A DNA stretch of 64,000 bases, taken from positions 55 to 64,054 of the forward strand of contig JAYUVP010000077.1 of the NCBI GenBank assembly GCA_043753995.1, in the 5' to 3' direction. Positions 1 through 64,000 of this stretch are shown here, one piece after another (positions within the stretch are counted from its first letter, which is position 1; each line of letters begins with the position of its first letter). The DNA comes from Fibrobacterota bacterium (lineage in GTDB: Bacteria > Fibrobacterota > Fibrobacteria > UBA11236). The position numbers and the translations under genes are program-made. Under the pieces are notes generated by a model, which was given only the letters and a program-made list of their open reading frames with translations, did no database searches and was not told the DNA's origin.

Positions 1-53
1 CACGAAAAGCGCAGTCGCTAATTGGCGCAAAGAAATTGAATCGACCAGAGTTT

Positions 54-590
54 TCACAGCGACTCCTTGAGATTTACCGGGGCAAAGAAGATTCGGTTAA
101 TCCAACCGCGATATGCGTCGGGCTGTTTTCGCGCGGCAGCAGTGTAATGCTGATGTGCGTATTTGAGAAAATGAAAAAGCAAGGCGGAAGAATCTCCGCA
201 AGCATCAATCCAGTTCGCCTGAAGCAAAGTCTTGGGCCCAAAGACACCATCGACTTTCACAACTGGGCGCGTCGAATTGAGATTGGCGGCAATCTCGTTA
301 ATGGCTTTTTGGAAATAAACATGCGCCTGCGTTGGCCCCATGTTCACCGCAAATGAAAAAACCTTATACGCTATCAAGGTATCCGACATGCTACCGTAAC
401 GCGCCCTTTTCCAAAAGTCGCGCTCGTAAATCTCCAAAGCGTTGGCTTTGGTCAGATTTTTGACATCTAAATCGGGGTAAGAGCGCTTCGAAATCCCGAA
501 ACGGGTTTCACCGCCGGGGTCCGAGGGGGAATTTTGGTATCCACCCTCCTCCAAAAGCAGATTTTCGGCGGCGGAGGCAAAATCAAGCAT
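54..590 (-). CDS. GH108-family lysozyme with C-terminal peptidoglycan-binding domain (phage endolysin-like)
   Basis: N-terminal EGGYQNSPSDPGGETRFGIS motif is characteristic of glycoside hydrolase family 108. The C-terminal part resembles the PG_binding_3 domain. Size 178 aa. Confidence 0.7.
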   Translation of the reverse strand: MLDFASAAENLLLEEGGYQNSPSDPGGETRFGISKRSYPDLDVKNLTKANALEIYERDFWKRARYGSMSDTLIAYKVFSFAVNMGPTQAHVYFQKAINEIAANLNSTRPVVKVDGVFGPKTLLQANWIDACGDSSALLFHFLKYAHQHYTAAARKQPDAYRGWINRIFFAPVNLKESL

Positions 591-749
591 GACCGCCCCC
601 CAAACCCCGTTTAAAAACGGACGTACCCCGTTTAAAAACGTTTAAACGGTTTTCCATCGGGCCGTTTTCCCCATTGACAGACAGCCTCGCTCCTAGGCCT
701 GTTTCCAGGGTTTTGGTGAGGGGTGCCGAAATTCGCAAAATCTGGGTAG

Positions 750-1205
750 TCATCGGACAGATGCTCCCGGACCAAAACCAGCCAAAGACCCTGGCCCGTA
801 GACCTGATCGCAAGCCGTTTTATTGCCCTTGTAAATCCCAGCAGCCGAAACGGGAGCCGAAGCGCCCAAACTGATGACGCCTTTCGCGATGTCGACGAGC
901 ATTTGGCGCGAACGTGATGCGCGTGACGCAACATTTTCCGGCACGCTTCCTTGTCCACGCCGAGAATAAAGTTCGTAGATGGCAATATTGCGCGAGATGT
1001 TAATCACGACTTGAGGCACAGGAGGAGGCAAAGGCAAGGTCGGATAACGCGATTGCAAGTAGCCGTCGATTTCCGCATCGGCGGAAAGAATGGCAGCATC
1101 GACCTTGGTTTCGTCCATCACGCCGGTATTCTCGTCATCGGTCAATTGAACGAGCGTCTGCACGGACTCTTGGTCGGTGATATTTGCGAGCGTGCAGTAA
1201 GCCAT
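750..1205 (-). CDS. Mu gp36-like protein (DUF1320 family, head-tail connector region)
   Basis: 151 aa. Positioned downstream of the major head gene as in Mu. Sequence is typical of the DUF1320/gp36 family (recall, not searched). Confidence 0.55.
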   Translation of the reverse strand: MAYCTLANITDQESVQTLVQLTDDENTGVMDETKVDAAILSADAEIDGYLQSRYPTLPLPPPVPQVVINISRNIAIYELYSRRGQGSVPENVASRASRSRQMLVDIAKGVISLGASAPVSAAGIYKGNKTACDQVYGPGSLAGFGPGASVR

Positions 1206-1301
1206 GGTAATGTGTCAGCTACGGTACCCCACGGCCCGCCTCAGCTTTGCAGCCAAGACGGGCCTTCTCTGGGGGGCGTTTGTTCGTGCTGGTAGTCTCC
1301 T

Positions 1302-1721
1302 TTAGGCCAGCTTGATGCGGATGATGTCGCCAGCAGCGGCGGCAGTGTCAATGGCGTAACCGTTGACGCCTTGGGGCAGGTAGCCGCCGGCAATGGTCAT
1401 GGCAGGTTGAGCCGAGGACGACGTCACCGTGGTGCCCGAGCCGGGTACGGTGGCTGACATGGCCGTGGCGGTCACTGCTCGACCGAGTGAGTCGGACGCG
1501 ATAGGCAAGCCGGGCGTGGCAATGGCCGCGCCTGCTTCGACGAGCATGATGCCGTCGGTCGTGACCGACGCAACTTCGTTGATGTCGGCGTTGAGTTGAG
1601 CGACGCCTAGAGCACGCGCATTGGCAGCACAAACGCCGCCATCATAGCCGACGAAGCGGTGCTTGGTGAGGGCTGCAATCGCAAGAATTGCGGTGGTCAA
1701 AAGAGGCTGCATAGTCTTCAT
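1302..1721 (-). CDS. hypothetical phage structural protein (possible head decoration/cement-like)
   Basis: 139 aa, Gly/Ala/Thr-rich. Lies between the major head and gp36-like genes. The N-terminus is probably over-extended. Confidence 0.35.
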   Translation of the reverse strand: MKTMQPLLTTAILAIAALTKHRFVGYDGGVCAANARALGVAQLNADINEVASVTTDGIMLVEAGAAIATPGLPIASDSLGRAVTATAMSATVPGSGTTVTSSSAQPAMTIAGGYLPQGVNGYAIDTAAAAGDIIRIKLA

Positions 1722-2095
1722 GTGGGCTCCAGAGGAAGGGCTTCGAGCAAGTGAGCGATGCCGCGAACTTCGGCATCAGTGAGGCGAATGAGGTCACCCG
1801 TGCGAGCCAGACCGCTTTCGCGTTTGATAGGGCCGAGCATCACCTTGTATAGGCGAGGCATGGGAGAGGCTACCGAAGACGAGGCGAGAACTTCGGGCGG
1901 ATGTCCAGCCGCCTGTTGCTCTCCGTCCTCGTCTGCGGTATTTTGGCCCGCCGCGTCTGGGGAGGGGGATGAGGACGGAGTTACAAGGTTTGCCCCACCC
2001 ACAGCCCCCACAGACGCAGCAGAGTTTGCCGCCAGGAAGGGAGCGGCTCCAGAGTCCGGCTCTTGGCCGGACGCCGGTTGGATTTTCTTGGCCAT
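1718..2095 (-). CDS. hypothetical phage protein (Ala/Ser/Pro-rich N-terminal half)
   Basis: 125 aa ORF translationally coupled (4-nt overlaps) between the major head gene and the downstream ORF. Confidence 0.4.
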   Translation of the reverse strand: MAKKIQPASGQEPDSGAAPFLAANSAASVGAVGGANLVTPSSSPSPDAAGQNTADEDGEQQAAGHPPEVLASSSVASPMPRLYKVMLGPIKRESGLARTGDLIRLTDAEVRGIAHLLEALPLEPT

Positions 2096-2098
2096 GGC

Positions 2099-3022
2099 TT
2101 AGGCAACCACGTTCGAGATGAGGAAGCCCGCGTCGGCGCCGAGGAGCTTGGGCACCGCGATTTCGGTATAGCGAACGATTTCGAGCTTGCCGTCTTCGGT
2201 GCGGAGGTCGACAAGATCGCTGTTGCGCTTGACAAGGGTGTATCCAAAGCTCGGCTCATATTCGTTACGTTCTTCTTGCGACGCCACGGATGGCACATAA
2301 GCCATGATGACATTATCGCCCCAGATATCTGAGAAGACATTTGCGTCAGAGCTCTTGATAGCTTCGCCCACCACAACCTTCATGCCAATGAGGGCGGAGA
2401 GAAGCTCTGCCGTGACAACGCCGGTTTGGGTGTACTTGATGCGATCCAGGACAGCAGGATGTTCGGAGATGGCCTCGAAGGCCGCTGCGCCAAAGGCGCA
2501 TAAATTGGGACGCTTACCGATGGCAGCGCGCACGGCGTTTCGGCCCGCACGGATATCCGCCAAGGGAGTGCTGGTGGAGGGGGCGGACCAGCACGTGGTG
2601 GTCGCAAGTGCGAGGCGATTGTTGGCAGAAAAGGTGGCGGTGTCCTGCAACAGGGTCGATACGATATTCTCAAGCTGAAGCTTGACCCCATCCTTGACCG
2701 TGCGGGCGGCGTACTTTTGCAGAGGCAGAGCCGCCTCCGCATCCTCGCGGTAGTCGATAGGATATTCGAGATCGTGCTCTTTGCAAACGAAAGAGACAGG
2801 GGTCATATCTTCGGGGTTGATGCGATTGCTCTTCCCACGCAGGGCTCGCTCGGTATTATAAAGCTTGAAAGCTTCCTTCCCGAAGCCGGGAATCGTACCT
2901 GCTTCTTTTTCCACGTACACGACGGGAAAGAGCGACTGGAAAATGGACTCAGCGTTGGTATAACCGCGAGTGAGTTGAGTGAGAACAGGGTCAGCGACCC
3001 GGAGATTGCTAAGACGACCCAT
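2099..3022 (-). CDS. Mu-like major head subunit (gpT family)
   Basis: 307 aa. Located immediately after the I-like protease/scaffold gene. Length and position match Mu T (recall). Confidence 0.7.
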   Translation of the reverse strand: MGRLSNLRVADPVLTQLTRGYTNAESIFQSLFPVVYVEKEAGTIPGFGKEAFKLYNTERALRGKSNRINPEDMTPVSFVCKEHDLEYPIDYREDAEAALPLQKYAARTVKDGVKLQLENIVSTLLQDTATFSANNRLALATTTCWSAPSTSTPLADIRAGRNAVRAAIGKRPNLCAFGAAAFEAISEHPAVLDRIKYTQTGVVTAELLSALIGMKVVVGEAIKSSDANVFSDIWGDNVIMAYVPSVASQEERNEYEPSFGYTLVKRNSDLVDLRTEDGKLEIVRYTEIAVPKLLGADAGFLISNVVA

Positions 3023-3025
3023 GGC

Positions 3026-4033
3026 TTATCCTTTGGAAGTGAGCTGCGCGGCGGCTTGCTCGTAGGTGATTTTTCGTTGAGCCGCAAAAGCGGTGATTTT
3101 ATTGTGGAGAGCCAAGCGTTCGGGATCGACATTCGCACCGAAGGTGTTGACTCCGCCGACAGGAAGGCCATCCAAAGCCGCAACGCGCGTCGCGATTTCT
3201 CCGCCAGGCGCAAACTTGGGAAGAGCGTTGATGAAAGCTTTGAGCACATCGACGGGCGATTCCCCTGTCGAAAACTTGGCGACGCCATCGAGAGCGGACA
3301 GAAGCTTTAGGCAGTGAGCCTTGCATTCATCATTGAGGCTGCCGTATTCGATACGTTCCGCGAGGAAGGTCTCAAAGGACAGCCTCCGCTGGGTAACGTC
3401 GTTGGATGAAATGCGCGCGCTCATCTCGGTCACTTGACTTGCGAAGGTGGCGACCTTGGTATTCGCCTCGACGAGCATTGCCTTGAGCTTCACAGGATCA
3501 TTCTCATCCGCGAAAGCGGCGACGGCAGGGATAACGGGTGCGGGGGTTTGCGGGGCTTCGCTCGTCGCAGGCGCTTGCACACCTCCAACATCGGAAGCCG
3601 CCGCCAGGGGCATGGGCACGAATTCAGCTTCAAACTTCACCACGGCCGTGCTGGCATTCGCAAAGGTGATAGGCTTGAGGCCAAGCACGGCGGGATGCTG
3701 TGCGCCGAGCAGCGATACGGCATAGAGATAGGGGCCTTTGCCGCCGAGGTCTTGCACGAACTCCGCTGACACCTTTTTGTATTCACCCTGCGCGATAGCC
3801 GCAACCATTGCGTCGCTGACTTGGCCGAAGGAAACTTTGAGAACGCCGTCATCGAACTTGCAGCCGTCGACCCAACCTAAGGCGGGGCCGCTTATCGCAT
3901 GGTCAGGAGTGACAGGCGCTTCGCTGAAGGTCGGATCGTAATTCGCGGCGACCTGTTCGCAGAAGCTGGCGGGGAAATCACCTTGAGGGTATATTCCCGG
4001 CTTGAAGATTTCGTAAAAAAGCTTTTGTGACAT
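3026..4033 (-). CDS. Mu I-like prohead protease/scaffold protein
   Basis: Track ORF 3026-4087. Probable ATG at 4033 (MSQKLFYEIFKPG). Size about 335 aa and an Ala-rich C-terminal scaffold-like region, as in Mu I/Z. Confidence 0.65.
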   Translation of the reverse strand: MSQKLFYEIFKPGIYPQGDFPASFCEQVAANYDPTFSEAPVTPDHAISGPALGWVDGCKFDDGVLKVSFGQVSDAMVAAIAQGEYKKVSAEFVQDLGGKGPYLYAVSLLGAQHPAVLGLKPITFANASTAVVKFEAEFVPMPLAAASDVGGVQAPATSEAPQTPAPVIPAVAAFADENDPVKLKAMLVEANTKVATFASQVTEMSARISSNDVTQRRLSFETFLAERIEYGSLNDECKAHCLKLLSALDGVAKFSTGESPVDVLKAFINALPKFAPGGEIATRVAALDGLPVGGVNTFGANVDPERLALHNKITAFAAQRKITYEQAAAQLTSKG

Positions 4034-4207
4034 TCGTTTCCGCTTTAGGTTGAAGACGCTGAAAGCGCATCGCCATCGTACGTGCAATAACCTAGCGGCC
4101 TAATCGTTCCGGGCGCAAAACCATTGGCCGCGCTCGTGGCTAAGGTTTGGCGCTATCCTATTAGGCGGCCATTTGGCCGCCTCTATCCCTAGTGCCGAAA
4201 GGGCTTT

Positions 4208-4645
4208 ATGCTCCCCTTAATTCCGTCAGGTCCTGAAAGCGCGTTTCTCCTTGCTGCGGCAAAAGCTGGCGGCATCGCGGGCATGTGTTTCGTGATGTTC
4301 TTTATCTCCATGAAGGTCTGGGTGAGGGTCCAAAAGCAGGACAGTGATCGCATCGACGTCCTGGTGAAAATGGCTGACGAAAGGTGGAATCAGAAATTCA
4401 TAGAGGACGCGCGAGAGCGAGAGCGGCAATACGGATTATTCAAGGGCCTGCTCGATAACGTCTCAGCCCACACGGGCGAACTCGCAAGCATCAATGCCAA
4501 ACTCGACAGCCAATCCCGCGACATCAACGACATCAACCGGGGAATGGGCGTCCTACACGGGCGAATCGATAAAGCGCTTGATAATCGCAGTTATAACGGC
4601 GTTCAAAGCGGCAGCCAACACGCCAGACAGCAGGAGAGAGCATGA
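4208..4645 (+). CDS. membrane-anchored coiled-coil protein (possible i-spanin/lysis accessory)
   Basis: N-terminal TM helix (AGGIAGMCFVMFFISMKVWV) followed by a coiled-coil-like region. Lies upstream of the TerS-like gene, as lysis genes do in Mu-like phages. Confidence 0.4.
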   Translation: MLPLIPSGPESAFLLAAAKAGGIAGMCFVMFFISMKVWVRVQKQDSDRIDVLVKMADERWNQKFIEDARERERQYGLFKGLLDNVSAHTGELASINAKLDSQSRDINDINRGMGVLHGRIDKALDNRSYNGVQSGSQHARQQERA

Positions 4646-4887
4646 GCCACGAAGGCACCATGCTGCGGGGCCGTATCGCGCAGACCGAACAAAAGCAGCG
4701 CATGCTTCGGGTCGAAGCAAAGTCTCTGATCGTCTCCATGCGACAAGACCTTGACCCTTACCAACCCAATCCCGCGAATCTCGCCACCGAGAGAATCATG
4801 ACGGCCGGAGTGCGCCTGCATGAGATCGCCACCGAACTGCGCGAAGTTGACGCCACGCTCATCGATATGCGGCAAGACCTTGGCTAA
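4642..4887 (+). CDS. hypothetical phage protein
   Basis: 81 aa ORF with 4-nt overlap to the upstream gene. No recognisable motif. Confidence 0.3.
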   Translation: MSHEGTMLRGRIAQTEQKQRMLRVEAKSLIVSMRQDLDPYQPNPANLATERIMTAGVRLHEIATELREVDATLIDMRQDLG

Positions 4888-5317
4888 GAAGCTTGCGTTT
4901 ATCGAAGAGGTTGAGCGGCGCTATGTGGTGATGAACCAGACCGCCGCAGCCATAGGCGCTGCGCTCAACATTTCCGAGCGCACCATCACCACATGGAAGG
5001 GTGAACAAAAGCAAGCCGGGAATGACTGGGACATTAAGCGAGCGAATCGGCTCGCCGCCATCGCATCTTTCCCGGACGAGTTAAATGAGCTTGCTCGCGA
5101 GCTTTGCCGCAGCATCAAAGAAGATCTCATGGAAGGCAAGCCCATTGACCAGAGTCGTGCGATTTTGTTTCGCGGCATACTCGGCAAAGCCAACAAAGAA
5201 AAAGAATTTGCTGACGCGGTGAAAAAGGAAGCTGCGGCGGAAGCCCCCAAGAAGCAAGAGATAAGCACCGACACCATCAAGCGCGTGCAAAGGGACATCC
5301 TTGGCATCCCTGGTTGA
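4820..5317 (+). CDS. Mu gp27-like small terminase/DNA-binding protein (DUF1804-like)
   Basis: Helix-turn-helix-like segment (AAAIGAALNISERTITTWKG) and position directly upstream of TerL. The true start may be TTG near 4882. Confidence 0.5.
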   Translation: MRSPPNCAKLTPRSSICGKTLAKKLAFIEEVERRYVVMNQTAAAIGAALNISERTITTWKGEQKQAGNDWDIKRANRLAAIASFPDELNELARELCRSIKEDLMEGKPIDQSRAILFRGILGKANKEKEFADAVKKEAAAEAPKKQEISTDTIKRVQRDILGIPG

Positions 5318-6701
5318 TCCCGCCGCCACAAAGGCGAGTTATTTCCTCCAATATCAATTGGATTGGTTAGCCGATAAAAAGCTGATCAAGATGGCCAAGA
5401 AAAGCCGACGCACCGGCTTTTCCTATACGCAAGCGTTTGAAGATGTCACCGACATTCTAAACGAGACCGAATACACCCCCGGTCGTAAAACCAAAAACGT
5501 CTGGTTCTCTTCAGCCGATGAAAGCGCATCCAAGGAATACATCCTCTACTGTGCCATGTGGTTCGAGGTCTATGACGCGGGGGCGCGAGAGCTCGGCGAA
5601 GTCGTCATTGATAGCGACCACAGCATCAAAGCCCTTTGCATCGAGGCCCCAAATGGCGGCCGCATTCATGCGCTCACATCAAACCCCAATCGATTTCGCT
5701 CCAAGGGTGGCAAGGTGGTGCTCGATGAATTCGCGCATCATAAAGACCAGCAAGCCATGTGGAAAGCGGCTTATGCCTCGGCAAGCATTTGGGGTTACGC
5801 CATCCGCATCATCTCCAGCGACAAAGGCAAGGGTTTATTCTACGAGTTCTGTGAGGACACGAAGGCAGGCAAGACCGGCTGGTCCCTGCACATCGTCACC
5901 ATTCACAAGGCCGTAGAGCAGGGGCTACTCGATAAAATACGCGGACGCGTGACCACCGCCGAAGAGAGACAGAACTGGCTCGACGAGCAGCGCCGCAATT
6001 GCCGCCTCGAATACATTTGGCTGGAAGAGTTCTGCTGCATCGCCCAAGATTCGGAATCAGCCTTCTTCAATCATGAACTGATTTCAAATTGCTGCCGAGA
6101 CGGCATACGGCAAAACCTCGTCGACGTCGACGAGGATATGTATGCAGGCTGGGATATTGCGCGCGTGAAAGATTTCGCAGTGATATGGACGATTGGCAAG
6201 CGCGACCGCGAAATCACTAGGAACATTCAAGCCTATGAAGACACTCGCTTCAAAATCCAAAAGGATTTTTTGCGCACCCTATTATGCCTGTCGCGCTTCC
6301 GGCGGCTCTGCCTCGATTATACCGGCATGGGTATTCCATTGGGCGAAGAGTTGCAAGAAGAGTTCGGTAAATACAAAGTCGAATGCGTGGGCTTTACCAA
6401 TCCAGTGAAAGAAGAGCTGGCTGTCGACATGAAGAGGGCCATGGAGGATCGTGATTTCATAATGCCCGACGATCCCATTGTCCGGGCGTCATTTCATTCC
6501 ATCCAAAAACTGGTGACGACAGCGGGCAATGTCCGCTTCGACGCTGAGTCGACAGAACAAATTGGCCACGCAGATCACTTCTGGGCCGCAGCCCTCGCCC
6601 ACCACGCAGCCAAGACCGCGCGCTCCGGCCCTCTCACCATTCGCAGCGGCGTGCGCCGCAGCATCGGCCGCATACTCCACGGCTACGGCCTCACTCGATA
6701 G
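5301..6701 (+). CDS. terminase large subunit (Mu gp28-like)
   Basis: 466 aa. Deviant Walker-A-like KKSRRTGFS near the N-terminus. Acidic nuclease-type C-terminal half. Followed immediately by the portal gene. Confidence 0.7.
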   Translation: MASLVDPAATKASYFLQYQLDWLADKKLIKMAKKSRRTGFSYTQAFEDVTDILNETEYTPGRKTKNVWFSSADESASKEYILYCAMWFEVYDAGARELGEVVIDSDHSIKALCIEAPNGGRIHALTSNPNRFRSKGGKVVLDEFAHHKDQQAMWKAAYASASIWGYAIRIISSDKGKGLFYEFCEDTKAGKTGWSLHIVTIHKAVEQGLLDKIRGRVTTAEERQNWLDEQRRNCRLEYIWLEEFCCIAQDSESAFFNHELISNCCRDGIRQNLVDVDEDMYAGWDIARVKDFAVIWTIGKRDREITRNIQAYEDTRFKIQKDFLRTLLCLSRFRRLCLDYTGMGIPLGEELQEEFGKYKVECVGFTNPVKEELAVDMKRAMEDRDFIMPDDPIVRASFHSIQKLVTTAGNVRFDAESTEQIGHADHFWAAALAHHAAKTARSGPLTIRSGVRRSIGRILHGYGLTR

Positions 6702-6710
6702 GACACAGCC

Positions 6711-8288
6711 ATGACGCACTTTTTCACATCATCCACCAGCCCCGTCGCGCGCTTCGGCGCGGCTCCTGTGCCCGTGCAGGCGGTGCCGGTCATAGGCGGC
6801 GAAATCGCTACGCGCGCCCGAGCCATGGGCGAATATGCCGGGTGGATGAATCAGCTCCCCAATCCCGATCCCATACTCAAGGCGCGAGGCATCGACATCA
6901 GCAAATACCGCGAGCTGCTTTCCGATGGCTCGCTCTCGGGAGCGGTGAAATCACGCAAGTCGGCTTTGCAGAGTATGGAATGGGGCCTCAATCGCGCGAA
7001 GTCGAAGTCGCGCAAAGCTCGCCTCGTCGAGGACCATTTGAAAACGCTCGACCATCACCGCTTGCGATCGCAAATGTTCGAAGCCTCACTCTTCGGTTAC
7101 GTGCCCATTGAAATTTGCAAGTGGGAAGTCATCAACGGCGTGCGCTTACCCACACGCATCGAACAGAAGCCTCAAGAGTGGTTTGCCTTTGACAATCAGA
7201 ATCGCCTGCTATTCAAGAGCAAGGACAATTGGCAAGGCGAAGTCGTTCCCGATTATCAATTCCTTTGCCCAACCAATGACGCGAGCTATGCCAACCCTTA
7301 TGGCATCGGCGACCTGTCGCGCTGCTTCTGGCCGTCGATATTCAAGCGCAATGGATATTCCTTCTGGGTGACCTTCGGCGAACGCTACGGCATGCCATGG
7401 GTTATCGGCAAACTGCCGCGTGGTTTGGACCCCAAGGAATACGACGCGCTCAATGACAGACTCGCAAGCATGGTGCAAGATGCCGTCGCTGTCGTTCCGA
7501 CCGATGCCGACGTGAACCTATTAGAAGCCGGCGGCAAATCGGGATCGGTGGACGTGTATAGCCGCCTCGTTGAATTTTGCAAAGCGGAAATGTCGGTGGT
7601 CATGCGCGGGCATGAAGGCGCGACCAATAGCACCGCAGGTAAGCTAGGCGGCAGCGACACCGCAACCAAGGTCATGGATGAGATTCGTGACGGTGACGCG
7701 CGCATGTGCGAGGCTGCATACAATCAACTCGTTCGGTGGATTTACAAACTGAACTGGCCCAGCGAAACCGACATTCCCACCTTCGACATTTGGGAGAAGA
7801 AGGATGTCGACCAGGAGCTTGCCACGCGCGATGCTACTCTCACCGAAAAGCTCGGTGTGAAATTCAAGAAGGTCTATATCTCCGAGGCCTACGACCTGCC
7901 TCAAGACCAATTCGACATCGAGGAGCCCAAGCCTACGGCGCCGCCCGCCGAGAACCCTGCGGCTAAGCCCGAGCCCGGAGCGGCGGTACCGCCCAAGGTC
8001 GTCGTCAAAAAGAAATTCGCATTGCCCGTCACCTTCGCTCAGCAAAGCGATGCCGCCATGGCGCTGGAGGATGCAGTGAATAGCATTCCCGCCGAAGAAC
8101 TTCAAAGCATGATGGATAAGCTTTTAAAGCCGGTTTGGAAACTCTTGCAAAAAGGCACCACGGCCGAGGAAATCCAAAAAGCCCTCGTCGAGGCTTATCC
8201 CTTGATGGACGATGACCAGATTCTCACCTTGATGACCCAACCCATTTTCGTCGCTGACATTGTCGGCGGGCTCTCGGCGCAGAAATAG
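6711..8288 (+). CDS. portal protein (DUF935, Mu gp29 family)
   Basis: 525 aa. Clean ATG at 6711 with an upstream AGGA. Position between TerL and the Mu-F-like gene. Confidence 0.75.
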   Translation: MTHFFTSSTSPVARFGAAPVPVQAVPVIGGEIATRARAMGEYAGWMNQLPNPDPILKARGIDISKYRELLSDGSLSGAVKSRKSALQSMEWGLNRAKSKSRKARLVEDHLKTLDHHRLRSQMFEASLFGYVPIEICKWEVINGVRLPTRIEQKPQEWFAFDNQNRLLFKSKDNWQGEVVPDYQFLCPTNDASYANPYGIGDLSRCFWPSIFKRNGYSFWVTFGERYGMPWVIGKLPRGLDPKEYDALNDRLASMVQDAVAVVPTDADVNLLEAGGKSGSVDVYSRLVEFCKAEMSVVMRGHEGATNSTAGKLGGSDTATKVMDEIRDGDARMCEAAYNQLVRWIYKLNWPSETDIPTFDIWEKKDVDQELATRDATLTEKLGVKFKKVYISEAYDLPQDQFDIEEPKPTAPPAENPAAKPEPGAAVPPKVVVKKKFALPVTFAQQSDAAMALEDAVNSIPAEELQSMMDKLLKPVWKLLQKGTTAEEIQKALVEAYPLMDDDQILTLMTQPIFVADIVGGLSAQK

Positions 8289-8290
8289 CC

Positions 8291-9829
8291 ATGGGCGTTA
8301 CCAAGCCCGACATTGCGGCCGCATTCAATATGCCGCCTCGCCGCGCTATCGAATTCTTCGAGAGCAAGGGCAATGTCATTAATTGGGATTGGTATGAGAC
8401 ATGGCAAACCGCGCATAGCAAAGCCTTCACCGTTGCCAAAGCGATGAAGGCTGAAATCCTTCAAGACTTTCACGACGGTGTGCGGGACATCTTCGTTAAG
8501 GGCGACACCTACGAAGAGTTTCGGCGTAAGCTTGAGCCCAAGCTAAAGGCTGCGGGATGGTGGGGAAAACAAAAGGTCCTTGGCCCACATGGTGAGGAAG
8601 ATGTACAACTCGGATCACCGTGGCGGCTAAAGCGCATTTATCAAACCAATGCTGCCACAAACTTTTCGGCGGGGCGATGGCGGCAGTTTGTTGAGAATGC
8701 GGATGCACGGCCCTACTTACAATACCTTGCCACCCTCGACGGTCGCACGCGTCCCACGCATCGTGCCATGCATGGCAAGGTGTTTCGCATTGACGATCCC
8801 ATTTGGAAATATCTCTTTCCGCCGAACGATTGGGGTTGCCGTTGCCGCGTGCGGGCCTTGAGCCAGGCCGATGTCGAGCGCATGGGATTGATCGTCGAGG
8901 ATGGCAGCAAAGCCATCACTCACGAAGAGCGCCTGGTCTCGGCCAAGACAGGTGAGGTGAAGCCCGTCGCTGTGTACACCGACCCAGCAACCGGCAAGCG
9001 CATGGCCACGGGTGTGGGCTGGTCCTATAACCCGGGCATGAAGGACTTCGAGCCCGACCTTTCGCGCATTACCCCGGCCATTGCGAAAGCATATCGCAAG
9101 GAGGTGGCTGCCGCCGGGCTGACCCAGCGTTATCCCGTGACCAGCTATGGCGACATCGAAACTCTTCTTAAGGCCTATGACAAAGAGACTCCCGGCATTT
9201 TTCAGTTGGGCTTTAAGTCGATTGAAATCACCAATGCCAAATACATTATGGCCACCAATGCCATCGGTGAAATCAAATTGTCGCGACGCATTTCAGCCAG
9301 CGGATTCAATGGCGCAGAAAATCTATTGCAAGCGCTTCGCAAAGTTTCGTTGCGAGAGGCTTTGAGCTTTGACGAGGAATACGCCATCGAAGCGCTATGG
9401 CATGAGATCGGGCATTGCCGCATGCAAGGCTGGATGAAAGTTGCGAAGGGCAGCGTGTCCCAAACCGTGATGGAGACACTCAATCAGTGGGTTGCTCGGC
9501 ACACCTATTCTGACTTCTTGGCTCAGCTGGGAGGCAAAGCTGCGCACCAAGAAAAGATTTTGGCCGAGGGTGTGGGCTATCAGCGGTGGGTGGCGAATCT
9601 GCGCACAGCCATCAGCGCTTTGGGGGTGAATGAGCAAACCGCGCTCGGTGTTATTAAGCCGCTGGTATTCAGGCTGCCTTGGACCAAGCTTCAAGGGGCC
9701 GTGGCTTACGCGTTGGCACGGTTGTCAAACAAAGATGAGGCGATGATTAAGGCCGTGCTGGGAGACCTGTCACAATACCCAGGAACCTATACCGCCTTGT
9801 TAAAGGCCCTATTTAAAACCGAGGGTTAA
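8291..9829 (+). CDS. Mu F-like head morphogenesis protein (gp30 family)
   Basis: Contains the Phage_Mu_F signature region ...LATLDGRTRPTHRAMHGKVFRIDDPIWKYLFPPNDWGCRCRVRAL. Confidence 0.8.
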   Translation: MGVTKPDIAAAFNMPPRRAIEFFESKGNVINWDWYETWQTAHSKAFTVAKAMKAEILQDFHDGVRDIFVKGDTYEEFRRKLEPKLKAAGWWGKQKVLGPHGEEDVQLGSPWRLKRIYQTNAATNFSAGRWRQFVENADARPYLQYLATLDGRTRPTHRAMHGKVFRIDDPIWKYLFPPNDWGCRCRVRALSQADVERMGLIVEDGSKAITHEERLVSAKTGEVKPVAVYTDPATGKRMATGVGWSYNPGMKDFEPDLSRITPAIAKAYRKEVAAAGLTQRYPVTSYGDIETLLKAYDKETPGIFQLGFKSIEITNAKYIMATNAIGEIKLSRRISASGFNGAENLLQALRKVSLREALSFDEEYAIEALWHEIGHCRMQGWMKVAKGSVSQTVMETLNQWVARHTYSDFLAQLGGKAAHQEKILAEGVGYQRWVANLRTAISALGVNEQTALGVIKPLVFRLPWTKLQGAVAYALARLSNKDEAMIKAVLGDLSQYPGTYTALLKALFKTEG

Positions 9830-10107
9830 TTGCTGCGATCGAAAAGCACATCATGCGAAAGCAAGCCTTCACGGAATAACGCGTCCTCAATGCGGGCCGC
9901 ATACTCTTCGGCCTTCGCATCTTCGCCTCTGACTTGGTATAGCCGGACAATGTCGCCTAGCGCCGTGTCTTCGTCCCGTGGGAATGAGCGAATGGTCTCT
10001 TCGGGCGCATCGCCAAAGAGTTCTTCCAGCTCGCTACGGGTGGGTTTGTGGTCCCAGAGGTTTTCCATTGCCCGAATAATGTACCCCTCGAATGGCGGAC
10101 GCGCCAA
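9826..10107 (-). CDS. small acidic hypothetical protein on the opposite strand of the late operon
   Basis: 93 aa, TTG start in track. Fits exactly between F and G on the antisense strand. Coding status unverified. Confidence 0.3.
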   Translation of the reverse strand: MARPPFEGYIIRAMENLWDHKPTRSELEELFGDAPEETIRSFPRDEDTALGDIVRLYQVRGEDAKAEEYAARIEDALFREGLLSHDVLFDRSN

Positions 10108-10721
10108 GGAGTTTCAGGGACAACCCTGAAACGGCCTTTAAACGCCACAAAAACCCCATGCTGAAAAACATCACCGACAAGGCCGTGCTCGACCATCTCG
10201 CCAAGGTGGCGGCCCAAGTGCAGGACACCGCCCCGCTCATGGTGGAGCTATCAGGCGACCTGCATGCAGCCGTCGAGGAGAATTTTGAGGCACAGGGCCC
10301 AGGTTGGGCTCCGCTTGCCAAGAGCACCATCGCTGAGCGGCAGCGCAAGGGATATTGGCCGGGCAAGATTCTAAACCGTCATGGCGGCGCGGGGCTGGTG
10401 GGCAGCATCACCGCCGACAGCGATGTCAACACGGCCACGGCGGGCACGAATAAGCGCTATGCCCAGGCCCTCAACGATGGTGCGGAAATACATCAGGCGG
10501 CGCGCTCGAATCTGTATTCGAGCAAGCGCAAGACCAAGGGGAAGGGCAAGGGGCAGTTTACTGCGGGGACGGGGACTGAGACTGCGGGGGGCAAGGGTAA
10601 GTCGAGCTTCGGGGAGCGGGTGATTAAAATCCCGGGGCGAGCCTTTATGCTGCTGCACCCTCAGCAATTGCAGAGGGTGATGGATACGGCTACGGCGTGG
10701 CTGAAAAAAACGGTGGGATGA
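10092..10721 (+). CDS. Mu G-like virion morphogenesis protein
   Basis: Gene order F then G as in Mu. Probable true start MLKNITDK at about 10158. Gly/Lys-rich C-terminal region. Confidence 0.6.
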   Translation: MADAPRSFRDNPETAFKRHKNPMLKNITDKAVLDHLAKVAAQVQDTAPLMVELSGDLHAAVEENFEAQGPGWAPLAKSTIAERQRKGYWPGKILNRHGGAGLVGSITADSDVNTATAGTNKRYAQALNDGAEIHQAARSNLYSSKRKTKGKGKGQFTAGTGTETAGGKGKSSFGERVIKIPGRAFMLLHPQQLQRVMDTATAWLKKTVG

Positions 10722-10798
10722 AGTCTTTAAACAAATGGGCTGAGTGACAAGAAAACCGACACTGCAAGACGCTGTCGCTACGTTACTTCCGTGACATT

Positions 10799-11677
10799 TT
10801 GGTTTTACCTTTTCGGCCAATGCTATCTGAAAAAGTGTATCGATTAGGCAGCCGAATCCTACGGAAGAAAATCTTTTATTTGGAATGGGCTGGGACCTCT
10901 ATCCTTGCTTTGCTTGGTTTTTATGCGGACGCTAATTCTGTTTTCGGCGGCATCAATGCAAAAAGTGATTGGCTTTCAGCGGGTGGTTTAATTGTCTTTG
11001 GAAGTTTGAATATTCTCCTTATTCAAGGCTTCACTGTATACCGTATTCGGTATAGACGAGCCCAGCGGGCATACGAATCGATACATCTCGTGGCGGAAGA
11101 GATTCGCAATTTGCGGGGAGATTCTCGCCTTAGTCGCGAGACATGCCTAAGGGCAATTCACAAAGTTTGCTTCCGGCACATTGACGCCATCATGACAGAT
11201 TTCGTTGGCTTTAAAACCTGCATTACCCTGAAGTACGTGAAATCTGGCCTATTGGTTGCCTTGCGTTCAGAAAATCAAGCTGGACGTTATTCCACTCCGG
11301 AGAATGCAGCCGACAACTTAATTTTTTCCAACTTCACCCTACACGACGGCAAATACAAGGTTATGCATGTTACGGACATCGAAAATCAACCTTGCATGGA
11401 AAAGCATTTTGGAGTTGCCTTTGATTCCGTGCTGACTCGGGCCAAGACGAAATATCGTTCTTTTTTAGCCCTGCCGATTCGAAAGAGCAACTATACTCAA
11501 GGCGAGTTGTCCATGAGGCAGACCATAGGTATCTTAGGAATCGATTCTAGCCGTCCTTGTGCATTTGAGGATCTAGAGCCAGGGGATTACCAAGCCCTTT
11601 ATTCTGTTGTCGACATTTTAGCTGAAGCAGTCCTATACTTGCAGGGCTGTCCGGAGGTCGAAAATGCCCCAAGTTAA
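10799..11677 (+). CDS. two-TM membrane protein with C-terminal GAF-like domain (prophage moron)
   Basis: Two hydrophobic helices (residues about 33-52 and 58-82), then an approximately 200-aa soluble domain. Its C-terminal signature ...SFLALPIRKSN..IGILGIDSSRP..F...D...L..V.DILAEAV is typical of GAF folds. The gene is markedly AT-richer than its flanks. Confidence 0.5.
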   Translation: MVLPFRPMLSEKVYRLGSRILRKKIFYLEWAGTSILALLGFYADANSVFGGINAKSDWLSAGGLIVFGSLNILLIQGFTVYRIRYRRAQRAYESIHLVAEEIRNLRGDSRLSRETCLRAIHKVCFRHIDAIMTDFVGFKTCITLKYVKSGLLVALRSENQAGRYSTPENAADNLIFSNFTLHDGKYKVMHVTDIENQPCMEKHFGVAFDSVLTRAKTKYRSFLALPIRKSNYTQGELSMRQTIGILGIDSSRPCAFEDLEPGDYQALYSVVDILAEAVLYLQGCPEVENAPS

Positions 11678-11873
11678 CGCTGGCTCGATTGTGCGCACCG
11701 ATTTTTCAGTTGAAGAAAAGCGTGCAATCCACAGGTTCGTTTCGGAACGGCTGGCTGAAATCAAAAGCACGATTGAATTTGGTCCCATTTCAATCAGTAT
11801 TAACGGCAAGACCGTAGTGATGTATAACTATGAAGACAGCTTGGACGTCGTCGCCGCAGCGAATCTAGACTAG
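11664..11873 (+). CDS. small hypothetical protein, translationally coupled partner of the TM-GAF gene
   Basis: 69 aa. Overlaps the upstream gene by 14 nt. Same low GC. Confidence 0.35.
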   Translation: MPQVNAGSIVRTDFSVEEKRAIHRFVSERLAEIKSTIEFGPISISINGKTVVMYNYEDSLDVVAAANLD

Positions 11874-11910
11874 ACCGGGCTTAGCCAGCGCTTCGAGCCG
11901 CAAGCTCTCC

Positions 11911-12309
11911 TTAATCCTTCAGAATCAAAACCGTGAAGAGCACTCCGCCCGCCGTCAAGGCCAAGGTGAGGACCTGAACAAAGGCCATAGTTTCAAGAGC
12001 CTTTGCCATCCTATCCAATTCCGGCTTTATTGATTCAGGCTGTGGGCAAACTACAGTCTGGTCGCGCAGAATCGTTTTACTGGTCTCAACCGGCCTTGTC
12101 GTCACTGTGTACTTATCGCCATTTTTGTCCACGCGCACATCAGTTTTTGCATTCAAGGTTTTCGCCGCACGCGCGCCATCTCCCGTCGTGTCCCCTTCAA
12201 GGCGCTCCACCGTCGAATCAGGTGCGCAGCACTTAACCACCTCGGCAGCCTGACAATACCCAGCCACCACAATCAAACCGGACGCAATGGCTAAGCCCTT
12301 TAAACGCAT
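11911..12309 (-). CDS. exported hypothetical protein with C-terminal membrane anchor
   Basis: Signal peptide MRLKGLAIASGLIVVAGYC and a C-terminal hydrophobic helix. Confidence 0.45.
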   Translation of the reverse strand: MRLKGLAIASGLIVVAGYCQAAEVVKCCAPDSTVERLEGDTTGDGARAAKTLNAKTDVRVDKNGDKYTVTTRPVETSKTILRDQTVVCPQPESIKPELDRMAKALETMAFVQVLTLALTAGGVLFTVLILKD

Positions 12310-12345
12310 TTCTATCCCTTTGAAATTGTTATACCGCCAACCACC

Positions 12346-12891
12346 TCACCAATTCGCCGTGTCCTTTTTGGCCTCGCCAATTGCCGCCCAAAGGGTCGCC
12401 TCCAGCAATCCCGATTCGGTCTTTGCTTTTTCCTGAAGGTCGGTCCAGGTCTTTTGGTTTTGTTGCTTCTTCAGCCCCTCGGGGATACTTGGCGCCGACG
12501 TCAGGAATCCAACACTCCCCCAAGCCGACTTGCCTTCGTGGCGAAAGTCCCGGAATTCATAACGGTATCTCCCGTCCTTCACATCCACGATGAACGTGTA
12601 GTTGACGTATCCCCTTATTCCATCTGAACCCATAAAAACCACGGGCTCATACTCGAAGTTTGCTTTGCCTATGATTCGGCCTCGCTGTGGATTCTTGTAC
12701 TTAATGACTTCATTCGAAGAACCAAAAGTCAGCGCAGCCCACTCTTCGATAACGCCAAACAAAGAATCCTTGCTCATTCCAGGAACTTGCGCGACACCGC
12801 GAAACTCTAGTGGTGGCGCAGAATCCTTCTCGCCGCCAAATGCAACAGCAGCAATGAACCCGCAAGCAATTACCAAGCCTTTTAAACGCAT
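12346..12891 (-). CDS. exported hypothetical protein (DUF4468-like?)
   Basis: Signal peptide MRLKGLVIACGFIAAVAF, nearly identical to that of the neighbouring gene. RBS AAAAGG 12 nt upstream. Confidence 0.45.
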   Translation of the reverse strand: MRLKGLVIACGFIAAVAFGGEKDSAPPLEFRGVAQVPGMSKDSLFGVIEEWAALTFGSSNEVIKYKNPQRGRIIGKANFEYEPVVFMGSDGIRGYVNYTFIVDVKDGRYRYEFRDFRHEGKSAWGSVGFLTSAPSIPEGLKKQQNQKTWTDLQEKAKTESGLLEATLWAAIGEAKKDTANW

Positions 12892-12902
12892 CCTAAAACC
12901 TT

Positions 12903-13190
12903 TTGATTGTGTTTTAACGCGACCGAACTCGTCCCGAAAATCCCCGCAGAGATTCAGGCTTCAGCGCCCAGAAGGACAGCCGTTGCCCCTGTGTTCTCCG
13001 TAAGTTACTCAGGGCATCCCTTACACCAAAAACATAGCCCCAAGGACGGGGCGCCAAGGAAAGAAACCCTCATGGCTTCCGCTTCTCAGAAGGCGCGCCA
13101 GCGGCGCGATCGTTTGGCACGTTCTGCGGCTTTACTTGTGAAATGTTTTGAGTTGCGATTGATTTTGTGTAATCCACCAAACGCGTCAGC
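12903..13190. repeat. two copies of a TTGATT(T)TGTGT..AACGCG motif flanking the 3' end of the repressor gene (operator/enhancer or alternative element-end candidate)
   Basis: Copy 1 at 12903-12928 (ttgattgtgttttaacgcgaccgaac). Copy 2 at 13159-13189 (ttgattttgtgtaatccaccaaacgcgtcag). A third site at 12933-12951 (cccgaaaatccccgcagag) is similar to the AAAAACGCGAAAG core. Confidence 0.35.
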
Positions 13191-13630
13191 CTCCGTCGAA
13201 ACTGCTCTTCCCGCCCCTCAGCTCGGAGCTCCCGCAACTCATCAATCGCCATCCCAATTAGCTCAGCTCGAACCGATTCAGAAAACCCAGGGCCATCTCC
13301 CAATAGTTCAAGAACCGTTTTTTGAGCCAAAAGCAGATCGTCGCCACGAGTCCTTTTTGACTTGAATACGACAGGCTGTTGAGGAGGGGGAGCTTCGCCC
13401 CCATGAAACCATTCGCTAAAAACACGAAATTGCTCAGGCGAAAGACTCTTATTTAGCGTTTGCCACTGAATTCCTCGCTTTCTCCAATTAACGATAGCGG
13501 AGTCTGTGACTCCCAAAGCTTGAGCCAGAGCTCGATTAGAGCCGTGGCCTTTCGTGATTTGCAGCGAATCTTTTAGCTGCTCAAGCGCTTCATCAATTGT
13601 TCTCAAAGTCAAAACCCAAAAAAAGTTCAA
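13070..13630 (-). CDS. Mu c-like repressor (HTH DNA-binding)
   Basis: HTH segment RALAQALGVTDSAIVNWRKRG. Divergent from ner/A/B, as the Mu c repressor is. TTG start in track, so the true start may be internal. Confidence 0.55.
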   Translation of the reverse strand: MNFFWVLTLRTIDEALEQLKDSLQITKGHGSNRALAQALGVTDSAIVNWRKRGIQWQTLNKSLSPEQFRVFSEWFHGGEAPPPQQPVVFKSKRTRGDDLLLAQKTVLELLGDGPGFSESVRAELIGMAIDELRELRAEGREEQFRRRLTRLVDYTKSIATQNISQVKPQNVPNDRAAGAPSEKRKP

Positions 13631-13631
13631 T

Positions 13632-13668
13632 TTTCACTTGTGAATGTTTCACAAGGTGTCTATTATGG
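13632..13668. promoter_or_regulatory. divergent c/ner promoter-operator region with TTCACTTGTGAA palindrome
   Basis: Perfect palindrome ttcacttgtgaa at about 13634-13645, followed by a related half-site tgtttcacaagg. It sits between the divergent repressor and ner-like genes. Confidence 0.45.
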
Positions 13669-13895
13669 TGGTCGTGAGACAACCTAAGACTAAACCTAAG
13701 AAAGCGCCGAGCACTCTCCAGCTTTTGATTGCAGCTCGGTCAATATCTGGAATTTCGGCGACCCAATTTGCCGAATCGCTTGGCGTAACTAGGCAAGCTG
13801 TCCTTGAGACCGCAAAAAATCCGCGGAAGTCCCAGCGAATCGCATCAGCAATCCGACGCTTCATTTCACTTCATGTCTCGGCAGAGGTAGCATGA
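13644..13895 (+). CDS. Ner-like small DNA-binding regulator
   Basis: 83 aa with HTH (ISATQFAESLGVTRQAVLET). Immediately upstream of the transposase and overlapping it by ATGA. The start may be the internal ATG at 13665. Confidence 0.55.
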   Translation: MFHKVSIMVVVRQPKTKPKKAPSTLQLLIAARSISGISATQFAESLGVTRQAVLETAKNPRKSQRIASAIRRFISLHVSAEVA

Positions 13896-15952
13896 CCCGC
13901 TCCACTGCCCTAAAAGTTTCCTCGGCATCACCAGCTGCCAAAACCTCGACCCCAACATCCTGTCCGATGCTGTCGACTCGCGAGGTCGCCGAATTGATTG
14001 GCGTAAGCGATGAGCGGAATCTGCGCCGCGACCTACGTCGAGGGCGCTTCGAGTTCACCTGTGAACCCACTTCAAACGGCCTTCAATACCGCATTGCGCT
14101 GACCTCGCTCCCGCTCGACGCCCAGCTCCGCTACTGGCAAGCCCGTGGCGTGGCCATGCCATCCACCGTCACGCCAGTCGCGCCCACGCTTTCGCCCAGC
14201 CAGGAAATTGAAGTCGAAATGAGCATTCTAGCCCGCGCGCCCATGCACGCGCGCAAAAAGGCCGACAAGTATCTCGCCATTCTCAATGCGGCCGAGGGCC
14301 TCAAGGGTCATGAGCTGCGCGGCTTCATCACCGCCTGGAACAAGAGCAACCCGACTTTCCAAACCAGCTATCAGCGCGTGCTGCAAGCTCGTAAGGATTA
14401 TAGCGAAGGCGGTGTCGCGTCCCTACTCGCTCGCTATGGCTGGCGTGCCGGTGAAACCGCCGTGCCCGACGCCCACTTTCAATTCTTCCTCACCCTCTAT
14501 CTCAAAGAGGGTGGCGCTCCGCTCTATACCTGCTGGGTCGCGACCATGGGGCATTTCGGCAAGACCGACGCCACCATCACCATCGACAATTATCCCAGCC
14601 ATTATGCCTTTCAACGCCGCTTGGAGCGGGAAGTCCCGCTCCCCGCCATCGTCAAGGCCCGCGAGGGTGAAGCCATCTATGCCCGCCGCTTCGGCAGTTT
14701 CATCGAACGCGACCTGAGCGCGATCGCCCCCGGCGATTGTTGGATTTCTGATCACGCTCAAATCGACGTGATGATGATTGCGCCCGATGGCAAATTCGTG
14801 CGCCCATGGATCACGGCATGGCGCGATTTTAAGTCGGGAGCTTGGCTCGGCTGGTATGTTCACGCGCAAGCGCCCAACTCCGATCACATTTTCCACGCCT
14901 TTCATTTAGCCGCCATCGAGCATGGCCTACCGACCGACATCCTGATTGATAATGGCAAGGACTATCGCTCGAAAGATTTCGCCGGCGGACGTAAGCCTAT
15001 AGACGAGGTGCAAGCCCGCTCCCTCGTCGGCGCTCTCGGTATCTCCGCGCATTTCGCACGGCCATACAATGCCCGCGCCAAGACCATCGAACGCGATTTC
15101 CACACGCAAAAACTTTGGTTCTCAAAATTCATGCGCGGCTATACCGGCGGCAGCGTCACCGAAAAGCCCGAAGCACTAGAGCGCGACAAGTCTTCGGGCT
15201 CATGCATGCGCCTCGGCGATTTCATTGCCTTGTTCGACACCTTCGTCAAAGACGTGCTCAATGCCATGCCCTCCTGGAGCAAGGTCAATCAAGGCTTACC
15301 GCGTCAGGCTTATTTCGATGCGCATTGCCCAGCCCGCCGCCGCGTCAGCCCCGAAGCTCTAGCCCTTTTCTGCATGCGTACCGACGGCAACTTCGCCATC
15401 GGTCGCAATGGCATCCACGACAGCAAGCACGGCGTGACTTATTGGGATGAGCGCCTAGTCGCCATGGCTGGCCGCACACGCTGCTATCTGCGCCGCGACC
15501 CGCGCAATCACTTAGAGGCATGGGTCTATAACGACGCCACCAACGAATTGATTTGCAAAGCCCACGCCATCGAATCACCTGCGGCCCTGGTGCGCACCGA
15601 AGCCGATCGCCACACCTTGCAGCGCGAAACCAAGCGGGCAGCAACGCAGACCAAGATCATCAACTCATTCACGAAGCAGGGTGTGCAGCCTCCACCCGCC
15701 GACATCATCGCGGCTATGGCTTCTGGCGCAAAAATTCTGACGGCGAAAAATGCGCCAGTGCCTGCGCGTGAAATTCCCGAGCAAATCAGCATCACCAAAA
15801 TGGATCACGCTATCGCAGCCGAGAAGCGCATGCAGCAAACCGGCAAGCATGACCCTGCGGCTGTTCGCCCGATGATGCAGCCCAAGAAAAAGAAAGAGTC
15901 GCTCTCGTTATTCGCCAGCGACTTGCCGCCGACAAAGCGCACGGCCAGCTAG
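13892..15952 (+). CDS. Mu-type DDE transposase (MuA family)
   Basis: 686 aa. N-terminal Mu DNA-binding-like domain. rve/DDE core region (...WISDHAQIDVMMIAPDG...). Followed by a MuB-like ATPase. Confidence 0.85.
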   Translation: MTRSTALKVSSASPAAKTSTPTSCPMLSTREVAELIGVSDERNLRRDLRRGRFEFTCEPTSNGLQYRIALTSLPLDAQLRYWQARGVAMPSTVTPVAPTLSPSQEIEVEMSILARAPMHARKKADKYLAILNAAEGLKGHELRGFITAWNKSNPTFQTSYQRVLQARKDYSEGGVASLLARYGWRAGETAVPDAHFQFFLTLYLKEGGAPLYTCWVATMGHFGKTDATITIDNYPSHYAFQRRLEREVPLPAIVKAREGEAIYARRFGSFIERDLSAIAPGDCWISDHAQIDVMMIAPDGKFVRPWITAWRDFKSGAWLGWYVHAQAPNSDHIFHAFHLAAIEHGLPTDILIDNGKDYRSKDFAGGRKPIDEVQARSLVGALGISAHFARPYNARAKTIERDFHTQKLWFSKFMRGYTGGSVTEKPEALERDKSSGSCMRLGDFIALFDTFVKDVLNAMPSWSKVNQGLPRQAYFDAHCPARRRVSPEALALFCMRTDGNFAIGRNGIHDSKHGVTYWDERLVAMAGRTRCYLRRDPRNHLEAWVYNDATNELICKAHAIESPAALVRTEADRHTLQRETKRAATQTKIINSFTKQGVQPPPADIIAAMASGAKILTAKNAPVPAREIPEQISITKMDHAIAAEKRMQQTGKHDPAAVRPMMQPKKKKESLSLFASDLPPTKRTAS

Positions 15953-15967
15953 CCCATAAAAAAACAA

Positions 15968-16960
15968 ATGCGGCAGCCACCCGAGGGCAACTGCCGCATC
16001 CCGTTGACCAAAGCCCCTCGATTAAAAGGAGCCAAGCCAGTGGCAAAAGTAGCAAGGAAGCAATACAACGACGAACTTCACGATAAGTTCATCGAATTCA
16101 TGAACGCACCGGGAGCCCCCTCCCAGTCCGACGTTGCCAAGGCGATGGGATGGTCGACGACCACCATCAGCCAATATCGAGGCCGAACCTATCAAGGGGA
16201 TGTCGATAAGCTTGAGCTTCAAATCACACAGTACATAGTTCGTGAGAAGGATCGCGCCGCTGCCCCAAAAATCAAAACAGATTTTGTCGAAACCTCTGTT
16301 GCCGCGCGAATTTGGGAGGTCGCCTACATCACCCACATGGACGGCGAGATCGGAGTATTGGTCGGCAAAGCTGGCATCGGCAAGACAAAAGGCTGCAAGC
16401 GTTACGCCGAACTCAATGATGACGCCTGCGTCTATTTGTGCGCTAACAAAAGCTGGACGGCTCGCGTGCTTTTCCGCAAAATCCTCGAATCGGTAGACGG
16501 GGCCATCACCGGGAACTTGTCACAGCTTTTCGACAATGCTGTGACCAAGCTAAAAGGCTCGGGTCGAATGTTCATCGTCGATCAGGCTGAATACTTGCCT
16601 CACACTGCGCTCGAAATGCTGCGCAGCCTGCATGACGACTCAGGAGTGAGTGTGTTGCTGGTTGGGTTGGTCAGCCTCTATCACAATTTGCGGCAAGAGG
16701 GTGGTAAGAACGAGCAAATCTATTCGCGTGTTGGCATCTACCACAACCTGGAAGCGCCGATGAGTGCTGAAGACGCCGCCATGCTCTTCTCGGCCATGAC
16801 TGGGCGCGTAGCTCCTGTCGGCGAACTCAATAAGCTGTGCCGCAATAATGCGCGCTCGCTGCAAAAACTCACTCGGCGAGGCACCGCTATCGCCGCCAAC
16901 AACAACCGCGAACTTGACGCCGAGTGCCTGACCGAGGCCGCCAAGTACGTGATGTTTTAA
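15968..16960 (+). CDS. MuB-like AAA+ transposition ATPase
   Basis: Walker A GKAGIGKT. Probable true start is GTG at 16040, preceded by AAAGGAG. Confidence 0.75.
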   Translation: MRQPPEGNCRIPLTKAPRLKGAKPVAKVARKQYNDELHDKFIEFMNAPGAPSQSDVAKAMGWSTTTISQYRGRTYQGDVDKLELQITQYIVREKDRAAAPKIKTDFVETSVAARIWEVAYITHMDGEIGVLVGKAGIGKTKGCKRYAELNDDACVYLCANKSWTARVLFRKILESVDGAITGNLSQLFDNAVTKLKGSGRMFIVDQAEYLPHTALEMLRSLHDDSGVSVLLVGLVSLYHNLRQEGGKNEQIYSRVGIYHNLEAPMSAEDAAMLFSAMTGRVAPVGELNKLCRNNARSLQKLTRRGTAIAANNNRELDAECLTEAAKYVMF

Positions 16961-16969
16961 GGGGGCTTT

Positions 16970-17203
16970 ATGGGATTCTCACAATCGATATCCGACAAGC
17001 CGAAATACTTTGCTGTCGAATACAAAAACAGCAAAGACCTTTTCTGCGTCACGCCTATGCAGGCGCACACGCAAGGCAATGCGCTCCGCAGCTTTAACAT
17101 CCTGGGCGTGGGGACTATGACATGCATTCGCGAAATCGACGAGCGCGAATACAATCAACTGCGCATGGAAAGCGAAGTGCGGGCCCAAGGGGGGAAAGGA
17201 TGA
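16970..17203 (+). CDS. hypothetical early protein
   Basis: 77 aa, first gene after MuB. No motif recognised. Confidence 0.35.
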   Translation: MGFSQSISDKPKYFAVEYKNSKDLFCVTPMQAHTQGNALRSFNILGVGTMTCIREIDEREYNQLRMESEVRAQGGKG

Positions 17204-17439
17204 AGGCGAAGACGATTCGTGCCACGCGGCTGGCGCTTGAAAAAGTGCACAGCACTGGCAAATATCCTTTCACTCCGCTGGGCGACATGCTGCTATTGCA
17301 TGGCCTTATTTGCCCGCCTTTCGGCGAGAAAAATTTGTCCAGACTGACGACGGATGGCGTCAAAATATTGGTCAAGCTGAATTTGCGTCTGCATGGTAGG
17401 GCTCGTTTCAGGTTTTGCCTGCAAGAGGCTTCAGCATGA
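17200..17439 (+). CDS. hypothetical early protein
   Basis: ATG at 17200 preceded by GGGGAAAGGA. 4-nt overlap with the upstream ORF. Chosen over the long antisense ORF 17115-18026. Confidence 0.3.
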   Translation: MKAKTIRATRLALEKVHSTGKYPFTPLGDMLLLHGLICPPFGEKNLSRLTTDGVKILVKLNLRLHGRARFRFCLQEASA

Positions 17440-17876
17440 GCAACGCCATCCAACTCAGAATCATTCACGCGGTGAAACGTGAGGCCGGAATCAAGGAAGG
17501 CGAATACCGCGACCTCTTGCGCGATATGTTCGATCGCGGTTCCAGCTCTGACCTTACTGAGAAGCAGGCAGATGAATTCATTACTCATCTGCGTGTGCTC
17601 GCTGGCCAACAAACCGGCGGCAAGGGCGTAAACCCGCACACGCATCTCGACAATCGACCGGGCTTTGCTTCTTCGAAGCAGCTCGGCATGCTCGAAGGAA
17701 TGTGGTCTGAGGTTTCCGTCGCAGAGAACAAACGCAAAGCCCTCGAATCCTTTTTGCGCGGGCGTTTCCGCATCAATGGCCTCGCTTGGATTCGCGAGCA
17801 TGAGGTGCGAAAGATTCACACGGCGATAAGCGCCATGCAGGCGCAGAAAAAGAAAGGAGTGGCCCATGTCGCATGA
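17436..17876 (+). CDS. GemA-like regulatory protein (Mu gp16, DUF1018 family)
   Basis: Probable start MSNAIQLRIIH. Size and sequence are typical of the GemA family (recall). Confidence 0.5.
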   Translation: MSNAIQLRIIHAVKREAGIKEGEYRDLLRDMFDRGSSSDLTEKQADEFITHLRVLAGQQTGGKGVNPHTHLDNRPGFASSKQLGMLEGMWSEVSVAENKRKALESFLRGRFRINGLAWIREHEVRKIHTAISAMQAQKKKGVAHVA

Positions 17877-18300
17877 AACACTTGAAGCTCTTATCGACGA
17901 AAAGCTCACCTTGAAGCGCAATCGCGCCATGCTCGACGAGCGCGAAGAAGAAGTCAATGCCAAGCTCGATCGCTTTTTCAAGCACGACGCGCCCGCCGAG
18001 CAGCTCAATACGCCTTTCGGATCCATCGTTCGGGTCGTGCATGAGGATCGGGTGCTTGCGAACGCGGCGTTTCCCCTTGCGGCTGAGGCCTTACATGATC
18101 AGTTCAATGAATACTTCAATATCGATGTGGTCATTGTTAGGCCCACGACCAAGTGCCTGCAAATGGCCGCCGATAAGCGCAACCCGATTTATCAGTTGAT
18201 GTATGACCATCTCATCGTAAAACGGACGGTCTTTTATACGGCCATGCCGGCGAGCCCGTTGCAATACACGGAAGGCCCTAGCCATGCGAGGCGGTCATGA
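17866..18300 (+). CDS. hypothetical early protein with N-terminal coiled coil
   Basis: 144 aa. Overlaps the neighbouring genes on both sides by a few nucleotides. Confidence 0.4.
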   Translation: MSHETLEALIDEKLTLKRNRAMLDEREEEVNAKLDRFFKHDAPAEQLNTPFGSIVRVVHEDRVLANAAFPLAAEALHDQFNEYFNIDVVIVRPTTKCLQMAADKRNPIYQLMYDHLIVKRTVFYTAMPASPLQYTEGPSHARRS

Positions 18301-18518
18301 TGCACGAATTGCCGCCTGTCTGGGCTCTATTCCTCTTCAATTGCATCGGCTTATTGCTCTCGCTTTTCACCTATCGCCGCTGTCGTGAGCATAACCGCCG
18401 CGTGTGGCATTCCATGCGCGTGGGCATTGCTGCGCCTGCGGTCATGGCTGCGCTTTGCGCCATCGCCGGTGCCGCGTCCTTTGTTTTGCTGCTCATCAAC
18501 CCCAACTTTCACCCGTAG
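18297..18518 (+). CDS. small two-TM membrane protein (kil-like position)
   Basis: 73 aa with two hydrophobic helices. Confidence 0.4.
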   Translation: MMHELPPVWALFLFNCIGLLLSLFTYRRCREHNRRVWHSMRVGIAAPAVMAALCAIAGAASFVLLLINPNFHP

Positions 18519-18526
18519 GAGTCGCA

Positions 18527-19054
18527 ATGTCCGTTTTAGTTGAAATCGAAGAGCTCACAAAAAAGTATTCCATCGACTATGCGACCCTGACCGAATACGT
18601 CGGCGATTTGAATGTTGAATTGGAAGCTTTAAAACGCACTCGTATCAAGCGGTTAAAAATCTTGGTGCAGCGTGCCGTCGAAAGTCGGGAGACATTGAAA
18701 GCTGGAATCAATGCGAATCGTGAAATTTTCAAAAGCCCTAAAACTCACGTTTTCCATGGCATAAAAGTGGGTCTGCAAAAGGCGAAGGGTAAGCTCGATT
18801 GGGAAGATGACGATAAGGTTGTCGAGCTCATCGAGAAAAAATTCGAAGACATCGCCGACACGCTTATCATCACCAAGAAAAAGCCCAACAGTAAAGCGCT
18901 CGAAGAACTTGACGTCAAGGAACTCAAGAGCATCGGCGTGAGCACTGTCGAGGGTAGCGACTACGCCTACATCAAACCTGTCGACAGCAATGTCGACAAG
19001 TTGGTAAAGGCTTTGCTCAAGGAGAACGATGATGGGGAAGACGATGACGGCTAA
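18527..19054 (+). CDS. Gam-like host-nuclease inhibitor (Mu Gam family)
   Basis: ATG at 18527 after TAGGAG. C-terminal half (KTHVFHGIKVGL..KGKLDWEDDDKVVELIEKKF..IITKKKPNSKALEEL..KSIGVSTVEGSDYAYIKP) parallels the Mu Gam pattern (KTANLVTGDVSWR..IRTKQEINKEA..GITVKSGIEDFSIIP). Lower GC than its neighbours. Confidence 0.5.
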   Translation: MSVLVEIEELTKKYSIDYATLTEYVGDLNVELEALKRTRIKRLKILVQRAVESRETLKAGINANREIFKSPKTHVFHGIKVGLQKAKGKLDWEDDDKVVELIEKKFEDIADTLIITKKKPNSKALEELDVKELKSIGVSTVEGSDYAYIKPVDSNVDKLVKALLKENDDGEDDDG

Positions 19055-19487
19055 AAAAACGCAGCCCGCTGCGCCCAAGCCGGAGAAAGATTTGTCACCG
19101 GCGGAATGGGACGAGGTGAAAAACGTTTTCTCTGGCTACTTCGGCAGCCTCGAGCTTTTGGTTGATGGCTATCAAATTTCTTTGCAGAGGTCACTTTACT
19201 CCAAGAACCGCCTATGCGTGATGACTTATGTCGATGGGGCGTGGAAAGGTATTTGGGATAAGAATTCGCCGCAGTGCATTAAATTCGCTCGGCGAAAATT
19301 TTTACCCCGTTATAGTAAGGCGGACATTCAGAAATTAAAACGATCGTATAGCAAGAAAGATTTTGTTGGCTATGAATTTGAGGCGAAAGGCTTCACGGTT
19401 TATCAGCCGACTTGGTTTTCATTCAATGAACTTCGGCGGCATTTCCGGGCCAATAACAAATCGCTGGAATTGGTCAAGAAGGATTGA
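19029..19487 (+). CDS. hypothetical early protein, paralog A
   Basis: 152 aa. Clearly related to the next gene (LSPAEWDEVKNVFSGYFGSLELLVDGY / ...KSLELVKKD). Confidence 0.45.
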   Translation: MMGKTMTAKKTQPAAPKPEKDLSPAEWDEVKNVFSGYFGSLELLVDGYQISLQRSLYSKNRLCVMTYVDGAWKGIWDKNSPQCIKFARRKFLPRYSKADIQKLKRSYSKKDFVGYEFEAKGFTVYQPTWFSFNELRRHFRANNKSLELVKKD

Positions 19488-19490
19488 ACC

Positions 19491-19895
19491 TTGCGCCTAT
19501 ATCGCAACCACATGGAGCGCGACTTAAGCGCGGGCGAATGGGCGAAAATCGAAACCCTATTCGTTCGCAATTTTGGCGAGGTCAAGCTTGTCGCCGATGG
19601 ATGCTTTGTGGTTTTTCGGCGCGAAATCAAAGGGCCAGACCACGGCAAGGTTATGGCTTATCCTGGTCGAATAATCCCAGGCGACCACTCCTCTTGCCCG
19701 TTGCCTTGGAAGTTTTTTCGGCAGCGATATACTCAGCGGGATCGCTTTTCGACTATTCGCATGTGGCGCGGACGATATCGCTCGTATGGGTCCATTTTTA
19801 CGCCCTGGTGGTGCTCCTATACCAGCCTCCGGGCGCACCTTAAGCGCCATTGCAAATCACTCGAATTGGTTTCAAGCTTCGACGTTGTGGTCTAA
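19491..19895 (+). CDS. hypothetical early protein, paralog B
   Basis: 134 aa. LSAGEWAKIETLFVRNFGEVKLVADGC / ...KSLELVSSFD aligns with the upstream gene. Confidence 0.45.
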   Translation: MRLYRNHMERDLSAGEWAKIETLFVRNFGEVKLVADGCFVVFRREIKGPDHGKVMAYPGRIIPGDHSSCPLPWKFFRQRYTQRDRFSTIRMWRGRYRSYGSIFTPWWCSYTSLRAHLKRHCKSLELVSSFDVVV

Positions 19896-20032
19896 ATGTC
19901 AAAGCATCGCGAGACCCGGGGCAACCCGAATCACGGCAGCAATACCCTCATCGTCAAGGTGCTTGAGGGTTCTTCGCTTGCTTTGGTTTCGCGCTATCAT
20001 GGGCAGGATGCAGTAGGTGCATTCACTTTTCT

Positions 20033-20239
20033 TTGTGTCGCCCGCTTAAAGGCCGCATCGACTACTCCAAGTATTGCCACGTCCTTTCTTTAGGTTGGGC
20101 CCCGCACAAACTTCAGCCCGCGCTTGACCGATTGGCGGAGCTTCGCGTGCGAGCGAAAGTGGCTGTGAATACGCCCGGAAAAATGGCGGAATTTCTGGCT
20201 ATCCACCGTGAAATAGCTGAGATGGCAAAGCAGGTTTAA
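20033..20239 (+). CDS. small hypothetical protein upstream of mor
   Basis: 68 aa. Ends 1 nt before the mor-like start. Confidence 0.25.
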   Translation: MCRPLKGRIDYSKYCHVLSLGWAPHKLQPALDRLAELRVRAKVAVNTPGKMAEFLAIHREIAEMAKQV

Positions 20240-20240
20240 A

Positions 20241-20570
20241 ATGCAAGAGACAAATTTCGATTGGCTCACCCCTGAAGACTTGCCCACCAAGCCCCTGCGT
20301 GACTTGGCTGAGGCTGTTGGTATTCCCGCCACGGTCAAGCTGCTTCAGAGCATGGGCGGTCAGTCGATTTACTTCCCACTGAATTGGCGTGTAAGTCTCG
20401 TCGAGGCTTACCTCGCGGCTGGGCGCTGGGATGGAGTGCGCGGTGCGGACCTGGCTGCGGCTCTCGGCATCTCTCGGACCTCGGCTTACCGCATTCTGAA
20501 CAGCAAGAGGACAAGGCCGGTGAAGCTGGCTAAAACCAAGGGTTTTGAACAGGTGAAAATGGACCTTTAG
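20241..20570 (+). CDS. Mor/C-family middle/late transcription activator
   Basis: 109 aa with C-terminal HTH (LAAALGISRTSAYRIL). Size and position match the Mor family. Confidence 0.6.
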   Translation: MQETNFDWLTPEDLPTKPLRDLAEAVGIPATVKLLQSMGGQSIYFPLNWRVSLVEAYLAAGRWDGVRGADLAAALGISRTSAYRILNSKRTRPVKLAKTKGFEQVKMDL

Positions 20571-20668
20571 AGTGTGTTTAAAGGCCTCTAAAATCGGCGT
20601 TTAATTTGGTGTGTTTTTCTTTAGGTTGAAATTGACCCCCCTCCCCCCGTCTTTTGTCTGTTACCTGT

Positions 20669-20924
20669 CTTTCGCTGGTTTTTGTCGTTTTCTTTTCAAT
20701 TTCGCTGGTTTCCGCGCTTTTTTTGCTTTTGAATTGTTGACCCCCTTCATGACCTCCCTCTCTGGATCATTTTCGGCAATTTTGCGCAGTTTTAGACGGT
20801 CAAATACCAAACTGTCCGCACTTTTCTGCGCTTTTTAGGAAATTCCGGCAAAAAGTCTCAAACTGATTTTGTCGTCGTAAGTCCTGATTTTACGGGCTCT
20901 TTCGCGTTTTTCCGGGGTGTGCCA
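20669..20924. mobile_element. Mu-type terminal region with five MuA-binding-site-like repeats, element end at about 20924 (..GTGTGCCA)
   Basis: Repeats YTTTCGC(N)GTTTTT at 20669, 20699, 20779, 20821 and 20897. The reverse complement of the outermost (TGGCACACCCCGGAAAAACGCGAAAG) closely matches the Mu right-end R1 site (TGAAGCGGCGCACGAAAAACGCGAAAG). Confidence 0.6.
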
Positions 20925-20990
20925 GAATTCTCAAACTGCGCGCTCCCCTACAGCCACCCCTCCCCACCTTCCTTCACCTTGATCCAGGGT

Positions 20991-22361
20991 TTAATCCACC
21001 GCAATCGCCTTTTCGATCAAATTGCCGATTTTGTCCCAGGTGATTTGAAATTTACGCGTGATGCCTTTTCGCGTTTCCCGGTATTTCACTTTGATGCTGT
21101 CCGCAACAAAGCGCCCATCCACTTCGCCGGTATTTCCATCGGCAAAGGTGACCGTCATTTGCACGTTACCCTGGGCACGCAATTCCAGGGGTGACGCCGG
21201 CGCATCGGCTTTAAAGGTGAACCGGCTGGAAGCCAATACTCCATTACGCCACTCCCAGGCTGCGGCATAGCTAAGCAGGCGATTGCCGGCATCATCGCGC
21301 GGCGTGGGCGATACGACGACGACAAAAGCATCGGCTCGGGAAATCCTATCGGATGTCGAATCAAAGACCACCATGCGATCGATATTCACGGTGTCTCCAG
21401 GGGAGAATAAGGAATCGCTTCCCCGCCCTCGCAATCGGAATGTCACGCTTTTGCCATCCTTCTCCAGACGATCTTCCTGATAAAAATGCGGCCTAAGGAC
21501 AAAGCCTTTGCGCAATAAAGTGGCTTTAAGCTTTCGCGTAGATTTCAGCACGGGCCCCAGCGGCAGATCATAGGTCACATGCACGAGCCTTATTTCACCC
21601 GAGTCCCCGCGCCACAGCAAACCATCCCCGTCAAGGTCGTGAATGGAAACGGCTTCCGAGGTGTCGTTCCCACGACCGCGCCAAAAACCATAGCTCGCAA
21701 ATCCGAATCCACCGATGTCATGGGGATTGGCCGCTGAATCGGGCACCACGTCCAGTACATGAAGACGAAAGGCTGAGCCGGGGCTATAAAGCAACCGAAT
21801 CACGCCTTTGTCGAGGAGGCCAACGCTATCGCTATTCACGAATTTCCATGTTTTGATAAAACCGGATCGCGACAACGTCCCCTTGCGAAGCAGGAGCAAA
21901 TTGCCGCTTTCTTCGCTTTGGCTGAAACCTGAATCAAAACGGTAGACCAAAGTGTCTTCTTCGCGCTGCAGTAAGCCGGGGCCGGTTTTCACTCGCACTT
22001 TTCGGGCTAGGCCACGTGCCGTGTCCGACAGGTCCCAAAGTAGGGTTTCCGCTTGGGATGCTGCAGCTTTCAGTAAGGCCGCCTGCTTAGGCGCCACTGG
22101 CTCGATAAAGCTTGATTCGGCTTCAGAAATTCCGGTTGGGGTGATAGGAATATTATCGAATTCATTCCAATCGCTTTGAGCCGCAACCTGGCTTGCTGCG
22201 GCCTTGCCCAAGGGTTCCAAAGTATTGGGGAAATCTTCAGCGCCCGCGCGCCTATCGTCTTCCTGCTGAAGGAAGCAGCCGGGCAAGGCAATACACAGAA
22301 ATGCCGCGGCGAAGGCCCAACCGGCCCAATTCAAACCTCGGCGAAGACCCACGGTATTCAT
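20991..22361 (-). CDS. hypothetical lipoprotein/exported protein
   Basis: 456 aa. Signal peptide with an LPGC lipobox-like sequence. Confidence 0.5.
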   Translation of the reverse strand: MNTVGLRRGLNWAGWAFAAAFLCIALPGCFLQQEDDRRAGAEDFPNTLEPLGKAAASQVAAQSDWNEFDNIPITPTGISEAESSFIEPVAPKQAALLKAAASQAETLLWDLSDTARGLARKVRVKTGPGLLQREEDTLVYRFDSGFSQSEESGNLLLLRKGTLSRSGFIKTWKFVNSDSVGLLDKGVIRLLYSPGSAFRLHVLDVVPDSAANPHDIGGFGFASYGFWRGRGNDTSEAVSIHDLDGDGLLWRGDSGEIRLVHVTYDLPLGPVLKSTRKLKATLLRKGFVLRPHFYQEDRLEKDGKSVTFRLRGRGSDSLFSPGDTVNIDRMVVFDSTSDRISRADAFVVVVSPTPRDDAGNRLLSYAAAWEWRNGVLASSRFTFKADAPASPLELRAQGNVQMTVTFADGNTGEVDGRFVADSIKVKYRETRKGITRKFQITWDKIGNLIEKAIAVD

Positions 22362-23281
22362 GAATGGCTCCCATTCGAGCGCGGAAAATACTGCATGGAA
22401 AACTGCATGACACCCGTCGGCTGTTTGTCTTTTTCAACCAAGTCCAAAATCTCTTTGCGGAAATCATCGATGCGTTTCTGAATGACTTGCCGCGTTTCTT
22501 CCCCGACCATGAGCAATAAAGTCGAAACATGGCGCTTGCCTGGCGGAAAACGGAATGGCGCCTCGGCGGCCTGCACTACCCATTCTCGATTGAGTCGCCT
22601 TACCATGGCTCCCAAGGTTTTAGGAGGCTCAACAAATTTACTGGTCACCTGAAAGCGCCCATCGGCTTCGCGCCGTATGAGCTTCCACTCTTCCAGTTCT
22701 TCTACGATTTTTCGCACCACGCCAGGAGGCAAGGGCGGATCTAGCCATTTGGCCAAAGCTTCCGAATCGCCCCTGAATTGCATGGCCTCAATGGCGCAAC
22801 GCACCAGGGGATAGCGATAGTCCTGGTAGTATTTGGTGAGGCTGGGACTGAGGCGGGCAAAGCCACTGCGATTGCGGCGGTAGACGATATCCTGGTAAAT
22901 CTTTTGCCGCTCCTCCTCTTTGCGGGCTTGGCCGAATTGGGTGATAAGCTGAAGGAATTCCGTGGCGGCATCATTCAACCCGAAAACCGGCGCCATTTTT
23001 TGCAACATCGCATCCGACAAGGTGCGCTTGCCTTGCACCACATCGAGCAAATAACCTTGATTTAAAATTCCAGCCTCTTTGGCAAATTTGCGATAGGAAT
23101 AAGCGCTATCGGCTTTCTTTTTGGCTGCAAAAGCTTCTCGCAAAAATGCGCGAAAGTCGTCAAAGGCATACACATCCGGCGCTTCATATGTCCCTTTTTT
23201 AGGTGGAACCGCAGCAGTCATGCTCCCCATCCGCTTTCCATTTGCCAGAAATCTCCCAGCATGAATCGAGTTTAACCCCAA
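22358..23281 (-). CDS. TIGR02147-like conserved hypothetical protein (HTH-containing)
   Basis: 307 aa. Family resemblance from memory only. AT-rich promoter region upstream at 23282-23435. Confidence 0.45.
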   Translation of the reverse strand: MGLNSIHAGRFLANGKRMGSMTAAVPPKKGTYEAPDVYAFDDFRAFLREAFAAKKKADSAYSYRKFAKEAGILNQGYLLDVVQGKRTLSDAMLQKMAPVFGLNDAATEFLQLITQFGQARKEEERQKIYQDIVYRRNRSGFARLSPSLTKYYQDYRYPLVRCAIEAMQFRGDSEALAKWLDPPLPPGVVRKIVEELEEWKLIRREADGRFQVTSKFVEPPKTLGAMVRRLNREWVVQAAEAPFRFPPGKRHVSTLLLMVGEETRQVIQKRIDDFRKEILDLVEKDKQPTGVMQFSMQYFPRSNGSHS

Positions 23282-23435
23282 GGCTGGGGTTTTCCACCAT
23301 AAAATATCATTCAGATAACGTTTTTTCCAATTTTATTTAATAATTAAAGGTTTTTAAGCCATTTTCTGGTGTTCAGTTTATCAGTTTTTGATAACACTTT
23401 CGGCCCTGGTATGGGGCCGCAGAGAGAGGAGGAGT

Positions 23436-24596
23436 TTACGAGTCGAGCAGCCGTCGTAGGGCGTGCAGCAAGTCCGCCGACCCATAGGGTTTGGGCAAAA
23501 TTTCGAGCTTTGCGGGAAGCTGGGAGGCTTCGGCTTCGCTCATGGATCCGCCTAGGAGAATGATGGCGCGCGCATGACCACTATCCAATAATTCAGCCCC
23601 GACCTCCACGCCGTCCAAACCCCGTGGACGGCGCTCCAAGATGGCCGCATCGAAATCCGATGCCGCTGCGATGGAACGCGAGTCGGTGAATTCAGCGACG
23701 ATATAACCGCCTTGCTGCATAATCCGGCGAGTGAGCCGGCGTACGGCATCATCACTTTCAACCAAGGCTATTTTCTCGCCTTTCCCGCGCGGGGCGGCTA
23801 GCGATTCAGCAGCTTCGGATACGTGGGCCGCAATGGGACTGGCAGGAAAGTAAAGCGCGAAAATACTGCCTCGACCCGCCTCGCTGGTGACGCGCAATCC
23901 CCCATCCAATTGCTGCATGATGCCAAAAACCGTCGAAAGCCCGAGGCCGGTGCCACGGCCCTTGGCCTTGGTCGTAAAGAAAGGTTCGAAGAGATGAGCC
24001 ATCACTTCAAGGCTCATGCCCATGCCATTGTCTTCCACATTCACCACAATGAATTCGCCTGGTTGGGGCTTCAAGGGAGCGGAATCGGCCCAAGCCTCTA
24101 CGACTTCCCGTTTCAAGGTCAAGCGCACTTGGCCTCCCTTGGGCATTGCATCGCGAGCATTGACGACCAAGTTGATGATGGCTTGCTCAGCCAGGCTGCG
24201 ATCGAGGCGGGCAATCATGGCCTCTTCCGACGGTATGAGTTGCAAGCTGATTTGCTTGGGGAGTAGGCGTCCCAATAGTTTTTCCATGTCCGAAAGCATG
24301 GGACGGGTATCTTGGGCGCGAATATCGGCTATTTGCTTACGGCTGAAAGCCAGCAATTGCCGCGTGAGGGCGGTGCCCTTTTCCCCAGCCTTGCGAATTT
24401 CCTCAGCCATTTCGTGATTTGGATCACTTTTCGACATCACGCTCATGAGCAAATCGGCATAGCCATTGATGGCCGTCAGCAAATTATTGAAATCATGCGC
24501 CACTCCGCCGGCCAGACGACCCAAGGCTTCCATTTTCTGGCTTTGCCGCTTGGCCTCCTCGGCGTCCATGGCTGCGGGACTCGGAAAATCAGTCAT
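23436..24596 (-). CDS. hybrid sensor histidine kinase/response regulator
   Basis: HisKA H-box (GGVAHDFNNLL), HATPase_c motifs (DNGMGM, GTGLGL) and a C-terminal receiver domain. Probable ATG at 24596 (MTDFPSP), 13 nt after the OMF stop. Confidence 0.75.
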   Translation of the reverse strand: MTDFPSPAAMDAEEAKRQSQKMEALGRLAGGVAHDFNNLLTAINGYADLLMSVMSKSDPNHEMAEEIRKAGEKGTALTRQLLAFSRKQIADIRAQDTRPMLSDMEKLLGRLLPKQISLQLIPSEEAMIARLDRSLAEQAIINLVVNARDAMPKGGQVRLTLKREVVEAWADSAPLKPQPGEFIVVNVEDNGMGMSLEVMAHLFEPFFTTKAKGRGTGLGLSTVFGIMQQLDGGLRVTSEAGRGSIFALYFPASPIAAHVSEAAESLAAPRGKGEKIALVESDDAVRRLTRRIMQQGGYIVAEFTDSRSIAAASDFDAAILERRPRGLDGVEVGAELLDSGHARAIILLGGSMSEAEASQLPAKLEILPKPYGSADLLHALRRLLDS

Positions 24597-24609
24597 GCGG
24601 CAAAAGTAT

Positions 24610-25938
24610 TCAGGGGAATGCGGAAAAGGCACCGGCGGCCCGGAGAATTTGCAAATCGCGATCCCGGCAATCGAACAATTGCCCAACGGATTGTTTGACC
24701 GCCGAGAGATATCGCTCCTCATTCAAGTGCACTTCAACTTGCGAAACGCCACCGGCACGAAGGCGCTCCATCATGAGCCGTGCCGATTCGGCAGCCAAGG
24801 CGCGATTGCGACGCTCCAACCCCAAGGCTTCGCGACAGCCACCCATTTGCGATGCGGCCCGGTCTAAATCGACCTTGGCTTTTTCCAAGGCCCAGGCGCT
24901 TCGCCATACGGTTTCACGTGCCAAGGCACGTGCCTGACGCGCAGCTTCCGGCAAGGATCCGAAACTGATCAAGTTCAAGCGGACTTGCGCTCCCACCGAA
25001 GTGCCCAGGGCTTGATTGTAAGCTACCAGGCCTGCTTCAGCCTTGTTCAAGGAGTAGTTATAACCCGCCGTTAAGCTCAACTTGGGCCAAAGTTCAGACA
25101 GGGAATTTTTCCATCCCGCTTGGGCTAAGCGCTCGCCTAAACGACTGCGACGCACCTCTATGGATTGCTCGCTGATTTGCTGATTCAGTTTTTGCGCGTC
25201 GCGACTGGGTGGATCGCCTGGATCACTCAAGGCCGCAGCCAAGGTGACCAGGGAACTTTCCGCCTCAGCGGTTTGAGGGGCTTGTAACCACTGGGCCAGA
25301 CCTCGCCAAGAATTCGACAAGGCCTGACGGGCGCGAATTCGCGCTGCCTGCTGGGCCAGCAAGTCTGCTTCAGCAGCTAATTCTTCTTGCCTTGAAATAC
25401 CACCCGCCGCTCGCATGGCGCGCACCAACCTTAATCTTTCTTCGGTGAGCATCACCAAGGTGTCGGCGGCTAAACTCAATTCCCGATCGCGCAAGACGCC
25501 GTAATAGGCTCCGGCAGCTTGCAAAGCCACTTCCAATTTGACTTCATCCAGGCGCAAGGCGGCCAGGTCGCGTTGCAAGCCCAATTGCGAGCGAAGCGCC
25601 GGCGTCTTTAAGCCTTCAAATACCGTCCAGCTTCCATTGATGCCCGCCGTATAAGCCGTGGAAACGGCACCGTTTTTCACCGAATCGGCGGTCGAGCCTA
25701 GGCGGCGCACACGCGTGTCCTGCAGGTTTTGATTGACTCCCGCGGTGGCGTCGATTCTGGGCCAGGCTCCCGCCTGATTCCAGGTGACTGAAGCTTCCGC
25801 GCGCGCCAGGGCTTCGCGCTCGGCTAAAACCAGGGGGTTGCGCTCTTGTGCGGTTTGAATGGCCTCCTCCAGCTTAGTCGGCCATCGAAAAGGTCCTTCC
25901 TCAGCTATTCCCAAACGGACACCACCCAGCAAGACCAT
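24610..25938 (-). CDS. outer membrane efflux factor (TolC family); start uncertain, in-frame with the upstream RND gene
   Basis: About 443 aa C-terminal part of the 1506-aa track ORF. Has the paired coiled-coil/beta-barrel repeat character of OMF proteins. The first in-frame ATG gives MVLLGGVRLG. Confidence 0.6.
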   Translation of the reverse strand: MVLLGGVRLGIAEEGPFRWPTKLEEAIQTAQERNPLVLAEREALARAEASVTWNQAGAWPRIDATAGVNQNLQDTRVRRLGSTADSVKNGAVSTAYTAGINGSWTVFEGLKTPALRSQLGLQRDLAALRLDEVKLEVALQAAGAYYGVLRDRELSLAADTLVMLTEERLRLVRAMRAAGGISRQEELAAEADLLAQQAARIRARQALSNSWRGLAQWLQAPQTAEAESSLVTLAAALSDPGDPPSRDAQKLNQQISEQSIEVRRSRLGERLAQAGWKNSLSELWPKLSLTAGYNYSLNKAEAGLVAYNQALGTSVGAQVRLNLISFGSLPEAARQARALARETVWRSAWALEKAKVDLDRAASQMGGCREALGLERRNRALAAESARLMMERLRAGGVSQVEVHLNEERYLSAVKQSVGQLFDCRDRDLQILRAAGAFSAFP

Positions 25939-28900
25939 CAAGCCAACCAGGGTCGCCAGCTTACCCTGCCAGCCGGGTTTCGTCCCGGGACCGTTCCCTA
26001 CCGGTGACGTCTCAGGGCCGTGACCTGCATTCGGAGCCTTGCCGGCGAGATAGGTATACAGGGCCGGGATGATATAGAGGGTAAGCACCAAACTGAAAAG
26101 CAAGCCACCCACCACGGCCACGCCCATGGGAATGCGGCTTTGCGATCCCGCTCCCAAACCCAAAGCAATAGGCAAGGTGCCTAAGGCAGTGGTTAGGCTG
26201 GTCATCACAATGGGCCGAAAGCGCGAGGCCGATGCGGAAAGAATGGCCTCGCGCAAAGGCAGGCCTTGTTCACGTCGCTGATTGGCGAATTCGACAATGA
26301 GAATGCCGTTTTTCGTCACCAAGCCGATGAGCATGATGAGACCGATTTCACTAAAAATATTCAGTGTTTGGCCGGTGAGCCGAAGCGAAGCCAAGGCACC
26401 GAAAAGCGCCAAGGGTACGGTCAGCATGACCGTGAATGGATGCCGAAAGCTTTCGAACTGAGCGGCAAGGGTGAGGTAAACCATGATCAGAGCCATAAGA
26501 AAAGCAAAAAGCAAGCTGCTTTTGCTTTCGGCGAAATCACGCGAAGGACCGTTTAAAGCCGTGGTGAAGGACGGCCCTAAAACTTGGCCGCCGATGCGCT
26601 GCATGGCGGCTATGCCTTCGCCCATGGTCTTGCCGGGAGCCAAGCCTGCCGATACGGTCGCCGATACATAACGGTTGAAGCGATAACGCTGGGGCGGCCC
26701 GCTTTGCTCGTTCAGGCGAACCAAATTGGCAAGCGGCACCAAGTTACCGCTCTGGGTACGCACGGGAACCGCGAGCAAATCCGAAGGCTCATCGCGAAAT
26801 GGCGCATCCAATTGAGCCACTACATTGAATTGCCGGCTGTCCTTGATGAAATAATCGATGCGAGTTTCCCCATAGGCCGCCTGCAGGGACTGGGCTACAA
26901 CACCCACCGATGCCCCCAAGGATCGAGCCCGGTCGCGATCGACATTCACGCGCAATTGCGGACGGTTGAATTTGAGGTTTTCGTCGACCACGACAAAGGT
27001 GGGATCTTTACGCGCTTCCTCCAGGAATTTCGGTAATACGGACCGCAAGGATTCAAAGTCGGGCGCTTGAATCACAAGTTGTATGGGAAGACCGGCGCGC
27101 GTACCCACCTGAATGGTTTGATCCTGGCTGGCGAAGGCGCGCATGTCCGTCATGCCACGCAAGGCGCCCCCCAACAAATCGGCGATTTGCTGCTGACTGC
27201 GCTGGCGTTCCTCAGGATCGACCAGAATCAAACGCATGAAGGCGCCATTCGAACCGCCGCCGCCGACAAATCCAGGAGACGTGACGGAAAGAACATTCGC
27301 CTCCGGTACAATATTGGAAACCATATCCACTAACCGTACCACGGTGGCATCCATGGCGGCATAGGAGGTGCCTTCCGCCGTGGAAGCGGTGACATTGATA
27401 ATGCTTCGATCTTCTAGTGGGGCCAATTCACTCTTGATGGTGGTCATCAAGGCATAGGTGCCCACCATGGTCGCTACGAGTACAACCCAGGCGACGATGC
27501 GAATATTGAGAAAAGCCTGCAAGGACTTGCGATAACCGTTGATGAGTCCTTCGAAAAAAGGCTCGGTGCGATGATAAATCGAATTGACGCCGGGACGGCG
27601 TAAGAGCCGCGCGGATAGCATAGGCGTCAAAGTGAGTGAGACGAAGGCCGAGATCAAAACCGATCCCGCCAGCACGATGCCGAACTCACGAAAGAGCCGC
27701 CCGGTAAAGCCACCCAAAAACATGATAGGCAGGAAAATCACCACCAGAACCAAGGTCGTGGCCAAAACTGCGAAAAAAATCTCACGCGATCCGCGAAAGC
27801 CCGCTTGCATGGCCGGCTCGCCTTTTTCAACTCGAGCATAGATGGCCTCAAGCACCACGATGGCATCGTCCACGACAAGGCCAATGGCCAAAACCAAGGC
27901 CAAAAGGGTGAGCACATTGATGGTGAAGCCAGCCAAATACATGATGAAAAAACCACCGACCAAGGAAATGGGAATGGCCAAGGCGGGGATGATAGCGGTA
28001 CGCCAACTGCGCAAAAACAGGAATAAAACCAGCAAAACCAGAACAAAGGCGATGGCAATGGTTTCGCGCACTTCGAGTACCGACCTCTCAATGAAACGCG
28101 TATTGTCGAAAGCGATTTTGAGACGTATGTCCTCGGGAACCTCTTTCTTTAATTTCTCAAATCGCTGATAAAAATGATGGGCAATCTCCAGGGCATTGGC
28201 ATTGGGTTGGGTGATGAGGGCGAGACCCACCATGGGAATCCCATTCATGCGCAAAAGGGTACGCTCGTTTTCGGAACCAAGCACAACGCGACCAATATCG
28301 CTCACGCGCACGGCGCCTTCGGGTTTGGAACTGATGATGATATTGCCGAATTCTTCCGGAGTCGACAATTTTGCGGGAGCCACCACACTCAATTCGATTT
28401 GCGGTCCTTCCAGTCGCCCAGAAGGCAATTGCAAATTGTCCTGACGCAAGGCTTGGCGAACATCGTCCAGGGTAAGGCCCCGCGCTGATAGCTTGAAAGG
28501 ATCCAGTAATAATCTCATGGCATAGCGGCGCTCGCCCCAAATGCGCACTTCAGCTACGCCCGGAATGGTTTCCAGCTTTTCCTTGAGATGGGTGCCGACT
28601 TCATTCACTTCCAGCAAGGGCCGCTTGTCGCCTTGAACCGTCATCACCAAGATGGGAAAGGAATTGGCGTCGGCCTTGGCAACTGTCGGTGGATCCGCAT
28701 CCGCGGGCAAAGAGCGCAGCACACGGCTGACTCGATCGCGGACGTCATTGGCCGCTGCGTCGAGATCGGTGGCGATATCGAATTCCACCGTGATTTGACT
28801 ACGGCCCTCCTGACTGGTCGAACTCAAATTGCGAATGCCGTCTACGCCATTGATTGAGGCTTCGAGTGGCTCGGTGATTTGAGTTTCGATGACATCGGCA

Positions 28901-29130
28901 ACGGCACCGGCATAGGTGGTGGTGACCGTAATGGTGGGTGGATTGACGGCGGGAAATTCACGCACGCCCAAAAACCCGAAAGACACGGCACCAAGCACCA
29001 ATAAAAAAACGGACATGACCAGAGTGAGCACAGGCCGCCTTATGCACAAGGCACTCAAAGTGTTGCGCGAAGCTGCGTCTAGCTGGGCCTCTTTTTCAGG
29101 ATCCATCTGATTCAATGCGTCTTGCTGCAT
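25939..29130 (-). CDS. RND efflux permease (AcrB/HAE1-like)
   Basis: About 1060 aa with 12-TM RND architecture. No stop codon precedes the OMF-like region, so the boundary is inferred from typical RND length. Confidence 0.75.
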
Positions 29131-30224
29131 CAGTTCACCTGGGTCACGACAATGGAAGCATTGGGGCGCAGGGACATGGTCCCGGAAACGATGACGGTAT
29201 CCCCTGCGTTAACACCCGAAAGAATTTGCACGGCAACCGGAAGTCGGCCACCCAAGCGCACGGGACGAGGCACGGCCTTGCCGCCTTGGGCAAGAAAAAC
29301 CATGGCACCGGCTCCAGCCATGGAAATGGCGGAGGGTGGGACCACCAAGGCCGAATCCCCGTCCCCGCCTCCCAAAATGACTTCGCTAACGGCGCCAGGA
29401 ATCAAATTCATGCCTTGCTTCGGGGTTTTAACATAGGCGCGAACCACCAAGGCCCGTGTGCTTTCGTCTAGCCTGGGTTCCATGGCATAGATTTCGGCCG
29501 ACAGGGTATCGGTTCTTCCTGTCGCTAAAAAGTGGACGGGAAGCCCTTGCCGCACTCGCCAAGACTCCTGTTCGGGCACGGAAAATTCCAGCTTCATGCG
29601 AGACAGGTCTTGAATGGTGGTGATGCGCGTGCCGGGCTGAACAAAGGCACCGCGATACAGAGGTAACAGGCCAGCTACCCCAGGAAAGGGAGATTTGATT
29701 TGGGTTTTGGCCAATTGAGCTTTCAGCAAGGCGGCGTCGGCCTCAGCTTGGCTTTTTTCTGCGGAGGCTTGGTCAAAATCCTTAGCGCTGGCTGCGCCCG
29801 CGTCCAATTGCTGCTTGATACGCGCCTCTTGGGTGATGGCCAGCTTCAGGCGAGCTTGCGCCCTTTGGAAGTTCGCGCGCACTTCAGCATCGTCTATTTG
29901 AACCAGGACTTGCCCGGCGCGCACGGCCTTGCCTTCGGAAAAATCAATGCGCTCCACCCGTCCGGAAATTTCACTGCGTACTTCGACTTCTTGATTCGCA
30001 AGCAAGGTGCCATTCACCGAAAGCGGTGCCGAAAAAACTTGGCTACGCAAAACCAAGCCCGTCACCTTGGTCGGAGGCGCACCCGCTGGGCCACCGGGTT
30101 TCGCAGCAGGGGCGCCGGCAGGCGATCCACCCACGGCAGGACTCTCCGATTTTTTTTGGCAGGCATTCAGTCCAACCAGAAAAAGGCAGGACAAAATCAG
30201 GATTCGGTATTTGAATTTGGACAT
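29130..30224 (-). CDS. RND efflux periplasmic adaptor (membrane fusion protein)
   Basis: 364 aa. Lipoprotein signal (LVGLNAC). HlyD/biotinyl-like and beta-barrel regions. Overlaps the RND start (TGATG). Confidence 0.75.
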   Translation of the reverse strand: MSKFKYRILILSCLFLVGLNACQKKSESPAVGGSPAGAPAAKPGGPAGAPPTKVTGLVLRSQVFSAPLSVNGTLLANQEVEVRSEISGRVERIDFSEGKAVRAGQVLVQIDDAEVRANFQRAQARLKLAITQEARIKQQLDAGAASAKDFDQASAEKSQAEADAALLKAQLAKTQIKSPFPGVAGLLPLYRGAFVQPGTRITTIQDLSRMKLEFSVPEQESWRVRQGLPVHFLATGRTDTLSAEIYAMEPRLDESTRALVVRAYVKTPKQGMNLIPGAVSEVILGGGDGDSALVVPPSAISMAGAGAMVFLAQGGKAVPRPVRLGGRLPVAVQILSGVNAGDTVIVSGTMSLRPNASIVVTQVN

Positions 30225-30337
30225 ATAGGAAAGCTATTAAAGCCCCTTGTCCCATTCGACTCGCAAACCGGTTTTTGGTAGGTTAATCGGCCTAGACCCG
30301 CATTTGTAAATATTCAGACATTGGAGTTTGTCCTACC

Positions 30338-30718
30338 ATGAAATGTCACTTTAATTTCACTACCCAAAAATGTCGTTTATTTGTTTGCTTCATTTGCCTT
30401 GGCATGGCTTTTCTTGTAGGCTGCACCGAAGAGGCCGTGGATGATTCCACCTTGGCTTTATCGACTTTGCCCACCACTTTGAAAGTCGGCGACACAAGCC
30501 AATCCGCGACTTGCTCCAAATCCTCCCGGGATGCTGCGGGCCGCATGAAAACCACTGAGAATTATTTGCAATTCACTCTGGTCAGCGAAGACACGACCGT
30601 GCTGAAACCCGTCGCGGGTCGGCGATTGGTTGCCCTCAAATCCGGAACAACCAAGGTTCACGCCAAGGACGTGAACCGAAGCCTGAGCAGCGATGCGCAA
30701 ACCGTCAAGGTGGAATAG
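30338..30718 (+). CDS. small lipoprotein with Ig-like (Big_2-like) domain
   Basis: 126 aa. Lipobox LVGC. Confidence 0.4.
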   Translation: MKCHFNFTTQKCRLFVCFICLGMAFLVGCTEEAVDDSTLALSTLPTTLKVGDTSQSATCSKSSRDAAGRMKTTENYLQFTLVSEDTTVLKPVAGRRLVALKSGTTKVHAKDVNRSLSSDAQTVKVE

Positions 30719-30759
30719 AACCTTTTCTGATTTTCCTCAGGCTGGCAAAACCCGAACTC

Positions 30760-31854
30760 TTAGCCAGGCAAAGGTGGAGGAATATGGGTGAGTAAGGCCC
30801 CGAGTTCCGAAACGGTCTCGGCCTTGATCCATTCGGCGGTCCCAGGCTTCCAAACCAAGGTCTGGCGCTGAAGCTGGCCCTGGGCTAGCAATTGTCGCAA
30901 GCCAGCCTCATCGAATGGCCCTTGTGGTTTCCCCGCGACTGCGACATGATAGCACAGTCCAGGTAACGGAGGCGGGACGTGACTCATGGGAGACGTTCCT
31001 CCGGTGATTCCCTGGGCGACTTGTTGTCCCAAGGCCAAGCCAGCGCCTGCTCCGGCGAAAGTCCCTGCCAATCCACCGGGCTGGGCCAAAGCCTCGCCTG
31101 CTTTATCCGCGACATTGAATTGCAAATAGGCCGTGGTATTTCCGATGACGCCCATACCCGTTCGTTTGTCGATGAGGCGTTCAACTTCGGGTGGTAGCGA
31201 AATGTTCTCCACCACCAATTGCTGGCATTCCAAACCGAATTGCGAGAATTTAGGAGCCAGAACCCCGCGCACTTGCTCGCCGATTTCCAGGTATTTGGCG
31301 GCCAAATCGAAAGCTTGGATTTTGGCTTCTCCCAAGGCATCGGAAAGCGCGCTGACCACCAGGCCTTTCACCTGGGGGTCCAGATCCTCGCCATGCACCA
31401 CTTCCTTGGTGCCGACAAAGGTCTGGTAAAAGGTTTTGGCATCGGCGACTCGCCAGGACAGCATGCCGAAGGCGCGGATGCGCACCACGCCCAATTCCGC
31501 GTCTCGCAGCATCACAGGATTGCTAGTGCCCCATTTGCGGTTAGCGTGAACCACGCCATTGATGAAATAAACTTCAGCCTTGAAGGGCGAGTCGAACAGA
31601 TATTTCCAACCCTTGAGAGTGGAAAGGACAGGCAAGTTCTGGGTCGAAAGGGTATAGGTCCCGGGACCGAAGACATCCGCAATCTGGCCCTCGTTCACAA
31701 AAACCGCGCTTTGTCCCTCACGCACAATGAGCTTCGCACCCATTTTGATTTCATTGTCATGCCTAGCAAAGCGATGCGATAGCGTATCCCCTTGATCGAA
31801 GGTCCATTCGATGATGTCAATGAATTCGCCTTTAACGCTTTTCCACAAATCCAT
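30760..31854 (-). CDS. SPFH/Band-7 family protein (Band_7_1 type) with C-terminal DUF4339/GYF-like domain
   Basis: Probable start MDLWKSVKGEFIDIIEW (typical Band_7_1 N-terminus). C-terminal GPFDEAGLRQLLAQGQL..TLVWKPGTAEW motif. Confidence 0.6.
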   Translation of the reverse strand: MDLWKSVKGEFIDIIEWTFDQGDTLSHRFARHDNEIKMGAKLIVREGQSAVFVNEGQIADVFGPGTYTLSTQNLPVLSTLKGWKYLFDSPFKAEVYFINGVVHANRKWGTSNPVMLRDAELGVVRIRAFGMLSWRVADAKTFYQTFVGTKEVVHGEDLDPQVKGLVVSALSDALGEAKIQAFDLAAKYLEIGEQVRGVLAPKFSQFGLECQQLVVENISLPPEVERLIDKRTGMGVIGNTTAYLQFNVADKAGEALAQPGGLAGTFAGAGAGLALGQQVAQGITGGTSPMSHVPPPLPGLCYHVAVAGKPQGPFDEAGLRQLLAQGQLQRQTLVWKPGTAEWIKAETVSELGALLTHIPPPLPG

Positions 31855-31865
31855 GGCTATTCCTT

Positions 31866-33344
31866 TCAAGTCACGTGATCCAGCACCCAATGCAGGGCGG
31901 GATTATTCAGGGTTTCTCCGCAATATTGGCAACGAGCCTGTTCGGAACCGCCTACCGGGGCGCCGCATTGAGGGCAATTCAAAGAATTCAAAGGACTGCT
32001 CATGCCGGTGCCGACGCTTTTGGTAAAATGCAAATCCAAGTCTTGGGGCTGTAAATCCGGTAGCATGGTATTGCGACCCGATACAAAACGCACACGTATG
32101 CCTGCACGAATGAAGCCATCCTCCACGACCACGGACTGCATTTCAACTTTGCCAACCGCGAGACGCTGTAGTGACCGGGGAATCCAGGTTGCCGTGCCTT
32201 GTTGTAGCGCAGCAACCAGGGACTCGGTGGCATAAGGCCGTAAAAGTCCTGGCCGGTTTTGCAATAATGCTTGGATTAAGCGCACAAAAACCGTGGCGGC
32301 GCGATCTTCCAACTCTTGAGCGGAAAGGGGATCGCCTTGGGTTTGCGATTCGACCAAGGCCGCATCCCACGTTTGCGATGGTTCACGCCATTCATCGCTT
32401 TGGGTGATTTCGGCCAATACCCAATCGTAGGCACCGGAATTGAGCATGGATCCGCATTGATGGCATTTTACCCCTTGGCTCTCCCGCAAAGAAGCGCCGC
32501 AATGGAGACATTGCTCACCATATTCCGAAGATTCCGAATTCCCCCCTGTGGGTCGTATTTTGCGCGTGAAAGACCATACCTCAGAAAATTGCGAGGGCTC
32601 GGGCCAATGCTCCGGGGCAGCGTCGTTGGCCCGGGTTTCCATATCGCGAAGAGAAGCGTCGATGCGAATATTCACGGATTCATAAGCGCCAGCGCTTCGT
32701 TCACTAAGAACTTGGGCATTGTGGAGTTTGGGATCCCTCACCCAATTGCGTCGGTTTTCTCGGTGCATCAAATCCAACTGTATTTCCCAACGGGAATGAA
32801 CCCCATCGGAAACCAAGTGATGCACGCGTTCTAAATCGCGCACCGACCAAGCCATTTGTATATCGACGAAAATTTTTGGCAAGGCCCGCAATAATCTTTG
32901 GGTGGCTGGAGAAAGGGCCGCGGGCTTGACTTTGATTTCCTTTTCCCGAAAAATCGACTTGCCGGACATTGTCGAATTTAGGGCCGCCCAATTCACTTCT
33001 GAGTACCGCTTAGCTCCCCGCCGTCGTTGGATGCGAACGAAGATTATCCAAACGAATAGAAGCACCAGGGCAAATACAACCAAGGTCAGAACCGAACCGC
33101 CTCCGCCTCCACGATCGGCATAAGGAGAGGGGCCATAATCCCGGTGAGAAGGAGTGGAAAATTGAAAGCCATCACTGGATCCGGAGGATGAGCTGGAGCC
33201 ACCGCTGTGATAGCCATCCCCCCCACCAGCGCGCGCCCAAAGGGTGATTGCCGAAAGACCCAAAATAGCGGACGTAGCTTGCGCACCCCTCCCGATATTC
33301 CGGGCATTTGGATTCGATAATTCAGGCGGATGTCGGCGGGTCAT
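31866..33344 (-). CDS. membrane protein with Gly/Ser-rich N-terminal region, one TM, two CxxC..CxxC zinc ribbons and Tim44-like domains
   Basis: CLHCGAS..CHQCGS and CPQCGAP..CQYCGET ribbons. TM helix VLTLVVFALVLLFVWIIFV. Immediately upstream of the SPFH gene. Confidence 0.5.
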   Translation of the reverse strand: MTRRHPPELSNPNARNIGRGAQATSAILGLSAITLWARAGGGDGYHSGGSSSSSGSSDGFQFSTPSHRDYGPSPYADRGGGGGSVLTLVVFALVLLFVWIIFVRIQRRRGAKRYSEVNWAALNSTMSGKSIFREKEIKVKPAALSPATQRLLRALPKIFVDIQMAWSVRDLERVHHLVSDGVHSRWEIQLDLMHRENRRNWVRDPKLHNAQVLSERSAGAYESVNIRIDASLRDMETRANDAAPEHWPEPSQFSEVWSFTRKIRPTGGNSESSEYGEQCLHCGASLRESQGVKCHQCGSMLNSGAYDWVLAEITQSDEWREPSQTWDAALVESQTQGDPLSAQELEDRAATVFVRLIQALLQNRPGLLRPYATESLVAALQQGTATWIPRSLQRLAVGKVEMQSVVVEDGFIRAGIRVRFVSGRNTMLPDLQPQDLDLHFTKSVGTGMSSPLNSLNCPQCGAPVGGSEQARCQYCGETLNNPALHWVLDHVT

Positions 33345-33526
33345 GCAATCCTCTTTTTAGTCCTAGAAAATACAATGCGAGACAGCCAGTCATTTCCACC
33401 CTCACCCTGCCGGCTGAAAGCCAAACCCTGCCGTTACAATTCGTTACCCCCCTGGAAGGGTCTATTCACATGTCCAAGGTATTCTCATAGGCGTTGAATC
33501 CATATCCGTCTCGAAAGGACAATAGC

Positions 33527-33979
33527 ATGTTCAAATTCCGCCTACGCCGCGCCTTACCCCTCTTTTTCGCCGTTTCCGTTGCTTCGCTTCTGATGGCTTG
33601 CCACCGTCATCATCCCTCCTGGAAGGAGGCCTGCGCCGACACTTCGTCCAAGGCGGAAAAGGCCGCCAAGCATTTCACCCGCAAACTCGATTTAACCTCC
33701 GCCCAAGCCGAAGAAGTGAAAAAGATTTTCCATTCCATCCTAGCCGATGCCTGCCAAAGTGCGCCGGAAAGAAAAGCCCTAGGTCATGCCTTGATCGCTG
33801 ATTTGCGAAGTAACCAAGCCGATAGCGCTGGCCTCGCACTCAAACTCAATGATATGCAGGCCCAATTCGAAACCATGAAATCTTCCTTGCTCTCCGGTTA
33901 TGCCAAGCTTCATTCTGTCTTGACCATCGAGCAAAGGCAAAAATTGGCGGAAGCCTTGGAGAAGAGAATGGCCGAATAA
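33527..33979 (+). CDS. CpxP/Spy-family periplasmic stress protein (LTxxQ motifs)
   Basis: Signal peptide. LDLTSAQAEEV and LTIEQRQKLAEAL motifs. Confidence 0.55.
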   Translation: MFKFRLRRALPLFFAVSVASLLMACHRHHPSWKEACADTSSKAEKAAKHFTRKLDLTSAQAEEVKKIFHSILADACQSAPERKALGHALIADLRSNQADSAGLALKLNDMQAQFETMKSSLLSGYAKLHSVLTIEQRQKLAEALEKRMAE

Positions 33980-34029
33980 GTTGCCAAGGGGTCGCCAGCG
34001 CCTTTTCGCTTTTTACTCTTGAAACTACG

Positions 34030-34716
34030 ATGAAAGCCAAAATTCTTGTCATTGACGATGACCGCAAGCTCACCCGCTTGCTGGGGGAATATCTTGCGCG
34101 ATTCGAATGGCAGGTTTTGGCTGCCCATCATCCCGATGAAGGCTTGCGGCTTTTGCGCCAGCAAAATCCGGACGCCGTGGTTTTGGATGTGATGCTTCCC
34201 GACCGTGATGGCTTTGAGACCTGCCGCATGCTGAGGTCCGAATCCAATGTGCCCATACTCATGCTGACGGCGCGAGGCGAAGTGCATGATCGCATTTTGG
34301 GCCTGACCTTGGGAGCCGATGATTATTTGCCCAAGCCCTTTGAGCCACGAGAATTGGCCGCCCGTCTGCAAGCCCTGCTACGACGTCGCTCAACACCCGC
34401 GGGCGAAAATATCCTGCGATTCGGCCCTCTCCAAATAGACAACCATGCCCGTTGCGTTCGATTGGAGGATCAAGAAATACCCCTGACAACAGCCGAATTC
34501 GATATGCTTTGGGTGCTGGCTCAAAAGCCGGGCATGGTACAGGATCGCGATCGACTCTTTGATCGGCTGGCCGGAGGCGAACCCGATATTGACAGCCGTT
34601 CCATCGATGTCTTGGTGTCGCGCTTAAGGCAAAAATTGCGCGACGATCCCCGCGAACCCCATTGGATTCGAACCGTGCGAGGGATAGGCTATCTCTTTTT
34701 GGGTAAGCCGGGATGA
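34030..34716 (+). CDS. OmpR-family response regulator
   Basis: REC domain (VIDDD..D) plus winged-helix C-terminus. Confidence 0.85.
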   Translation: MKAKILVIDDDRKLTRLLGEYLARFEWQVLAAHHPDEGLRLLRQQNPDAVVLDVMLPDRDGFETCRMLRSESNVPILMLTARGEVHDRILGLTLGADDYLPKPFEPRELAARLQALLRRRSTPAGENILRFGPLQIDNHARCVRLEDQEIPLTTAEFDMLWVLAQKPGMVQDRDRLFDRLAGGEPDIDSRSIDVLVSRLRQKLRDDPREPHWIRTVRGIGYLFLGKPG

Positions 34717-36026
34717 AACAGAAATACAATCAAGGGCGTCGCCACTCCCTCTTTTTAAAATTGATAGGCGTAGCGATTTTAACATTAATTGCCGTCGATT
34801 TAGCCGTCGTTGGTTTTTGGCGTCATGCTTTTGGCGATCGCTTTCATGGACGGGCAGAAAAACATTTTTCGCAATATGCCGAATTGCTTTTGAGTAAAAT
34901 GGCTGAGGCAAAGGACACCTTGGAAGTTGCGGCCCTGGTAAGAAAATTGGATTTAGATGCCTCGGTACGAACGAGCCGGTTCAATTGGATTTCACCCGAC
35001 TTCACCCGGCAATGGACTCACCTTGCCGCCACGGGAAGTGATACCGTGGTACAGGATCGGATTCACTTGCGGTGGGCCAAGGGCCAGTTGGCTGCGGAGC
35101 TCCTGAATGGCGCCGATACTGTGGCTGTCATTGCTTCCATGCGACCTTTCGAATCGGCGGGAAAACCCCTGATCGCTTTGGCCTTGGCGCTTGGCGTCAT
35201 TCTCTTTGCGAATTGGTTCGGCCTCCGGCATATTCTACGCCCTGTGCGCGAACTCGAACGGGGAGTTCAAGCCATAGAGCAGGGGGACCTAAAGTATCGT
35301 CTTCCCGAAAAGGGAAAGGATGAATTGGCGCGCCTGGCCAAATCTTTCAATGCCATGACGGCCAGCGTCGATCAAAGACTGCAAGCGCGCGAGCAACTAT
35401 TGCGCGATGTTAGCCACGAATTGCGTTCGCCCCTGACGCGGCTGCGTCTAGCTGCGGAAATGCTTGCTTCCGGGAATTTGCGCGAAGATTTGCTCGAAGA
35501 CATCCACGTTTTGGAAAAAATGGTGCAAGAAATACTCGAAAGCGAAAGGCTCACTAGTTCCGCCGGCGCCTTGAAGCGCACACCTGTGGATTTTATTGCC
35601 TTATTGCGTGAGGAAATCGCCTCCCAATCTGGCCGTTTGCCGGGCATTCGGGAAAGCATTGATTTTTCCGAAGTCATTTGGAACGTCGACGCAGAACGCA
35701 TGCGCATTGTCCTACGAAATTTGCTCGACAATGCTTTGAAATACAGTCCCGCGGACGGCCAACCCGTGGATATTAGCCTGCAAGAAAAGGTTTCGACTTG
35801 GCTGCTTCGAATTCAGGATTATGGCAGCGGCATACCCGCCTCCGCCTTGCCCCATCTCTTCGAGCCTTTTTATCGCGTCGATAGCGCCAGGTCGGCCGGT
35901 AGCGGTTTCGGTTTAGGCCTTGCTTTGGTGAAACGAATTTGCGACGCCCACAGCATATCTATCCACGTCGATAGCCAAGTCGGGCAAGGCAGCTCCTTTC
36001 AATTAGAATTCCATAAACCTGGTTAG
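34713..36026 (+). CDS. sensor histidine kinase (HAMP-HisKA-HATPase)
   Basis: H-box LRDVSHELRSPLT, N-box/G-boxes. Two TM segments. 4-nt overlap with the regulator gene. Confidence 0.8.
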   Translation: MKQKYNQGRRHSLFLKLIGVAILTLIAVDLAVVGFWRHAFGDRFHGRAEKHFSQYAELLLSKMAEAKDTLEVAALVRKLDLDASVRTSRFNWISPDFTRQWTHLAATGSDTVVQDRIHLRWAKGQLAAELLNGADTVAVIASMRPFESAGKPLIALALALGVILFANWFGLRHILRPVRELERGVQAIEQGDLKYRLPEKGKDELARLAKSFNAMTASVDQRLQAREQLLRDVSHELRSPLTRLRLAAEMLASGNLREDLLEDIHVLEKMVQEILESERLTSSAGALKRTPVDFIALLREEIASQSGRLPGIRESIDFSEVIWNVDAERMRIVLRNLLDNALKYSPADGQPVDISLQEKVSTWLLRIQDYGSGIPASALPHLFEPFYRVDSARSAGSGFGLGLALVKRICDAHSISIHVDSQVGQGSSFQLEFHKPG

Positions 36027-36074
36027 CACTATTACCGCTGCTGGGAGACTCTTTTCAATCCCAGTTTTCCAAGG

Positions 36075-36728
36075 ATGCCTATGTCGCTCATTGACGCTTT
36101 ATCGACCTATCGCCTTTTACCTGCCCTCATACTCGACGATGTCGGGATGGCCAAGGATGTGGCGGGGGCGCTGAAGGCAGGCGACTTGCCTGTCTTGGAG
36201 GTCACCTTGCGGACCCCCAATGCATTACGTGTCTTGGCGGAATTGGCCCATGATTCCACGCTATGGCTTGGAGCAGGTACCGTTTTGAATATCGATCAAG
36301 CGAAGGCCGCTCGCGATGTTGGCGCGCGCTATTTGGTTTCCCCAGGCATGAACATGGAAGTTGCGGAATTCGCTCAGGCCGAGGACTTACCCTATATCCC
36401 TGGTGCCGTCACCGCCACGGAAATGATGTTAGCCATGGACTTGGGTTGTCCCGTCATTAAATTTTTTCCAGCCGAAGCCATGGGAGGCCTTAAAACCCTG
36501 CAAGCCTTGACTAGTCCTTTACCTGGTCTAGGTTTCATTCCTACCGGTGGAATCAATGCCGCCAATCTCACTACTTATTTGTCTTTTAATAAAGTGCTTG
36601 CCGTTGGGGGCAGTTGGATGGTAGCACCACACCTTTTAAAGGCACGTAATTTCGCGGAAATCACTCGGCTTTCAAAAGAAGCTCGGGCCCTCGCCAATAC
36701 CTCGCCGAAGGCCGATTTGCCCAATTAG
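36075..36728 (+). CDS. eda: KDPG/KHG aldolase
   Basis: GAGTVLN and FPAEAMGG..IPTGGI motifs of the Eda family. Confidence 0.75.
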   Translation: MPMSLIDALSTYRLLPALILDDVGMAKDVAGALKAGDLPVLEVTLRTPNALRVLAELAHDSTLWLGAGTVLNIDQAKAARDVGARYLVSPGMNMEVAEFAQAEDLPYIPGAVTATEMMLAMDLGCPVIKFFPAEAMGGLKTLQALTSPLPGLGFIPTGGINAANLTTYLSFNKVLAVGGSWMVAPHLLKARNFAEITRLSKEARALANTSPKADLPN

Positions 36729-36909
36729 GATCACGCTTATACCACCTTCCGGGCTATTTGCAAAGAGGAGATTTTTGCGCTTTCTTTGCAAAATTGTCCC
36801 GCCTGAGGCATTTCCGAATAAAGCGCGGGAGAAAGCCCCCCAAAAGGGGTAATTATCCCGTTGCGGGCAAATCAGATTCCCGTATCTTAGCATGTGACTG
36901 GGAGTCATC

Positions 36910-37404
36910 GTGCATTCATCGCCACTTCAAACCATGGTCGATCGAGGCCAAAATCAATTACGCGGATTCACTATCCCGAGCGTAGTGGCATTCGCAGTTT
37001 TTGTGATTCTGGCACCGACGGCTCAAGCTGGTTCCCCGTCACGAGTCACCTTGGCGACCGCGCCAGAGCCTTTTTCAACACCCATTCCGGGCGCTAGTGG
37101 CGAAGGCAATAGCAAGCCTGGTCCTGAAGACTTAAGCGCACGGGGCCAAGAATTGGAAAACACCTTTTACGAAATCGAAGACACCCCACCCTACGGTAAT
37201 TTGCCTCCGCCAAAACCCGGCAATAATTCAACGCCGGTAAAAGGTTTGGAGGGTTTGAACGAAGGTAAGACAGGAATGTCTTGGTCCATGTGGGCCGCTG
37301 GAGCCGCTGGTATAGTTGGCCTGGGTGCCCTCGGTTATTTAGTGCTTACCGACGATCCGAATAAGTCTGCCGAACAGCACGTGCGGACCATTTCCGATAA
37401 GTAA
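36910..37404 (+). CDS. exported hypothetical protein with C-terminal TM anchor
   Basis: 164 aa. N-terminal hydrophobic segment and a C-terminal TM helix. Confidence 0.4.
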   Translation: MHSSPLQTMVDRGQNQLRGFTIPSVVAFAVFVILAPTAQAGSPSRVTLATAPEPFSTPIPGASGEGNSKPGPEDLSARGQELENTFYEIEDTPPYGNLPPPKPGNNSTPVKGLEGLNEGKTGMSWSMWAAGAAGIVGLGALGYLVLTDDPNKSAEQHVRTISDK

Positions 37405-37418
37405 GGGGATTTATCCCC

Positions 37419-39764
37419 ATGCCCTATTTATCTACCCGTCAAGCCCTCTTTTGGCTGAGCCTATTTTGTGGATTTTTTTGCTTCTTGCATTGTTCTGATC
37501 AAGGGCCGGCCACCGAGGAATATCTCACCTTCGATCTCAAGGACTCCTTAACCCTTTTTGATAGTGTCCAAATTGAATTGGTGAATCCCGACAATCCCAA
37601 TCAGGTTTACCAAGTCATACACGCGGGAAAACTAACCGACCCCACTTTGAACCATGCCAAGATCAAGGTTGCAATTCCGGGAAGCCCCTCCTATGTGATT
37701 CGCGTGCGCGGATGGATCGAGCAGGAGCTGGGCTGGGACATGCTCATCGTGAATGTGAACGGAAAAAATGTGGTGGTTAGTACCGCCTTGCCTCCCGTTC
37801 GACCTTATTTGGTGGACTTGGCGCAAATCAATCCTTCGGCGGGAACCCTGGAACCCGAATTTCAACCAGGTCGTGTAACCTATAGCCTGCCCATAGAAAT
37901 GCTCACTGATAGCCTTAGCCTCAAGGCCATCCCTGCCGATAATCGTGCGACGGTCACTATACGGAAAGGGCTCACGAATTTAGGCGGCGATTCGATTCGC
38001 ATGGCGGTTCCGGAAGGCAGTACGGAATTGACCGTCGATGTTTCCAATAAAGGCGATAAAAAGTCCGCCTACCGCATCACGGTATTAAGGCCCAATATTC
38101 CCGAACCTCGTTTGCGTAACCTGAAGGTTTCGGTCGGAACCTTGATGCCCTCCTTCAATGCCGAGGGAAATTGGTATTCCATGACCTTGCCCGATTCGGT
38201 GACGCGCCTTTCTTTTCCCGAATTTGTGCTCGACACCTTTGTCACCGCCATTGTCGGAGGCGACACCTTACAAAGGGGACAAAAACCGAACTCGGTGAAT
38301 CTGGTAACCGGTCCGAATGACATCAAAATCCGCGTATTCACCGGTCACAAATTTATGGATTATGTGCTTTCCATAACCGTTTTGGATGCACCTAAAATCG
38401 ATACCGTTGATACAAATGCGCCCCCACCGGTAAAAAATACACCTCCTCCCCGCTTGCTGGATTTGGAAATTCGCGAAGGAGCCATTTTACCGCTATTCAA
38501 TGACTTGACCTATCAATATGCCCTCACGGTGGGAGACAGCATTGAGGAGCTTCATTTCAAATCGCTTAAAGCGGACAGCTTTCAAGCAATCGTAATCTTG
38601 GGCGACACACTCTATGAAGGTGATTTACCCGATCCAATACCCATTGCGGAGGGATCGAATACCTTACGCATTTCGGCTATCAATGCTAAGGGCAAGGACA
38701 CCACCTATGTTCTCCATGTCACCCGCAAAGCGAAGCTCAGCTTTATGGGTTATAAGTATTCGGCCCGCATTCAATTAAATACCACGGCCACCGGTGCCAA
38801 TATCGGCACTCGCATCCTAGGCTTTGCCGTACCCATTCGCCTTCACCGCAATAATTTCAATTTCGCAACCTCCATTGCCGAAGGGCAGGATTTGCGTGTT
38901 TTCACTCCCGAAGGGAAGCCCCTGCCATTTGAAATCGAAAACTGGGATTCCGCAGGCAAAGAGGCCGCTCTCTGGGTTCGCTTTGACACCCTAGCAGCCA
39001 ATACCCAAAAGGATATGGCTTATCTCTGCTGGGGCAGCGACACCGTGAATTCATTAAGCCAACCTGCCGCGGTCTTTCCTCCTTCCGATGAATTCGCTGC
39101 GGTTTGGCATATGGGGAATGGCTTTGTAGACGCAACGGGGAATGGCAATACCGGCGCGGCTCAAGGCGGGGCTACCGCTTCGAATTCCGGGCTTCTTGGC
39201 CAGGCCCTCTTTTGCGACAGCGCAAGCGCCTTGGCCCAAGGCGTGAATTTTGGAAATAGCGCTAGTTTGAGTTCACTTACCACGGCCATACAAGTCGAAG
39301 GCTGGGTGAAGAGTAAACAGTTCAATATCGCAGCCTCGGTATTTAGGCATGAGTGGCATTTTAATGCTTTACGTCTTTTACCTAATGGCGGAGCGGCGAG
39401 CAGCTTCTACAATCTTTTTACAGATACATCCCAAGCCATGGACAAGCAAAAAAAAACGGAGTTTCCTTGGCGCGGAACCTGGAATGATAATGCTTGGCAT
39501 TATTTTGTGGCCCAATACGATGCCAATATTGGACTTTTCCTTTACTGGGACGGCAAGCTTAGCGCTACCCTTGGCGGCCAAGGAGGCCTCTTGGCCGCCA
39601 CCACAAAACCCTTTATGGTTGGCCTATCCGAAAGCGGAGATCAGCCCTTTCACGGCACGGTGGACGAAATACGTGTGAGCAAGGTCGCCCGCTCGGCAGC
39701 CTGGATTCAGCTTAACTATGAATCGCAAAAGCCTGATTCAAAACTGGTCACCGTCATTCCCTAA
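37419..39764 (+). CDS. large exported protein with cadherin-like beta-sandwich repeats and C-terminal LamG-like (concanavalin-type) domain
   Basis: Repeated L.NL.VS.GTL.P.F....Y motifs. C-terminal FHGTVDEIRVSKVARSAAWI is typical of the Laminin_G_3 domain. Confidence 0.55.
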   Translation: MPYLSTRQALFWLSLFCGFFCFLHCSDQGPATEEYLTFDLKDSLTLFDSVQIELVNPDNPNQVYQVIHAGKLTDPTLNHAKIKVAIPGSPSYVIRVRGWIEQELGWDMLIVNVNGKNVVVSTALPPVRPYLVDLAQINPSAGTLEPEFQPGRVTYSLPIEMLTDSLSLKAIPADNRATVTIRKGLTNLGGDSIRMAVPEGSTELTVDVSNKGDKKSAYRITVLRPNIPEPRLRNLKVSVGTLMPSFNAEGNWYSMTLPDSVTRLSFPEFVLDTFVTAIVGGDTLQRGQKPNSVNLVTGPNDIKIRVFTGHKFMDYVLSITVLDAPKIDTVDTNAPPPVKNTPPPRLLDLEIREGAILPLFNDLTYQYALTVGDSIEELHFKSLKADSFQAIVILGDTLYEGDLPDPIPIAEGSNTLRISAINAKGKDTTYVLHVTRKAKLSFMGYKYSARIQLNTTATGANIGTRILGFAVPIRLHRNNFNFATSIAEGQDLRVFTPEGKPLPFEIENWDSAGKEAALWVRFDTLAANTQKDMAYLCWGSDTVNSLSQPAAVFPPSDEFAAVWHMGNGFVDATGNGNTGAAQGGATASNSGLLGQALFCDSASALAQGVNFGNSASLSSLTTAIQVEGWVKSKQFNIAASVFRHEWHFNALRLLPNGGAASSFYNLFTDTSQAMDKQKKTEFPWRGTWNDNAWHYFVAQYDANIGLFLYWDGKLSATLGGQGGLLAATTKPFMVGLSESGDQPFHGTVDEIRVSKVARSAAWIQLNYESQKPDSKLVTVIP

Positions 39765-40488
39765 AGGATTTGGATAGCAGGCGTCCATCGGGAAAGCGGC
39801 GCGGCTTGATAGTCCCTGCGGCTTTGGTAGCATGTTTCTGAACCCCTTTGCGCGCGAAACTTCGGCTGCGTATACCCGCGACATCGCACCAACCCTCGCT
39901 CGACAAGTCCGCGCCGCTTCCGCAAATATCTTCCGGGGCATGCCTGAAATATTGACTTATGAATTGACGAAAGGCCGCGCTATCGAGGCAATCGGAGCTC
40001 AGGGAATGCCCCCAGGCAAGAACGGCGAAGCGCGAGCGCAATAGGGTATCCGGCGCAAGGATGGCGCGTCGATCGGTGGGAGCGCAAGTCGCGCTCTCTG
40101 AAGGCAAAGTTTTAACCAAGGCGCGCAGCTGCTGCAATTCATCAGCGCATCCCTCGGGACAACGATAAAGCAAGACAATGGCGCCATGCTCCAAATTGTG
40201 TAGCCAAAAGCCGGCTGGCACCGGTTGCGAATATTCTTTGAGCGCCGCCCAAATCCCGTAGTGATTTCCCGAAACTGGGGGATATTCTGGCTGGGGAATT
40301 TGCGAGCAGGCGCTCAAATGAGCCGCCGTACGCTCCGGCGCATCAAAAACATTGAGCTTGCAAAGATTTGAGGTTTGACCCAAAACCGAAATCACTGGAG
40401 CCAGCATCAGGAATGGAAAAGTCAAGAAAATGGGGCGCAACATGTAGGACAAACCTAAGCAAAAAGAAGGGGCTCGACGCCCCTTCAC
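39754..40488 (-). CDS. exported DUF3105-like protein
   Basis: Probable start MLRPIFLTF at about 40443. LHNLEHGAIVLLY motif. Confidence 0.45.
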   Translation of the reverse strand: MKGRRAPSFCLGLSYMLRPIFLTFPFLMLAPVISVLGQTSNLCKLNVFDAPERTAAHLSACSQIPQPEYPPVSGNHYGIWAALKEYSQPVPAGFWLHNLEHGAIVLLYRCPEGCADELQQLRALVKTLPSESATCAPTDRRAILAPDTLLRSRFAVLAWGHSLSSDCLDSAAFRQFISQYFRHAPEDICGSGADLSSEGWCDVAGIRSRSFARKGVQKHATKAAGTIKPRRFPDGRLLSKSFRE

Positions 40489-40508
40489 TAACCAAAACTT
40501 GATGGTGA

Positions 40509-40907
40509 TTACTTCTTGGCCAAGGTGCGAATATAGGCCACGACGCCTTTGATTTCATCCGGTTTCAAAGTGGTACCCCAAGGGGACATCAGGGGGGACA
40601 AATTATTGGCGGCGCCACCTTCCACCACAACCTTGGTCAATACCGAATCCGTGCGGCCCGTCATATAGGCTGCATCGGTGAAATTACGCGGCTTGGGATT
40701 CAAGGCCGCTGCGGCCACACCGTCACCTGCTCCGCTGGCACCATGACAGCTGACACAATACATCTCATAGGCCTTTTTGCCTTTTTCTAATTCGGCCTTG
40801 GAAACCGCCGGCTTTGCGGCCTTGGCTTTTGCCGCCGGTTTCTTTTCCGAGGCAAAGGACAAGCCAATCGCCAAAGTGGCGATGATTGCAATCAGTTTTT
40901 TATTCAT
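40509..40907 (-). CDS. class I c-type cytochrome
   Basis: CVSCH heme motif. Signal peptide. ATG at 40907 preceded by AAAGGAG. Confidence 0.7.
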   Translation of the reverse strand: MNKKLIAIIATLAIGLSFASEKKPAAKAKAAKPAVSKAELEKGKKAYEMYCVSCHGASGAGDGVAAAALNPKPRNFTDAAYMTGRTDSVLTKVVVEGGAANNLSPLMSPWGTTLKPDEIKGVVAYIRTLAKK

Positions 40908-40969
40908 CCGAACTCCTTTTCGTCTTTGACGATTTTGCTTCACTCAGGACCCTTTGAAAACGTAGTCGC

Positions 40970-43900
40970 TTAACCCACATGGAAATTTCCGCTTTGCTGC
41001 CAATAATTCATGGCATCGGCAAGATTGTCGCCCTCAATTTGAGTTTGACCCAGGGATTTTGCGCGCTTTTCAATTTCCTTCATGACTATACCCCGAATAA
41101 AGGAAGGGATTTTCATGGCTCGTGCCATGGCCTCTTCACTCCAGGGCATGGTCACCACCTGCTTGGCGCTGCCATCTCCCCAACTTTCATATTTATCCCC
41201 CATCACGGAAAAATCCACATTCACTTGGCCATGGGCTCGCGCCCATTTTTCCACGCGAAGACGAGTCATTTCTCGCATAAATCCTTCGGGTACGCGCTGC
41301 AAGCGAGATAAAGCGTCTTCATTCCAATACAGCATTTGCGTAGCGGAGGCGGAAGCCGCGTGGCGTTTTTCTGGGGAGAGGGCCATGAAAACCGATTTAC
41401 CGCAATTGGGGCAAGCATGGGGTTTCTCACCATCGAGGACAAGGCCACAAAGATGGCATTCCCAATGCACCGAGGCCTCAGCAATCTTTTCGGTTTCGTG
41501 TGGCTTGGCTTCGCCTAGGCCCTTGGAGGCCATGGCCTCACGCATGATTTCTCGCGCCTGGCCTAAACCCGCCTCGATGATTTCGAGGGTCACCGTGCCA
41601 AGTCCGCCTTGACGAGCATGCTTTTCAATGGTGCTCTTGGCGGCATGACGCATGAAGCCAGCAGGGACTTTTTCCAAACGCTGTAGCGCGGTCTCGGTCC
41701 AAAGCAATTCACCGATCGTGGTGGCGGGAGCCGGGGCGGCAGTAGGTGCAGGGGCGGCCATTGCCGAGGTTGCGGAATTCGATCCGAAGTGAGACACACC
41801 CAGCGCGGCTTCAACTCTTTCCAAGGTGACGCTGGACTGATGGTCGGCCATGGCTCGCTTCTCGATGCGATTGCGCAATTGCTGACGCTCAAAGGCATCA
41901 CTGACTTGGTCCAGCCTCCCCAAGGCTTGAGGGTCCCAACGAAGCTGACGCTCGCCCAAGGTATTCTGGGTTTCGCCAGTAGCCCCCGGAGCATCGCCCA
42001 TCAATTTGAATAGTGTTCCATCACGCCCACAAACCGGGCAGCTTTGGGGACGCAGGTTTTGATGCACATAACCGCATATGGGACAGCGATAGCTGAGAGA
42101 AATGGTGTCGAGATTGGCAGACTCGGCTTTTTGCTTGGCTTCCAAATTGAGCCCCATGCGCGCCAAGGCTTCGGCGGGCAAAATGGCCTTGAGGGCGGCA
42201 TGCAATATCGCCTCACTGACCACGGTATGGCCTTCGGCAATGCAATAATTCGCGATGGCCTTCATAGCCATAGGCCTCGCCATGGCAGGAACACCCTCCA
42301 GTTTGGCCTTGGCCTCGACCGTCCAAGCCACGGTCTCTTCGGCTTGAAATTCCACTGGAGGCTTGGCCTTGGACTCGGTCACCAAAACATTGAAACCGCA
42401 TTGACGCAAAATATTTTCGGTATTGCTGCCTAGGTCCATGCCTTCTTCGCTATGAAATCCGGTTCGCCCAAGCACCACCAACCAAGGCTGTAGGCTCTCG
42501 GTGAATTGCAGGATTTTTTCGAAAGGCTTGCCGTCCAGCAGGCGAGTCTCCACGGTGAGGTTTTCGCGTTCGGCGAGCCGCGCTGCGATATTCAGATAGC
42601 TCTGATAAATTTTAGCGAGGCCCGAATCGATAATGTCCTCATGCAGCTTTTCCTGCTCTTCGAACTTGAAAACCTTTCGGGCTTTATCGGTTAACGCGGT
42701 ATTCAAGCTCTTGAACATGGCATAGTGAAAATAAGGATCGAATGCGGACACCGCAATAATGCGCTTGCCGAAAGCTTTGGCGAGGGCAAAGGCACGGTAC
42801 AATCCACCCCAACTGCGCTCGCTACCGTCTAAACAAACAACGATTGCGTCGCCATGATTTTCTTCCTCGGTCCGCTTGACCACGAGAAAATCGCGGGCCA
42901 CGCGGCGCAAGGTGCGCTCGGTCACGGATCCCAATTGCGAACGCCCCACGCGGCCAATGCCGAAGCCTCCGAAGGCGATTAAGTCATGCGAATGGCCATT
43001 GATGTCCTCGACCAGCTTTTGCCAGTTTTTTCCTTCAAGGGAAACGGGTACATAGCTCAGGCCTTCGCGCGCACAGGCTTTGGCCATGACTTCCAAATAG
43101 GAATCCGTGATGAGTTCCAACCCTTTAGTGATCAAGCTATCGTGAATTTTCCTTTGCTTCTCCAATTCCTGCTCTTGCTGATATTCTGGAGGCAAACCAC
43201 CTTCCATGGCACGGAAGCGATTGTCATGCATTTTCGCGGCATAGACATGGCTGCCATGCAATTTCGCGTCGAAGACCTGGCCCATTTTCACCGCGATTTC
43301 CGTTGCGGCATTTGCCAAGGGCGAGGAATCGAGCCCGACATAAACGCTACGATAGCGCGTCAAATCGACTGCTTCACCCTGTGAGTTCGAGGGCGAAGGG
43401 GATGGAGTAGGGGTCGCTGGCTTTGAAGAATGATCGGCCAAGGGAGTCGGCGCGCCTCCATGCTTCGCATCTTCATCAGGACCCTGGCGTTCCATCACTT
43501 CACGAGCTTCTCGCACCACTTGCTGGGTGATGCGTTTGAAGTCGCGACGGCGCGCATATTTTTCAATTTGCTCGGTGATGAATTGACGAATCATGCCGGG
43601 AGCGCGATTCACCGACTCCATGGCATCGGCATCCCATTCCAAACCGCCATGGCTGGGTAAATGCACGATATTGTTCGTTTTTTCAGGGACACGGAAAGGC
43701 GTTTTGTCCTGAACTTGATTTACCCAAAGGATATAGGCATGAGGAAATTCATGCTGCGCAATATGAAAGCTATCGAATTCGAACATGGTCCGCGCCAAAC
43801 GAATGAATTCATGGCGAGGATCTTCAGGGCCAATGACTTCCACGACGGTATCGACTTGAAAACTCATATAGTCCGGGGCATTCCCCGTATAATGTAAGGA

Positions 43901-44413
43901 CGCCACCGGATTGCGACGCAAATTCTGATAGGTGGTGCGCTCGAATATTTCCAAAGTCGTCAAGGCACGATAATCAATCACATCACGACGAAAATAAAAT
44001 TTGGAAACCGCCTGAATACGCTCAGCTAGCGATTCTTGCCAGGGGCGGCCCTTGGTTTTTTCCATGATGCCGCGAAAGAGGTGAATATAATGCTGCAAAT
44101 ATTGGGGCTTGGGAATGAGACCCACGCCTTTATTTGAACAGTTGAAAGGGAAATCCTTGCTTTCATTGAAGGTCACCATGACCGGTAAATGCGAGGCGTG
44201 GAAAAGGGGGGCGCCTTTCAGCAATAATTTATCGTAAACACCGCGACGCCCTTGCTCTAGCCAGGCAATGACATTTTCAGGCAAGGGCATCAAGGGCAAT
44301 TCACGCTCCCCCCCGAGTAATGGCGCGGTCACGGTATTCTCACCGACTCGAACTTGCGGCTGGGGCAAGGCCCCCCTTTCAGTATCCGTCCAAGGCAATT
44401 TCTGCGCGCTCAT
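40970..44413 (-). CDS. 1147-aa multidomain protein: N-terminal domain of unknown fold, tandem universal-stress-protein-like domains, two rubredoxin-like zinc ribbons and about five PCP_red-like repeats
   Basis: Zinc ribbons CPICGYV..CPVCG and CHLCGLV..CPNCG. Repeated W(T/N/S).EA..RL.R.P.F.R......E..A...G motif recurs at least four times. Confidence 0.5.
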   Translation of the reverse strand: MSAQKLPWTDTERGALPQPQVRVGENTVTAPLLGGERELPLMPLPENVIAWLEQGRRGVYDKLLLKGAPLFHASHLPVMVTFNESKDFPFNCSNKGVGLIPKPQYLQHYIHLFRGIMEKTKGRPWQESLAERIQAVSKFYFRRDVIDYRALTTLEIFERTTYQNLRRNPVASLHYTGNAPDYMSFQVDTVVEVIGPEDPRHEFIRLARTMFEFDSFHIAQHEFPHAYILWVNQVQDKTPFRVPEKTNNIVHLPSHGGLEWDADAMESVNRAPGMIRQFITEQIEKYARRRDFKRITQQVVREAREVMERQGPDEDAKHGGAPTPLADHSSKPATPTPSPSPSNSQGEAVDLTRYRSVYVGLDSSPLANAATEIAVKMGQVFDAKLHGSHVYAAKMHDNRFRAMEGGLPPEYQQEQELEKQRKIHDSLITKGLELITDSYLEVMAKACAREGLSYVPVSLEGKNWQKLVEDINGHSHDLIAFGGFGIGRVGRSQLGSVTERTLRRVARDFLVVKRTEEENHGDAIVVCLDGSERSWGGLYRAFALAKAFGKRIIAVSAFDPYFHYAMFKSLNTALTDKARKVFKFEEQEKLHEDIIDSGLAKIYQSYLNIAARLAERENLTVETRLLDGKPFEKILQFTESLQPWLVVLGRTGFHSEEGMDLGSNTENILRQCGFNVLVTESKAKPPVEFQAEETVAWTVEAKAKLEGVPAMARPMAMKAIANYCIAEGHTVVSEAILHAALKAILPAEALARMGLNLEAKQKAESANLDTISLSYRCPICGYVHQNLRPQSCPVCGRDGTLFKLMGDAPGATGETQNTLGERQLRWDPQALGRLDQVSDAFERQQLRNRIEKRAMADHQSSVTLERVEAALGVSHFGSNSATSAMAAPAPTAAPAPATTIGELLWTETALQRLEKVPAGFMRHAAKSTIEKHARQGGLGTVTLEIIEAGLGQAREIMREAMASKGLGEAKPHETEKIAEASVHWECHLCGLVLDGEKPHACPNCGKSVFMALSPEKRHAASASATQMLYWNEDALSRLQRVPEGFMREMTRLRVEKWARAHGQVNVDFSVMGDKYESWGDGSAKQVVTMPWSEEAMARAMKIPSFIRGIVMKEIEKRAKSLGQTQIEGDNLADAMNYWQQSGNFHVG

Positions 44414-45768
44414 GAAGCACTCCGATGAATTTGATTTTCCATATTGACTTTAGCGTTTGGCTTGGGCATGTCGGCGCGCAGCGAGCCGAGCATGGCGCGA
44501 ACAAAGGCGGGAGGTTCGGATCCGGCGTCAAAGCCCAGGCCGTATTTGGCTTGGGACTCAGCGCGATGCCTTTCCATCATAGCCACCGTGATGGGTGCTC
44601 TTTCCCGCTTGGACCTTTCTTCGAGGCGTTTTCTTACCAGTGATCGAATAAATAGAGGCAAGCGTTTGAGGCGTTCCTGCGCTTCCTGAGTCCACATCGC
44701 CTCGAATTCCCCTGCCTCTCGCAGCGGCTGAATCACAATTCCACCCTTAGGCTGATAATCGCAATTGGGATCTTCTCCCATCAGTACGCCGGTTTGCGCA
44801 AGCGCGCGGGCTCGACATCCCCCGCAAAGCAATTTGTATTCGCAGGCACCGCAACGTCCTTGCAATAGTTCCGGCTTGCGAAAGCTTTGGAACAAAACCG
44901 ATTCATCCCAGACTTTCCAAAAACCTTCGCGCAACAAATGCCCGCCGGATAATTCCATATACGGGCAGGGAGTGATATCCCCTTCCGGAGTGATGCGTGC
45001 ATAATGCGTCGCCGCGGGACAGCCGCCGCCATCATAACCTTCGGCGCGCGTGAAAGACGATTGCGCATCGGCTTCATAGAGTATGCGCTTGAAATGCGGA
45101 GTGCATCGGCTTTGCACCATGAGGCCAGGCATTTCCTTCTGAATGCGCACGATGCGCATCAAGGCTTGTTCGTACTCAGCTGGCTCCAAATCCAAGGCGG
45201 GATTGCCACGGCCCACACAAACCAAGAAAAAGAAATTCACCAAGGAAGCGCCGAGGTCTTTCGCCATCAAGGCGACATCTTCCATCTCGCCATGATTGTG
45301 GCGTGTGACCGTGAAATGCACTTGGGCATGCACGCCATGCTTGGCACAAAGACGAATCGACTCGCAAGTCTTTTCAAAAGCACCCGTGACGCCACGAAAG
45401 GCATCATGCCCCGCGGGATGGGAAGCATCCAGGGAAATTCCGGCGCCTTGCAAGCCGGCCTCTTTCAAAGCGAGCAAGCGTTCTTCATTCAGCAAAAGGC
45501 CATTGGTGCCGAGGACCATGCGCAAACCCGCTTGCGAACCCGCAGAGACAAGCCGAACAAGGTCATAGCGCAGCAAAGGCTCACCACCGGTGAGGACCAC
45601 CATGGTGCCTGGCGCCCTTTCGGCCAAGGAAAGGAAGAATCGCTCCCAATCCTCAGTCGATAATTCCCCGGATCGCGTCGCCATACGCGAATTCGCGTCG
45701 AGATAACAATGGTGGCATGCCAGATTGCATCGTCGCGTAAGGTTGGCCGCCACCAAATAAGGCAACAT
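44410..45768 (-). CDS. radical SAM enzyme with SPASM-type auxiliary cluster domain and C-terminal PCP_red-like tail
   Basis: CNLACHHC (CxxxCxxC). Additional Cys clusters (CGACEYKLLCGGC). C-terminal WTQEAQERLKRLPLFIRSLVRKRLEE matches the repeat of the downstream giant protein. Confidence 0.7.
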   Translation of the reverse strand: MLPYLVAANLTRRCNLACHHCYLDANSRMATRSGELSTEDWERFFLSLAERAPGTMVVLTGGEPLLRYDLVRLVSAGSQAGLRMVLGTNGLLLNEERLLALKEAGLQGAGISLDASHPAGHDAFRGVTGAFEKTCESIRLCAKHGVHAQVHFTVTRHNHGEMEDVALMAKDLGASLVNFFFLVCVGRGNPALDLEPAEYEQALMRIVRIQKEMPGLMVQSRCTPHFKRILYEADAQSSFTRAEGYDGGGCPAATHYARITPEGDITPCPYMELSGGHLLREGFWKVWDESVLFQSFRKPELLQGRCGACEYKLLCGGCRARALAQTGVLMGEDPNCDYQPKGGIVIQPLREAGEFEAMWTQEAQERLKRLPLFIRSLVRKRLEERSKRERAPITVAMMERHRAESQAKYGLGFDAGSEPPAFVRAMLGSLRADMPKPNAKVNMENQIHRSAS

Positions 45769-45770
45769 GT

Positions 45771-46919
45771 TTAGAAATACACCTGCACGCGTCCCACGAT
45801 TTGATCCTGGTTGTCGCCGCCGACTTGAGGCTCGAAATCGTTGATGCGGTAATACAAGCCTAGTTGCACAAATTGCACGGGATAAGGCTCGACTCCTACG
45901 GTGATACGTCGCCGCCCATTATGCTCTTGCGCCCTTTTGTCGGGGGTCATCCACTCGAATACCCCCTTGAAGTTGAGGCCGCGCATGGGCAGACAATCCA
46001 CCTCGGCATAGTCCGCGATCATGTTAACGCCTTTCTTTTGAATCAGGTCACGCTCCCCAAAGACGGTGAACATGCCCATGGCGAAACCGCCGAATACACC
46101 CATGCTTGTGTTTTTAGCTCGTCTCTCCTTTACCTTGACCGGCAAGCTATAAGATCCGCCAAGGCGGAAGGTCCGCAATGCTATGGGCATTTCGCTGAAG
46201 ATGACCGATCCCACCGAGGAAATCAAATTGTCATTGGCATTGACGATGAGGGAAAGCGGGCCGGGTTCGATGCCGACTTCATAACTCATTCCGGTAGTAT
46301 TATAGGTATAGCCTGTATACTTACGCACGAAGGCTTCATCGTCCATAAGGCGAATGCCATAAGGCAATAGCATTTTACCCGCTTTGGCATAGGAATTCCA
46401 AAAGGGACTTTGCACCATGCCCCACATTTCACGCATAGCACCCGATAAGGCGCCTTGATCATAATAGAAGGTGAGAAAATCCTTTACTAAATCCACCTGA
46501 AAATAAAAGTTGGATTCTTTCACCGGAGCGGAAACAAAATCCGAGGAATAGGTTTGGGCCGAATCACCCACATTCACTGGCTTGGTTGTATAGGCCTGAG
46601 TGAAAGTCGGTTCGACGCGAAAGTTTGCGCCTACGGAAACCGAATTGGATAAGTTGGGATCAAAGCTATAAGCCTGCTTCTGGCTCTGCGCTGATTTCAT
46701 GAGCAATTGATATTGGGAGTAAATGACTCCGTATTCCGTGCGCTTGCCGCCACCGGTGCGATTGACATGGCATTGACTGCATTTGAAGCCGGTGCGCATG
46801 GCGAAATAGGGTTCGGCACTGACATTCCACGCCGCCGCCAAAACCCATCCGACGAGCCAAAACCAAACAGGACGCATTTTTTTCCCTCTCGATTTATGAA
46901 TGCCCATGCCCATATTCAT
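45771..46919 (-). CDS. exported protein with single CxxCH heme motif and beta-barrel-like C-terminus (possible outer-membrane heme protein)
   Basis: Signal peptide. CSQCH about 25 residues after the signal. Alternating hydrophobic pattern. C-terminal ..RVQVYF. Confidence 0.4.
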   Translation of the reverse strand: MNMGMGIHKSRGKKMRPVWFWLVGWVLAAAWNVSAEPYFAMRTGFKCSQCHVNRTGGGKRTEYGVIYSQYQLLMKSAQSQKQAYSFDPNLSNSVSVGANFRVEPTFTQAYTTKPVNVGDSAQTYSSDFVSAPVKESNFYFQVDLVKDFLTFYYDQGALSGAMREMWGMVQSPFWNSYAKAGKMLLPYGIRLMDDEAFVRKYTGYTYNTTGMSYEVGIEPGPLSLIVNANDNLISSVGSVIFSEMPIALRTFRLGGSYSLPVKVKERRAKNTSMGVFGGFAMGMFTVFGERDLIQKKGVNMIADYAEVDCLPMRGLNFKGVFEWMTPDKRAQEHNGRRRITVGVEPYPVQFVQLGLYYRINDFEPQVGGDNQDQIVGRVQVYF

Positions 46920-47542
46920 GGCAAGGCTCCTGCATTGATCCAGTTCTTAATCAATTCAATCTTATCGGCTTTAAGTGGGGCCCGTAATTGCGGCATTCGA
47001 ACCCCATCACCCGGAGGTTCTGCCATAGAAATTTTCAAATACATAAAGCTACTGTCCGCCTTACCTGGGACCACTCGCATGTAATTGGCAGTCTTGCTTC
47101 CCGTGGACCGTACATTTACCAAGTTGACATAGGCGGAATCGGGTATCAAAAACAATTTTGTCGAGGCTGCCGTACCGGTTGACTTGTGACATTCTTCACA
47201 GCTCGTTGTTATAATAGGCAGTATGTCTTTCGCGAAACTCGGCCCGGTCGGTGGAGTGCACCGGGCTGGTTTCACCGGAAGGGTGCAGGAATCGACGGCC
47301 ACCGTTGTGCATCTCGCGGGTTTGGTGGCCAAGGTGCAGGAATCGACAAGAACAATGCAACGGGCTGGTTTCACAGGCAGGGTGCAAGAATCCACAGGTG
47401 TCACCACCACTATAAGTGGTGCGCCATATTCATCAACTCCTATGCCGTCGCCCACCTTCATGCAAGCTACAAGACCTACTCCAATGATGAAGGACAAGGC
47501 CATCAGGACAATGGGCAATGCGCTCGTAGTATTGTTTTTCAC
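46916..47542 (-). CDS. PSCyt1-type (planctomycete-type) c-type cytochrome with three internal 16-17-aa repeats
   Basis: ILPIITTSCEECHKS ... VVPGKADSSFMYLKI ... LIKNWINAGA matches the PSCyt1 pattern. Repeats DSCTL(P/A)(V/T)KPARC occur three times. Confidence 0.55.
   Translation of the reverse strand: MKNNTTSALPIVLMALSFIIGVGLVACMKVGDGIGVDEYGAPLIVVVTPVDSCTLPVKPARCIVLVDSCTLATKPARCTTVAVDSCTLPVKPARCTPPTGPSFAKDILPIITTSCEECHKSTGTAASTKLFLIPDSAYVNLVNVRSTGSKTANYMRVVPGKADSSFMYLKISMAEPPGDGVRMPQLRAPLKADKIELIKNWINAGALP
47259..47395. repeat. three imperfect in-frame tandem repeats of about 48-51 bp inside the PSCyt1 cytochrome gene
   Basis: Units at 47259-47297, 47298-47347 and 47348-47395 share ggctggtttcac(c/a)gg(a/c)agggtgca(g/a)gaatc(g/c)ac. 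Each encodes VDSCTLPVKPARC-like peptides on the minus strand. Confidence 0.6.
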
Positions 47543-48492
47543 GGCGTCACCTCGGTGTTTTCAATGAATAGCCTTACAAGGAGGCTTCTGGGCTTTACCA
47601 GAGAATGCACATAATGCGCGAGCGCCCATTTTCGGCGTTCGGCCACAGCATTTTGCTGTTCCTCCCGCATGCGTGCGATGTCGGCGGAAGTGGGCTGAGC
47701 TCTTAACCAGGAACGCAATCGTTCGATTTCTTTTTCGCCATAAACTTCTTTCAACTTCATCGGATCCACTACGGCATCGCTGCCAATCAGAAAATCAGCA
47801 TGGGCATAGGCAGCCATCGGAGTGCCATTGAGTCCCGTGCTGAAAGTTCGATAAATCGATTTGGCATCATTTCCCGCACGGTAGCGTGCCTGGGTCATAT
47901 CGCGAGGAAGAATGGGGTGCCCCCAATCGTCCGTTAATGTTTTAGCGGTTTTCCCGTCGCCTTTTCCGGTACCGCCATGGCAAGACCAGCATTCCAATTT
48001 CATATAAACCATATGACCCTCTTGAATGGAAAGAGCTGTCGCAGGGGGAGCTTCGGGTATCCCCAAGGGTACGGGTGTCTCTTCAGCAAAGTCAGGCGAC
48101 AAAGACTTTATATAAGCCACGACATCGACTTTTTCTTGTTCGCTCAGCAAGTTCGCCCAAGCTGGCATTTGGGTGCCGGGAATGCCGAGATTCACCATGG
48201 CGAGCAAGTCGGCATCGGTCGGTAATTCTCCGCTGGCCGTGGTACGGAATTTGTAGACACCGGTGGTGAAATCCCGCGGCAAGGGCTTGAGATTCACTCC
48301 TGCGCTTCCTTGGCCATTTCCGAGATTGCCATGGCAGGCAGCGCAAGCTTTCAGATAAACCGGCAAACCGCGCGTCGCGGAGGCCGGAGCCAGCGGCTTC
48401 TGGACCTTGGGCGCGTCGCCCGCGAATGCCGCTGCGCCTAAGAAACAACCCAGGGTTGTCCAGGAGGCGATTGGCGAAAGACGAAATATCAC
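47539..48492 (-). CDS. membrane-anchored diheme c-type cytochrome
   Basis: CAACH and CWSCH motifs. Paralogous to the N-terminal part of the 49202-50716 protein. Confidence 0.7.
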   Translation of the reverse strand: MIFRLSPIASWTTLGCFLGAAAFAGDAPKVQKPLAPASATRGLPVYLKACAACHGNLGNGQGSAGVNLKPLPRDFTTGVYKFRTTASGELPTDADLLAMVNLGIPGTQMPAWANLLSEQEKVDVVAYIKSLSPDFAEETPVPLGIPEAPPATALSIQEGHMVYMKLECWSCHGGTGKGDGKTAKTLTDDWGHPILPRDMTQARYRAGNDAKSIYRTFSTGLNGTPMAAYAHADFLIGSDAVVDPMKLKEVYGEKEIERLRSWLRAQPTSADIARMREEQQNAVAERRKWALAHYVHSLVKPRSLLVRLFIENTEVTP

Positions 48493-48703
48493 CGTTCACT
48501 CCAGATCTCCTTCACGGCTCATTCCGCAAAGGCTCTCTGAAATGGTTTCTCAAAGGTTGTGCCAATAAAAGACTGGCATTCTGAAAGAATTTCGCCATGC
48601 TTGCAGCCCGCATGGCGTTTTTTCAGACAAAACGTCTTGGTCTTTGCCAGGTTGTCAGACTGATTCACCCATTTCCCTAGCGGGGCATGCCAAGGGTGAC
48701 AAA

Positions 48704-48736
48704 CAAAAAACGCCGTCTCCTTTTCGGGCGGCGTCT
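48704..48736 (-). terminator. rho-independent terminator downstream of the 48794-49174 cytochrome gene
   Basis: Minus-strand hairpin ACGCCG-N13-CGGCGT followed by TTTTTT (plus-strand aaaaaacgccgtctccttttcgggcggcgt). Confidence 0.5.
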
Positions 48737-48793
48737 TTCTTTAACCGTTTAAAGGCAAAAGCCATCGTTTCGGCAAAATTCGAAATGACTTTC

Positions 48794-49174
48794 TTATTCC
48801 TTCATGCCTTTATGTCGAGGAGCCAGAGTCCCTACATAGGCGGCGACATCCTTGATTTGATCGGGTGTCAAGGTGGCAACCTTCTTTTGCATGTCTACCG
48901 AAGTTTCAGTAGCGCGCTTTTTACTCGCGATGGCGGCAATTTGCTCGGCAGCATAGGCCGGGTCCAAGCCCGCGATTTGGGGTCCCTTTTGTTTATCCAA
49001 GGCATCTGGCTTAGCCTTACCCATGGCATCGGGATTGTGACAGGCGGCACAACCGGTTTTTTTGTAAACCTTAGCACCCTTGGTGACATCGCCGTCCGCA
49101 TGAACCGAGGCAGTCCAAGCGCCGATAAGCATGATAGCTGTGACAATGATTCTCGTTTTCATAGGTTTTCTCAT
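48794..49174 (-). CDS. class I c-type cytochrome
   Basis: CAACH motif. Signal peptide from MKTRIIVTAIML. Confidence 0.7.
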   Translation of the reverse strand: MRKPMKTRIIVTAIMLIGAWTASVHADGDVTKGAKVYKKTGCAACHNPDAMGKAKPDALDKQKGPQIAGLDPAYAAEQIAAIASKKRATETSVDMQKKVATLTPDQIKDVAAYVGTLAPRHKGMKE

Positions 49175-49201
49175 AGGTAACCTTTCCGTTACAGTTTAGC
49201 T

Positions 49202-50716
49202 TTAAGAATTTCGGCGTAAGGTATGACGAAGGCCCCATACCACTAAAAGCTGAATCACCATGGCCAATGCTCCCGCCTTGGCGGTTGGCACCCATGGTGA
49301 TTCGGTGGCGGGAGCTTGTAGATAAAGATTATACCAGGACGTCACACCATGTTTGCGGCCCGTTTCTTTCAAGGAACCGTCCCATACCGAAAAGGCCATG
49401 GGAATAAAGGTTTCCCGCGCAAAACGCTCGCCGGTCTTTCCCTTGCGTGCATGCGTCAAAATCAAGGTCCATTCCCCTTGGTGATAGTTCGCGGCTATAG
49501 GCAAGGTATCGTCGCCTGCGCGAAAATCATTCGAGCCTTTCGCGATGAAATTACGAATGAAGCCCGAAGGCCCGCCACTCTGAGTTTGCGCCAAATCGAC
49601 AAACCACAAATCCGCAGCCAATTTTTTATCACCCATGAGGAAAAAAGGCTTGGCATTGCCCTCTATAGGCTTGGCTGCGAATTGCATGGCCACAGCATCA
49701 CTAATAGCTGTCGTGGTATCCACGGCAAGAGGAATGGGAGAATTGTTTCCCTGGGTTTCCGCCGTCATATCATGCCATTTCAGTTGAAAGGCAATGGTTA
49801 GACTGTCATAGACAGCCCGCACCTGAATGGCATTCACACCCGAAGCATAGCAGCGAGGATCTTCCAATACCTGGCCCACGACGGGGAATAAACTGGCGGT
49901 GGCTTCGACGAATAGAGAATCGCGCTGAGCCCAATCGATTTTGGCCACTGGCTTAGCAACAACGGTGATGGAATAGGGCGCCTGCGATCCCGTTGGGGAA
50001 AGCGACTGGAGGTAATCGATTAATTTCCAGCGATCCTCCACTGGAATATCTTTGGCGAAAGAAGCCATGGGGGTGCCATTGAGTCCAGTGGAAATAGTTC
50101 GGAAAAGATCTTCTCGCGAAGCGCCGCCGCGAAAAGCCCAGGGTTTATTGAGATTGGCCGGTCGAATGGGATATCCCCAATCGTCACTGAGGGTGGGAGC
50201 AGTTTCGCCATCCCCGCGCCCTTGTTGTCCATGGCAATCGAAGCATTTATTGGCCTCGAAAATTTTACGGCCCTCAGCCAAATTTGCGGAATTGAATTCA
50301 GGAATCTTGGGAATGACCAAGTGTTCGGCATGCACCGAAGTGTCGGCAAAATCCGAAGAGAAAGATTGTAAATAGGTCACAATATCTTCTACTTCATCGT
50401 CGGAAAATTGCGGCCAAGCCGGCATACCCGTATAAGGCATACCTTTCCGTATCACTCGCTTTAAATCTTCTCGCGTCGGCAATTCACCGCTGGGCGTGCT
50501 ATGAATCTTGTATATCCCCAGAGTGAAATCACGGGGCAAGGGCCGGAATCCGTCTGCGCCCACGCCTTTGCCGTCGCCGGTCTCACCATGGCATTGCGAG
50601 CACTTGCTATCATAAATCGCTTTGCCTCGATCCGATGGCGTGCCTTTCTGGGCTTGCACCAGTGACGTCGTGCCTACAATTCCAACGAAAAGCGAGAGGA
50701 AGGTTGCGATTTTCAT
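49202..50716 (-). CDS. diheme c-type cytochrome fused to a C-terminal EB_dh-like (heme-b-type) domain, with C-terminal TM anchor
   Basis: CSQCH and CFDCH motifs. About 250-aa C-terminal domain. Terminal hydrophobic helix. Confidence 0.55.
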   Translation of the reverse strand: MKIATFLSLFVGIVGTTSLVQAQKGTPSDRGKAIYDSKCSQCHGETGDGKGVGADGFRPLPRDFTLGIYKIHSTPSGELPTREDLKRVIRKGMPYTGMPAWPQFSDDEVEDIVTYLQSFSSDFADTSVHAEHLVIPKIPEFNSANLAEGRKIFEANKCFDCHGQQGRGDGETAPTLSDDWGYPIRPANLNKPWAFRGGASREDLFRTISTGLNGTPMASFAKDIPVEDRWKLIDYLQSLSPTGSQAPYSITVVAKPVAKIDWAQRDSLFVEATASLFPVVGQVLEDPRCYASGVNAIQVRAVYDSLTIAFQLKWHDMTAETQGNNSPIPLAVDTTTAISDAVAMQFAAKPIEGNAKPFFLMGDKKLAADLWFVDLAQTQSGGPSGFIRNFIAKGSNDFRAGDDTLPIAANYHQGEWTLILTHARKGKTGERFARETFIPMAFSVWDGSLKETGRKHGVTSWYNLYLQAPATESPWVPTAKAGALAMVIQLLVVWGLRHTLRRNS

Positions 50717-51525
50717 TCCACCTCCTCCATGGCACGCGGCTTTAAGCCGGTATAGTCATACAGAAAAAGAATGACATCCCACATTTCTCCTTCACTCAAT
50801 TTGTCTTCCCATGCCGGCATAGCGCTATTCCAAGGCGTGCTCTCATCGGGCAAGCCGGGACCTCCTTTGGCGATGCGCCAAAGCAAATAGGATTCCGTCA
50901 GCATGCCGATGGTGGCCGGATCATTCAAGTTAGCGGGAATGGGATCGAAACCATGGCCATGCAGACCATCGCCTCGTAAATCATCGCCGTGACAGAAAAC
51001 ACAATTGCGATAATAAACGCCACGGCCATTCTCCACATGCTTTGAGAAAGCGCCTTTGTCCTTGCTTTCCAATTCACGATAGGGATTGTGATCGCGCATA
51101 ATATCGATTTTATGTCCCCGCACTGTAATTTCTTGCGGTGGGGCAGGATGGATGGTGCGCCCGGCAGCAGGCGGTACAATTTCCGCCGTTTTTTGCTCAT
51201 ACACCGACCAAGCCTGAGAGGCAGGGAATAAAAGCAATAGGAAGACGAGAAGGGGAATCCACCGCTTTTCCAATAAAAGGGAAGCCATGCCTTGTTTGCT
51301 GCTTTGCGCCCGTGCTTTGTCCGAGGCGGCATAGAGCAATAAAGCGACCGTGAGAACGCCCATATACATGCCGCGTATCGAAGCCGGAATCGGAGGCACT
51401 ACGCCCCATTTGATCATCACCAAAAAGCCAATCCAGAAGGCCGCCAGCCATATCAAAATATTGGCACGGGTAAATCGCAATGCGAAGAGGCCAAGGCTTA
51501 CGCCTCCGATGACCCATAAATTCAT
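50713..51525 (-). CDS. polytopic membrane protein with C-terminal c-type cytochrome domain
   Basis: About 4 N-terminal TM helices, then CVFCH. Confidence 0.55.
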   Translation of the reverse strand: MNLWVIGGVSLGLFALRFTRANILIWLAAFWIGFLVMIKWGVVPPIPASIRGMYMGVLTVALLLYAASDKARAQSSKQGMASLLLEKRWIPLLVFLLLLFPASQAWSVYEQKTAEIVPPAAGRTIHPAPPQEITVRGHKIDIMRDHNPYRELESKDKGAFSKHVENGRGVYYRNCVFCHGDDLRGDGLHGHGFDPIPANLNDPATIGMLTESYLLWRIAKGGPGLPDESTPWNSAMPAWEDKLSEGEMWDVILFLYDYTGLKPRAMEEVE

Positions 51526-51532
51526 GCGTACC

Positions 51533-52033
51533 TCATGGCTTGGCCCCGCTCAAGGACGCGGTCTGGTATTTCAATTGGGTTTTCATATTGACGGTCGCAC
51601 TTCCACCCAAACTCTGCAAATAGGCGATGACGCAAAGAATTTCTGCATCGCTGAGCCCAACGGGTGGCTTATTGATGGTGGGCATACCTGCACTAAAGCC
51701 CGACACGAGAAAAATATTGGGCTCATAAAGGCTTTCCGCCAAATAATCCACATCACTATAACCCGGCTTGCGATGCTTGGCCGTCTCTCCCACACCCGCC
51801 AAATCTGGAAAACGTAAGGATCCGGAGGCGCCGAGAGTGTGGCATGCCATGCAGGTTCCCTTGCCTCCGACGATTTCTTGTCCGGCCGCCACCATTTCCT
51901 CAACACCCATGTCGGGATTCAGTACGCGCTCTTTAGGAGGATGCACTTCGGCTTGTGGCACCATATGCCCGACATAGGTGTAAAAAGCGGTGACCAGTAA
52001 GGTGAATAAAGCGAGTTGAATAGCGTTTTTCAT
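51533..52033 (-). CDS. membrane-anchored c-type cytochrome
   Basis: N-terminal TM. CMACH motif. Confidence 0.65.
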   Translation of the reverse strand: MKNAIQLALFTLLVTAFYTYVGHMVPQAEVHPPKERVLNPDMGVEEMVAAGQEIVGGKGTCMACHTLGASGSLRFPDLAGVGETAKHRKPGYSDVDYLAESLYEPNIFLVSGFSAGMPTINKPPVGLSDAEILCVIAYLQSLGGSATVNMKTQLKYQTASLSGAKP

Positions 52034-54069
52034 TTGTGGCCATGCTTGGGCGAATGCGAATGTTTACCGCTAAGGCTGGAAAGCCAGAACACGATGGCAA
52101 TGATGGCGAAAAAGATGAGCACGGTCACGGAAACAACATTGGCTGCATAGCCCAAAGTCGGGGTGAAGGCCTCGGGGGAGGTGTCCTTCATGACGCCGTA
52201 AACGTGCCAATGCTGACGAATGCCGGAGCGCACATAGCCCATCAAACCCATGAGCCATGTGAAACTGATGGCGATCAAGAAAAGGGCGTATTGTGCAATC
52301 GCCGGCATTTTCCCCCATCGTATTTCGCCGGTTACCTTGGCTCGCTTAAACATAAAGACATCAATTATCGTGACGGAAATCATGGCGAATAAAACCGCGA
52401 AGACCTGGGGCACGGAAAGCTTGATACGCACCGCGGCCTCGACGAAATAGCCATAGACACCGAGGGCGATAACCCAAAGCGTGGTGACAGAGAAAATCAG
52501 GAATTGAATGCGATCGCCGAGTTTCGCCCAGGAGACCGTAGCTTGAATATTACCTCGACGATAAAGCAGAAAGCTGATATAGGTGGTGAGGATGAGGATA
52601 TTCACCGCCGTGTTTTTGGCCGACATCACTCCTAATACGCCCAGCATGGGATGATGTGCGCCACCCATTTTACGGGCCTCTTCCACCGTGGCCACCAGGC
52701 TATGCGGAGTCGCCCAAACCAAAAAGCAAATTGTGATCACACCCAGCAAGTATTTAATGAAAGGCTGAAAACGCTCCGCTCCCTGGATGCGCCCCATACC
52801 CAGCCACAAATAAAAGTTGGCGCCGAGAAAAAGCACGCCGATGAGTATGGCTTGAATGATGAAGAGCCAGGAAAAGGCTCCGCCCATGAGGGTCATGCCC
52901 ATATTTTGGGAATAGGCATACATCTCCTTGCCAAGCCAATAGCCCGCAAAGGGAAGCGGTAGAAAGGAAGCGATGGCGACGAAATTGCCGATATAGCCCA
53001 TCCAATCGTAGTGAGCCTTTTCTGCTTCGGTTTTGGCGCCCAAAAATTTGAAGGCTGCATAGGCGGAGGCAATGGATCCACCGAAGGCGACATTGGCTAT
53101 CATGCGATGCACATTGATAGGCATCCAAATGAAGTTGTGAATGGCATCCCAACGGCTCACCAAGGCGCCGGATTCGGTAACGCCATTGGGTGACATCATA
53201 AAGGTGAGCCAGGCATCGGCGATGAACATGATGCCCAAACCGACGACATTCAGGCCGAGACCAAGCATCAAATGCACGCCTGGCCGAAATTTTCCCCAGC
53301 CATAGTAATAGCTGTAGAGAAAAATCGCTTCCAGGAAAAACAAACCGACATAAGGGAGAAAGGTCATATCGAAAATACCGACCAAATAATTCATGACCTT
53401 GGGATAAAGGAGAAAAAGCAGGAAGGTGAGGCCGGCGCCTAGTGAAGCGGTGAAGGAAAAACTTGTCGATAATAGCTTGGTGAATTCATAGGCGAGATCG
53501 TCGTAACGCGTGTCCTTGGTGCGATAGCCGATGAATTCAATGATCAGGGCAAATAGAGGTACGGCCAAAACAAAGGCGGCAAACATCAAATGCAATTGCG
53601 CGAATATCCATACGATGACGCGGCTATTGATTCCAGGTAGTTTCCGATATTCCGGCGTTTCTCCAGGTGCGGTGCCGGCGATGATCTTGGGTGGCTCTTC
53701 GCCCGGTTTAGGCTTATGCGCTTCCAGGATCCAAGTAACGATGACGCGAATATCTTCGTCCGAAAGGGTCGGATGGGGAATCATGGGCATGGAGCCCCAG
53801 GCCCCGCCACCCCCCTCTTTCACTTTTTTGCACAAGGCAGGAATATCCGCCGTGACGTATTTGCCCGCGATAGCTTTGAAGGAAGGACCTACGAGTTGCT
53901 TATCGGCGGTATGACAGGCAATGCAATCGCTTTTCTGCATAGCGGGTGGAGGAGGAAGCAACCCAGGCTCGGCAAAGCCCGGTCCCGCTAAGACCAGAAC
54001 AAGGAGCCAAAACAAGACACCGGCGTAAGCATGCACTCCAAAGCTGCGGCGAATAAAACTCATTGCCAA
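52030..54069 (-). CDS. c-type cytochrome domain fused to a cytochrome bd-type oxidase subunit I (CydA)-like membrane protein
   Basis: N-terminal CIACH. The membrane part aligns by eye with E. coli CydA at helix 1 (QLHLMF vs MYHF), FLEAIFLYSYYYGW vs FLESTFVGLFFFGW, and HLMLG..W..MMSPNG vs HMCV..W..MQNP. Confidence 0.6.
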   Translation of the reverse strand: MAMSFIRRSFGVHAYAGVLFWLLVLVLAGPGFAEPGLLPPPPAMQKSDCIACHTADKQLVGPSFKAIAGKYVTADIPALCKKVKEGGGGAWGSMPMIPHPTLSDEDIRVIVTWILEAHKPKPGEEPPKIIAGTAPGETPEYRKLPGINSRVIVWIFAQLHLMFAAFVLAVPLFALIIEFIGYRTKDTRYDDLAYEFTKLLSTSFSFTASLGAGLTFLLFLLYPKVMNYLVGIFDMTFLPYVGLFFLEAIFLYSYYYGWGKFRPGVHLMLGLGLNVVGLGIMFIADAWLTFMMSPNGVTESGALVSRWDAIHNFIWMPINVHRMIANVAFGGSIASAYAAFKFLGAKTEAEKAHYDWMGYIGNFVAIASFLPLPFAGYWLGKEMYAYSQNMGMTLMGGAFSWLFIIQAILIGVLFLGANFYLWLGMGRIQGAERFQPFIKYLLGVITICFLVWATPHSLVATVEEARKMGGAHHPMLGVLGVMSAKNTAVNILILTTYISFLLYRRGNIQATVSWAKLGDRIQFLIFSVTTLWVIALGVYGYFVEAAVRIKLSVPQVFAVLFAMISVTIIDVFMFKRAKVTGEIRWGKMPAIAQYALFLIAISFTWLMGLMGYVRSGIRQHWHVYGVMKDTSPEAFTPTLGYAANVVSVTVLIFFAIIAIVFWLSSLSGKHSHSPKHGHK

Positions 54070-54385
54070 TTTGTCCTCTCCCGCCCAGGGAAGTTGCGCC
54101 TTGCCCAGTGGCCAACAGCTTTATGACCTTAGCCATGGAATTTGATTTGCAAGAAGCGGGCCACGGACAAAAGAGGAAAGAAGGCAATGAGCCCATGACT
54201 AAAATTTCCCGTCAGCCCTATATTAGGGAGGGGATCGTAACGTTTATGTTACGATCGGCACTTAGCAATAGGCTCACGATCTTGATTTCGCATGCCGTCT
54301 TTTCTGCCAGGATGTCATCCCTTTATGCCATTACTGACAACGACTCCAGGGAATCCTGAGGGTAAGCCTACCCTAAGGGCAGCCT

Positions 54386-56167
54386 TTACCAGGGATAAAA
54401 TGACGCAAGCATGCCCATCGGGAATAAGTCATCCGGCTCTTCTCCGCTTTCCACGGATTCCAAGGCAATAAAACCGTCCGTGCCAGCCAAGGCCGAAAAA
54501 TCGCCCGAGCCCTGATTGGCCACTGGCGTCGCCCATAAGCGTCCATCGCTGTCACGGCGAATACGGCAAGGCAGCATGGTGGTGAAATTTTTAGGCCCTC
54601 GGTTCCAGGGAATTTCCAAAGCAGCCATTTCCGGGGTTTCGGGAGGCAGGCCTGCGCCGCGACGCAAAACCGGTAAGACGAAGCGACGAAAGCAAAACAA
54701 AACCGGCACGGGATTGCCAGGCAAGCCGAAAACCTGTCGCCCGGCCAGGCCAACCGACGTCGCATCGGTGATACCGTACCACAAAGGTTTACCTGGTTTC
54801 TGCTTCACCTTGTGAAAAACTTCGCGTACCCCGATGGCCGCCATGGCCTCAGGCACCAAATCCAGTTCGCCCATGGAAACCCCACCCGTGACGAGAAGCA
54901 CATCGCCCTCTTCCAAAGCCCGGCTTAGGCCTTCACGTAGCTTGTCAGGTTGATCGGGACAATGAATCCAGGCCACCGTTTCGGCTACCCCTTGCAAGGC
55001 CGCCATCAAGGCCGGGCCATTGCTCTGACGCACTTGATGCGATAAAGGCCGCTTGTCCACGGGCACGAGTTCATCGCCGGTGGTCACCACGGCCACGCGA
55101 GGGCGGCGAAAGACCTTGAGCTGGGTGCAACCCAAGGATGCCGCCACGCCGATTTCCGAGGCGCGCAAGAGAGTCCCCGCCTCCAGGACCCTATCCCCTT
55201 GGCGCTTGTCTTTGCCACGGGGATGAACATTTTTTCCGGCAGCGACCATTAGATCTTGCGGCAGAATAGCCAAGACGCGCCCGGGATGGGCTCCTGCCTC
55301 GGCTAAGTCTCCGCCCCGCAAATCGACATCTTCGATGCGTATCACTCGATCGCAACCCTCAGGAAGGATGGCCCCCGTCATCACGGTCATACACTCGTCG
55401 TCAGTGCTGAGGATTTTTTGCGGTTCGCCTGCGCGTTGGGCGCCCTGCACGCGAAAAGATCGCCTTCCGCTTTCCCAGGCTTGACCGGACACCGCAATGC
55501 CGTCCATGGACACCCGATCATAAGGTGGCCAATCGCGATCGGCATGCAAGTTGGCGGCCAAGACTCGACCCACGGCTTGATCCAGAGTCACATCCACGAT
55601 ACCGTAATGCCGCAGTGACCTGGCTATCAAGCCTTCCGCTTCACTAGCGGTGATAAAATGCGCGGGATTCCCTGGGGAGGCCTGACGCCAAGCCAGCCAA
55701 TCGCCGGAAGGTATAGGCACTAGGCCAGCCACCGGGCGCTGGTACAAATAGCAGAGAGCCCTTTGCATGATGCCGGGGCCCTGCCCCTCGGCTTCTCCGC
55801 CACCCATTACCCAGATTTCGACAGGAGCAAATTCGGCAGCCTGGGGACGGCGCGCATCAAAATCCTCATACGCATTCAAAACCGATAGGACCCGTTTCTC
55901 ATCGCTTAGCTCCAAAAGCCGTCCAAAGACCTGGGCATGGGCCTCAAATACAGGGGGTGCGCCCCCATGCAGCGATTGGGTCGTGGCCTGGGCCACGGCC
56001 GCAGGATAGGCTCCCAAACTGAAAAGCGAGCCTGCAAAGCTTGCTGGCCCCAAATCCCGCGTGTATTTGCACAGGACCTCGTCCACTTCGGGATTGCCGG
56101 TGCTATGTAATAAGGTGCCATAAACGAAAAGCCGGGGTGCTTGCATGCTGCTTCTCCTGGCTCTCAA
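54386..56167 (-). CDS. moeA: molybdopterin molybdotransferase MoeA with N-terminal gamma-glutamylcyclotransferase/AIG2-like domain
   Basis: C-terminal about 400 aa have MoeA motifs (VAVVTTGDEL, LVTGGVSMGE). N-terminal about 190 aa begin PRLFVYGTL (AIG2/GGCT signature). Confidence 0.65.
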   Translation of the reverse strand: MRARRSSMQAPRLFVYGTLLHSTGNPEVDEVLCKYTRDLGPASFAGSLFSLGAYPAAVAQATTQSLHGGAPPVFEAHAQVFGRLLELSDEKRVLSVLNAYEDFDARRPQAAEFAPVEIWVMGGGEAEGQGPGIMQRALCYLYQRPVAGLVPIPSGDWLAWRQASPGNPAHFITASEAEGLIARSLRHYGIVDVTLDQAVGRVLAANLHADRDWPPYDRVSMDGIAVSGQAWESGRRSFRVQGAQRAGEPQKILSTDDECMTVMTGAILPEGCDRVIRIEDVDLRGGDLAEAGAHPGRVLAILPQDLMVAAGKNVHPRGKDKRQGDRVLEAGTLLRASEIGVAASLGCTQLKVFRRPRVAVVTTGDELVPVDKRPLSHQVRQSNGPALMAALQGVAETVAWIHCPDQPDKLREGLSRALEEGDVLLVTGGVSMGELDLVPEAMAAIGVREVFHKVKQKPGKPLWYGITDATSVGLAGRQVFGLPGNPVPVLFCFRRFVLPVLRRGAGLPPETPEMAALEIPWNRGPKNFTTMLPCRIRRDSDGRLWATPVANQGSGDFSALAGTDGFIALESVESGEEPDDLFPMGMLASFYPW

Positions 56168-56199
56168 GTTAACTTTGAGCCCCTATCCCTAGGACACTT

Positions 56200-57648
56200 A
56201 TGGACGCCGCTGAATCGTATCAAAGCTATGACAATCCGCTCTTGCGCCGCTATGCCTCCAAGGCCATGAGCTTTTTGTTTTCCCCCCAATTCAAGCACCA
56301 GACTTGGCGCCGCCTCTGGATTGACTTGGCCGAAGTCGAAAAGGATTTGGGCCTTCCCATCTCCGCTGCGCAAATCGCCGAATTGAAGGCGCATGAAAAG
56401 GACATCGATTTTGCCGCTGCGGAAGCGCGCGAAAAGGTGGTACGCCACGATGTCATGGCCCATGTACATGCTTATGGCCTGCAATGCCCCGGTGCCGCTG
56501 GGATCATTCATCTGGGGGCGACCTCGGCCTATGTTGCCGACAATACCGACCTCATTCAAATGCGCGAAGGCCTGGAGCTTTTGCGCAAACGTCTTTTGCG
56601 CGTCGTCGACGGCCTCGCGGCCTTTGCCAAGCAATGGAAAGACGAACCGACTTTAGGCTTCACCCACTTTCAGCCCGCCCAGCTTGTGACCGTGGGCAAA
56701 CGCGCTTGCCTTTGGATACAAGATTTGCTTCTCGACCTCGAAGAAATAGACTGGCTCATTCAAGGCCTGCCCTTTCTCGGCGTCAAAGGAACCACGGGCA
56801 CCCAAGCTAGCTTCCTAGAACTTTTCGATGGCGATCATAGCAAGGTGGCCAAGCTCGAAGCCGAGGTCACGCGCCGATCCGGATTTTCACGTTGCCTGGC
56901 GGTTTCTGGCCAAACCTATACCCGCAAGCTCGATACGCGCGTACTCTATGCCCTCTCGGGACTTTCACAATCGCTCTCCAAATTCTCCACCGACTTGCGC
57001 CTCTTGCAGCATCTCAAGGAAGTCGAAGAGCCTTTCGAAAAAAACCAAATCGGTTCTTCGGCCATGGCCTATAAGCGCAATCCCATGCGCAGCGAACGCA
57101 TTGGATCGTTGGCGCGCTTTGTCGAATCGCTGGGCTCCAGCACGGCTTTTACCGCTTCAACCCAATGGTTCGAACGCACCCTGGACGACAGCGCCAATAA
57201 GCGCCTCAGCGTACCACAAGCCTTTTTGGCCTGCGATGCCATGCTCATCCTCGCCGAAAATGTGGCCTCGGGCCTGGTCGTTTATCCCAAGGTCATCGCC
57301 CAGCGCGTCATGTCCGAGTTACCCTTCATGGCCACCGAGAATATTCTCATGGCCGGCGTCAAGCGCGGCGGTGACCGCCAAGAATTGCATGAACGCATTC
57401 GCTCGCATAGCCTTGAAGCCGCCAAACAAGTCAAGCAAGAAGGCTTGGCCAATGATCTCATTGACCGCATCGCGGGTGACTCTGAATTCGCTATGGATAA
57501 GAACCAATTGCAAGGTGTGCTCGACGCTAAGCTTTATATCGGCCGCTCTCCCCAGCAAGTCGAAGAATTCCTGCGCGAATATGTTGAGCCTGCCCTTGCG
57601 GGTCACCAGGGATGGCGGGAGATGAGCGGCGAAGAGTTGCGGGTGTAG
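56200..57648 (+). CDS. purB: adenylosuccinate lyase
   Basis: Fumarate-lyase family signature [12 protein letters not shown]. Length 482 aa. Confidence 0.85.
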
Positions 57649-57678
57649 GGGGGCACCTAGGACAAGTAGAATGGTTCG

Positions 57679-59730
57679 GTGTCGCCTGAATTCCGAGCGA
57701 CAACGAGCCTAAAAAAATGGGTACAATCCGGCATGCCGACGGATTCCTCTCCTGCCCTCATTTCGGGCAAAACAAAAATCACGGCGCGACTCAGATTTTT
57801 CTTTCTCACTTCGACCTTACTACTGGGTTCGGCTTCCTTTCTTGGCTTCACCTTACATCGAATTCAAGAGCCCTATCGAAAAGCCCAACGCCAAATTTCG
57901 CATAGGCGCTATATGCCCTTTTATGCCGATCTTAAGTTCTTTCGACAAATTCGTGATGCCCAAGGTGGCGACCATAGCTTATTGGTTTATGCCGCCAAAG
58001 GTCACAGTCTCGATAGCGCCTTAAAACGCATTCCCCTTCGTCGCCTAGAATCCTGGAAATCCGAATCCGATGCCGCTTCGTGGGCGGCCTTGCGTTTCCT
58101 TGCAGGCAAATTGGACATGCCTTCGGGTTTTATGCCAAAGGCAGGAAGTAAATCCCTATTGTACTGCCACCCTCCCTTCGAATTACCGGGAGCTTCACGG
58201 CATTGGTCTTTTGCCATGGCCGACACCACGTCGGGAATGATTTGGATTGGAAAAAACCTGGATACTTCCTCAGCCAAGTATTTGGCTGAGGAAGCTTTTT
58301 ATCAGGCCGCCAATAATCAATACAATGTTTCGGAAAAAATGGAGGTGGATGAAAAATACCACTATTTAAAAATCTATGCTCCCAATGAACCCGGCCTAGC
58401 GACCTTATTAGCATTGCTTCATATTCAGGACCGTTCTCAAAGCGGCAATCCCTATTCGGCATCGTCTTTTGAGGATGGTGCGGTGGAGCAGGCCATTCAG
58501 CTTCAAGCCAAGGCCTTTGAAATCCATCCTGACTATTGTCTAGGCTTTGCCCGTCAAGCCCGTTACTATTCGATTCTTAATAATTTCCCTGCGGCCCGAT
58601 CCAATCTGGAAAAAGCTTCAAAATGCGAATCAAGTATTCAGTATTTAGCAGCGAAGGCGATTTTGCATTTAAATGCCGAGGAATTGGATTCCTGCCGAAG
58701 GGTGGTCACCCGATTAGAAGCGGACACCTCTCCCGAAAAATCTTTTTATCCCTATGAAGATATTCCACTCAATCTTGCGAAACGAGAGGGCAATTGGATT
58801 GAAGCGGATAAAAATTATGCCCGACTTGTTTTAAAGGATTCCCATTCGCCCCAGACCTATGGTAATTTTGCGAATTACTTGGTTAGTAAATTTCGTTTTG
58901 ATGAGGCTGCCGTTCTTTGCAAAAAAGCCGATGAATTGGGTCAATACCCCCTAGGCGAAAAAATTTGTCTCGAGGTGGAGCGTAAGCAAAAGCGCTATGG
59001 AGACAAACAAGAATTCAAACGGCAAACCCAGAAATGGGAGGATCGCTTTCATAAGGTAAACTCGCTCCAAGCCATTGAAAGCGAATTTGCTGGGGAATCC
59101 CTCGGCCTGGATTTCCTGGCCGCCTATGCACAAAACCTACAGGGACAAGGCAAGTCAGAGCCAGCTCTTGCCCAATTAAACCAGGCCTTGGAACGGAATA
59201 ACAGCCACACTCCTTCTTTGCGCACAAGACTTTCGCTCTTCCGATCCTGGGGAGCGCGTGGGTTAGCCTGGACCGATTTCCGAAATCTTGCCCGGCTTGA
59301 ATTTTCTACAAACCAAGATTCGATTGAAATGCAAGGTTGGTTGGATACGTCCAAGGTAGACACGGCGGCGCTATCGCGTGAACCGGCCTATTCCATGCGT
59401 TGCGGATTCACTCGAAACATACTGGAAGCCAAGGCCATTGATCGCCCGGAATGGATTTCCCTAAAAGCCATGGGCAAGCGTCGAATCTATTTGCGCATGG
59501 CTCTGTCTCAAGTCAAAGGCCGCACCTACAATTACACCTATACTATCAAGGATGGCCAAGGCAAGATCAAAGAAACCGGTGACCTTTCGGTTTCTCCCAA
59601 AACGGAATTCTATTCACAGTGGATATCCTATCGCTTCGGGCAGCCGCAGGAAGCTCCTGGATTTTGGTCATTTTACCTGTATCTCAATAAAGAATTGGTA
59701 GTGGCACAAACCTTACAGGTGAAACCATGA
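57679..59730 (+). CDS. TPR-repeat-containing hypothetical protein with N-terminal membrane anchor
   Basis: 683 aa with helical repeat character. The start is probably internal. Confidence 0.45.
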   Translation: MSPEFRATTSLKKWVQSGMPTDSSPALISGKTKITARLRFFFLTSTLLLGSASFLGFTLHRIQEPYRKAQRQISHRRYMPFYADLKFFRQIRDAQGGDHSLLVYAAKGHSLDSALKRIPLRRLESWKSESDAASWAALRFLAGKLDMPSGFMPKAGSKSLLYCHPPFELPGASRHWSFAMADTTSGMIWIGKNLDTSSAKYLAEEAFYQAANNQYNVSEKMEVDEKYHYLKIYAPNEPGLATLLALLHIQDRSQSGNPYSASSFEDGAVEQAIQLQAKAFEIHPDYCLGFARQARYYSILNNFPAARSNLEKASKCESSIQYLAAKAILHLNAEELDSCRRVVTRLEADTSPEKSFYPYEDIPLNLAKREGNWIEADKNYARLVLKDSHSPQTYGNFANYLVSKFRFDEAAVLCKKADELGQYPLGEKICLEVERKQKRYGDKQEFKRQTQKWEDRFHKVNSLQAIESEFAGESLGLDFLAAYAQNLQGQGKSEPALAQLNQALERNNSHTPSLRTRLSLFRSWGARGLAWTDFRNLARLEFSTNQDSIEMQGWLDTSKVDTAALSREPAYSMRCGFTRNILEAKAIDRPEWISLKAMGKRRIYLRMALSQVKGRTYNYTYTIKDGQGKIKETGDLSVSPKTEFYSQWISYRFGQPQEAPGFWSFYLYLNKELVVAQTLQVKP

Positions 59731-60602
59731 TGGCCAACTCCGCGTCCCAAGAAAACTCGGTCGCCGTCACTTATCCGGTGCGATTCTGGGTACGGATGTT
59801 GCCCGCTATTTGGGTCATGCTTGCCCTTTCCCGCATCCTGCCGTGGAATTGGCAACAACTCCGATTGATTTTTTCACTGGATTCTAAGCCAGCCCTGGTG
59901 GCGTCGTTGACCTTAGGCCTAGGTAATTTGATCGCCTTCTTTTTTGTTTTCACCGGTTGGTTTTTCCTGCGGCGCAATACTGATAAAGTCTTGACTCTGG
60001 ATCGCCATTCGCTGAGCTACGGTCGCAATGGCTTGGAGACGGCCTATGCATTGACTTCCCTCGCGGGTTTGCGCTTTCGAAACGGCCGTTTCAAACGCTG
60101 GTTTCTGATTCTCGAATTCAACCAAGGCAAAGTGAAAGTGGCTCCGGAATATGAAAACTCGAGTAGCCTACTTCAGACGCTTTTCAATCATCTCGGGGAG
60201 CCGCTTTTCAATCAAGACCCGCGTCGCTTGAATTTCTTGTGGCGAGTACTGCGTACCGAAATCAGTTGGGAAATGTTCAGGAAGAACTGGTGGAAAACCG
60301 CATTGGTTTCCAGCTTAGCTACAGGGTCAGGCAAATTATTGGCCGATGCGAGTCCGGCTACCGATATACGAATAGACCTGTGGCTTGCTTTCAATTTTCT
60401 TCTCCCCATTCTAGGGGAGGTTTTGATTCACGCCCTATTAATGCGGAAATGGGAAAAGTGTTTTAAGGAAAGTCCCAGCTTTACTATCGCTTTGCCGAAG
60501 GGCTATAGCGCTGCTGTCCACCGGAAAGTCTTATTACTCGGGCTATTGGTTTATCTCGTCGTGTATTTTCTGAACTTAAGCGACTTAATGCTGAATAGCT
60601 GA
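59727..60602 (+). CDS. polytopic membrane hypothetical protein
   Basis: 291 aa with multiple hydrophobic helices. 4-nt overlap with the upstream gene. Confidence 0.45.
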   Translation: MMANSASQENSVAVTYPVRFWVRMLPAIWVMLALSRILPWNWQQLRLIFSLDSKPALVASLTLGLGNLIAFFFVFTGWFFLRRNTDKVLTLDRHSLSYGRNGLETAYALTSLAGLRFRNGRFKRWFLILEFNQGKVKVAPEYENSSSLLQTLFNHLGEPLFNQDPRRLNFLWRVLRTEISWEMFRKNWWKTALVSSLATGSGKLLADASPATDIRIDLWLAFNFLLPILGEVLIHALLMRKWEKCFKESPSFTIALPKGYSAAVHRKVLLLGLLVYLVVYFLNLSDLMLNS

Positions 60603-60717
60603 CCCCGGTTCCGCACCCGAGTCAGCATCCCGACTATAACCGTAATATCATCGAGAAGCACTTCTGATTATTGCGAATGTCGTTTCCGCTTTGGGTCTTG
60701 GCCGGGGGCTTCGGTGA

Positions 60718-61983
60718 TCAGAACCGAAGGGTGATTCCTGAACCAAGCAGAAGTTTTATATCCGAGCCTAATAGGCAGGTGGCATCGAGGAAATTGAAGA
60801 AAACATGCTTGTAGCCGACTTCAAGCGAGAGCTTTGGGCCACCGAAGTATTCTTCATGAACGGTGTCGTAGTAATAATTTCTAGAGTAGTAATACTCATC
60901 TTCCCAGGTCTCCTCCCAAAAACCCGATGTGGCGCCGAAATTCGCTATGAAGACATTATGGACATTCAAGGAAATCAGGTAGACGAGTCCGCCGCCGATC
61001 ATTGTGCTATTGTCATCCCCTTCGAAGCCCGCATTGGCCATCACTCCCAGTATATGACGGCCCTTAAGTATCAGGCCCACTTCCAGAGTAGGGCCGAATA
61101 CGTAACGTTCACCAATCATATTGGTCCCCTGGGCCGAGAGTCGTAGTTTGGCAGCCCTCACAGGCTCTCGCATGTCGATCTCCGCATTCACTAAGCCATC
61201 CTTCGCCACTTCCACGGTGTCCATGCGGGTCATGCGTCCTGCGACGGCGGAAACGCGATGGCTTCCCACGGTGGTCTTGACGCGCGTGATGCCTTTGCTG
61301 AGTTGGTGATTGTCCAAAAAGAGATCGGAGCGTTTTCCGGTCACGAGAATATTCACCCAACCGCTGTCCTGCGTCATCGCCTGGGGCGCACTGGTTGCTA
61401 CCGCTGGAACTGGCGTCAAGGCCGCGGGCAGCGCCACTTGCGCTCCGGGTATGGGCCGTCCCATGATGCGCGCCGCGATGCGAACGATGGACGTGCGCAA
61501 GACATCGGATAGTTCCCCATCCACTTCTTCCTGGAATAGGGTGTATCGCTTCTCCGGGTTATTGGCATCGTATAGGTAGACCGACGTCATGTAGGTCTTT
61601 CCAATGCGGCCGACATTCCCCCAGAATATCAGGGGCGCGCCGGAAAGAAAGCCGGCCTTTTTAGCGGTTTCCGTGTTGTTGCATTCGGCGGGGAGCTTTG
61701 TCCCGCTTTCCGCGGCCCGGATAACATGCTTCCCCCAATCGGCCTCGAGCGCGTTCTTGAGCTTGAGGGTGAGCACCGAGGCATCTTCTTTAGATAGGCC
61801 GGTTCCCGAAAAATCGTACAGAACGACTTCGGGCAAGTTGCCCGCCCGGGCTACCGTGATCAGCAAGAATAAAGTCGTTAGGAAGGGAAAGAACGCTATT
61901 TGTCTCGGCATGCCCGCTCCGGAAGAAGGGAAAATCCGCTTCCTGCGGAAAGCTGCAAAAGTAAACATTCCTCGGCCTTTCAC
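60718..61983 (-). CDS. exported hypothetical protein, possible outer-membrane beta-barrel
   Basis: Signal peptide from MPRQIAFFPFLTT. C-terminus ..GSGITLRF. Confidence 0.4.
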   Translation of the reverse strand: MKGRGMFTFAAFRRKRIFPSSGAGMPRQIAFFPFLTTLFLLITVARAGNLPEVVLYDFSGTGLSKEDASVLTLKLKNALEADWGKHVIRAAESGTKLPAECNNTETAKKAGFLSGAPLIFWGNVGRIGKTYMTSVYLYDANNPEKRYTLFQEEVDGELSDVLRTSIVRIAARIMGRPIPGAQVALPAALTPVPAVATSAPQAMTQDSGWVNILVTGKRSDLFLDNHQLSKGITRVKTTVGSHRVSAVAGRMTRMDTVEVAKDGLVNAEIDMREPVRAAKLRLSAQGTNMIGERYVFGPTLEVGLILKGRHILGVMANAGFEGDDNSTMIGGGLVYLISLNVHNVFIANFGATSGFWEETWEDEYYYSRNYYYDTVHEEYFGGPKLSLEVGYKHVFFNFLDATCLLGSDIKLLLGSGITLRF

Positions 61984-62083
61984 TATTCGCCTTTCTCTAA
62001 TTTGCTATGCTTCGAAGTCGCAATATTATCACCTGTAATTTTAATGATCTATTCCGGTCGCTTGCGACGGCCGGGCCCTGGCC

Positions 62084-62791
62084 ATGGAGGATGCGATGTG
62101 CTTTTGGAAGTGGGTGTGGATGTCCGCCCTCTGCATTGTCGCGACAGCGCTTCCTGCTGCTGCGGTAACCGTTGACCAGGAATACATACACCGGATGTAT
62201 AACGATGGGGAATTCCGCGCCGTGCTCGATTCTTTAGAGCCCATCATGGCCCGCCCGCAGAAATTCGCCCATGAGGACAGCGTTTTCATCGCCAAGCATC
62301 TCGCTGTGATTTATTCCGCCGATCCAGCGCAGCGGGAAAAGGGACGCTATTACATGTACCGGTTGCTGGAGCTCGTGCCCTCGGCCAAGCTCTTGGACAT
62401 GTATGCCAGCGAAGAAATCAACCGTATTTTCGACAATACCAAAGAAGAATATTCGGCGCGCAAGTTGGCCGCTACCGGGGCTCCTGTCACGGCAAGCAAA
62501 AACGATTCTTCGGCGCATCTCACCGCCACCATTGCGCCTGCTCCGCCCAGGAATTCCCCGACGGTAGCGGCGACTCCAGTGAAGGAGGCTCCCGTTTCCG
62601 CACGGAGCACGCCCCCGGTAGCTCGAAGCGCAGCGCCGGAATCGGCTCAGCATTCTTCGTCAAAAGCATGGCTATGGGCTGGAGCGGGATTAGCCGTCGT
62701 TGCCGTGGGAGGTGCCGCCCTCTATGTCCTGGAGACACCCTCGAGCGGAGCAGTCGCTACACCCCTCCAAGTGGATGCGCGGACGCCATGA
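62084..62791 (+). CDS. exported hypothetical protein with Ala/Pro-rich linker and C-terminal TM anchor
   Basis: 235 aa. Signal peptide and a terminal hydrophobic helix. Confidence 0.4.
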   Translation: MEDAMCFWKWVWMSALCIVATALPAAAVTVDQEYIHRMYNDGEFRAVLDSLEPIMARPQKFAHEDSVFIAKHLAVIYSADPAQREKGRYYMYRLLELVPSAKLLDMYASEEINRIFDNTKEEYSARKLAATGAPVTASKNDSSAHLTATIAPAPPRNSPTVAATPVKEAPVSARSTPPVARSAAPESAQHSSSKAWLWAGAGLAVVAVGGAALYVLETPSSGAVATPLQVDARTP

Positions 62792-64000
62792 AGCGCCTAC
62801 TCTCCTGCTTCGCCCAAGCCGCTTCTGCCCTCGCATTGGGATTTCTGGTTTTTGGTTGTAACTCGGGAACATCGACCGAGGACCAGCGCGTCGACTTGCA
62901 AGTGGATCCCCTCCTCGTGTACTTGCACCGGGTCAAGGTGACCCAACTCGATGCGCAAGGCCAAGCCCTCTCGGTACTCTTCAACGATTCTCTGACCTCG
63001 GTGGAAAGGCTAAAGAATCTGCCGCTGGTCGGATATCAAGGTGGCACCGTCGGCTTCTTCGTTCAGGCCTATCTCCCAACGGGCGAATTGATTTACGACA
63101 TCACCGTCACCGTCGTGAATGGGGTCGCCTCGGTCAAGAAAAATCCCGGTGCATTCGCTTACGTTGCCGCACTCTCCTTGGAAAACAAAGTCGACAGTGA
63201 CGGGGACGGATACTTCAGCCGATTCACCTTGCGGGTGGACCCAGGAACCTTTTACACCAGCGAGCAAGCTTCGCTCAAAATTGACCGTCAAATTGGCGCC
63301 GGGCCGGATTGGGCGGCGGTGGGCTCCACGGCTCTCTTTACGATTCAAGGCGTGTCCTATTCCGACTCGCGTGCCTTTACCATTGATGGCGCCGGATTGG
63401 CGGGAGAAAACATGTTTCGTGTGCGCCTGCTGAGTGCCAGCGGAACCGTCCTGGCTCAGAATACCATCAAGGTTAGCACCGAAACCGCCTTGGACGATAC
63501 GCCGAAGCAGACCGCGTTCAAGTATACCCTGATCAATCAGACCGGGGCTTTTATGGTCTTGACCATTAAGGCCGGGGGAAACACCTATCTCGACACTCTC
63601 CAACCGGAAGCGCCGCTGAATCAGACGAGCTTGAACTTGAGCCTTCGCCCCGCGTCCATTATCGTGAGCGGATACAATCTCGGTCTGTATTCCGTCCTCA
63701 AGGATGAGGACAGGAAAATCATTTACAACGATACGGTGATACCGGTAGCGGCCACTTCCGCCAAGACGGACACTATTGTATTGCCTCAGGATTACCTGAT
63801 CCTCTCGATTGACAACAATTCGTCGCAGGCGACGTCTAAAATCGTTCTCAATCAAGGCAAGACCACCGAGTGGTCGGGGAATTATATCCTTTCGGCCGGG
63901 TCCAAGGTGAATTTCGGGATTTTCCTGAAGACGGATGTATTGACCGTGCACGCCTATTCGGCAGACGGAACCTATTGGGCCTACCCCAATCCCCCAACCA
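62788..64000 (+). CDS. lipoprotein, 3'-truncated by the window end
   Basis: ATG at 62788 overlaps the upstream stop (ATGA). Lipobox LVFGC. The frame stays open to position 64000 on manual translation. Preferred over the antisense ORF 63010-63951. Confidence 0.5.
   Translation, partial: MKRLLSCFAQAASALALGFLVFGCNSGTSTEDQRVDLQVDPLLVYLHRVKVTQLDAQGQALSVLFNDSLTSVERLKNLPLVGYQGGTVGFFVQAYLPTGELIYDITVTVVNGVASVKKNPGAFAYVAALSLENKVDSDGDGYFSRFTLRVDPGTFYTSEQASLKIDRQIGAGPDWAAVGSTALFTIQGVSYSDSRAFTIDGAGLAGENMFRVRLLSASGTVLAQNTIKVSTETALDDTPKQTAFKYTLINQTGAFMVLTIKAGGNTYLDTLQPEAPLNQTSLNLSLRPASIIVSGYNLGLYSVLKDEDRKIIYNDTVIPVAATSAKTDTIVLPQDYLILSIDNNSSQATSKIVLNQGKTTEWSGNYILSAGSKVNFGIFLKTDVLTVHAYSADGTYWAYPNPPT

Follow-up and report, generated by a model that had tools for sequence, protein, structure and literature searches.

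Two co-directional genes at positions 10799 to 11873 of the window (the whole 64,000-nucleotide stretch of a Fibrobacterota bacterium contig that was analyzed) constitute, as judged from sequence comparisons, a rare and unannotated two-gene cassette, which lies at a module boundary of a Mu-like prophage and is foreign to it in composition. The larger gene encodes a putative membrane-anchored GAF protein and the smaller one an acidic partner; by comparison with characterized systems, the pair appears most to resemble pairs of a membrane toxin and a small antitoxin, for example SpoIISA/SpoIISB. The reading that we tentatively favor is that it may be a self-contained, mobile toxin-antitoxin-like or abortive-infection module. 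Its features are as follows.

10722 to 10819, + strand: intergenic leader, from the stop of the Mu-G-like gene to the probable ATG of the large gene
10820 to 11677, + strand: large gene, 285-aa membrane-anchored GAF protein (P0001)
10871 to 11038, + strand: two-helix transmembrane hairpin, codons 18-73, from hydropathy, AF2 helices, charge distribution and conservation
11039 to 11131, + strand: basic juxtamembrane helix, codons 74-104 (YRIRYRRAQR...), continuous with TM2 (AF2 helix 48-100)
11132 to 11647, + strand: GAF-fold domain, predicted to be cytoplasmic, codons 105-276, from the structure model
11610 to 11639, + strand: sigma-70-like promoter match, TCGACA-18-TATACT, 10/12, as weak evidence; within the 3' end of the large gene and just upstream of the small gene
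11653 to 11657, + strand: GGAGG Shine-Dalgarno sequence of the small gene, within the large gene and 6 nt before the small-gene ATG
11664 to 11873, + strand: small gene, 69-aa acidic partner, predicted to be cytoplasmic; overlaps the large gene by 14 nt

The 14-nt overlap is as an earlier note on this DNA had described it, and the one adjustment concerns the start of the large gene. The ORF itself runs from a TTG at 10799 to 11677 on the + strand, but the ATG at 10820 is probably the true start, because two public assemblies call it and the homologues begin there. As homologues of the large protein are found with E-values of 1e-120 to 1e-30, and a homologous small ORF lies downstream of the large gene at every locus, both ORFs are real genes; this conservation rules out their being chance ORFs. 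A sigma-70 consensus scan found two sites where 2.4 are expected by chance, and it detected neither a sigma-70-like promoter nor a terminator in the leader (other promoter types being outside its scope), nor any terminator-like site downstream of the cassette on the + strand. Transcription of the cassette may start at a promoter that is not of the sigma-70 type, or the late operon may be read through into it. The match at 11610-11639 corresponds in position to PB, the internal promoter of spoIISB, the spoIIS operon having an additional promoter within the toxin ORF (PMC6562991). Searches for Rfam families (9500-14000) and for tRNAs (1-24000) gave no match.

The cassette has a GC content of 0.459 (45.9%), compared with a window mean of 0.537 (53.7%), and a windowed calculation shows that no other 1,075-bp segment of the window has a lower GC content (0.3rd percentile), with a GC3 of 0.458 for the large gene. 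The AT-richness reported in the earlier note is therefore real, although the background of 58-60% that it gave is true only of the neighboring G gene (0.608); phage genes range over 0.54-0.62, and the cassette is thus unlike the phage genes that surround it, as is expected of a moron. A Phage_tail_S/Mu-G-type gene (E 3e-17) ends 98 nt before the cassette, and the repressor/ner/MuA/MuB block lies downstream, which places the cassette inside the prophage and at a module junction, in agreement with the earlier placement after G; the same junction is seen in an independent Logan assembly. The earlier description of the pair, as a coupled unit that is compositionally foreign and lies where prophage modules meet, is supported. 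Related phages came to light neither in a 16.5-kb megablast against phages nor with MuF patterns in IMG/VR; there are also no convincing Mu-type terminal inverted repeats around the cassette or the repressor, or at the host junction.

The two N-terminal transmembrane helices and cytoplasmic domain that had been proposed for the large protein are upheld by three lines of analysis. Hydropathy peaks at residues ~18-40 and 51-73, and helices span 17-43 and 48-100 in the AF2 model; the hairpin has an outside loop of ~10 residues. The lysine and arginine residues (six before TM1, one in the loop, eight after TM2) are so distributed as to suggest that both ends of the protein are inside (N-in/C-in), which makes the C-terminal domain cytoplasmic. 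The model was built on a 36-sequence alignment (pLDDT 89.1, pTM 0.85), a 2-sequence alignment having given an unusable one (pLDDT 49). Two hydrophobic segments are present in 20/20 family members checked, a count that includes the window protein, whose weaker TM1 falls just below the threshold of that scan and is seen by hydropathy. Conservation extends to TM2, where G61 is conserved and N64 nearly invariant in a 12-sequence alignment, and to H89 and R96 of the juxtamembrane helix, which are near-invariant in 36 sequences.

The remainder of the protein is predicted to adopt a GAF fold: in the model an antiparallel beta-sheet lies on helices, with the N- and C-terminal helices on one face, and it matches solved GAF domains, the best Foldseek matches including the cAMP-bound Lcd1 GAF, phosphodiesterase GAFs and bilin-binding GAFs. 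The C-terminal GAF fold suggested earlier is thus borne out by the predicted structure, though the Pfam models GAF, GAF_2 and GAF_3 are unmatched, as is every other Pfam family at E<=1, and the 36-sequence profile of the family finds only transmembrane noise among PDB sequences at E<=10. K138, R149, E161, R207, Y212, P219, G237, D242 and D265 are invariant or near-invariant, and with Y139 the polar ones K138, R149, E161, R207, Y212 and D242 form a near-invariant ring. We note that K138, R149, E161, R207 and D242 would fit a small-molecule pocket, and hence a sensor, equally well, which counts against a toxin-antitoxin-like reading. No catalytic domain, cyclase or nuclease is found nearby in the window, as had been stated, and the architecture confirmed by the model is that of a predicted membrane hairpin and cytoplasmic GAF fold with no output domain.

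Pairing of the two genes is obligate in the loci available to us: an ORF of 64-88 aa, homologous to the small gene, lies directly downstream of the large gene in all of the ~20 loci examined, the two genes either overlapping (spacings of -14, -4 or -1 nt) or standing no more than 47 nt apart. The window partner (pI 5.0) matches the partner at locus L001 with a BLASTP E-value of 1e-7, and the large and small proteins co-diverge (Mantel r 0.84, p 2e-4). They also contrast in charge, most of the large proteins having a pI of ~9-9.7 and 17 of 18 partners one of 4.4-6.8. Neither a DNA-binding domain nor an enzymatic family is recognizable in the partner; searches of 18 partners against Pfam gave scattered single-member noise only, and those of the partner-family profile against PDB sequences gave transmembrane or low-complexity noise only. 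A charge-hydropathy plot places the partner among folded proteins in 19/20 cases. This folded appearance, together with the lack of a recognizable DNA-binding domain for autoregulation, counts against a toxin-antitoxin-like assignment. No DUF4065 (Panacea) gene adjoins the pair at any locus, and there is no further conserved gene next to it.

Neither window protein has a match in Pfam, NCBIfam, PHROGs or PADLOC, and the family is very rare, with 48 cluster representatives in 1.84 billion proteins; a word-index homologue search with a 4-sequence profile returned 23 proteins. In a locus scan run with a 6-sequence alignment, the distribution is patchy, among MAGs of Fibrobacterota and Bacteroidota. 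The cassette lies 3-21 GC points below its flanks in 13/13 loci, in genomes of 33-69% GC, and several loci adjoin Wadjet, restriction systems of types I, IIL or IV, HipA or an integrase. The neighbors at individual loci include the following.

L017: Wadjet JetABCD, HipA and SNF2
L011: HepT, GMT-wHTH, DUF5131 and HsdM
L024: MmeI RM, helicase and T5orf172
L029: GmrSD, Eco57I and T5orf172
L015: AAA_21 ATPase
L006: HNH_2
L012: tyrosine integrase

The cassette is therefore horizontally mobile between distant bacteria and is often found in anti-phage defense islands. Approximately one-third of the loci are plain insertions between housekeeping genes (asd/lysA, addA/addB, rluD-like/pyrD) with no defense neighbor, an observation that counts against a toxin-antitoxin-like role. 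The earlier note had proposed a check for co-occurrence in other prophages or defense islands; defense islands contain the pair at several loci, and no other phage carrier was found.

A toxin-antitoxin-like or abortive-infection module would account for the transmembrane-GAF architecture and its precedents, the obligate pairing, the co-divergence and charge complementarity of the two proteins, the mobility and neighborhoods of the cassette, and the lack of an alternative partner. Toxicity, its neutralization by the small protein, a trigger and any anti-phage effect are what we infer, and the course of events might be as follows. The 285-aa protein would insert in the inner membrane through its two-helix hairpin, with the basic juxtamembrane helix and the GAF domain facing the cytoplasm; the GAF domain and the helices would drive dimerization or oligomerization, as in SpoIISA and toxFtsL, and the assembled protein would harm the envelope, either in membrane integrity or in divisome function. 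Translational coupling would supply the small acidic protein in fixed proportion, and by binding the GAF domain or the juxtamembrane region it would keep the effector inactive until it was lost or displaced, whereupon the effector would be unleashed. This could be triggered when host synthesis is shut off, when a phage product appears or when the GAF pocket takes up a ligand, and on a prophage the outcome could be stabilization of the lysogen, abortion of infection by other phages, or both. A bolder form of this proposal, which we consider possible and yet doubtful, is that the pair is a compact new abortive-infection system, with a GAF-gated two-helix effector and a small folded inhibitor, triggered by a ligand in the candidate pocket of conserved residues K138/R149/E161/R207/D242 or by an inhibitor-displacing phage protein; together with SpoIISA, toxFtsL and gp43 of the Gordonia phage Finkle it would then form a broad and unrecognized 'TM-GAF' class of suicide effectors in Bacillota, Bacteroidota, Fibrobacterota and actinophages.

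Sensing small molecules is the classical role of GAF domains, and the pair could instead be a ligand-sensing signaling module, in which the GAF domain binds a cytoplasmic metabolite or nucleotide and the small protein, held back or set free by the membrane protein, serves as the output, regulating a host or phage target. The ligand-binding GAFs among the top structural matches are consistent with this, as are the ring of polar residues, a partner that appears folded rather than disordered as an antitoxin might be, and the several loci that lack defense neighbors. We nonetheless regard it as rather unlikely: an acidic protein of 64-88 aa with no DNA-binding or enzymatic family match offers no apparent output mechanism, and housekeeping signaling modules do not usually depart from their genomes by 3-21 GC points at every locus, nor do they usually sit in restriction or Wadjet islands, beside integrases or in prophages. 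The only characterized proteins of this architecture that were found are toxins, PelD, which also has transmembrane helices and a GAF domain, carrying an additional degenerate GGDEF domain.

The second alternative follows the analogy with Pycsar and CBASS effectors drawn in the earlier note, and takes the large protein as a membrane effector activated by a second messenger, in the style of CBASS, Pycsar or type III CRISPR, with its cyclase encoded elsewhere and the small protein as an accessory. PycTM, Cap14/Cap15, TM-STING and Cam1/Csx23 combine short transmembrane segments with a cytoplasmic ligand sensor, have no enzyme domain and are often located in defense islands. The logic of a transmembrane segment coupled to a nucleotide sensor, with no enzyme, is shared with the large protein, and a GAF fold can bind cyclic nucleotides (5w10 is among the top matches); the sensor here is, however, a GAF fold and not a cNMP-binding, SAVED, STING or CARF domain. 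No cyclase, CD-NTase, SMODS or CARF/SAVED partner is present in the window or in ~15 informative neighborhoods, and the sole conserved neighbor, at ~70 aa, is too small to be a cyclase. Among 36 family members, PADLOC searches gave scattered single-member noise only; the matches to '2TM effector' models (E 0.005-0.05), which might be taken in favor, occur in one of the 36 members each and lie above any significance threshold, and they therefore probably reflect hydrophobic composition. Because no cyclase accompanies the pair, the analogy is unsupported, and we consider this reading improbable.

We think it similarly improbable that the cassette is an accessory specific to the Mu-like phage, acting in superinfection exclusion or lysis timing, with expression tied to the late operon, downstream of G, and with no role outside phages. 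The cassette is co-directional with the late gene G and no terminator is predicted in the 98 nt between them; SpoIISA, moreover, has been likened to holins (PMC6562991), and the structurally similar pair of Finkle, with two transmembrane helices and a GAF-like domain in gp43 and a 58-aa ORF after it, lies beside the integrase of a temperate phage. The composition of the cassette, however, differs from that of the phage's own genes, and the family is missing from 2.9 M IMG/VR contigs, 50,697 phage records (INPHARED) and 72,556 plasmids (PLSDB), so that 'phage-borne' does not stand as a general property; among phages, the cassette was seen in this prophage alone. All remaining members lie on chromosomes, and on that count the function cannot be phage-specific. 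A chromosomal, membrane-anchored family found in defense islands is unlikely to have an anti-defense role as a cyclic-nucleotide sponge.

If the pair is indeed a toxin-antitoxin-like or abortive-infection module, it would be the third, sequence-unrelated toxin built of membrane helices and a GAF domain, after SpoIISA and toxFtsL (the latter by description), and the design would look recurrent rather than a Bacillus curiosity; it would also add a new family of small inhibitors and offer a tractable handle on the signal sensed by the GAF domain in toxins of this kind. Should the pair instead act as a sensor, it would represent an unusual kind of GAF receptor, one with no output and with a protein of 70 residues as its sole partner. 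The cassette is in addition an unannotated component of defense islands in Fibrobacterota and Bacteroidota, phyla in which few defense systems have been tested, and has here been captured by a transposable prophage.

Comparison with known systems reveals likenesses of differing closeness. PelD has four transmembrane helices and, like the large protein, is membrane-anchored with a cytoplasmic GAF domain (PelD structure 4etx is among the Foldseek matches), but it binds c-di-GMP through its degenerate GGDEF domain and belongs to a seven-gene pel operon, and there is nothing comparable at the cassette. Finkle gp43 (UTN92957.1) has 251 aa, with a pair of hydrophobic helices at its N-terminus and a GAF-like domain at its C-terminal end, and is followed, as in the cassette, by a small ORF (gp44, UTN92958.1). 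Its structural resemblance to the large protein is real (Foldseek E 6.5e-6, TM-score 0.46/0.52), and the two share the motif Y-x-T-[FY]-I-x-x-P-[IV] ... G-x-L-x-[IF]-D; the evidence for kinship in sequence is insufficient (hhalign E 0.016, probability 2.9%), and gp44 differs from the partner family in being basic and unrelated.

SpoIISA of Bacillus, for which the references used were PDB 3O6Q and Pfam PF14171 (SpoIISA_toxin), with PF14185 (SpoIISB_antitox) for its antitoxin in the SpoIISA/SpoIISB(/SpoIISC) system, is a protein of 248 aa with three transmembrane helices and a GAF domain that acts at the membrane like a holin; both parts are needed and oligomerization is required, while its physiological trigger is still unknown (PMC6562991). 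SpoIISB (56 aa) is encoded directly downstream, binds the GAF dimer and neutralizes it, and in B. subtilis the locus adjoins the prophage PBSX (PMC6562991). The large protein likewise has N-terminal transmembrane helices, a cytoplasmic GAF fold and no enzyme domain, and the small ORF, encoding a candidate neutralizing protein, has the position of SpoIISB at all ~20 loci. The large protein differs in having two transmembrane helices and a long basic juxtamembrane helix, and its partner (64-88 aa) has a folded appearance and no relation to the natively disordered SpoIISB. The hosts are Fibrobacterota and Bacteroidota, as opposed to Bacilli for SpoIIS. Homology in sequence to SpoIISA was rejected (family profile against 3o6q_A, hhalign probability 0.06%), and as neither protein has a Pfam match, neither belongs to PF14171 or PF14185.

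The other precedent is toxFtsL_D9 of Gelidibacter mesophilus (WP_027127282.1), a 281-aa protein described as 'GAF; FtsL; transmembrane' and predicted to be a membrane dimer, which is neutralized by PanA (WP_027127283.1) in a validated two-gene toxin-antitoxin system found with NetFlax by Ernits et al. 2023; it is slow-acting and blocks divisome assembly, causing filamentation and delocalization of the divisome without depolarization (PMC10440598). Compared by description, it shares with our pair the transmembrane and GAF parts, the lack of an enzyme domain, the two-gene organization and, for part of our family, a Bacteroidota host; no 281-aa RefSeq protein occurs among the 48 family representatives or the 23 word-index matches, and whereas its antitoxin is a Panacea (DUF4065) protein, the partner here is always a protein of ~70 aa. 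SpoIISA/SpoIISB and toxFtsL_D9:PanA are nonetheless closer precedents than those named in the earlier note, and both of these experimental precedents for transmembrane helices and a GAF domain in a protein of ~250-280 aa without an enzyme domain are toxins of two-gene modules.

A Mu-like transposable prophage occupies the left third of the window; its genes and those of the adjoining host DNA are arranged as follows.

54-4087, minus strand: GH108 lysozyme, Mu gp36, cement protein, major capsid and a scaffold-sized ORF
4208-10721, plus strand: DUF1804, large terminase, Mu portal, Mu F and a Phage_tail_S/Mu-G-type protein
9826-10107, minus strand: acidic ORF of 93 aa, lying antisense between the Mu F and G genes; an independent assembly also calls this gene
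10799/10820-11677, plus strand: large gene of the cassette (P0001), 285 aa from the ATG at 10820
11664-11873, plus strand: small gene of the cassette
11911-13630, minus strand: two secreted/lipoprotein-like genes and an HTH repressor
11911-12309, minus strand: the first of these, 132 aa with a C-terminal TM segment, downstream of the repressor
12346-12891, minus strand: the second, 181 aa with a DUF4468/TBP-like fold (E 3e-16; phrog_4002), downstream of the repressor
13644 to ~20000, plus strand: ner-like gene, MuA transposase, MuB-like AAA ATPase and Gam
17115-18026, minus strand: 303-aa ORF within the early region, on the opposite strand, with no Pfam match
from ~21 kb: host genes (DUF4423, hybrid histidine kinase)
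22358-23281, minus strand: host DUF4423 protein (E 2e-17)

The cassette follows the 4208-10721 block on the same strand and has phage blocks on both sides; it therefore lies inside the prophage, where the rightward packaging and head block converges with the leftward repressor block. The junction portal-F-G-cassette-132-aa gene recurs in an independent Logan assembly, and with the gene order this bears out the placement in the earlier note, at a phage module boundary after G. No relatives of this Mu-like phage were found in phage collections. The layout of the prophage is non-canonical, as the late head genes and lysozyme at 54-4087 diverge from the terminase-portal-F-G block, the repressor, ner, MuA, MuB and Gam block lies on the right side and abuts host genes at ~21 kb, and there are no tail genes within the window; the phage may be natively arranged in this way, internal inversions by intramolecular transposition may have produced it, or the prophage may be defective. 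Near the prophage/host border there is a tandem direct repeat (TTTCGCTGGTTT..., 20670-20724; 25 nt, 76% identical, 30-nt spacing) that may represent two end sites bound by the transposase.

We also note that the 132-aa and 181-aa genes have a common 40-nt 5′ end (80% identical) encoding a signal peptide, MRLKGL-IA-G, and that a third copy of this signal-peptide-like repeat, 68% identical, is present in the 303-aa ORF; the two secreted genes could plausibly serve lysogenic conversion or exclusion themselves. The antisense 93-aa ORF matches no family in Pfam, PHROGs, PADLOC or NCBIfam.

The original observation of the cassette is confirmed, with two small corrections, to the start codon and to the background GC. 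The large gene is likelier to begin at the ATG at 10820 than at 10799, because it is called so in two public assemblies and its homologues begin there. The two genes do overlap by 14 nt as had been read, both on the plus strand, and a GGAGG lies within the large gene 6 nt 5′ of the small-gene ATG. The AT-rich contrast stands, as the cassette is 45.9% GC (GC3 of the large gene 45.8%) against a window mean of 53.7%, but the background of 58-60% was overstated; the upstream G gene is 60.8% GC and other phage genes are 54-62%. In the windowed GC calculation that had been proposed, the cassette ranks lowest of all kilobases in the 64-kb window (0.3rd percentile).

Hydropathy places two membrane segments in the large protein at about residues 18-40 and 51-73, and the distribution of lysine and arginine residues (six before TM1, one in the loop, eight after TM2) predicts that both termini are cytoplasmic. 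Searches with Pfam, NCBIfam, PHROG and PADLOC assign the protein to no family, and its family profile finds nothing among PDB sequences. AlphaFold2 gave pLDDT 49 with 2 sequences versus pLDDT 89.1 and pTM 0.85 with 36 family members; in the latter model, residues 17-43 and 48-73 form a helical hairpin, TM2 runs on into the cytoplasm as a helix that reaches residue 100, and then come a helix at 106-129 and a beta-sheet domain closed by a long C-terminal helix (254-276). All 21 Foldseek matches at E<1e-3 are GAF. The reading of two N-terminal TM helices with a cytoplasmic domain is thus supported, and the GAF assignment was right at the level of fold. Near-invariant residues lie in TM2 (G61, with N64 nearly invariant in a 12-sequence alignment), in the juxtamembrane helix (H89, R96) and in the GAF domain (K138, R149, E161, R207, Y212, P219, G237, D242, D265).

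HMMER, run exhaustively over 1.84 billion cluster representatives, returned just 48 proteins at E<1e-3. Every one of them derives from a metagenome or MAG and is 'hypothetical' wherever annotated; full-length members are 264-363 aa and have the same architecture throughout. The named genomes are Fibrobacteria/Fibrobacteres MAGs, which hold the closest relatives of the cassette, and one Prolixibacteraceae (Bacteroidota) MAG. Taken with the DUF4423 gene in the host DNA, this suggests that the host belongs to Fibrobacterota; the GTDB species representatives scanned do not include the window's own genome. In every locus with downstream sequence (~20 distinct) the large gene is followed by a same-strand ORF of 64-88 aa, which either overlaps it by 14 nt (the window, L001 and L024), 4 nt or 1 nt, or begins no more than 47 nt beyond it. 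These small proteins match nothing in Pfam or PDB sequences. Between the small proteins of the window and L001 the match is E 1e-7, and the set aligns almost without gaps as helix, helix, 'I-x-L-E-K-D', 'Y/F-Q-I-x-I-x-S' and 'E-E-L..I...L'. They are acidic in 17/18 cases (pI 4.4-6.8), while most large proteins are basic (pI ~9-9.7), and 19/20 small proteins look folded in a charge-hydropathy plot. The two genes travel and diverge together; over 20 loci, pairwise identity among the large proteins correlates strongly with that among the small ones (Mantel r 0.84, permutation p 2e-4). One family member (L027 7700-8872; L028 474-1345) is split into ORFs of 99 and 204 aa beside an intact 79-aa partner, possibly a frameshift or pseudogene.

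The cassette is AT-richer than its surroundings in 13/13 loci, by 3 to 21 points (46% vs 65% in L009, 49% vs 69% in L001), in host genomes of 33-69% GC; low GC is therefore a family-wide property, as expected of a horizontally circulating accessory cassette. The neighbourhoods of the homologous loci include the following.

L017: defence island; a complete Wadjet JetABCD lies to one side, HipA and an SNF2 helicase to the other
L011: defence island, with HepT-like RNase, GMT-wHTH, DUF5131 and type I HsdM
L024: defence island, with MmeI-type RM, helicase and T5orf172
L029: defence island, with GmrSD-type restriction, Eco57I and T5orf172
L015: suggestive neighbour, AAA_21 ATPase
L006: suggestive neighbour, HNH_2
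L012: suggestive neighbour, tyrosine integrase
L009, 9968-11036: clean insertion between the conserved housekeeping genes asd and lysA
L014, 9986-11160: clean insertion between the conserved housekeeping genes addA and addB
L026, 8001-9155: clean insertion between conserved housekeeping genes, an rluD-like pseudouridine synthase gene and a pyrD cluster

In L009 and L014, the two of these three insertions that were measured, the GC of the cassette is 12-19 points below that of its flanks; all three would help to fix its precise borders. The proposed search for co-occurrence with defence islands found the pair in four clear ones. Nothing further is fused to the GAF domain and no third gene recurs beside the pair across the loci, neither cyclase nor nuclease, in keeping with the earlier view that catalytic domain and enzymatic partner are both lacking. 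No relatives were found in IMG/VR, 50,697 phage records or 72,556 plasmids; the prophage of the window is an exceptional carrier, and the family usually resides elsewhere. The cassette is an undescribed, compact, mobile two-gene membrane-GAF module associated with defence islands. The interpretation first proposed, a candidate exclusion or defence module, is partly supported, but the module is not characteristically phage-borne.

We tentatively favor a toxin-antitoxin-like or abortive-infection module, with putative toxicity, neutralisation and trigger, because architecture, gene order, coupling, charge pairing, distribution and defence company match those of toxin modules; in such a module the small protein would keep the membrane-GAF effector switched off. 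It is rather unlikely that the two proteins form a ligand-sensing signalling pair, as the compositional foreignness of the whole family and its mobile-element and defence contexts argue against this, and there is no recognisable output, even though conserved polar residues in the GAF domain, together with a partner that looks folded, would suit such a role. An effector gated by a second messenger from a cyclase acting in trans seems improbable, with no cyclase found anywhere nearby, and a phage-specific exclusion or lysis function is equally so; the family is missing from phage collections, and this contradicts it.

The toxin-antitoxin-like or abortive-infection reading draws on two characterized systems. 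SpoIISA, with three TM helices and a GAF domain, disrupts membranes in a holin-like manner that requires the TM part, the GAF part and oligomerisation; the 56-aa SpoIISB, encoded directly 3′ of spoIISA, neutralises it by wrapping around the GAF dimer, and a second promoter within spoIISA raises antitoxin transcription (PMC6562991). The 281-aa toxFtsL_D9 of Gelidibacter, annotated 'GAF; FtsL; transmembrane', stops divisome assembly without membrane depolarisation and is neutralised by PanA (PMC10440598). Among experimentally studied proteins, those found with a few TM helices, a cytoplasmic GAF fold, 250-280 aa and no enzyme are only toxins of two-gene modules. The cassette has this TM and GAF architecture without an enzyme domain, and shares with toxin modules the order of toxin then small partner, tight coupling, basic/acidic charge pairing, a patchy mobile distribution and defence-island company. 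A promoter scan finds a sigma-70-like site directly 5′ of the small gene (11610-11639) that recalls spoIIS PB by position, but it is no better than chance (2 such sites seen vs 2.4 expected). The likeness to toxFtsL_D9 is by published description; its partner is a Panacea-domain protein, whereas the cassette partner never is, and the family lists hold no 281-aa RefSeq protein.

A parallel 'TM-GAF + small ORF' arrangement occurs in a temperate actinophage, Gordonia phage Finkle (L030, ON456347; gp43-gp44 at 30621-31589, next to the tyrosine integrase gp45). Finkle gp43 is 251 aa long and annotated 'membrane protein'; like the large protein it carries two hydrophobic helices at its N-terminus and a GAF-like domain at its C-terminus, and the two match structurally (Foldseek E 6.5e-6) with weak sequence support for homology (hhalign E 0.016); the 58-aa gp44 is unrelated to the partner family. 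The analogy first drawn with CBASS and Pycsar effectors fails on their defining requirement, a cognate cyclase, and on PADLOC models. The best precedent for the cassette is a membrane toxin-antitoxin pair of the SpoIISA/SpoIISB type rather than nucleotide-signalling effectors.

Follow-up and report, generated by a model that had tools for sequence, protein, structure and literature searches.

A Probable Terminus of a Mu-like Transposable Prophage, Beside Its Early Operon, in a Fibrobacterota Contig

The region 20571-20952 of the 64,000-nucleotide stretch analysed here (the window) is very probably one terminus of an integrated Mu-like transposable prophage, which adjoins the early operon of the phage and has its tip at 20952. 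The family-conserved repeats at this end are TCTCAAACT cores and not the Mu-R1-like repeats of an earlier, sequence-only reading of the same DNA, which had placed the boundary at 20924 and had recognised, rightly in kind, a Mu-family end next to host DNA.

Results

An Early Operon Abuts Host DNA

The end lies between Mu-type phage genes and host-type genes, and the following features frame it.

4820-10721, + strand: Mu-type packaging and head module (DUF1804 TerS, TerL, Portal_Mu, Mu F, G)
13070-13630, − strand: helix-turn-helix repressor-like gene
13892-15952, + strand: MuA/TnsB-superfamily DDE transposase, 686 aa (Pfam DDE_2, rve, Mu-transpos_C, HTH_Tnp_Mu_2; I-gamma domain)
15968-16960, + strand: MuB-like AAA+ transposition ATPase (Pfam AAA_22, E 7.5e-19)
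17866-19054, + strand: two Gam-like genes of the early operon
20241-20570, + strand: mor-family activator gene, the last phage gene before the end (Pfam Mor PF08765, E 5e-7)
20571-20952, no strand: non-coding terminal region with no credible ORF; holds all repeat families, and the composite score (below) peaks at 20952
20991-22361, − strand: host lipoprotein gene, 456 aa (lipobox LPGC; stop codon 38 nt from the tip)

The early operon, consisting of the repressor, a ner-like gene, MuA, MuB, the Gam-like genes and Mor, stands at one end of the prophage, and the order thereby differs from the classical Mu order. Between the mor stop and the stop codon of the lipoprotein gene (20571-20990), the DNA is non-coding, repeat-rich and T-rich on the + strand. 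To the right of 20991, the genes for the lipoprotein, a TIGR02147-family protein, a histidine kinase and an RND efflux system are all host-type, with no phage genes among them; the neighbouring product can be called a lipoprotein, as had been claimed, because its lipobox is present. With Mu genes on the left and host genes on the right, the locus is therefore a Mu-like prophage whose early operon abuts one end. The end thus sits at a junction between phage genes and unrelated host genes, and the element itself encodes both a MuA-family DDE transposase and a MuB-type ATPase. The ORFs for MuA, MuB, Mor, portal, TerL and MuF are full-length, and the capsid-side genes continue leftward past the left edge of the window.

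The 686-aa transposase is presumably the enzyme that acts on the 20952 end. Compared with PDB sequences, it matches the type V-K CAST TnsB at E 2e-12 and MuA (4FCY) at E 1e-3. It is only ~25% identical to the transposases of sequenced phages, and hundreds of relatives, 35-46% identical, occur in metagenomes and MAGs; a viral-contig scan with a single MuA protein query yielded no relatives. An exact-protein look-up of the window Mor and MuA returned no record, and exact copies of the window endolysin and lipoprotein were found only on short Logan contigs. The read set SRR23617192 contains these sequences too.

Several other genes of the window are of separate interest. The Gam-like pair encodes a 144-aa protein resembling the Mu_Gam/Sipho_Gp157-TOTE domain and a 216-aa protein resembling Phage_Mu_Gam, both matches being weak. 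Two cargo-like genes, one with DUF4468 (TBP-like fold) and one of 132 aa with no family match, lie between the head module and the repressor (11911-12891, − strand). On the host side, residues 27-1029 of a 1506-aa ORF (24610-29130, − strand) resemble an RND efflux permease and residues 1089-1501 a TolC-like outer-membrane channel; this apparent fusion could be real or the product of a missed stop or frameshift. A 1147-aa host protein (40970-44413, − strand) has an unusual architecture, with several repeats like the C terminus of protochlorophyllide reductase subunit B and rubredoxin/rubrerythrin-like motifs.

The Tip of the Element Lies at 20952

The tip was placed by comparison with about 160 related loci (numbered L001 and so on), whose ends carry the signature 5'-TRTA-N11-AGTTTRAGA when read inward, with the tip 15 nt outside the outermost core throughout the family. 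The corresponding features of the window are as follows.

20949-20952, + strand: element tip ...TACA-3' (inward 5'-TGTA), the TRTA consensus 15 nt outside core site 1
20953-20957, no strand: GCCAC, predicted right-hand copy of a 5-bp target-site duplication (by analogy with L141, L022 and L002)
20929-20937, − strand: core site 1, AGTTTGAGA read inward, putative transposase binding site (nt 16-24 from the tip)
20856-20864, − strand: core site 2, AGTTTGAGA followed by TTTTTGCCGGAA (nt 89-97 from the tip)
20805-20813, − strand: core site 3, degenerate, AGTTTGGTA (nt 140-148 from the tip; site 3 of relatives at 137-153)
20787-20796, + strand: core-like site in the opposite orientation, CAGTTTTAGA on the + strand

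The junction at 20952 reads ...CTACA/GCCAC; the last bases of the element are ...CCCCTACA, and the host flank after A20952 begins with GCCACCCCTCCCC. The inward alignment of the window with L001 and L005 consists of TRTA, 11 nt and AGTTTRAGA. The similarity between the window and L001 extends over ~80 nt and spans 20925-20952, and the conservation with L005 likewise runs through 20925-20952. The boundary claimed at 20924 therefore does not stand, as the conservation with both loci continues for 28 nt beyond it to the family tip, and the end is 38 nt from the lipoprotein stop codon and not the 66 bp that had been given. The terminal TG and CA dinucleotides expected of Mu-family ends do occur at 20952, where TACA (20949-20952) is in register with the family tip, but not as an end at 20924. 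Many relatives have TA instead, and the duplication-confirmed tips among them start with TATA, whereas the window tip is TGTA. In L151 and L146, the common sequence begins 2 nt further out than the assigned tip, so that the tip is uncertain by about 2 nt.

A matrix for the tip alone is indecisive, as a match of equal or similar strength occurs inside the MuA gene (15143) and a single hit is not significant. We therefore used a composite score that combines the tip with sites 2 and 3 and was trained with the window left out, together with random-sequence controls. The composite score reaches 39.5 at 20952 on the − strand, a unique peak, compared with a maximum of 25.5 over 60 random windows. 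The next tip-like position is 15143, with a composite of 18.2; at 21021, where the tip component is negative, the composite is 28.4 and simply draws on sites 1 and 2 again. Together, the family alignment and the composite peak thus place the tip ...CTACA at 20952, to within about 2 nt.

A blastn search of the terminal 430 nt against the fetched related loci gave chance-level matches only, and the comparison was therefore done at the level of motifs. There is no closely related phage in the databases, the best MuA match being 46% identical, so the boundary rests on motif-level conservation rather than on nucleotide-level breakpoints or an empty site. No inverted tip of the TRTA-N11-AGTTTRAGA type occurs within the 64-kb window, whose left edge the prophage passes, and a search of the window found no relevant inverted copy of GGAAAAACGCGAAAG or long inverted repeat. 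A one-mismatch TCTTCAACTG at 11707 was considered as the left end and rejected because it has neither a TRTA in register nor companion sites.

Core Sites Are Conserved across the Family

The tip and core sites 1 and 2 of the window fit the family consensus, and both cores are exact. Indeed, TCTCAAACTG occurs exactly twice in the window, at 20856 and 20929, which are core sites 2 and 1. These are the two copies that had been described, each one base from its claimed position, as straddling the end; both lie inside the element. The sequence TTTTTGCCGGAA that follows core site 2 is also found in L005, L083 and L155. Distances of the cores from the tip are similar in the relatives (nt).

Window: 16/89/140
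L134: 16/89/140
L151: 16/98/139
L083: 16/99/140
L005: 16/99/150

Several repeated putative transposase sites, conserved in loci with related transposases, thus lie less than ~200 bp from the tip. The TRTA tip and core are found at the left ends of relatives with the classical order too, with further cores at conserved distances. The Mor-proximal 16/89/140 spacing of the window (20805-20952) corresponds to these left ends, unlike the 16/38 spacing of the duplication-confirmed right ends, and this core spacing suggests that the phage interior has been permuted relative to the ends.

Mu-R1-like Repeats Are Clustered but Not Conserved

A second set of repeats is interleaved with the cores.

20899-20913, + strand: outermost T-rich repeat, CTTTCGCGTTTTTCC (inward GGAAAAACGCGAAAG), nt 40-54 from the tip; holds the 14-nt Mu R1 identity
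20823-20836, + strand: loose copy of an A/T tract plus GCG repeat, TTTCTGCGCTTTTT
20669-20722, + strand: three further T-rich copies, CTTTCGCTGGTTTTT at 20669, TTTCGCTGGTTTCC at 20700 and TTTCCGCGCTTTTT at 20709, 230-285 nt from the tip
20632-20640, + strand: TTGACCCCC motif, copy 1
20737-20745, + strand: TTGACCCCC motif, copy 2

The cluster itself is non-random: TTTCGC-N0-3-GTTT matches seven times in 64 kb, compared with 1.4 expected, and three of the seven are within 240 bp here. Five copies of YTTTCGC(N1-3)GTTTTT had been claimed, a consensus that has a single strict match (20669); relaxing the spacer to N0-3 gives two (20669 and 20899), and the copies at 20700, 20709 and 20823 follow the pattern loosely. 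Shorter words are shared, with TTTCGCTGGTTT at 20670 and 20700, TTTCGCGTTTTT at 20900, and TTTCYGCGCTTTTT at 20709 and 20823.

The outermost repeat, read inward as TGGCACACCCCGGAAAAACGCGAAAG, has 14 contiguous bases (GAAAAACGCGAAAG) identical to the Mu right end (NC_000929, TGAAGCGGCGCACGAAAAACGCGAAAG). Both this identity and the Mu sequence that had been quoted for it are correct, whereas the reading of the repeat as a MuA site is not borne out, as the R1-like element is out of register, beginning ~41 nt from the 20952 tip compared with 14 nt in Mu. The 22-bp consensus of Mu sites, YGTTTCAYTNNRAARYRCGAAAR, starts about nt 6 from the Mu tip. It has no match with up to three mismatches anywhere in the window; a half-site matches at 20899 and also twice within host genes. 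AAAAACG elements occur in the terminal region of L001 at other offsets, most relatives have nothing comparable, and the YTTTCGC..GTTTTT repeats are shared only in part with one relative. Because the R1-like element is variable or absent among relatives, lacks the full consensus, has its half-site in host genes and lies in the wrong register, we treat the 14-nt identity as possibly coincidental. A fixed bipartite site, with AGTTTGAGA and AAAAACG at constant spacing, was also considered; the offsets are 24, 26 and ~18 nt in the window and 32 and 16 nt in L001, and this hypothesis is unsupported because the offsets vary and most relatives lack the second element. The T-rich repeats (AAAAACGCGAAAG inward) are interleaved, lineage-specific accessory elements, which might provide secondary contacts, A-tracts that bend the DNA or sites bound by another protein.

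Another repeat family lies 200-320 nt from the tip, represented by TTGACCCCC in the window and by TGATCCCCC, in both orientations, in L001 (19087-19230); L005 has TTGCCAACCC-like repeats. The two TTGACCCCC-type motifs that had been reported are indeed present, exactly twice in the window, although the first is at 20632 and not ~20627. These repeats might be a regulator binding site. A promoter and terminator scan of the region gave nothing informative beyond one promoter-like match.

Relatives Share the Gene Order and Have Moved

L001 and L005 both have the order head module, repressor (− strand), MuA, MuB and Gam2, with a detected Mor homologue in L001 as well, and L011 and L119 have parts of it. 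The arrangement is therefore a trait of the lineage rather than a local accident. At the corresponding ends, tip-type sequence lies 37 and 35 bp before the contig end in L001 and L119, and in L140 the tip is the contig end, 456 bp past Mor. Contigs that stop at such a place are what the assembly of a transposing phage produces. In L005, 550 nt of non-coding DNA come after the last early gene, and the tip abuts the terminator of host rpmA/rplU.

Identical ends with unrelated flanks are found in L151 and L146 and again in L134 and L137, demonstrating insertion at different sites for the family rather than for the window copy. Furthermore, L141 (TCAAT), L022 (GCGGG) and L002 (AAATC) have both tips, inverted, with perfect 5-bp direct repeats outside them. 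These duplications fix the tip at the T of TRTA and show Mu-type 5-bp staggered transposition in the family. For the window copy, GCCAC is predicted by analogy to be the target duplication.

The three duplication-bounded loci are complete elements of 8.5-10.5 kb without virion genes (L141:8440-16957, L022:346-9642 and L002:6156-16681), with inverted tips of the TATA-N11-(A/G)GTTTGAGA type. Cores lie at nt 16 and 38 in their right ends, and at nt 16 and beyond nt 150 in their left ends. Annotation covered L141 and L022, which both carry repressor, MuA and MuB, to which L141 adds a ner-like gene and DUF3800, and L022 adds GemA and a sigma-70 factor; in L002, the region immediately within the left tip holds MuA, MuB and a MuF fragment. 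The three can be read as natural "mini-Mu" elements, either deletion derivatives or possible satellites.

In 60 fetched loci, many labelled Gastranaerophilales or Melainabacteria, a second transposition module lies just inside the left tip, before MuA/MuB/GemA (e.g., L029:5540-12770; also L014, L016, L019, L021, L023, L025, L027, L031, L034, L039, L056, L057 and L066). It encodes a 665-aa transposase (rve and Mu-transpos_C; best PDB matches to type V-K CAST TnsB, weak), a 238-aa TniB/AAA_22-type ATPase and a 224-aa protein with no family match. Of the 48 such loci with enough upstream DNA, 32 have a same-strand tRNA gene immediately ahead of the element, with at least 10 tRNA types represented, and in the inspected loci the tip is ~50-100 nt past the tRNA 3' end (194 nt in one). 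The arrangement resembles a Tn7-style targeting of tRNA genes that has been added to a Mu-like phage. A literature search found no description of such a tRNA-adjacent second module in a Mu-like phage.

Discussion

Alternative Explanations

Could the element instead end at 20924, with five YTTTCGC..GTTTTT repeats acting as MuA sites homologous to Mu R1? The 14-nt identity, a TG at the proposed tip, the clustering of the repeats beyond chance and the AAAAACG elements of L001 all agree with such an end. We nevertheless consider it very unlikely, since the conservation with L001 and L005 passes 20924 and reaches the family tip motif, the R1-like element is missing from most relatives and varies in its spacing to the cores, the full Mu consensus is unmatched while its half-site recurs in host genes, and only one copy fits the consensus as stated. 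Still less probable is that 20952 ends a small early-gene-only element, like L141, L022 and L002, that happens to lie beside unrelated Mu-type head genes. Duplication-bounded elements of 8.5-10.5 kb are indeed among the closest relatives, but no left-type tip occurs on the + strand within the window (best score 8.9-10), and the junction between the head module and repressor-MuA is syntenic in L001, L005, L011 and L119. The chance that the region is no end at all is almost negligible. An internal regulatory region, controlled for example by Mor or the repressor, might contain the repeated TTGACCCCC motifs and the promoter-like match; however, phage DNA would then continue to the right, where every gene is host-type, and the relatives turn to host DNA or to a contig end at the same relative position.

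A real end could also be a fossil, in which a defective or truncated prophage has lost transposition and the repeats are relics. This is unlikely, although several observations point in its direction: the left end is unobserved, at most 7.2 kb of the source contig lies beyond the window compared with ~20 kb more for the tail genes of relatives, core site 3 is degenerate, and deleted derivatives exist among the relatives. Against it, the principal early and head ORFs are full-length, the tip and first two cores keep the family consensus, and assembly is expected to break contigs within a transposable prophage or at its edge. The terminus of a Mu-like prophage with its tip at 20952 is thus the reading that we retain.

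Comparison with Known Systems

The end resembles those of coliphage Mu (attL L1-L3, attR R1-R3) in many respects. The transposase has Mu-type catalytic and C-terminal domains and is accompanied by a MuB-like ATPase, the 5'-TGTA tip is exactly that of the Mu left end, several repeats that are putative transposase sites lie within ~150 bp of the tip, relatives of the window have 5-bp target duplications, and the end lies beside randomly chosen host DNA. It differs in that the core AGTTTGAGA starts at nt 16, whereas the Mu consensus starts at nt 6 and is unmatched here, in that the transposase is by sequence nearer to type V-K CAST TnsB than to MuA, and in that the early operon abuts the end with all virion genes across the repressor.

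The Burkholderia transposable phage KS10, considered here along with BcepMu, has shuffled modules, with portal, terminase and lysis genes on the repressor side (PMC2628397). The putative transposase sites of KS10 are four 15-nt short A-rich direct repeats, unrelated to those of Mu, and no duplication was detected (PMC2628397). KS10 is thus like the window in its module shuffling and in putative transposase sites that differ from those of Mu, but its protease, capsid and tail genes still follow mor, whereas in the window nothing does. In Leptospira, transposable prophages have TA ends instead of TG...CA, B3/Tn552-type transposases, 6-bp duplications and a conserved gene order (PMC8705779). The TATA tips of most window relatives recall these ends, unlike the TG...CA of the window copy. 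The TnsB of Tn7-like and type V-K CAST elements is the best solved-structure match of the window transposase, and these elements have, like the window with its putative sites, multiple repeated transposase sites at each end, but the window lacks TnsA, TniQ and Cas12k. Gam, Mor and a full Mu-type head module, with GemA in relatives, therefore identify the element as a phage and not a Tn7-like transposon.

Proposed Mechanism

The window end has a conserved terminal architecture, its relatives have moved with 5-bp duplications, and its transposase and ATPase genes are intact. On the model of established Mu and Tn7 biochemistry, the transposase would bind the AGTTTGAGA cores through its N-terminal DNA-binding domains and would pair the 20952 end with the other end, outside the window. 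The strand would be nicked after the terminal A20952, the presumed point of cleavage and joining, and the 3'-OH would be joined to the target with a 5-bp stagger, presumably with the help of the MuB-like ATPase. Both the binding of protein to repeats and the cleavage point are drawn from these better-studied systems.

A more speculative proposal, to which we attach only a small likelihood, is that the transposase lineage forms a link from the Mu-like phages to the Tn7-like/CAST TnsB transposons. Ends of the one TRTA-N11-AGTTTRAGA type would then serve three kinds of element, namely duplication-bounded elements of 8.5-10.5 kb that lack virion genes; complete phages whose modules are permuted, the window included; and gut Melainabacteria phages with a second TnsB-like and TniB-like module, just downstream of many different tRNA genes. 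Under such a proposal, the window end would be a "left-type" end placed after the early operon, and the Mu-R1-like repeats would form a second set of recognition sites, read by another domain or protein.

Implications

The window end is of a kind that is ordinary among mobile elements. The element belongs to an uncharacterised family and has an unusual gene order. For annotation, the prophage boundary on this contig is corrected to 20952, 38 nt from the lipoprotein stop codon. TRTA-N11-AGTTTRAGA with cores near nt 90-100 and 140-150 provides a search signature for this large, uncharacterised group of transposable phages, whose members occur in MAGs labelled Fibrobacter, Nitrospirota, Thermodesulfovibrio and Melainabacteria. 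The case also carries a caution of method, in that a textbook resemblance to Mu R1 can mislead where the conserved, putative recognition cores differ from those of Mu. Finally, the gene order, in which the repressor side holds all virion genes and the early operon stands at an end, adds to the few known exceptions to the synteny of transposable phages.

What the first reader, a model, noticed from the sequence alone, without database searches (positions are those of the whole stretch)
24610..29130. RND permease and TolC-like outer membrane factor read as one 1506-aa ORF with no intervening stop
- The AcrB-like permease (about 1040 aa expected) continues in-frame through ...GKLATLVGLMVLLGGVRLGIAEE... 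into an OMF-like protein (about 443 aa).
- The junction segment K-LATLVGLMVLLGGV looks like a signal-peptide h-region or an extra TM helix.
- The only in-frame ATG leaves a poor signal peptide (MVLLGGVRLG).
- Possible explanations are a genuine permease-OMF fusion, an internal non-ATG start for the OMF, or a lost stop or frameshift.
Basis: seen in the sequence. Interest (0 to 1): 0.55.

Follow-up and report, generated by a model that had tools for sequence, protein, structure and literature searches.

The report
Efflux pump and exit channel fused
One gene here really does encode both an inner-membrane drug-efflux pump and its outer-membrane exit channel as a single protein, joined by what looks like a leftover export signal that is probably cut to release the channel; relatives in several bacterial groups carry the same fusion, and I found no paper describing it.

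Summary
The 1506-aa ORF (24610..29130, minus strand) is real. It is an AcrB-type RND permease (aa 26-1028), a roughly 30-aa basic or low-complexity linker, a 14-19-aa hydrophobic segment ending in G-I-A|E-E, and then a complete TolC-type outer membrane factor (OMF).

It is not an assembly error, a pseudogene or a hidden two-gene arrangement:
- Syntenic orthologues at 92 %, 68 % and 66 % identity have the same in-frame junction.
- dN/dS against the closest orthologue is 0.038 for the permease part and 0.040 for the OMF part, with no indels.
- More than 40 further fused clusters exist in Fibrobacter, Kapabacteria/Chlorobiota, Flavobacteriales and a Deltaproteobacteria MAG.
- Several of these have no possible in-frame start codon before the hydrophobic segment.
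- The window's only in-frame ATG is Ile in its nearest orthologue.

The junction has no conserved sequence. It always keeps signal-peptide anatomy: basic residues, a hydrophobic core of about 13 aa, and small-x-Ala. It aligns with the signal peptide of separately encoded OMFs in unfused sister operons.

Best reading: a polyprotein whose internal signal peptide acts as a 13th membrane pass and is cut by signal peptidase I, releasing the OMF. Cleavage is inferred, not shown. This is a new variant of a known system and is moderately interesting.

The parts
29130..30224 (-). Periplasmic adaptor (MFP) gene, 364 aa. It is a lipoprotein (N-terminus MSKFKYRILILSCLFLVGLNAC|QKK). Its TGA stop overlaps the ATG of the fused gene by 1 nt (TGATG).
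   Evidence: TIGR01730 RND_mfp 217 bits, and HlyD_D23/HlyD_3. Sequence read.
24610..29130 (-). Single ORF encoding the RND permease-OMF fusion (1506 aa plus stop).
   Evidence: Fused orthologues.
26041..29130 (-). RND (AcrB/HAE1-type) permease part, aa 1-1030, ending with TM12 (...LTLYIIPALYTYLAG). The proton-relay motifs VVDDAIVV (TM4), VTKNGIL (TM10) and SRFRPI (TM11) are visible.
   Evidence: PF00873 covers 26-1028 at 924 bits. NF033617 scores 1041 bits. Motifs read from the translation. dN/dS 0.038 against L012.
25960..26040 (-). Cytoplasmic linker, aa 1031-1057 (KAPNAGHGPETSPVGNGPGTKPGWQGK). It is low-complexity and Gly/Pro-rich, with Lys residues just before the hydrophobic segment (n-region-like).
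   Evidence: Modelled as disordered, pLDDT below 50. Only 7-27 % identity among fused homologues, yet K+R is 3-5 in every linker. dN/dS for linker plus h-region is 0.29.
25903..25959 (-). Internal signal-peptide-like segment, aa 1058-1076 (LATLVGLMVLLGGV-RLGIA). It is the proposed 13th membrane pass (N-in, C-out). The predicted signal peptidase I site is after A1076 (G at -3, A at -1), between nt 25903 and 25902.
   Evidence: Aligns with the cleavable signal peptide of separately encoded OMFs. The nearest orthologue has ASA|ED at this position. Motif statistics.
24613..25902 (-). Mature TolC-type outer membrane factor, aa 1077-1506 (430 aa). The stop codon is at 24610-24612.
   Evidence: PF02321 OEP x2. 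The AF2 model has 4 beta-strands and long helical hairpins, with pLDDT above 90 in the core. Foldseek against PDB hits TolC, ST50, CusC and OprM at E about 1e-20, TM 0.70-0.78 over about 430 residues. dN/dS 0.040.
23436..24596 (-). Downstream hybrid histidine kinase / receiver gene. The probable true start is ATG 24596, 13 nt after the fused gene's stop. It is conserved next to the pump in all four orthologous loci.
   Evidence: HisKA, HATPase_c and Response_reg. Start positions. Synteny.

Best explanation
**What it is.** The locus is a two-gene tripartite efflux operon. It has a lipoprotein adaptor (MFP) gene, translationally coupled to a gene that encodes the inner-membrane RND permease and the outer-membrane channel (OMF) as one polypeptide.

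**Likely origin (inferred).** The ancestor was an MFP-RND-OMF operon in which the RND stop and the OMF start overlapped (TGATG, as still seen in a sister lineage). A small indel removed the stop and joined the frames. The OMF's own signal peptide was kept and became internal.

**Proposed mechanism.**
1. The permease inserts co-translationally, with its C-terminus in the cytoplasm after TM12.
2. The basic linker stays in the cytoplasm.
3. The short hydrophobic segment (aa 1058-1071) enters SecYEG in N-in/C-out orientation, like a 13th pass. It starts translocation of the 430-aa OMF domain, much as the permease's two large periplasmic loops are translocated.
4. Signal peptidase I cuts after G-I-A (A1076).
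5. The freed OMF goes to the outer membrane by the usual chaperone/BAM route and trimerises.
6. The permease keeps a C-terminal tail with the leftover hydrophobic segment.

The result is an ordinary MFP-RND-OMF pump whose permease and channel are made in strict 1:1 ratio, matching the 3:3 stoichiometry of the assembled pump.

**Shown:** a single conserved ORF, both halves under purifying selection, signal-peptide anatomy conserved at the junction, no usable internal start in several homologues, and a complete TolC fold.

**Inferred:** membrane orientation of the extra segment, cleavage and its exact site, outer-membrane targeting, and the selective advantage.
For: 1. **Real and stable fusion.**
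   - The syntenic orthologues L012 (82.5 % nt identity, zero indels over 1506 codons), L001 and L013 all carry the same in-frame junction.
   - Identical fused proteins were assembled independently. P0054 is on 7 contigs and P0129 on 21 contigs.
2. **Both halves are functional in one frame.** dN/dS is 0.038 for the RND part and 0.040 for the OMF part, at dS about 0.9-1.4.
3. **Recurrent.**
   - There are 10 fused hits among the best 120 homologues.
   - Further fused 50 %-identity representatives appear.
   - There are 23 fused 90 %-identity clusters in uncultured Fibrobacter, including the query P0152.
   - Taxa include Kapabacteria/Chlorobiota, Flavobacteriales, Fibrobacter and a Deltaproteobacteria MAG.
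4. **Several changes of fusion state.**
   - In the RND-part tree the window's fused clade is sister to unfused permeases (93 % bootstrap).
   - An exclusive clade of all fused proteins has 0 % support.
   - The window's OMF part is closer to stand-alone OMFs (49 %, 37 %, 33 %) than to the OMF parts of other fused groups (19-23 %).
5. **No separate OMF gene** sits next to the fused genes. The modules are MFP plus fused gene, sometimes with MarR.
6. **The junction is a signal peptide.**
   - It aligns with the signal peptide of separately encoded sister OMFs, e.g. L008 MGKRLLPICILNFALCALPSLSSA|QPNLTLDQAL.
   - Its hydrophobic core has a median of 13 aa, against 12 aa in 94 stand-alone OMF signal peptides.
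   - A small-x-Ala motif follows within 10 aa in 12-13 of 15 fused proteins, against 18 of 96 hydrophobic cores in the permease parts (Fisher p = 6e-6).
   - The Fibrobacter set shows textbook boxes (PHTASA|I, PQTANA|L, PAPAFA|Q) in every junction that was correctly windowed.
   - This holds although the segment is only 7-27 % identical between homologues.
7. **An internal start is not the mechanism.**
   - L002 and L004 have no in-frame ATG/GTG/TTG between TM12 and the hydrophobic core.
   - The window's ATG1065 is ATT in L012, while the -3/-1 motif is kept (GIA to ASA).
8. **Geometry (inference from the known TolC/AcrAB-TolC architecture).** Only about 10 residues separate the hydrophobic segment from the first OMF helix. 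Extended, that is under 40 Angstrom, far too short for an uncleaved tether to let the beta-barrel reach the outer membrane.
9. **Precedent (my own knowledge).** The Bradyrhizobium japonicum fbcH gene yields cytochromes b and c1 from one precursor via an internal signal sequence. I confirmed only the reference (Thony-Meyer et al. 1991 PNAS 88:5001), in the reference list read.
Against: - There is no direct evidence of cleavage, such as proteomics or N-terminal data, and no dedicated signal-peptide predictor was available. The motif statistics come from my own simple pattern and hydropathy scripts.
- In the window the segment LATLVGLMVLLGGVRLGIA could be read as a 19-residue helix interrupted by Arg.
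- Two fused homologues (P0053, P0067) lack Ala at -1.
- Some homologues keep an in-frame Met just before the hydrophobic core (L001; P0324, P0325, P0328, P0329). Additional independent initiation cannot be excluded there.
- The selective advantage (stoichiometry or coupling) is speculative.
- The trees are NJ on limited sampling, so the number of independent fusion events is uncertain.
Confidence: 0.7

Rival explanations
1. The fusion is genuine but not cleaved. The hydrophobic segment would be a permanent 13th transmembrane helix, and the TolC-like domain would stay covalently attached to the permease.
For: - The ORF is continuous and conserved.
- AF2 draws the segment as a helix, at low confidence.
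- In the window the uncharged or hydrophobic stretch can be extended to 19 residues.
Against: - The hydrophobic cores are signal-peptide-sized (median 13 aa) and are followed by conserved small-x-Ala boxes. A permanent anchor would have no reason to keep these.
- Only about 10 residues link the segment to the first OMF helix. A complete TolC fold with its beta-barrel strands could not reach the outer membrane. This is inferred from the known dimensions of TolC and AcrAB-TolC.
Confidence: 0.12
2. There are effectively two proteins. The OMF would be made mainly by independent translation initiation inside the ORF (TTG1064 or ATG1065 in the window), and the read-through fusion product would be a tolerated by-product.
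For: - In-frame TTG/ATG codons exist in the window's junction.
- L001 and some Fibrobacter homologues keep a Met just upstream of the hydrophobic core.
- At least one annotation pipeline called a separate TolC protein inside a fused gene (HRK04199.1).
Against: - ATG1065 and TTG1064 are ATT and CTG in the nearest orthologue.
- Starting there leaves a 7-residue h-region with no n-region, and no Shine-Dalgarno-like sequence lies upstream.
- L002 and L004 have no start-like codon at all before the core.
- With no stop codon, every ribosome translating the permease must continue into the OMF.
- The split-off 411-aa 'TolC' annotation lacks a signal peptide altogether.
Confidence: 0.08
3. It is an artefact or a dead gene: a sequencing or assembly indel, or a recent mutation, that destroyed the permease stop codon in an ordinary RND-OMF gene pair.
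For: Unfused sister operons have the RND stop and the OMF start overlapping by 1 nt. A single small indel would therefore produce exactly this picture.
Against: - The same junction appears in independent assemblies and in orthologues at 92, 68 and 66 % identity.
- There are no indels, and dN/dS is 0.04 in the OMF part at dS above 1.
- Dozens of fused clusters hold hundreds of member sequences.
Confidence: 0.02

Closest known systems
Tripartite RND efflux pumps with an MFP-RND-OMF operon (MexAB-OprM type; AcrAB-TolC as the structural reference)
   Same: - All three components are present in the same gene order.
- The MFP is a lipoprotein.
- The permease matches the AcrB family profile end to end and keeps the proton-relay motifs.
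- The C-terminal part has the TolC/OprM fold.
- The nearest unfused relatives (Fibrobacterota MAGs) have exactly this three-gene layout.
   Different: - Permease and OMF are one ORF, joined by a linker and an internal signal-peptide-like segment.
- The OMF part is a non-lipoprotein type.
- NCBIfam subfamily cut-offs are not reached (1041 bits against 1250 for RND_permease_2; 68 against 225 for type_I_sec_TolC), so it is not assignable to any named equivalog.
[quoted passage not shown] 1991)
   Same: One gene encodes a polytopic inner-membrane protein, then an internal signal sequence, then a protein that must be exported across the inner membrane. The two are separated after translation. The content is from my own knowledge. 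Only the citation was verified, because the paper is not held.
   Different: - The proteins are unrelated.
- Cytochrome c1 stays in the inner membrane, whereas here the released part must travel to the outer membrane.
- Cleavage is demonstrated for FbcH and only inferred here.
Gene fusions inside the RND superfamily and its pumps: SecDF of Thermus thermophilus, and engineered AcrA-AcrB fusions used for structural work
   Same: Components that are separate in most organisms are joined in one chain. SecDF fusion is described in the review PMC8277102.
   Different: These fusions join two inner-membrane or periplasmic partners and are not cleaved. None joins an inner-membrane transporter to an outer-membrane channel. 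The large 2021 review contains no mention of a natural RND-OMF fusion in the text held, which is the first 300,000 characters.

Membership tests
RND permease, AcrB/HAE1 type (Pfam PF00873 ACR_tran) | End-to-end match to the family profile (12 TM segments plus two large periplasmic loops) above the curated cut-off. | tested here: met
   PF00873 scores 924.5 bits against a cut-off of 28, covering aa 26-1028 and profile positions 2-1020 of 1021.
RND permease, AcrB/HAE1 type (Pfam PF00873 ACR_tran) | Proton-relay residues in TM4, TM10 and TM11 (AcrB D407, D408, K940, R971). | tested here: met
   The motifs GLVVDDAIVV, LVTKNGILIVEF and SRFRPIVMT were read in the translation. Equivalence to AcrB positions comes from motif recognition, not from a formal alignment to AcrB.
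NCBIfam RND_permease_2 (NF033617) and named equivalogs (AcrB, MdtB/C, OqxB and others) | Score above the curated whole-protein cut-off. | tested here: not met
   Best score is 1041.5 bits against a cut-off of 1250. All equivalogs are far below their cut-offs. It is a divergent HAE1-like permease, not a named orthologue.
Outer membrane factor, TolC/OprM type (Pfam PF02321 OEP) | Two tandem OEP repeats. | tested here: met
   PF02321 scores 95.6 bits against a cut-off of 22, in two stretches from aa 1087. TIGR01844 matches aa 1156-1501.
Outer membrane factor, TolC/OprM type (Pfam PF02321 OEP) | Protomer fold: four beta-strands contributing to a trimeric barrel, plus long alpha-helical hairpins and an equatorial domain. 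| tested here: met
   AF2 model with mean pLDDT 79 and core above 90. Strands at model residues 95-112, 119-141, 320-334 and 340-354; long helices at 145-211, 217-252, 362-429 and 434-469. Foldseek against PDB hits TolC 1ek9, ST50, CusC and OprM at E 1e-17 to 1e-20, TM 0.70-0.78. Trimer formation was not tested.
Outer membrane factor, TolC/OprM type (Pfam PF02321 OEP) | N-terminal Sec signal peptide on a separately translated precursor. | tested here: not met
   The signal-peptide-like segment is internal (aa 1058-1076), preceded by 1057 residues of the same ORF. No conserved start codon exists. This is the feature in which it departs from the family.
Signal peptidase I substrate (cleavable Sec signal peptide) | Basic n-region, h-region of about 7-15 hydrophobic residues, and a c-region with small uncharged residues at -3 and -1. 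| tested here: met
   The window has ...K-P-G-W-Q-G-K / LATLVGLMVLLGGV / RLGIA|EE. Core median is 13 aa in 15 fused proteins. Small-x-Ala occurs in 12-13 of 15, against 18 of 96 permease cores, p = 6e-6. All correctly windowed Fibrobacter junctions have A/S/V-x-A. This was pattern-based only; no SignalP-type predictor was available.
Signal peptidase I substrate (cleavable Sec signal peptide) | Actual cleavage by signal peptidase I. | not testable with these tools
   This needs expression and Western blotting, N-terminal sequencing or proteomics.
Bacterial membrane polyprotein with an internal signal sequence (FbcH-like logic) | A single ORF, an internal signal sequence after a polytopic membrane protein whose C-terminus is cytoplasmic, and two mature products. 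| tested here: inconclusive
   The first two points are met. The existence of two mature products is inferred, not observed.

The most novel reading that the evidence does not exclude
This would be a naturally occurring, repeatedly evolved 'pump plus exit duct' polyprotein. An inner-membrane RND transporter and its outer-membrane channel would be translated as one chain. They would then be separated by signal peptidase I at an internal signal peptide that first serves as a 13th membrane pass. That would fix a 1:1 subunit supply and remove the need for a separate initiation event. It would be the first natural case of an inner-membrane and an outer-membrane component of a trans-envelope machine encoded in one polypeptide. 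It would also be a rare bacterial example of signal-peptidase-processed membrane polyproteins. The fusion state appears to have changed several times, in Fibrobacterota, Bacteroidota/Kapabacteria and at least one deltaproteobacterial lineage.
Probability: 0.65. Interest if true: 0.65.

Novelty: new variant of a known kind. Interest (0 to 1): 0.5.

Why it matters
- **Annotation.**
  - Pipelines currently label these proteins simply 'efflux RND transporter permease subunit'.
  - Some split off a signal-peptide-less 'TolC family protein' instead.
  - The OMF of these pumps is therefore either missed or mis-modelled.
- **Biology.** If cleavage is confirmed, this is a natural experiment on how tripartite pumps control subunit stoichiometry. 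It would also show how Sec and signal peptidase handle an internal signal peptide after a 12-TM protein.
- **Evolution.** The fusion state has changed several times while the junction kept only its physico-chemical signal-peptide features. That shows how overlapping stop/start gene pairs (TGATG) can collapse into polyproteins without loss of function.
- **Limits.** It does not reveal a new kind of machine. The end product is most likely a conventional MFP-RND-OMF pump.

Tried and rejected
- **Word-indexed protein search with the C-terminal 477 aa.** It was swamped by low-complexity words and returned only one contig-truncated fused hit. I replaced it with the exhaustive HMMER search.
- **Genome-contig scan with the OMF part.** It returned only two distant OMFs, from Gemmatimonadota and Bryobacteraceae. 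Assignment to Fibrobacterota is inferred from the nearest named homologues and the DUF4423 neighbour.
- **Look-up of the window's own protein contig.** It is not on record.
- **Sequence search of the OMF part against PDB chains.** No hit at E <= 0.01. The fold search was needed.
- **Literature.** No description of a natural RND-OMF fusion in the held library. Absence from this library is not proof of absence.
- **FbcH paper.** Not held; only its citation was verified.
- **Promoter and terminator scans around the operon.** No better than shuffled controls, so uninformative.
- **My first hydropathy segmentation.** It merged adjacent permease TM helices, and in 6 of 23 Fibrobacter proteins it caught or merged TM12 instead of the junction. 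TM-length comparisons from it should not be over-read. The motif counts are the usable part.
- **Also considered and dismissed.** An overlapping OMF start in another frame is excluded because both other frames are closed. Programmed frameshifting or read-through is unnecessary because there is no stop.


Full report
**Observation**

The window has one ORF at 24610..29130 on the minus strand. It is 1506 aa long and starts with ATG.

- Pfam places a full-length AcrB-family permease at aa 26-1028 (924 bits, profile 2-1020 of 1021). Two OEP repeats follow from aa 1087.
- NCBIfam agrees, but no named equivalog or subfamily cut-off is reached.
- Between the end of TM12 and the OMF part, the only in-frame start-like codons are TTG1064, ATG1065, TTG1067 and TTG1073. 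Both other frames are closed by stops.

**Context**

- Directly upstream is a 364-aa RND adaptor (MFP) with a lipoprotein signal (LFLVGLNAC|Q). Its TGA overlaps the ATG of the fused gene by one base, as TGATG.
- Downstream is a hybrid histidine kinase. It most likely starts at ATG 24596, 13 nt after the fused gene's stop.
- A DUF4423 protein and a 456-aa protein without Pfam hits follow.
- There is no separate OMF gene at the locus, and no other efflux component turned up among the window's other large ORFs that I scanned.

**Is the fusion real?**

A search of the 5.8-billion-protein collection returned the window's own protein. It also returned full-length fused homologues at 68 % and 66 % identity (P0002, P0003), and seven more at 43-47 %.

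- The loci of P0002 (L001), P0003 (L013) and P0122 (L012, in the same 90 % cluster as the window) are syntenic with the window. The shared genes are the SPFH/GYF gene (in L001 and L012 only), the MFP, the fused gene, the histidine kinase, DUF4423 and a protein of about 445-480 aa.
- Against L012 the gene is 82.5 % identical in DNA, with no indel over 1506 codons.
- Nei-Gojobori dN/dS is 0.038 for the permease part, 0.040 for the OMF part, and 0.29 for the linker plus hydrophobic segment.
- Both halves are therefore under equally strong purifying selection in one shared frame.
- Other fused types were assembled independently many times. P0054 is on 7 contigs and P0129 on 21.

This rules out a sequencing artefact or a pseudogene.

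**How widespread is it?**

- An exhaustive HMMER search with aa 961-1506 found further fused representatives: P0152, P0161, P0218, P0254, P0264, plus contig-truncated ones.
- The names attached to cluster members place them in several taxa:
  - Fibrobacter sp.
  - Flavobacteriales MAGs (39 members)
  - a Deltaproteobacteria MAG
  - Ca. Kapabacteria thiocyanatum (OJX59702.1, UniRef A0A1M3L330)
  - Chlorobiota/Bacteroidota MAGs
- A search with the Fibrobacter representative P0152 found 22 more fused clusters of 1455-1468 aa, some with over 100 member sequences.
- Cultured F. succinogenes and the UWB strains have an unfused 1018-aa permease.
- Fused loci are consistently MFP plus fused gene, sometimes preceded by MarR, with no separate OMF gene.

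**One origin or several?**

- The window's permease part is 76 % identical to its fused orthologues. It is 61-62 % identical to unfused Fibrobacterota permeases, and only 55-58 % identical to the other fused groups.
- The OMF parts of different fused groups are only 19-23 % identical to the window's.
- The window's OMF is closer to stand-alone OMFs: P0146 at 49 %, and the OMFs of unfused sister operons L007 and L008 at 37 % and 33 %.
- In a bootstrapped NJ tree of permease parts, the window's fused clade is sister to unfused permeases with 93 % support. An exclusive clade of all fused proteins has 0 % support.

The fusion state has therefore changed several times. Independent gains are the simplest reading. 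The sampling and the method are limited.

**Anatomy of the junction**

In every fused protein, TM12 (...IPALY...) is followed by three elements:
- a short basic or low-complexity linker with K+R of 3-5;
- a hydrophobic core with a median of 13 residues;
- a polar stretch of a few residues ending in small-x-Ala.

The cleavage-like boxes vary but keep this form:

| Source | Motif |
|---|---|
| Window | GIA\|EE |
| L012 | ASA\|ED |
| L001 | AKA\|F |
| Kapabacteria type | VSA\|Q |
| Fibrobacter | PHTASA\|I, PQTANA\|L, PAPAFA\|Q |

The first conserved OMF helix begins about 10 residues later.

- Sequence identity in this segment is only 7-27 %, so what is conserved is the physico-chemical pattern.
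- The core length equals that of 94 stand-alone OMF signal peptides (median 12).
- The small-x-Ala motif is far more frequent here (12-13 of 15) than after hydrophobic cores of the permease parts (18 of 96; Fisher p = 6e-6).
- In the unfused sister operon L008, the OMF starts with MGKRLLPICILNFALCALPSLSSA|QPNLTLDQAL. This aligns with the window's junction. Its ATG overlaps the permease stop as TGATG.

The junction is therefore best read as the OMF's ancestral signal peptide, made internal by loss of the stop codon.

**Internal start?**

- L002 and L004 have no in-frame ATG, GTG or TTG between TM12 and the hydrophobic core.
- The window's ATG1065 and TTG1064 lie in the middle of the core. They have no Shine-Dalgarno-like sequence upstream, and they are ATT and CTG in L012.
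- L001 and a few Fibrobacter proteins keep a Met just before the core, probably a fossil of the old start.
- With no stop codon, ribosomes translating the permease must continue into the OMF.

Independent initiation cannot be the general way the OMF is made.

**The C-terminal part is a complete OMF**

- An AlphaFold2 model of aa 1031-1506 used an 11-sequence alignment and has a mean pLDDT of 79, above 90 in the core.
- It has two pairs of long beta-strands, each followed by helical hairpins of about 65 residues.
- The linker is disordered, and the hydrophobic segment is an isolated low-confidence helix.
- Foldseek against the PDB gives TolC, ST50, CusC, OprM, VceC, CmeC and MtrE at E 1e-15 to 1e-20, with TM 0.7-0.78 over about 430 residues.
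- A plain sequence search of the PDB found nothing.

**Mechanism**

An RND permease ends in the cytoplasm after TM12. This is established AcrB topology.

1. A following short hydrophobic segment with basic residues on its N-terminal side should insert N-in/C-out. It should then start translocation of the OMF domain through Sec, as happens for the permease's own two large periplasmic loops.
2. The core is signal-peptide-sized and is followed by conserved -3/-1 boxes.
3. Only about 10 residues (under 40 Angstrom extended) link it to the first OMF helix. The OMF barrel must sit in the outer membrane, across the periplasm. This is an inference from known TolC and AcrAB-TolC dimensions.
4. Cleavage by signal peptidase I after A1076 is therefore the most coherent reading.
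5. The released OMF would follow the normal route to the outer membrane. The permease would keep a C-terminal tail with the leftover segment.

The outcome is a conventional tripartite pump with permease and channel supplied 1:1. Cleavage, orientation and localisation are inferred. I put this model at about 0.7. The alternatives are an uncleaved 13-TM tether (about 0.12), mainly internal initiation (about 0.08), and an artefact or dead gene (about 0.02).

**Comparison with what is known**

- The components and gene order are those of MexAB-OprM-type operons. The difference is the single ORF with an internal signal peptide.
- The logic resembles the B. japonicum fbcH cytochrome b/c1 precursor. 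That content is from my own knowledge. I verified only the citation, because the paper is not held.
- The 2021 Chem Rev review of tripartite systems mentions SecDF and other fusions, but no RND-OMF fusion in the text held.
- Targeted term searches found no description.
- Public databases already hold these proteins under generic names. At least one pipeline split off a 411-aa 'TolC family protein' lacking a signal peptide.

**Verdict**

The finding is a real feature and a new variant of a known kind of system. It is of moderate interest. It matters for annotation. If cleavage is confirmed, it would be a natural example of an inner-membrane/outer-membrane polyprotein processed at an internal signal peptide.

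Noticed in passing
window 40970..45768 (-): A 1147-aa ORF (40970..44413) carries five PCP_red (PF08369) repeats, two Usp domains, a rubredoxin-like domain and DUF7130. Directly upstream (44410..45768) is a radical SAM/SPASM protein that also has a PCP_red domain. Cytochrome c genes (47539..48492; 49202..50716, with an EB_dh-like part) and a 679-aa Cyt_bd_oxida_I-like protein (52030..54069) lie nearby. The architecture is unusual.
   Followed up: no
window 30338..30718 (+): A 126-aa ORF diverges from the MFP gene and has no Pfam hit. An ORF of similar size sits at the same place and in the same orientation in the orthologous loci L001 (123 aa) and L012 (128 aa). It could be an uncharacterised regulator or a small membrane protein of the pump locus.
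   Followed up: partly
window 23436..24722 (-): The mechanical ORF of the hybrid histidine kinase overlaps the 3' end of the fused gene by 113 nt. ATG 24596, 13 nt after the stop, matches the spacing in the orthologues (14-25 nt) and is the likely true start.
   Followed up: yes
public records HRK04199.1, HHX15050.1, OJX59702.1, MGB2040432.1 (clusters of P0054, P0152, P0067, P0254): Annotation of fused genes is inconsistent. Some are named only 'efflux RND transporter permease subunit' (1454-1505 aa). One was split so that a 411-aa 'TolC family protein' without any signal peptide is called. One partial 1252-aa protein is named 'TolC family protein'.
   Followed up: partly
P0179 / P0322 (Deltaproteobacteria MAG), junction ...PGAMLLLAFLASCLFKRDILAEE...: The hydrophobic segment of this fused homologue contains L-A-S-C, which resembles a lipobox. 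This raises the possibility of an internal lipoprotein-type (signal peptidase II) site in some fusions.
   Followed up: no
window 30760..33344 (-), and L001 1..6445: An SPFH/Band_7 + GYF_2 protein (in L001 and L012) and a Tim44-like protein (with a double zinc ribbon in the window; Tim44 also in L012) are conserved next to the pump operon. In L001 a conventional three-gene OMF / CusB-like MFP / RND operon sits just upstream of the SPFH gene. The same organisms therefore also use separately encoded OMFs.
   Followed up: no
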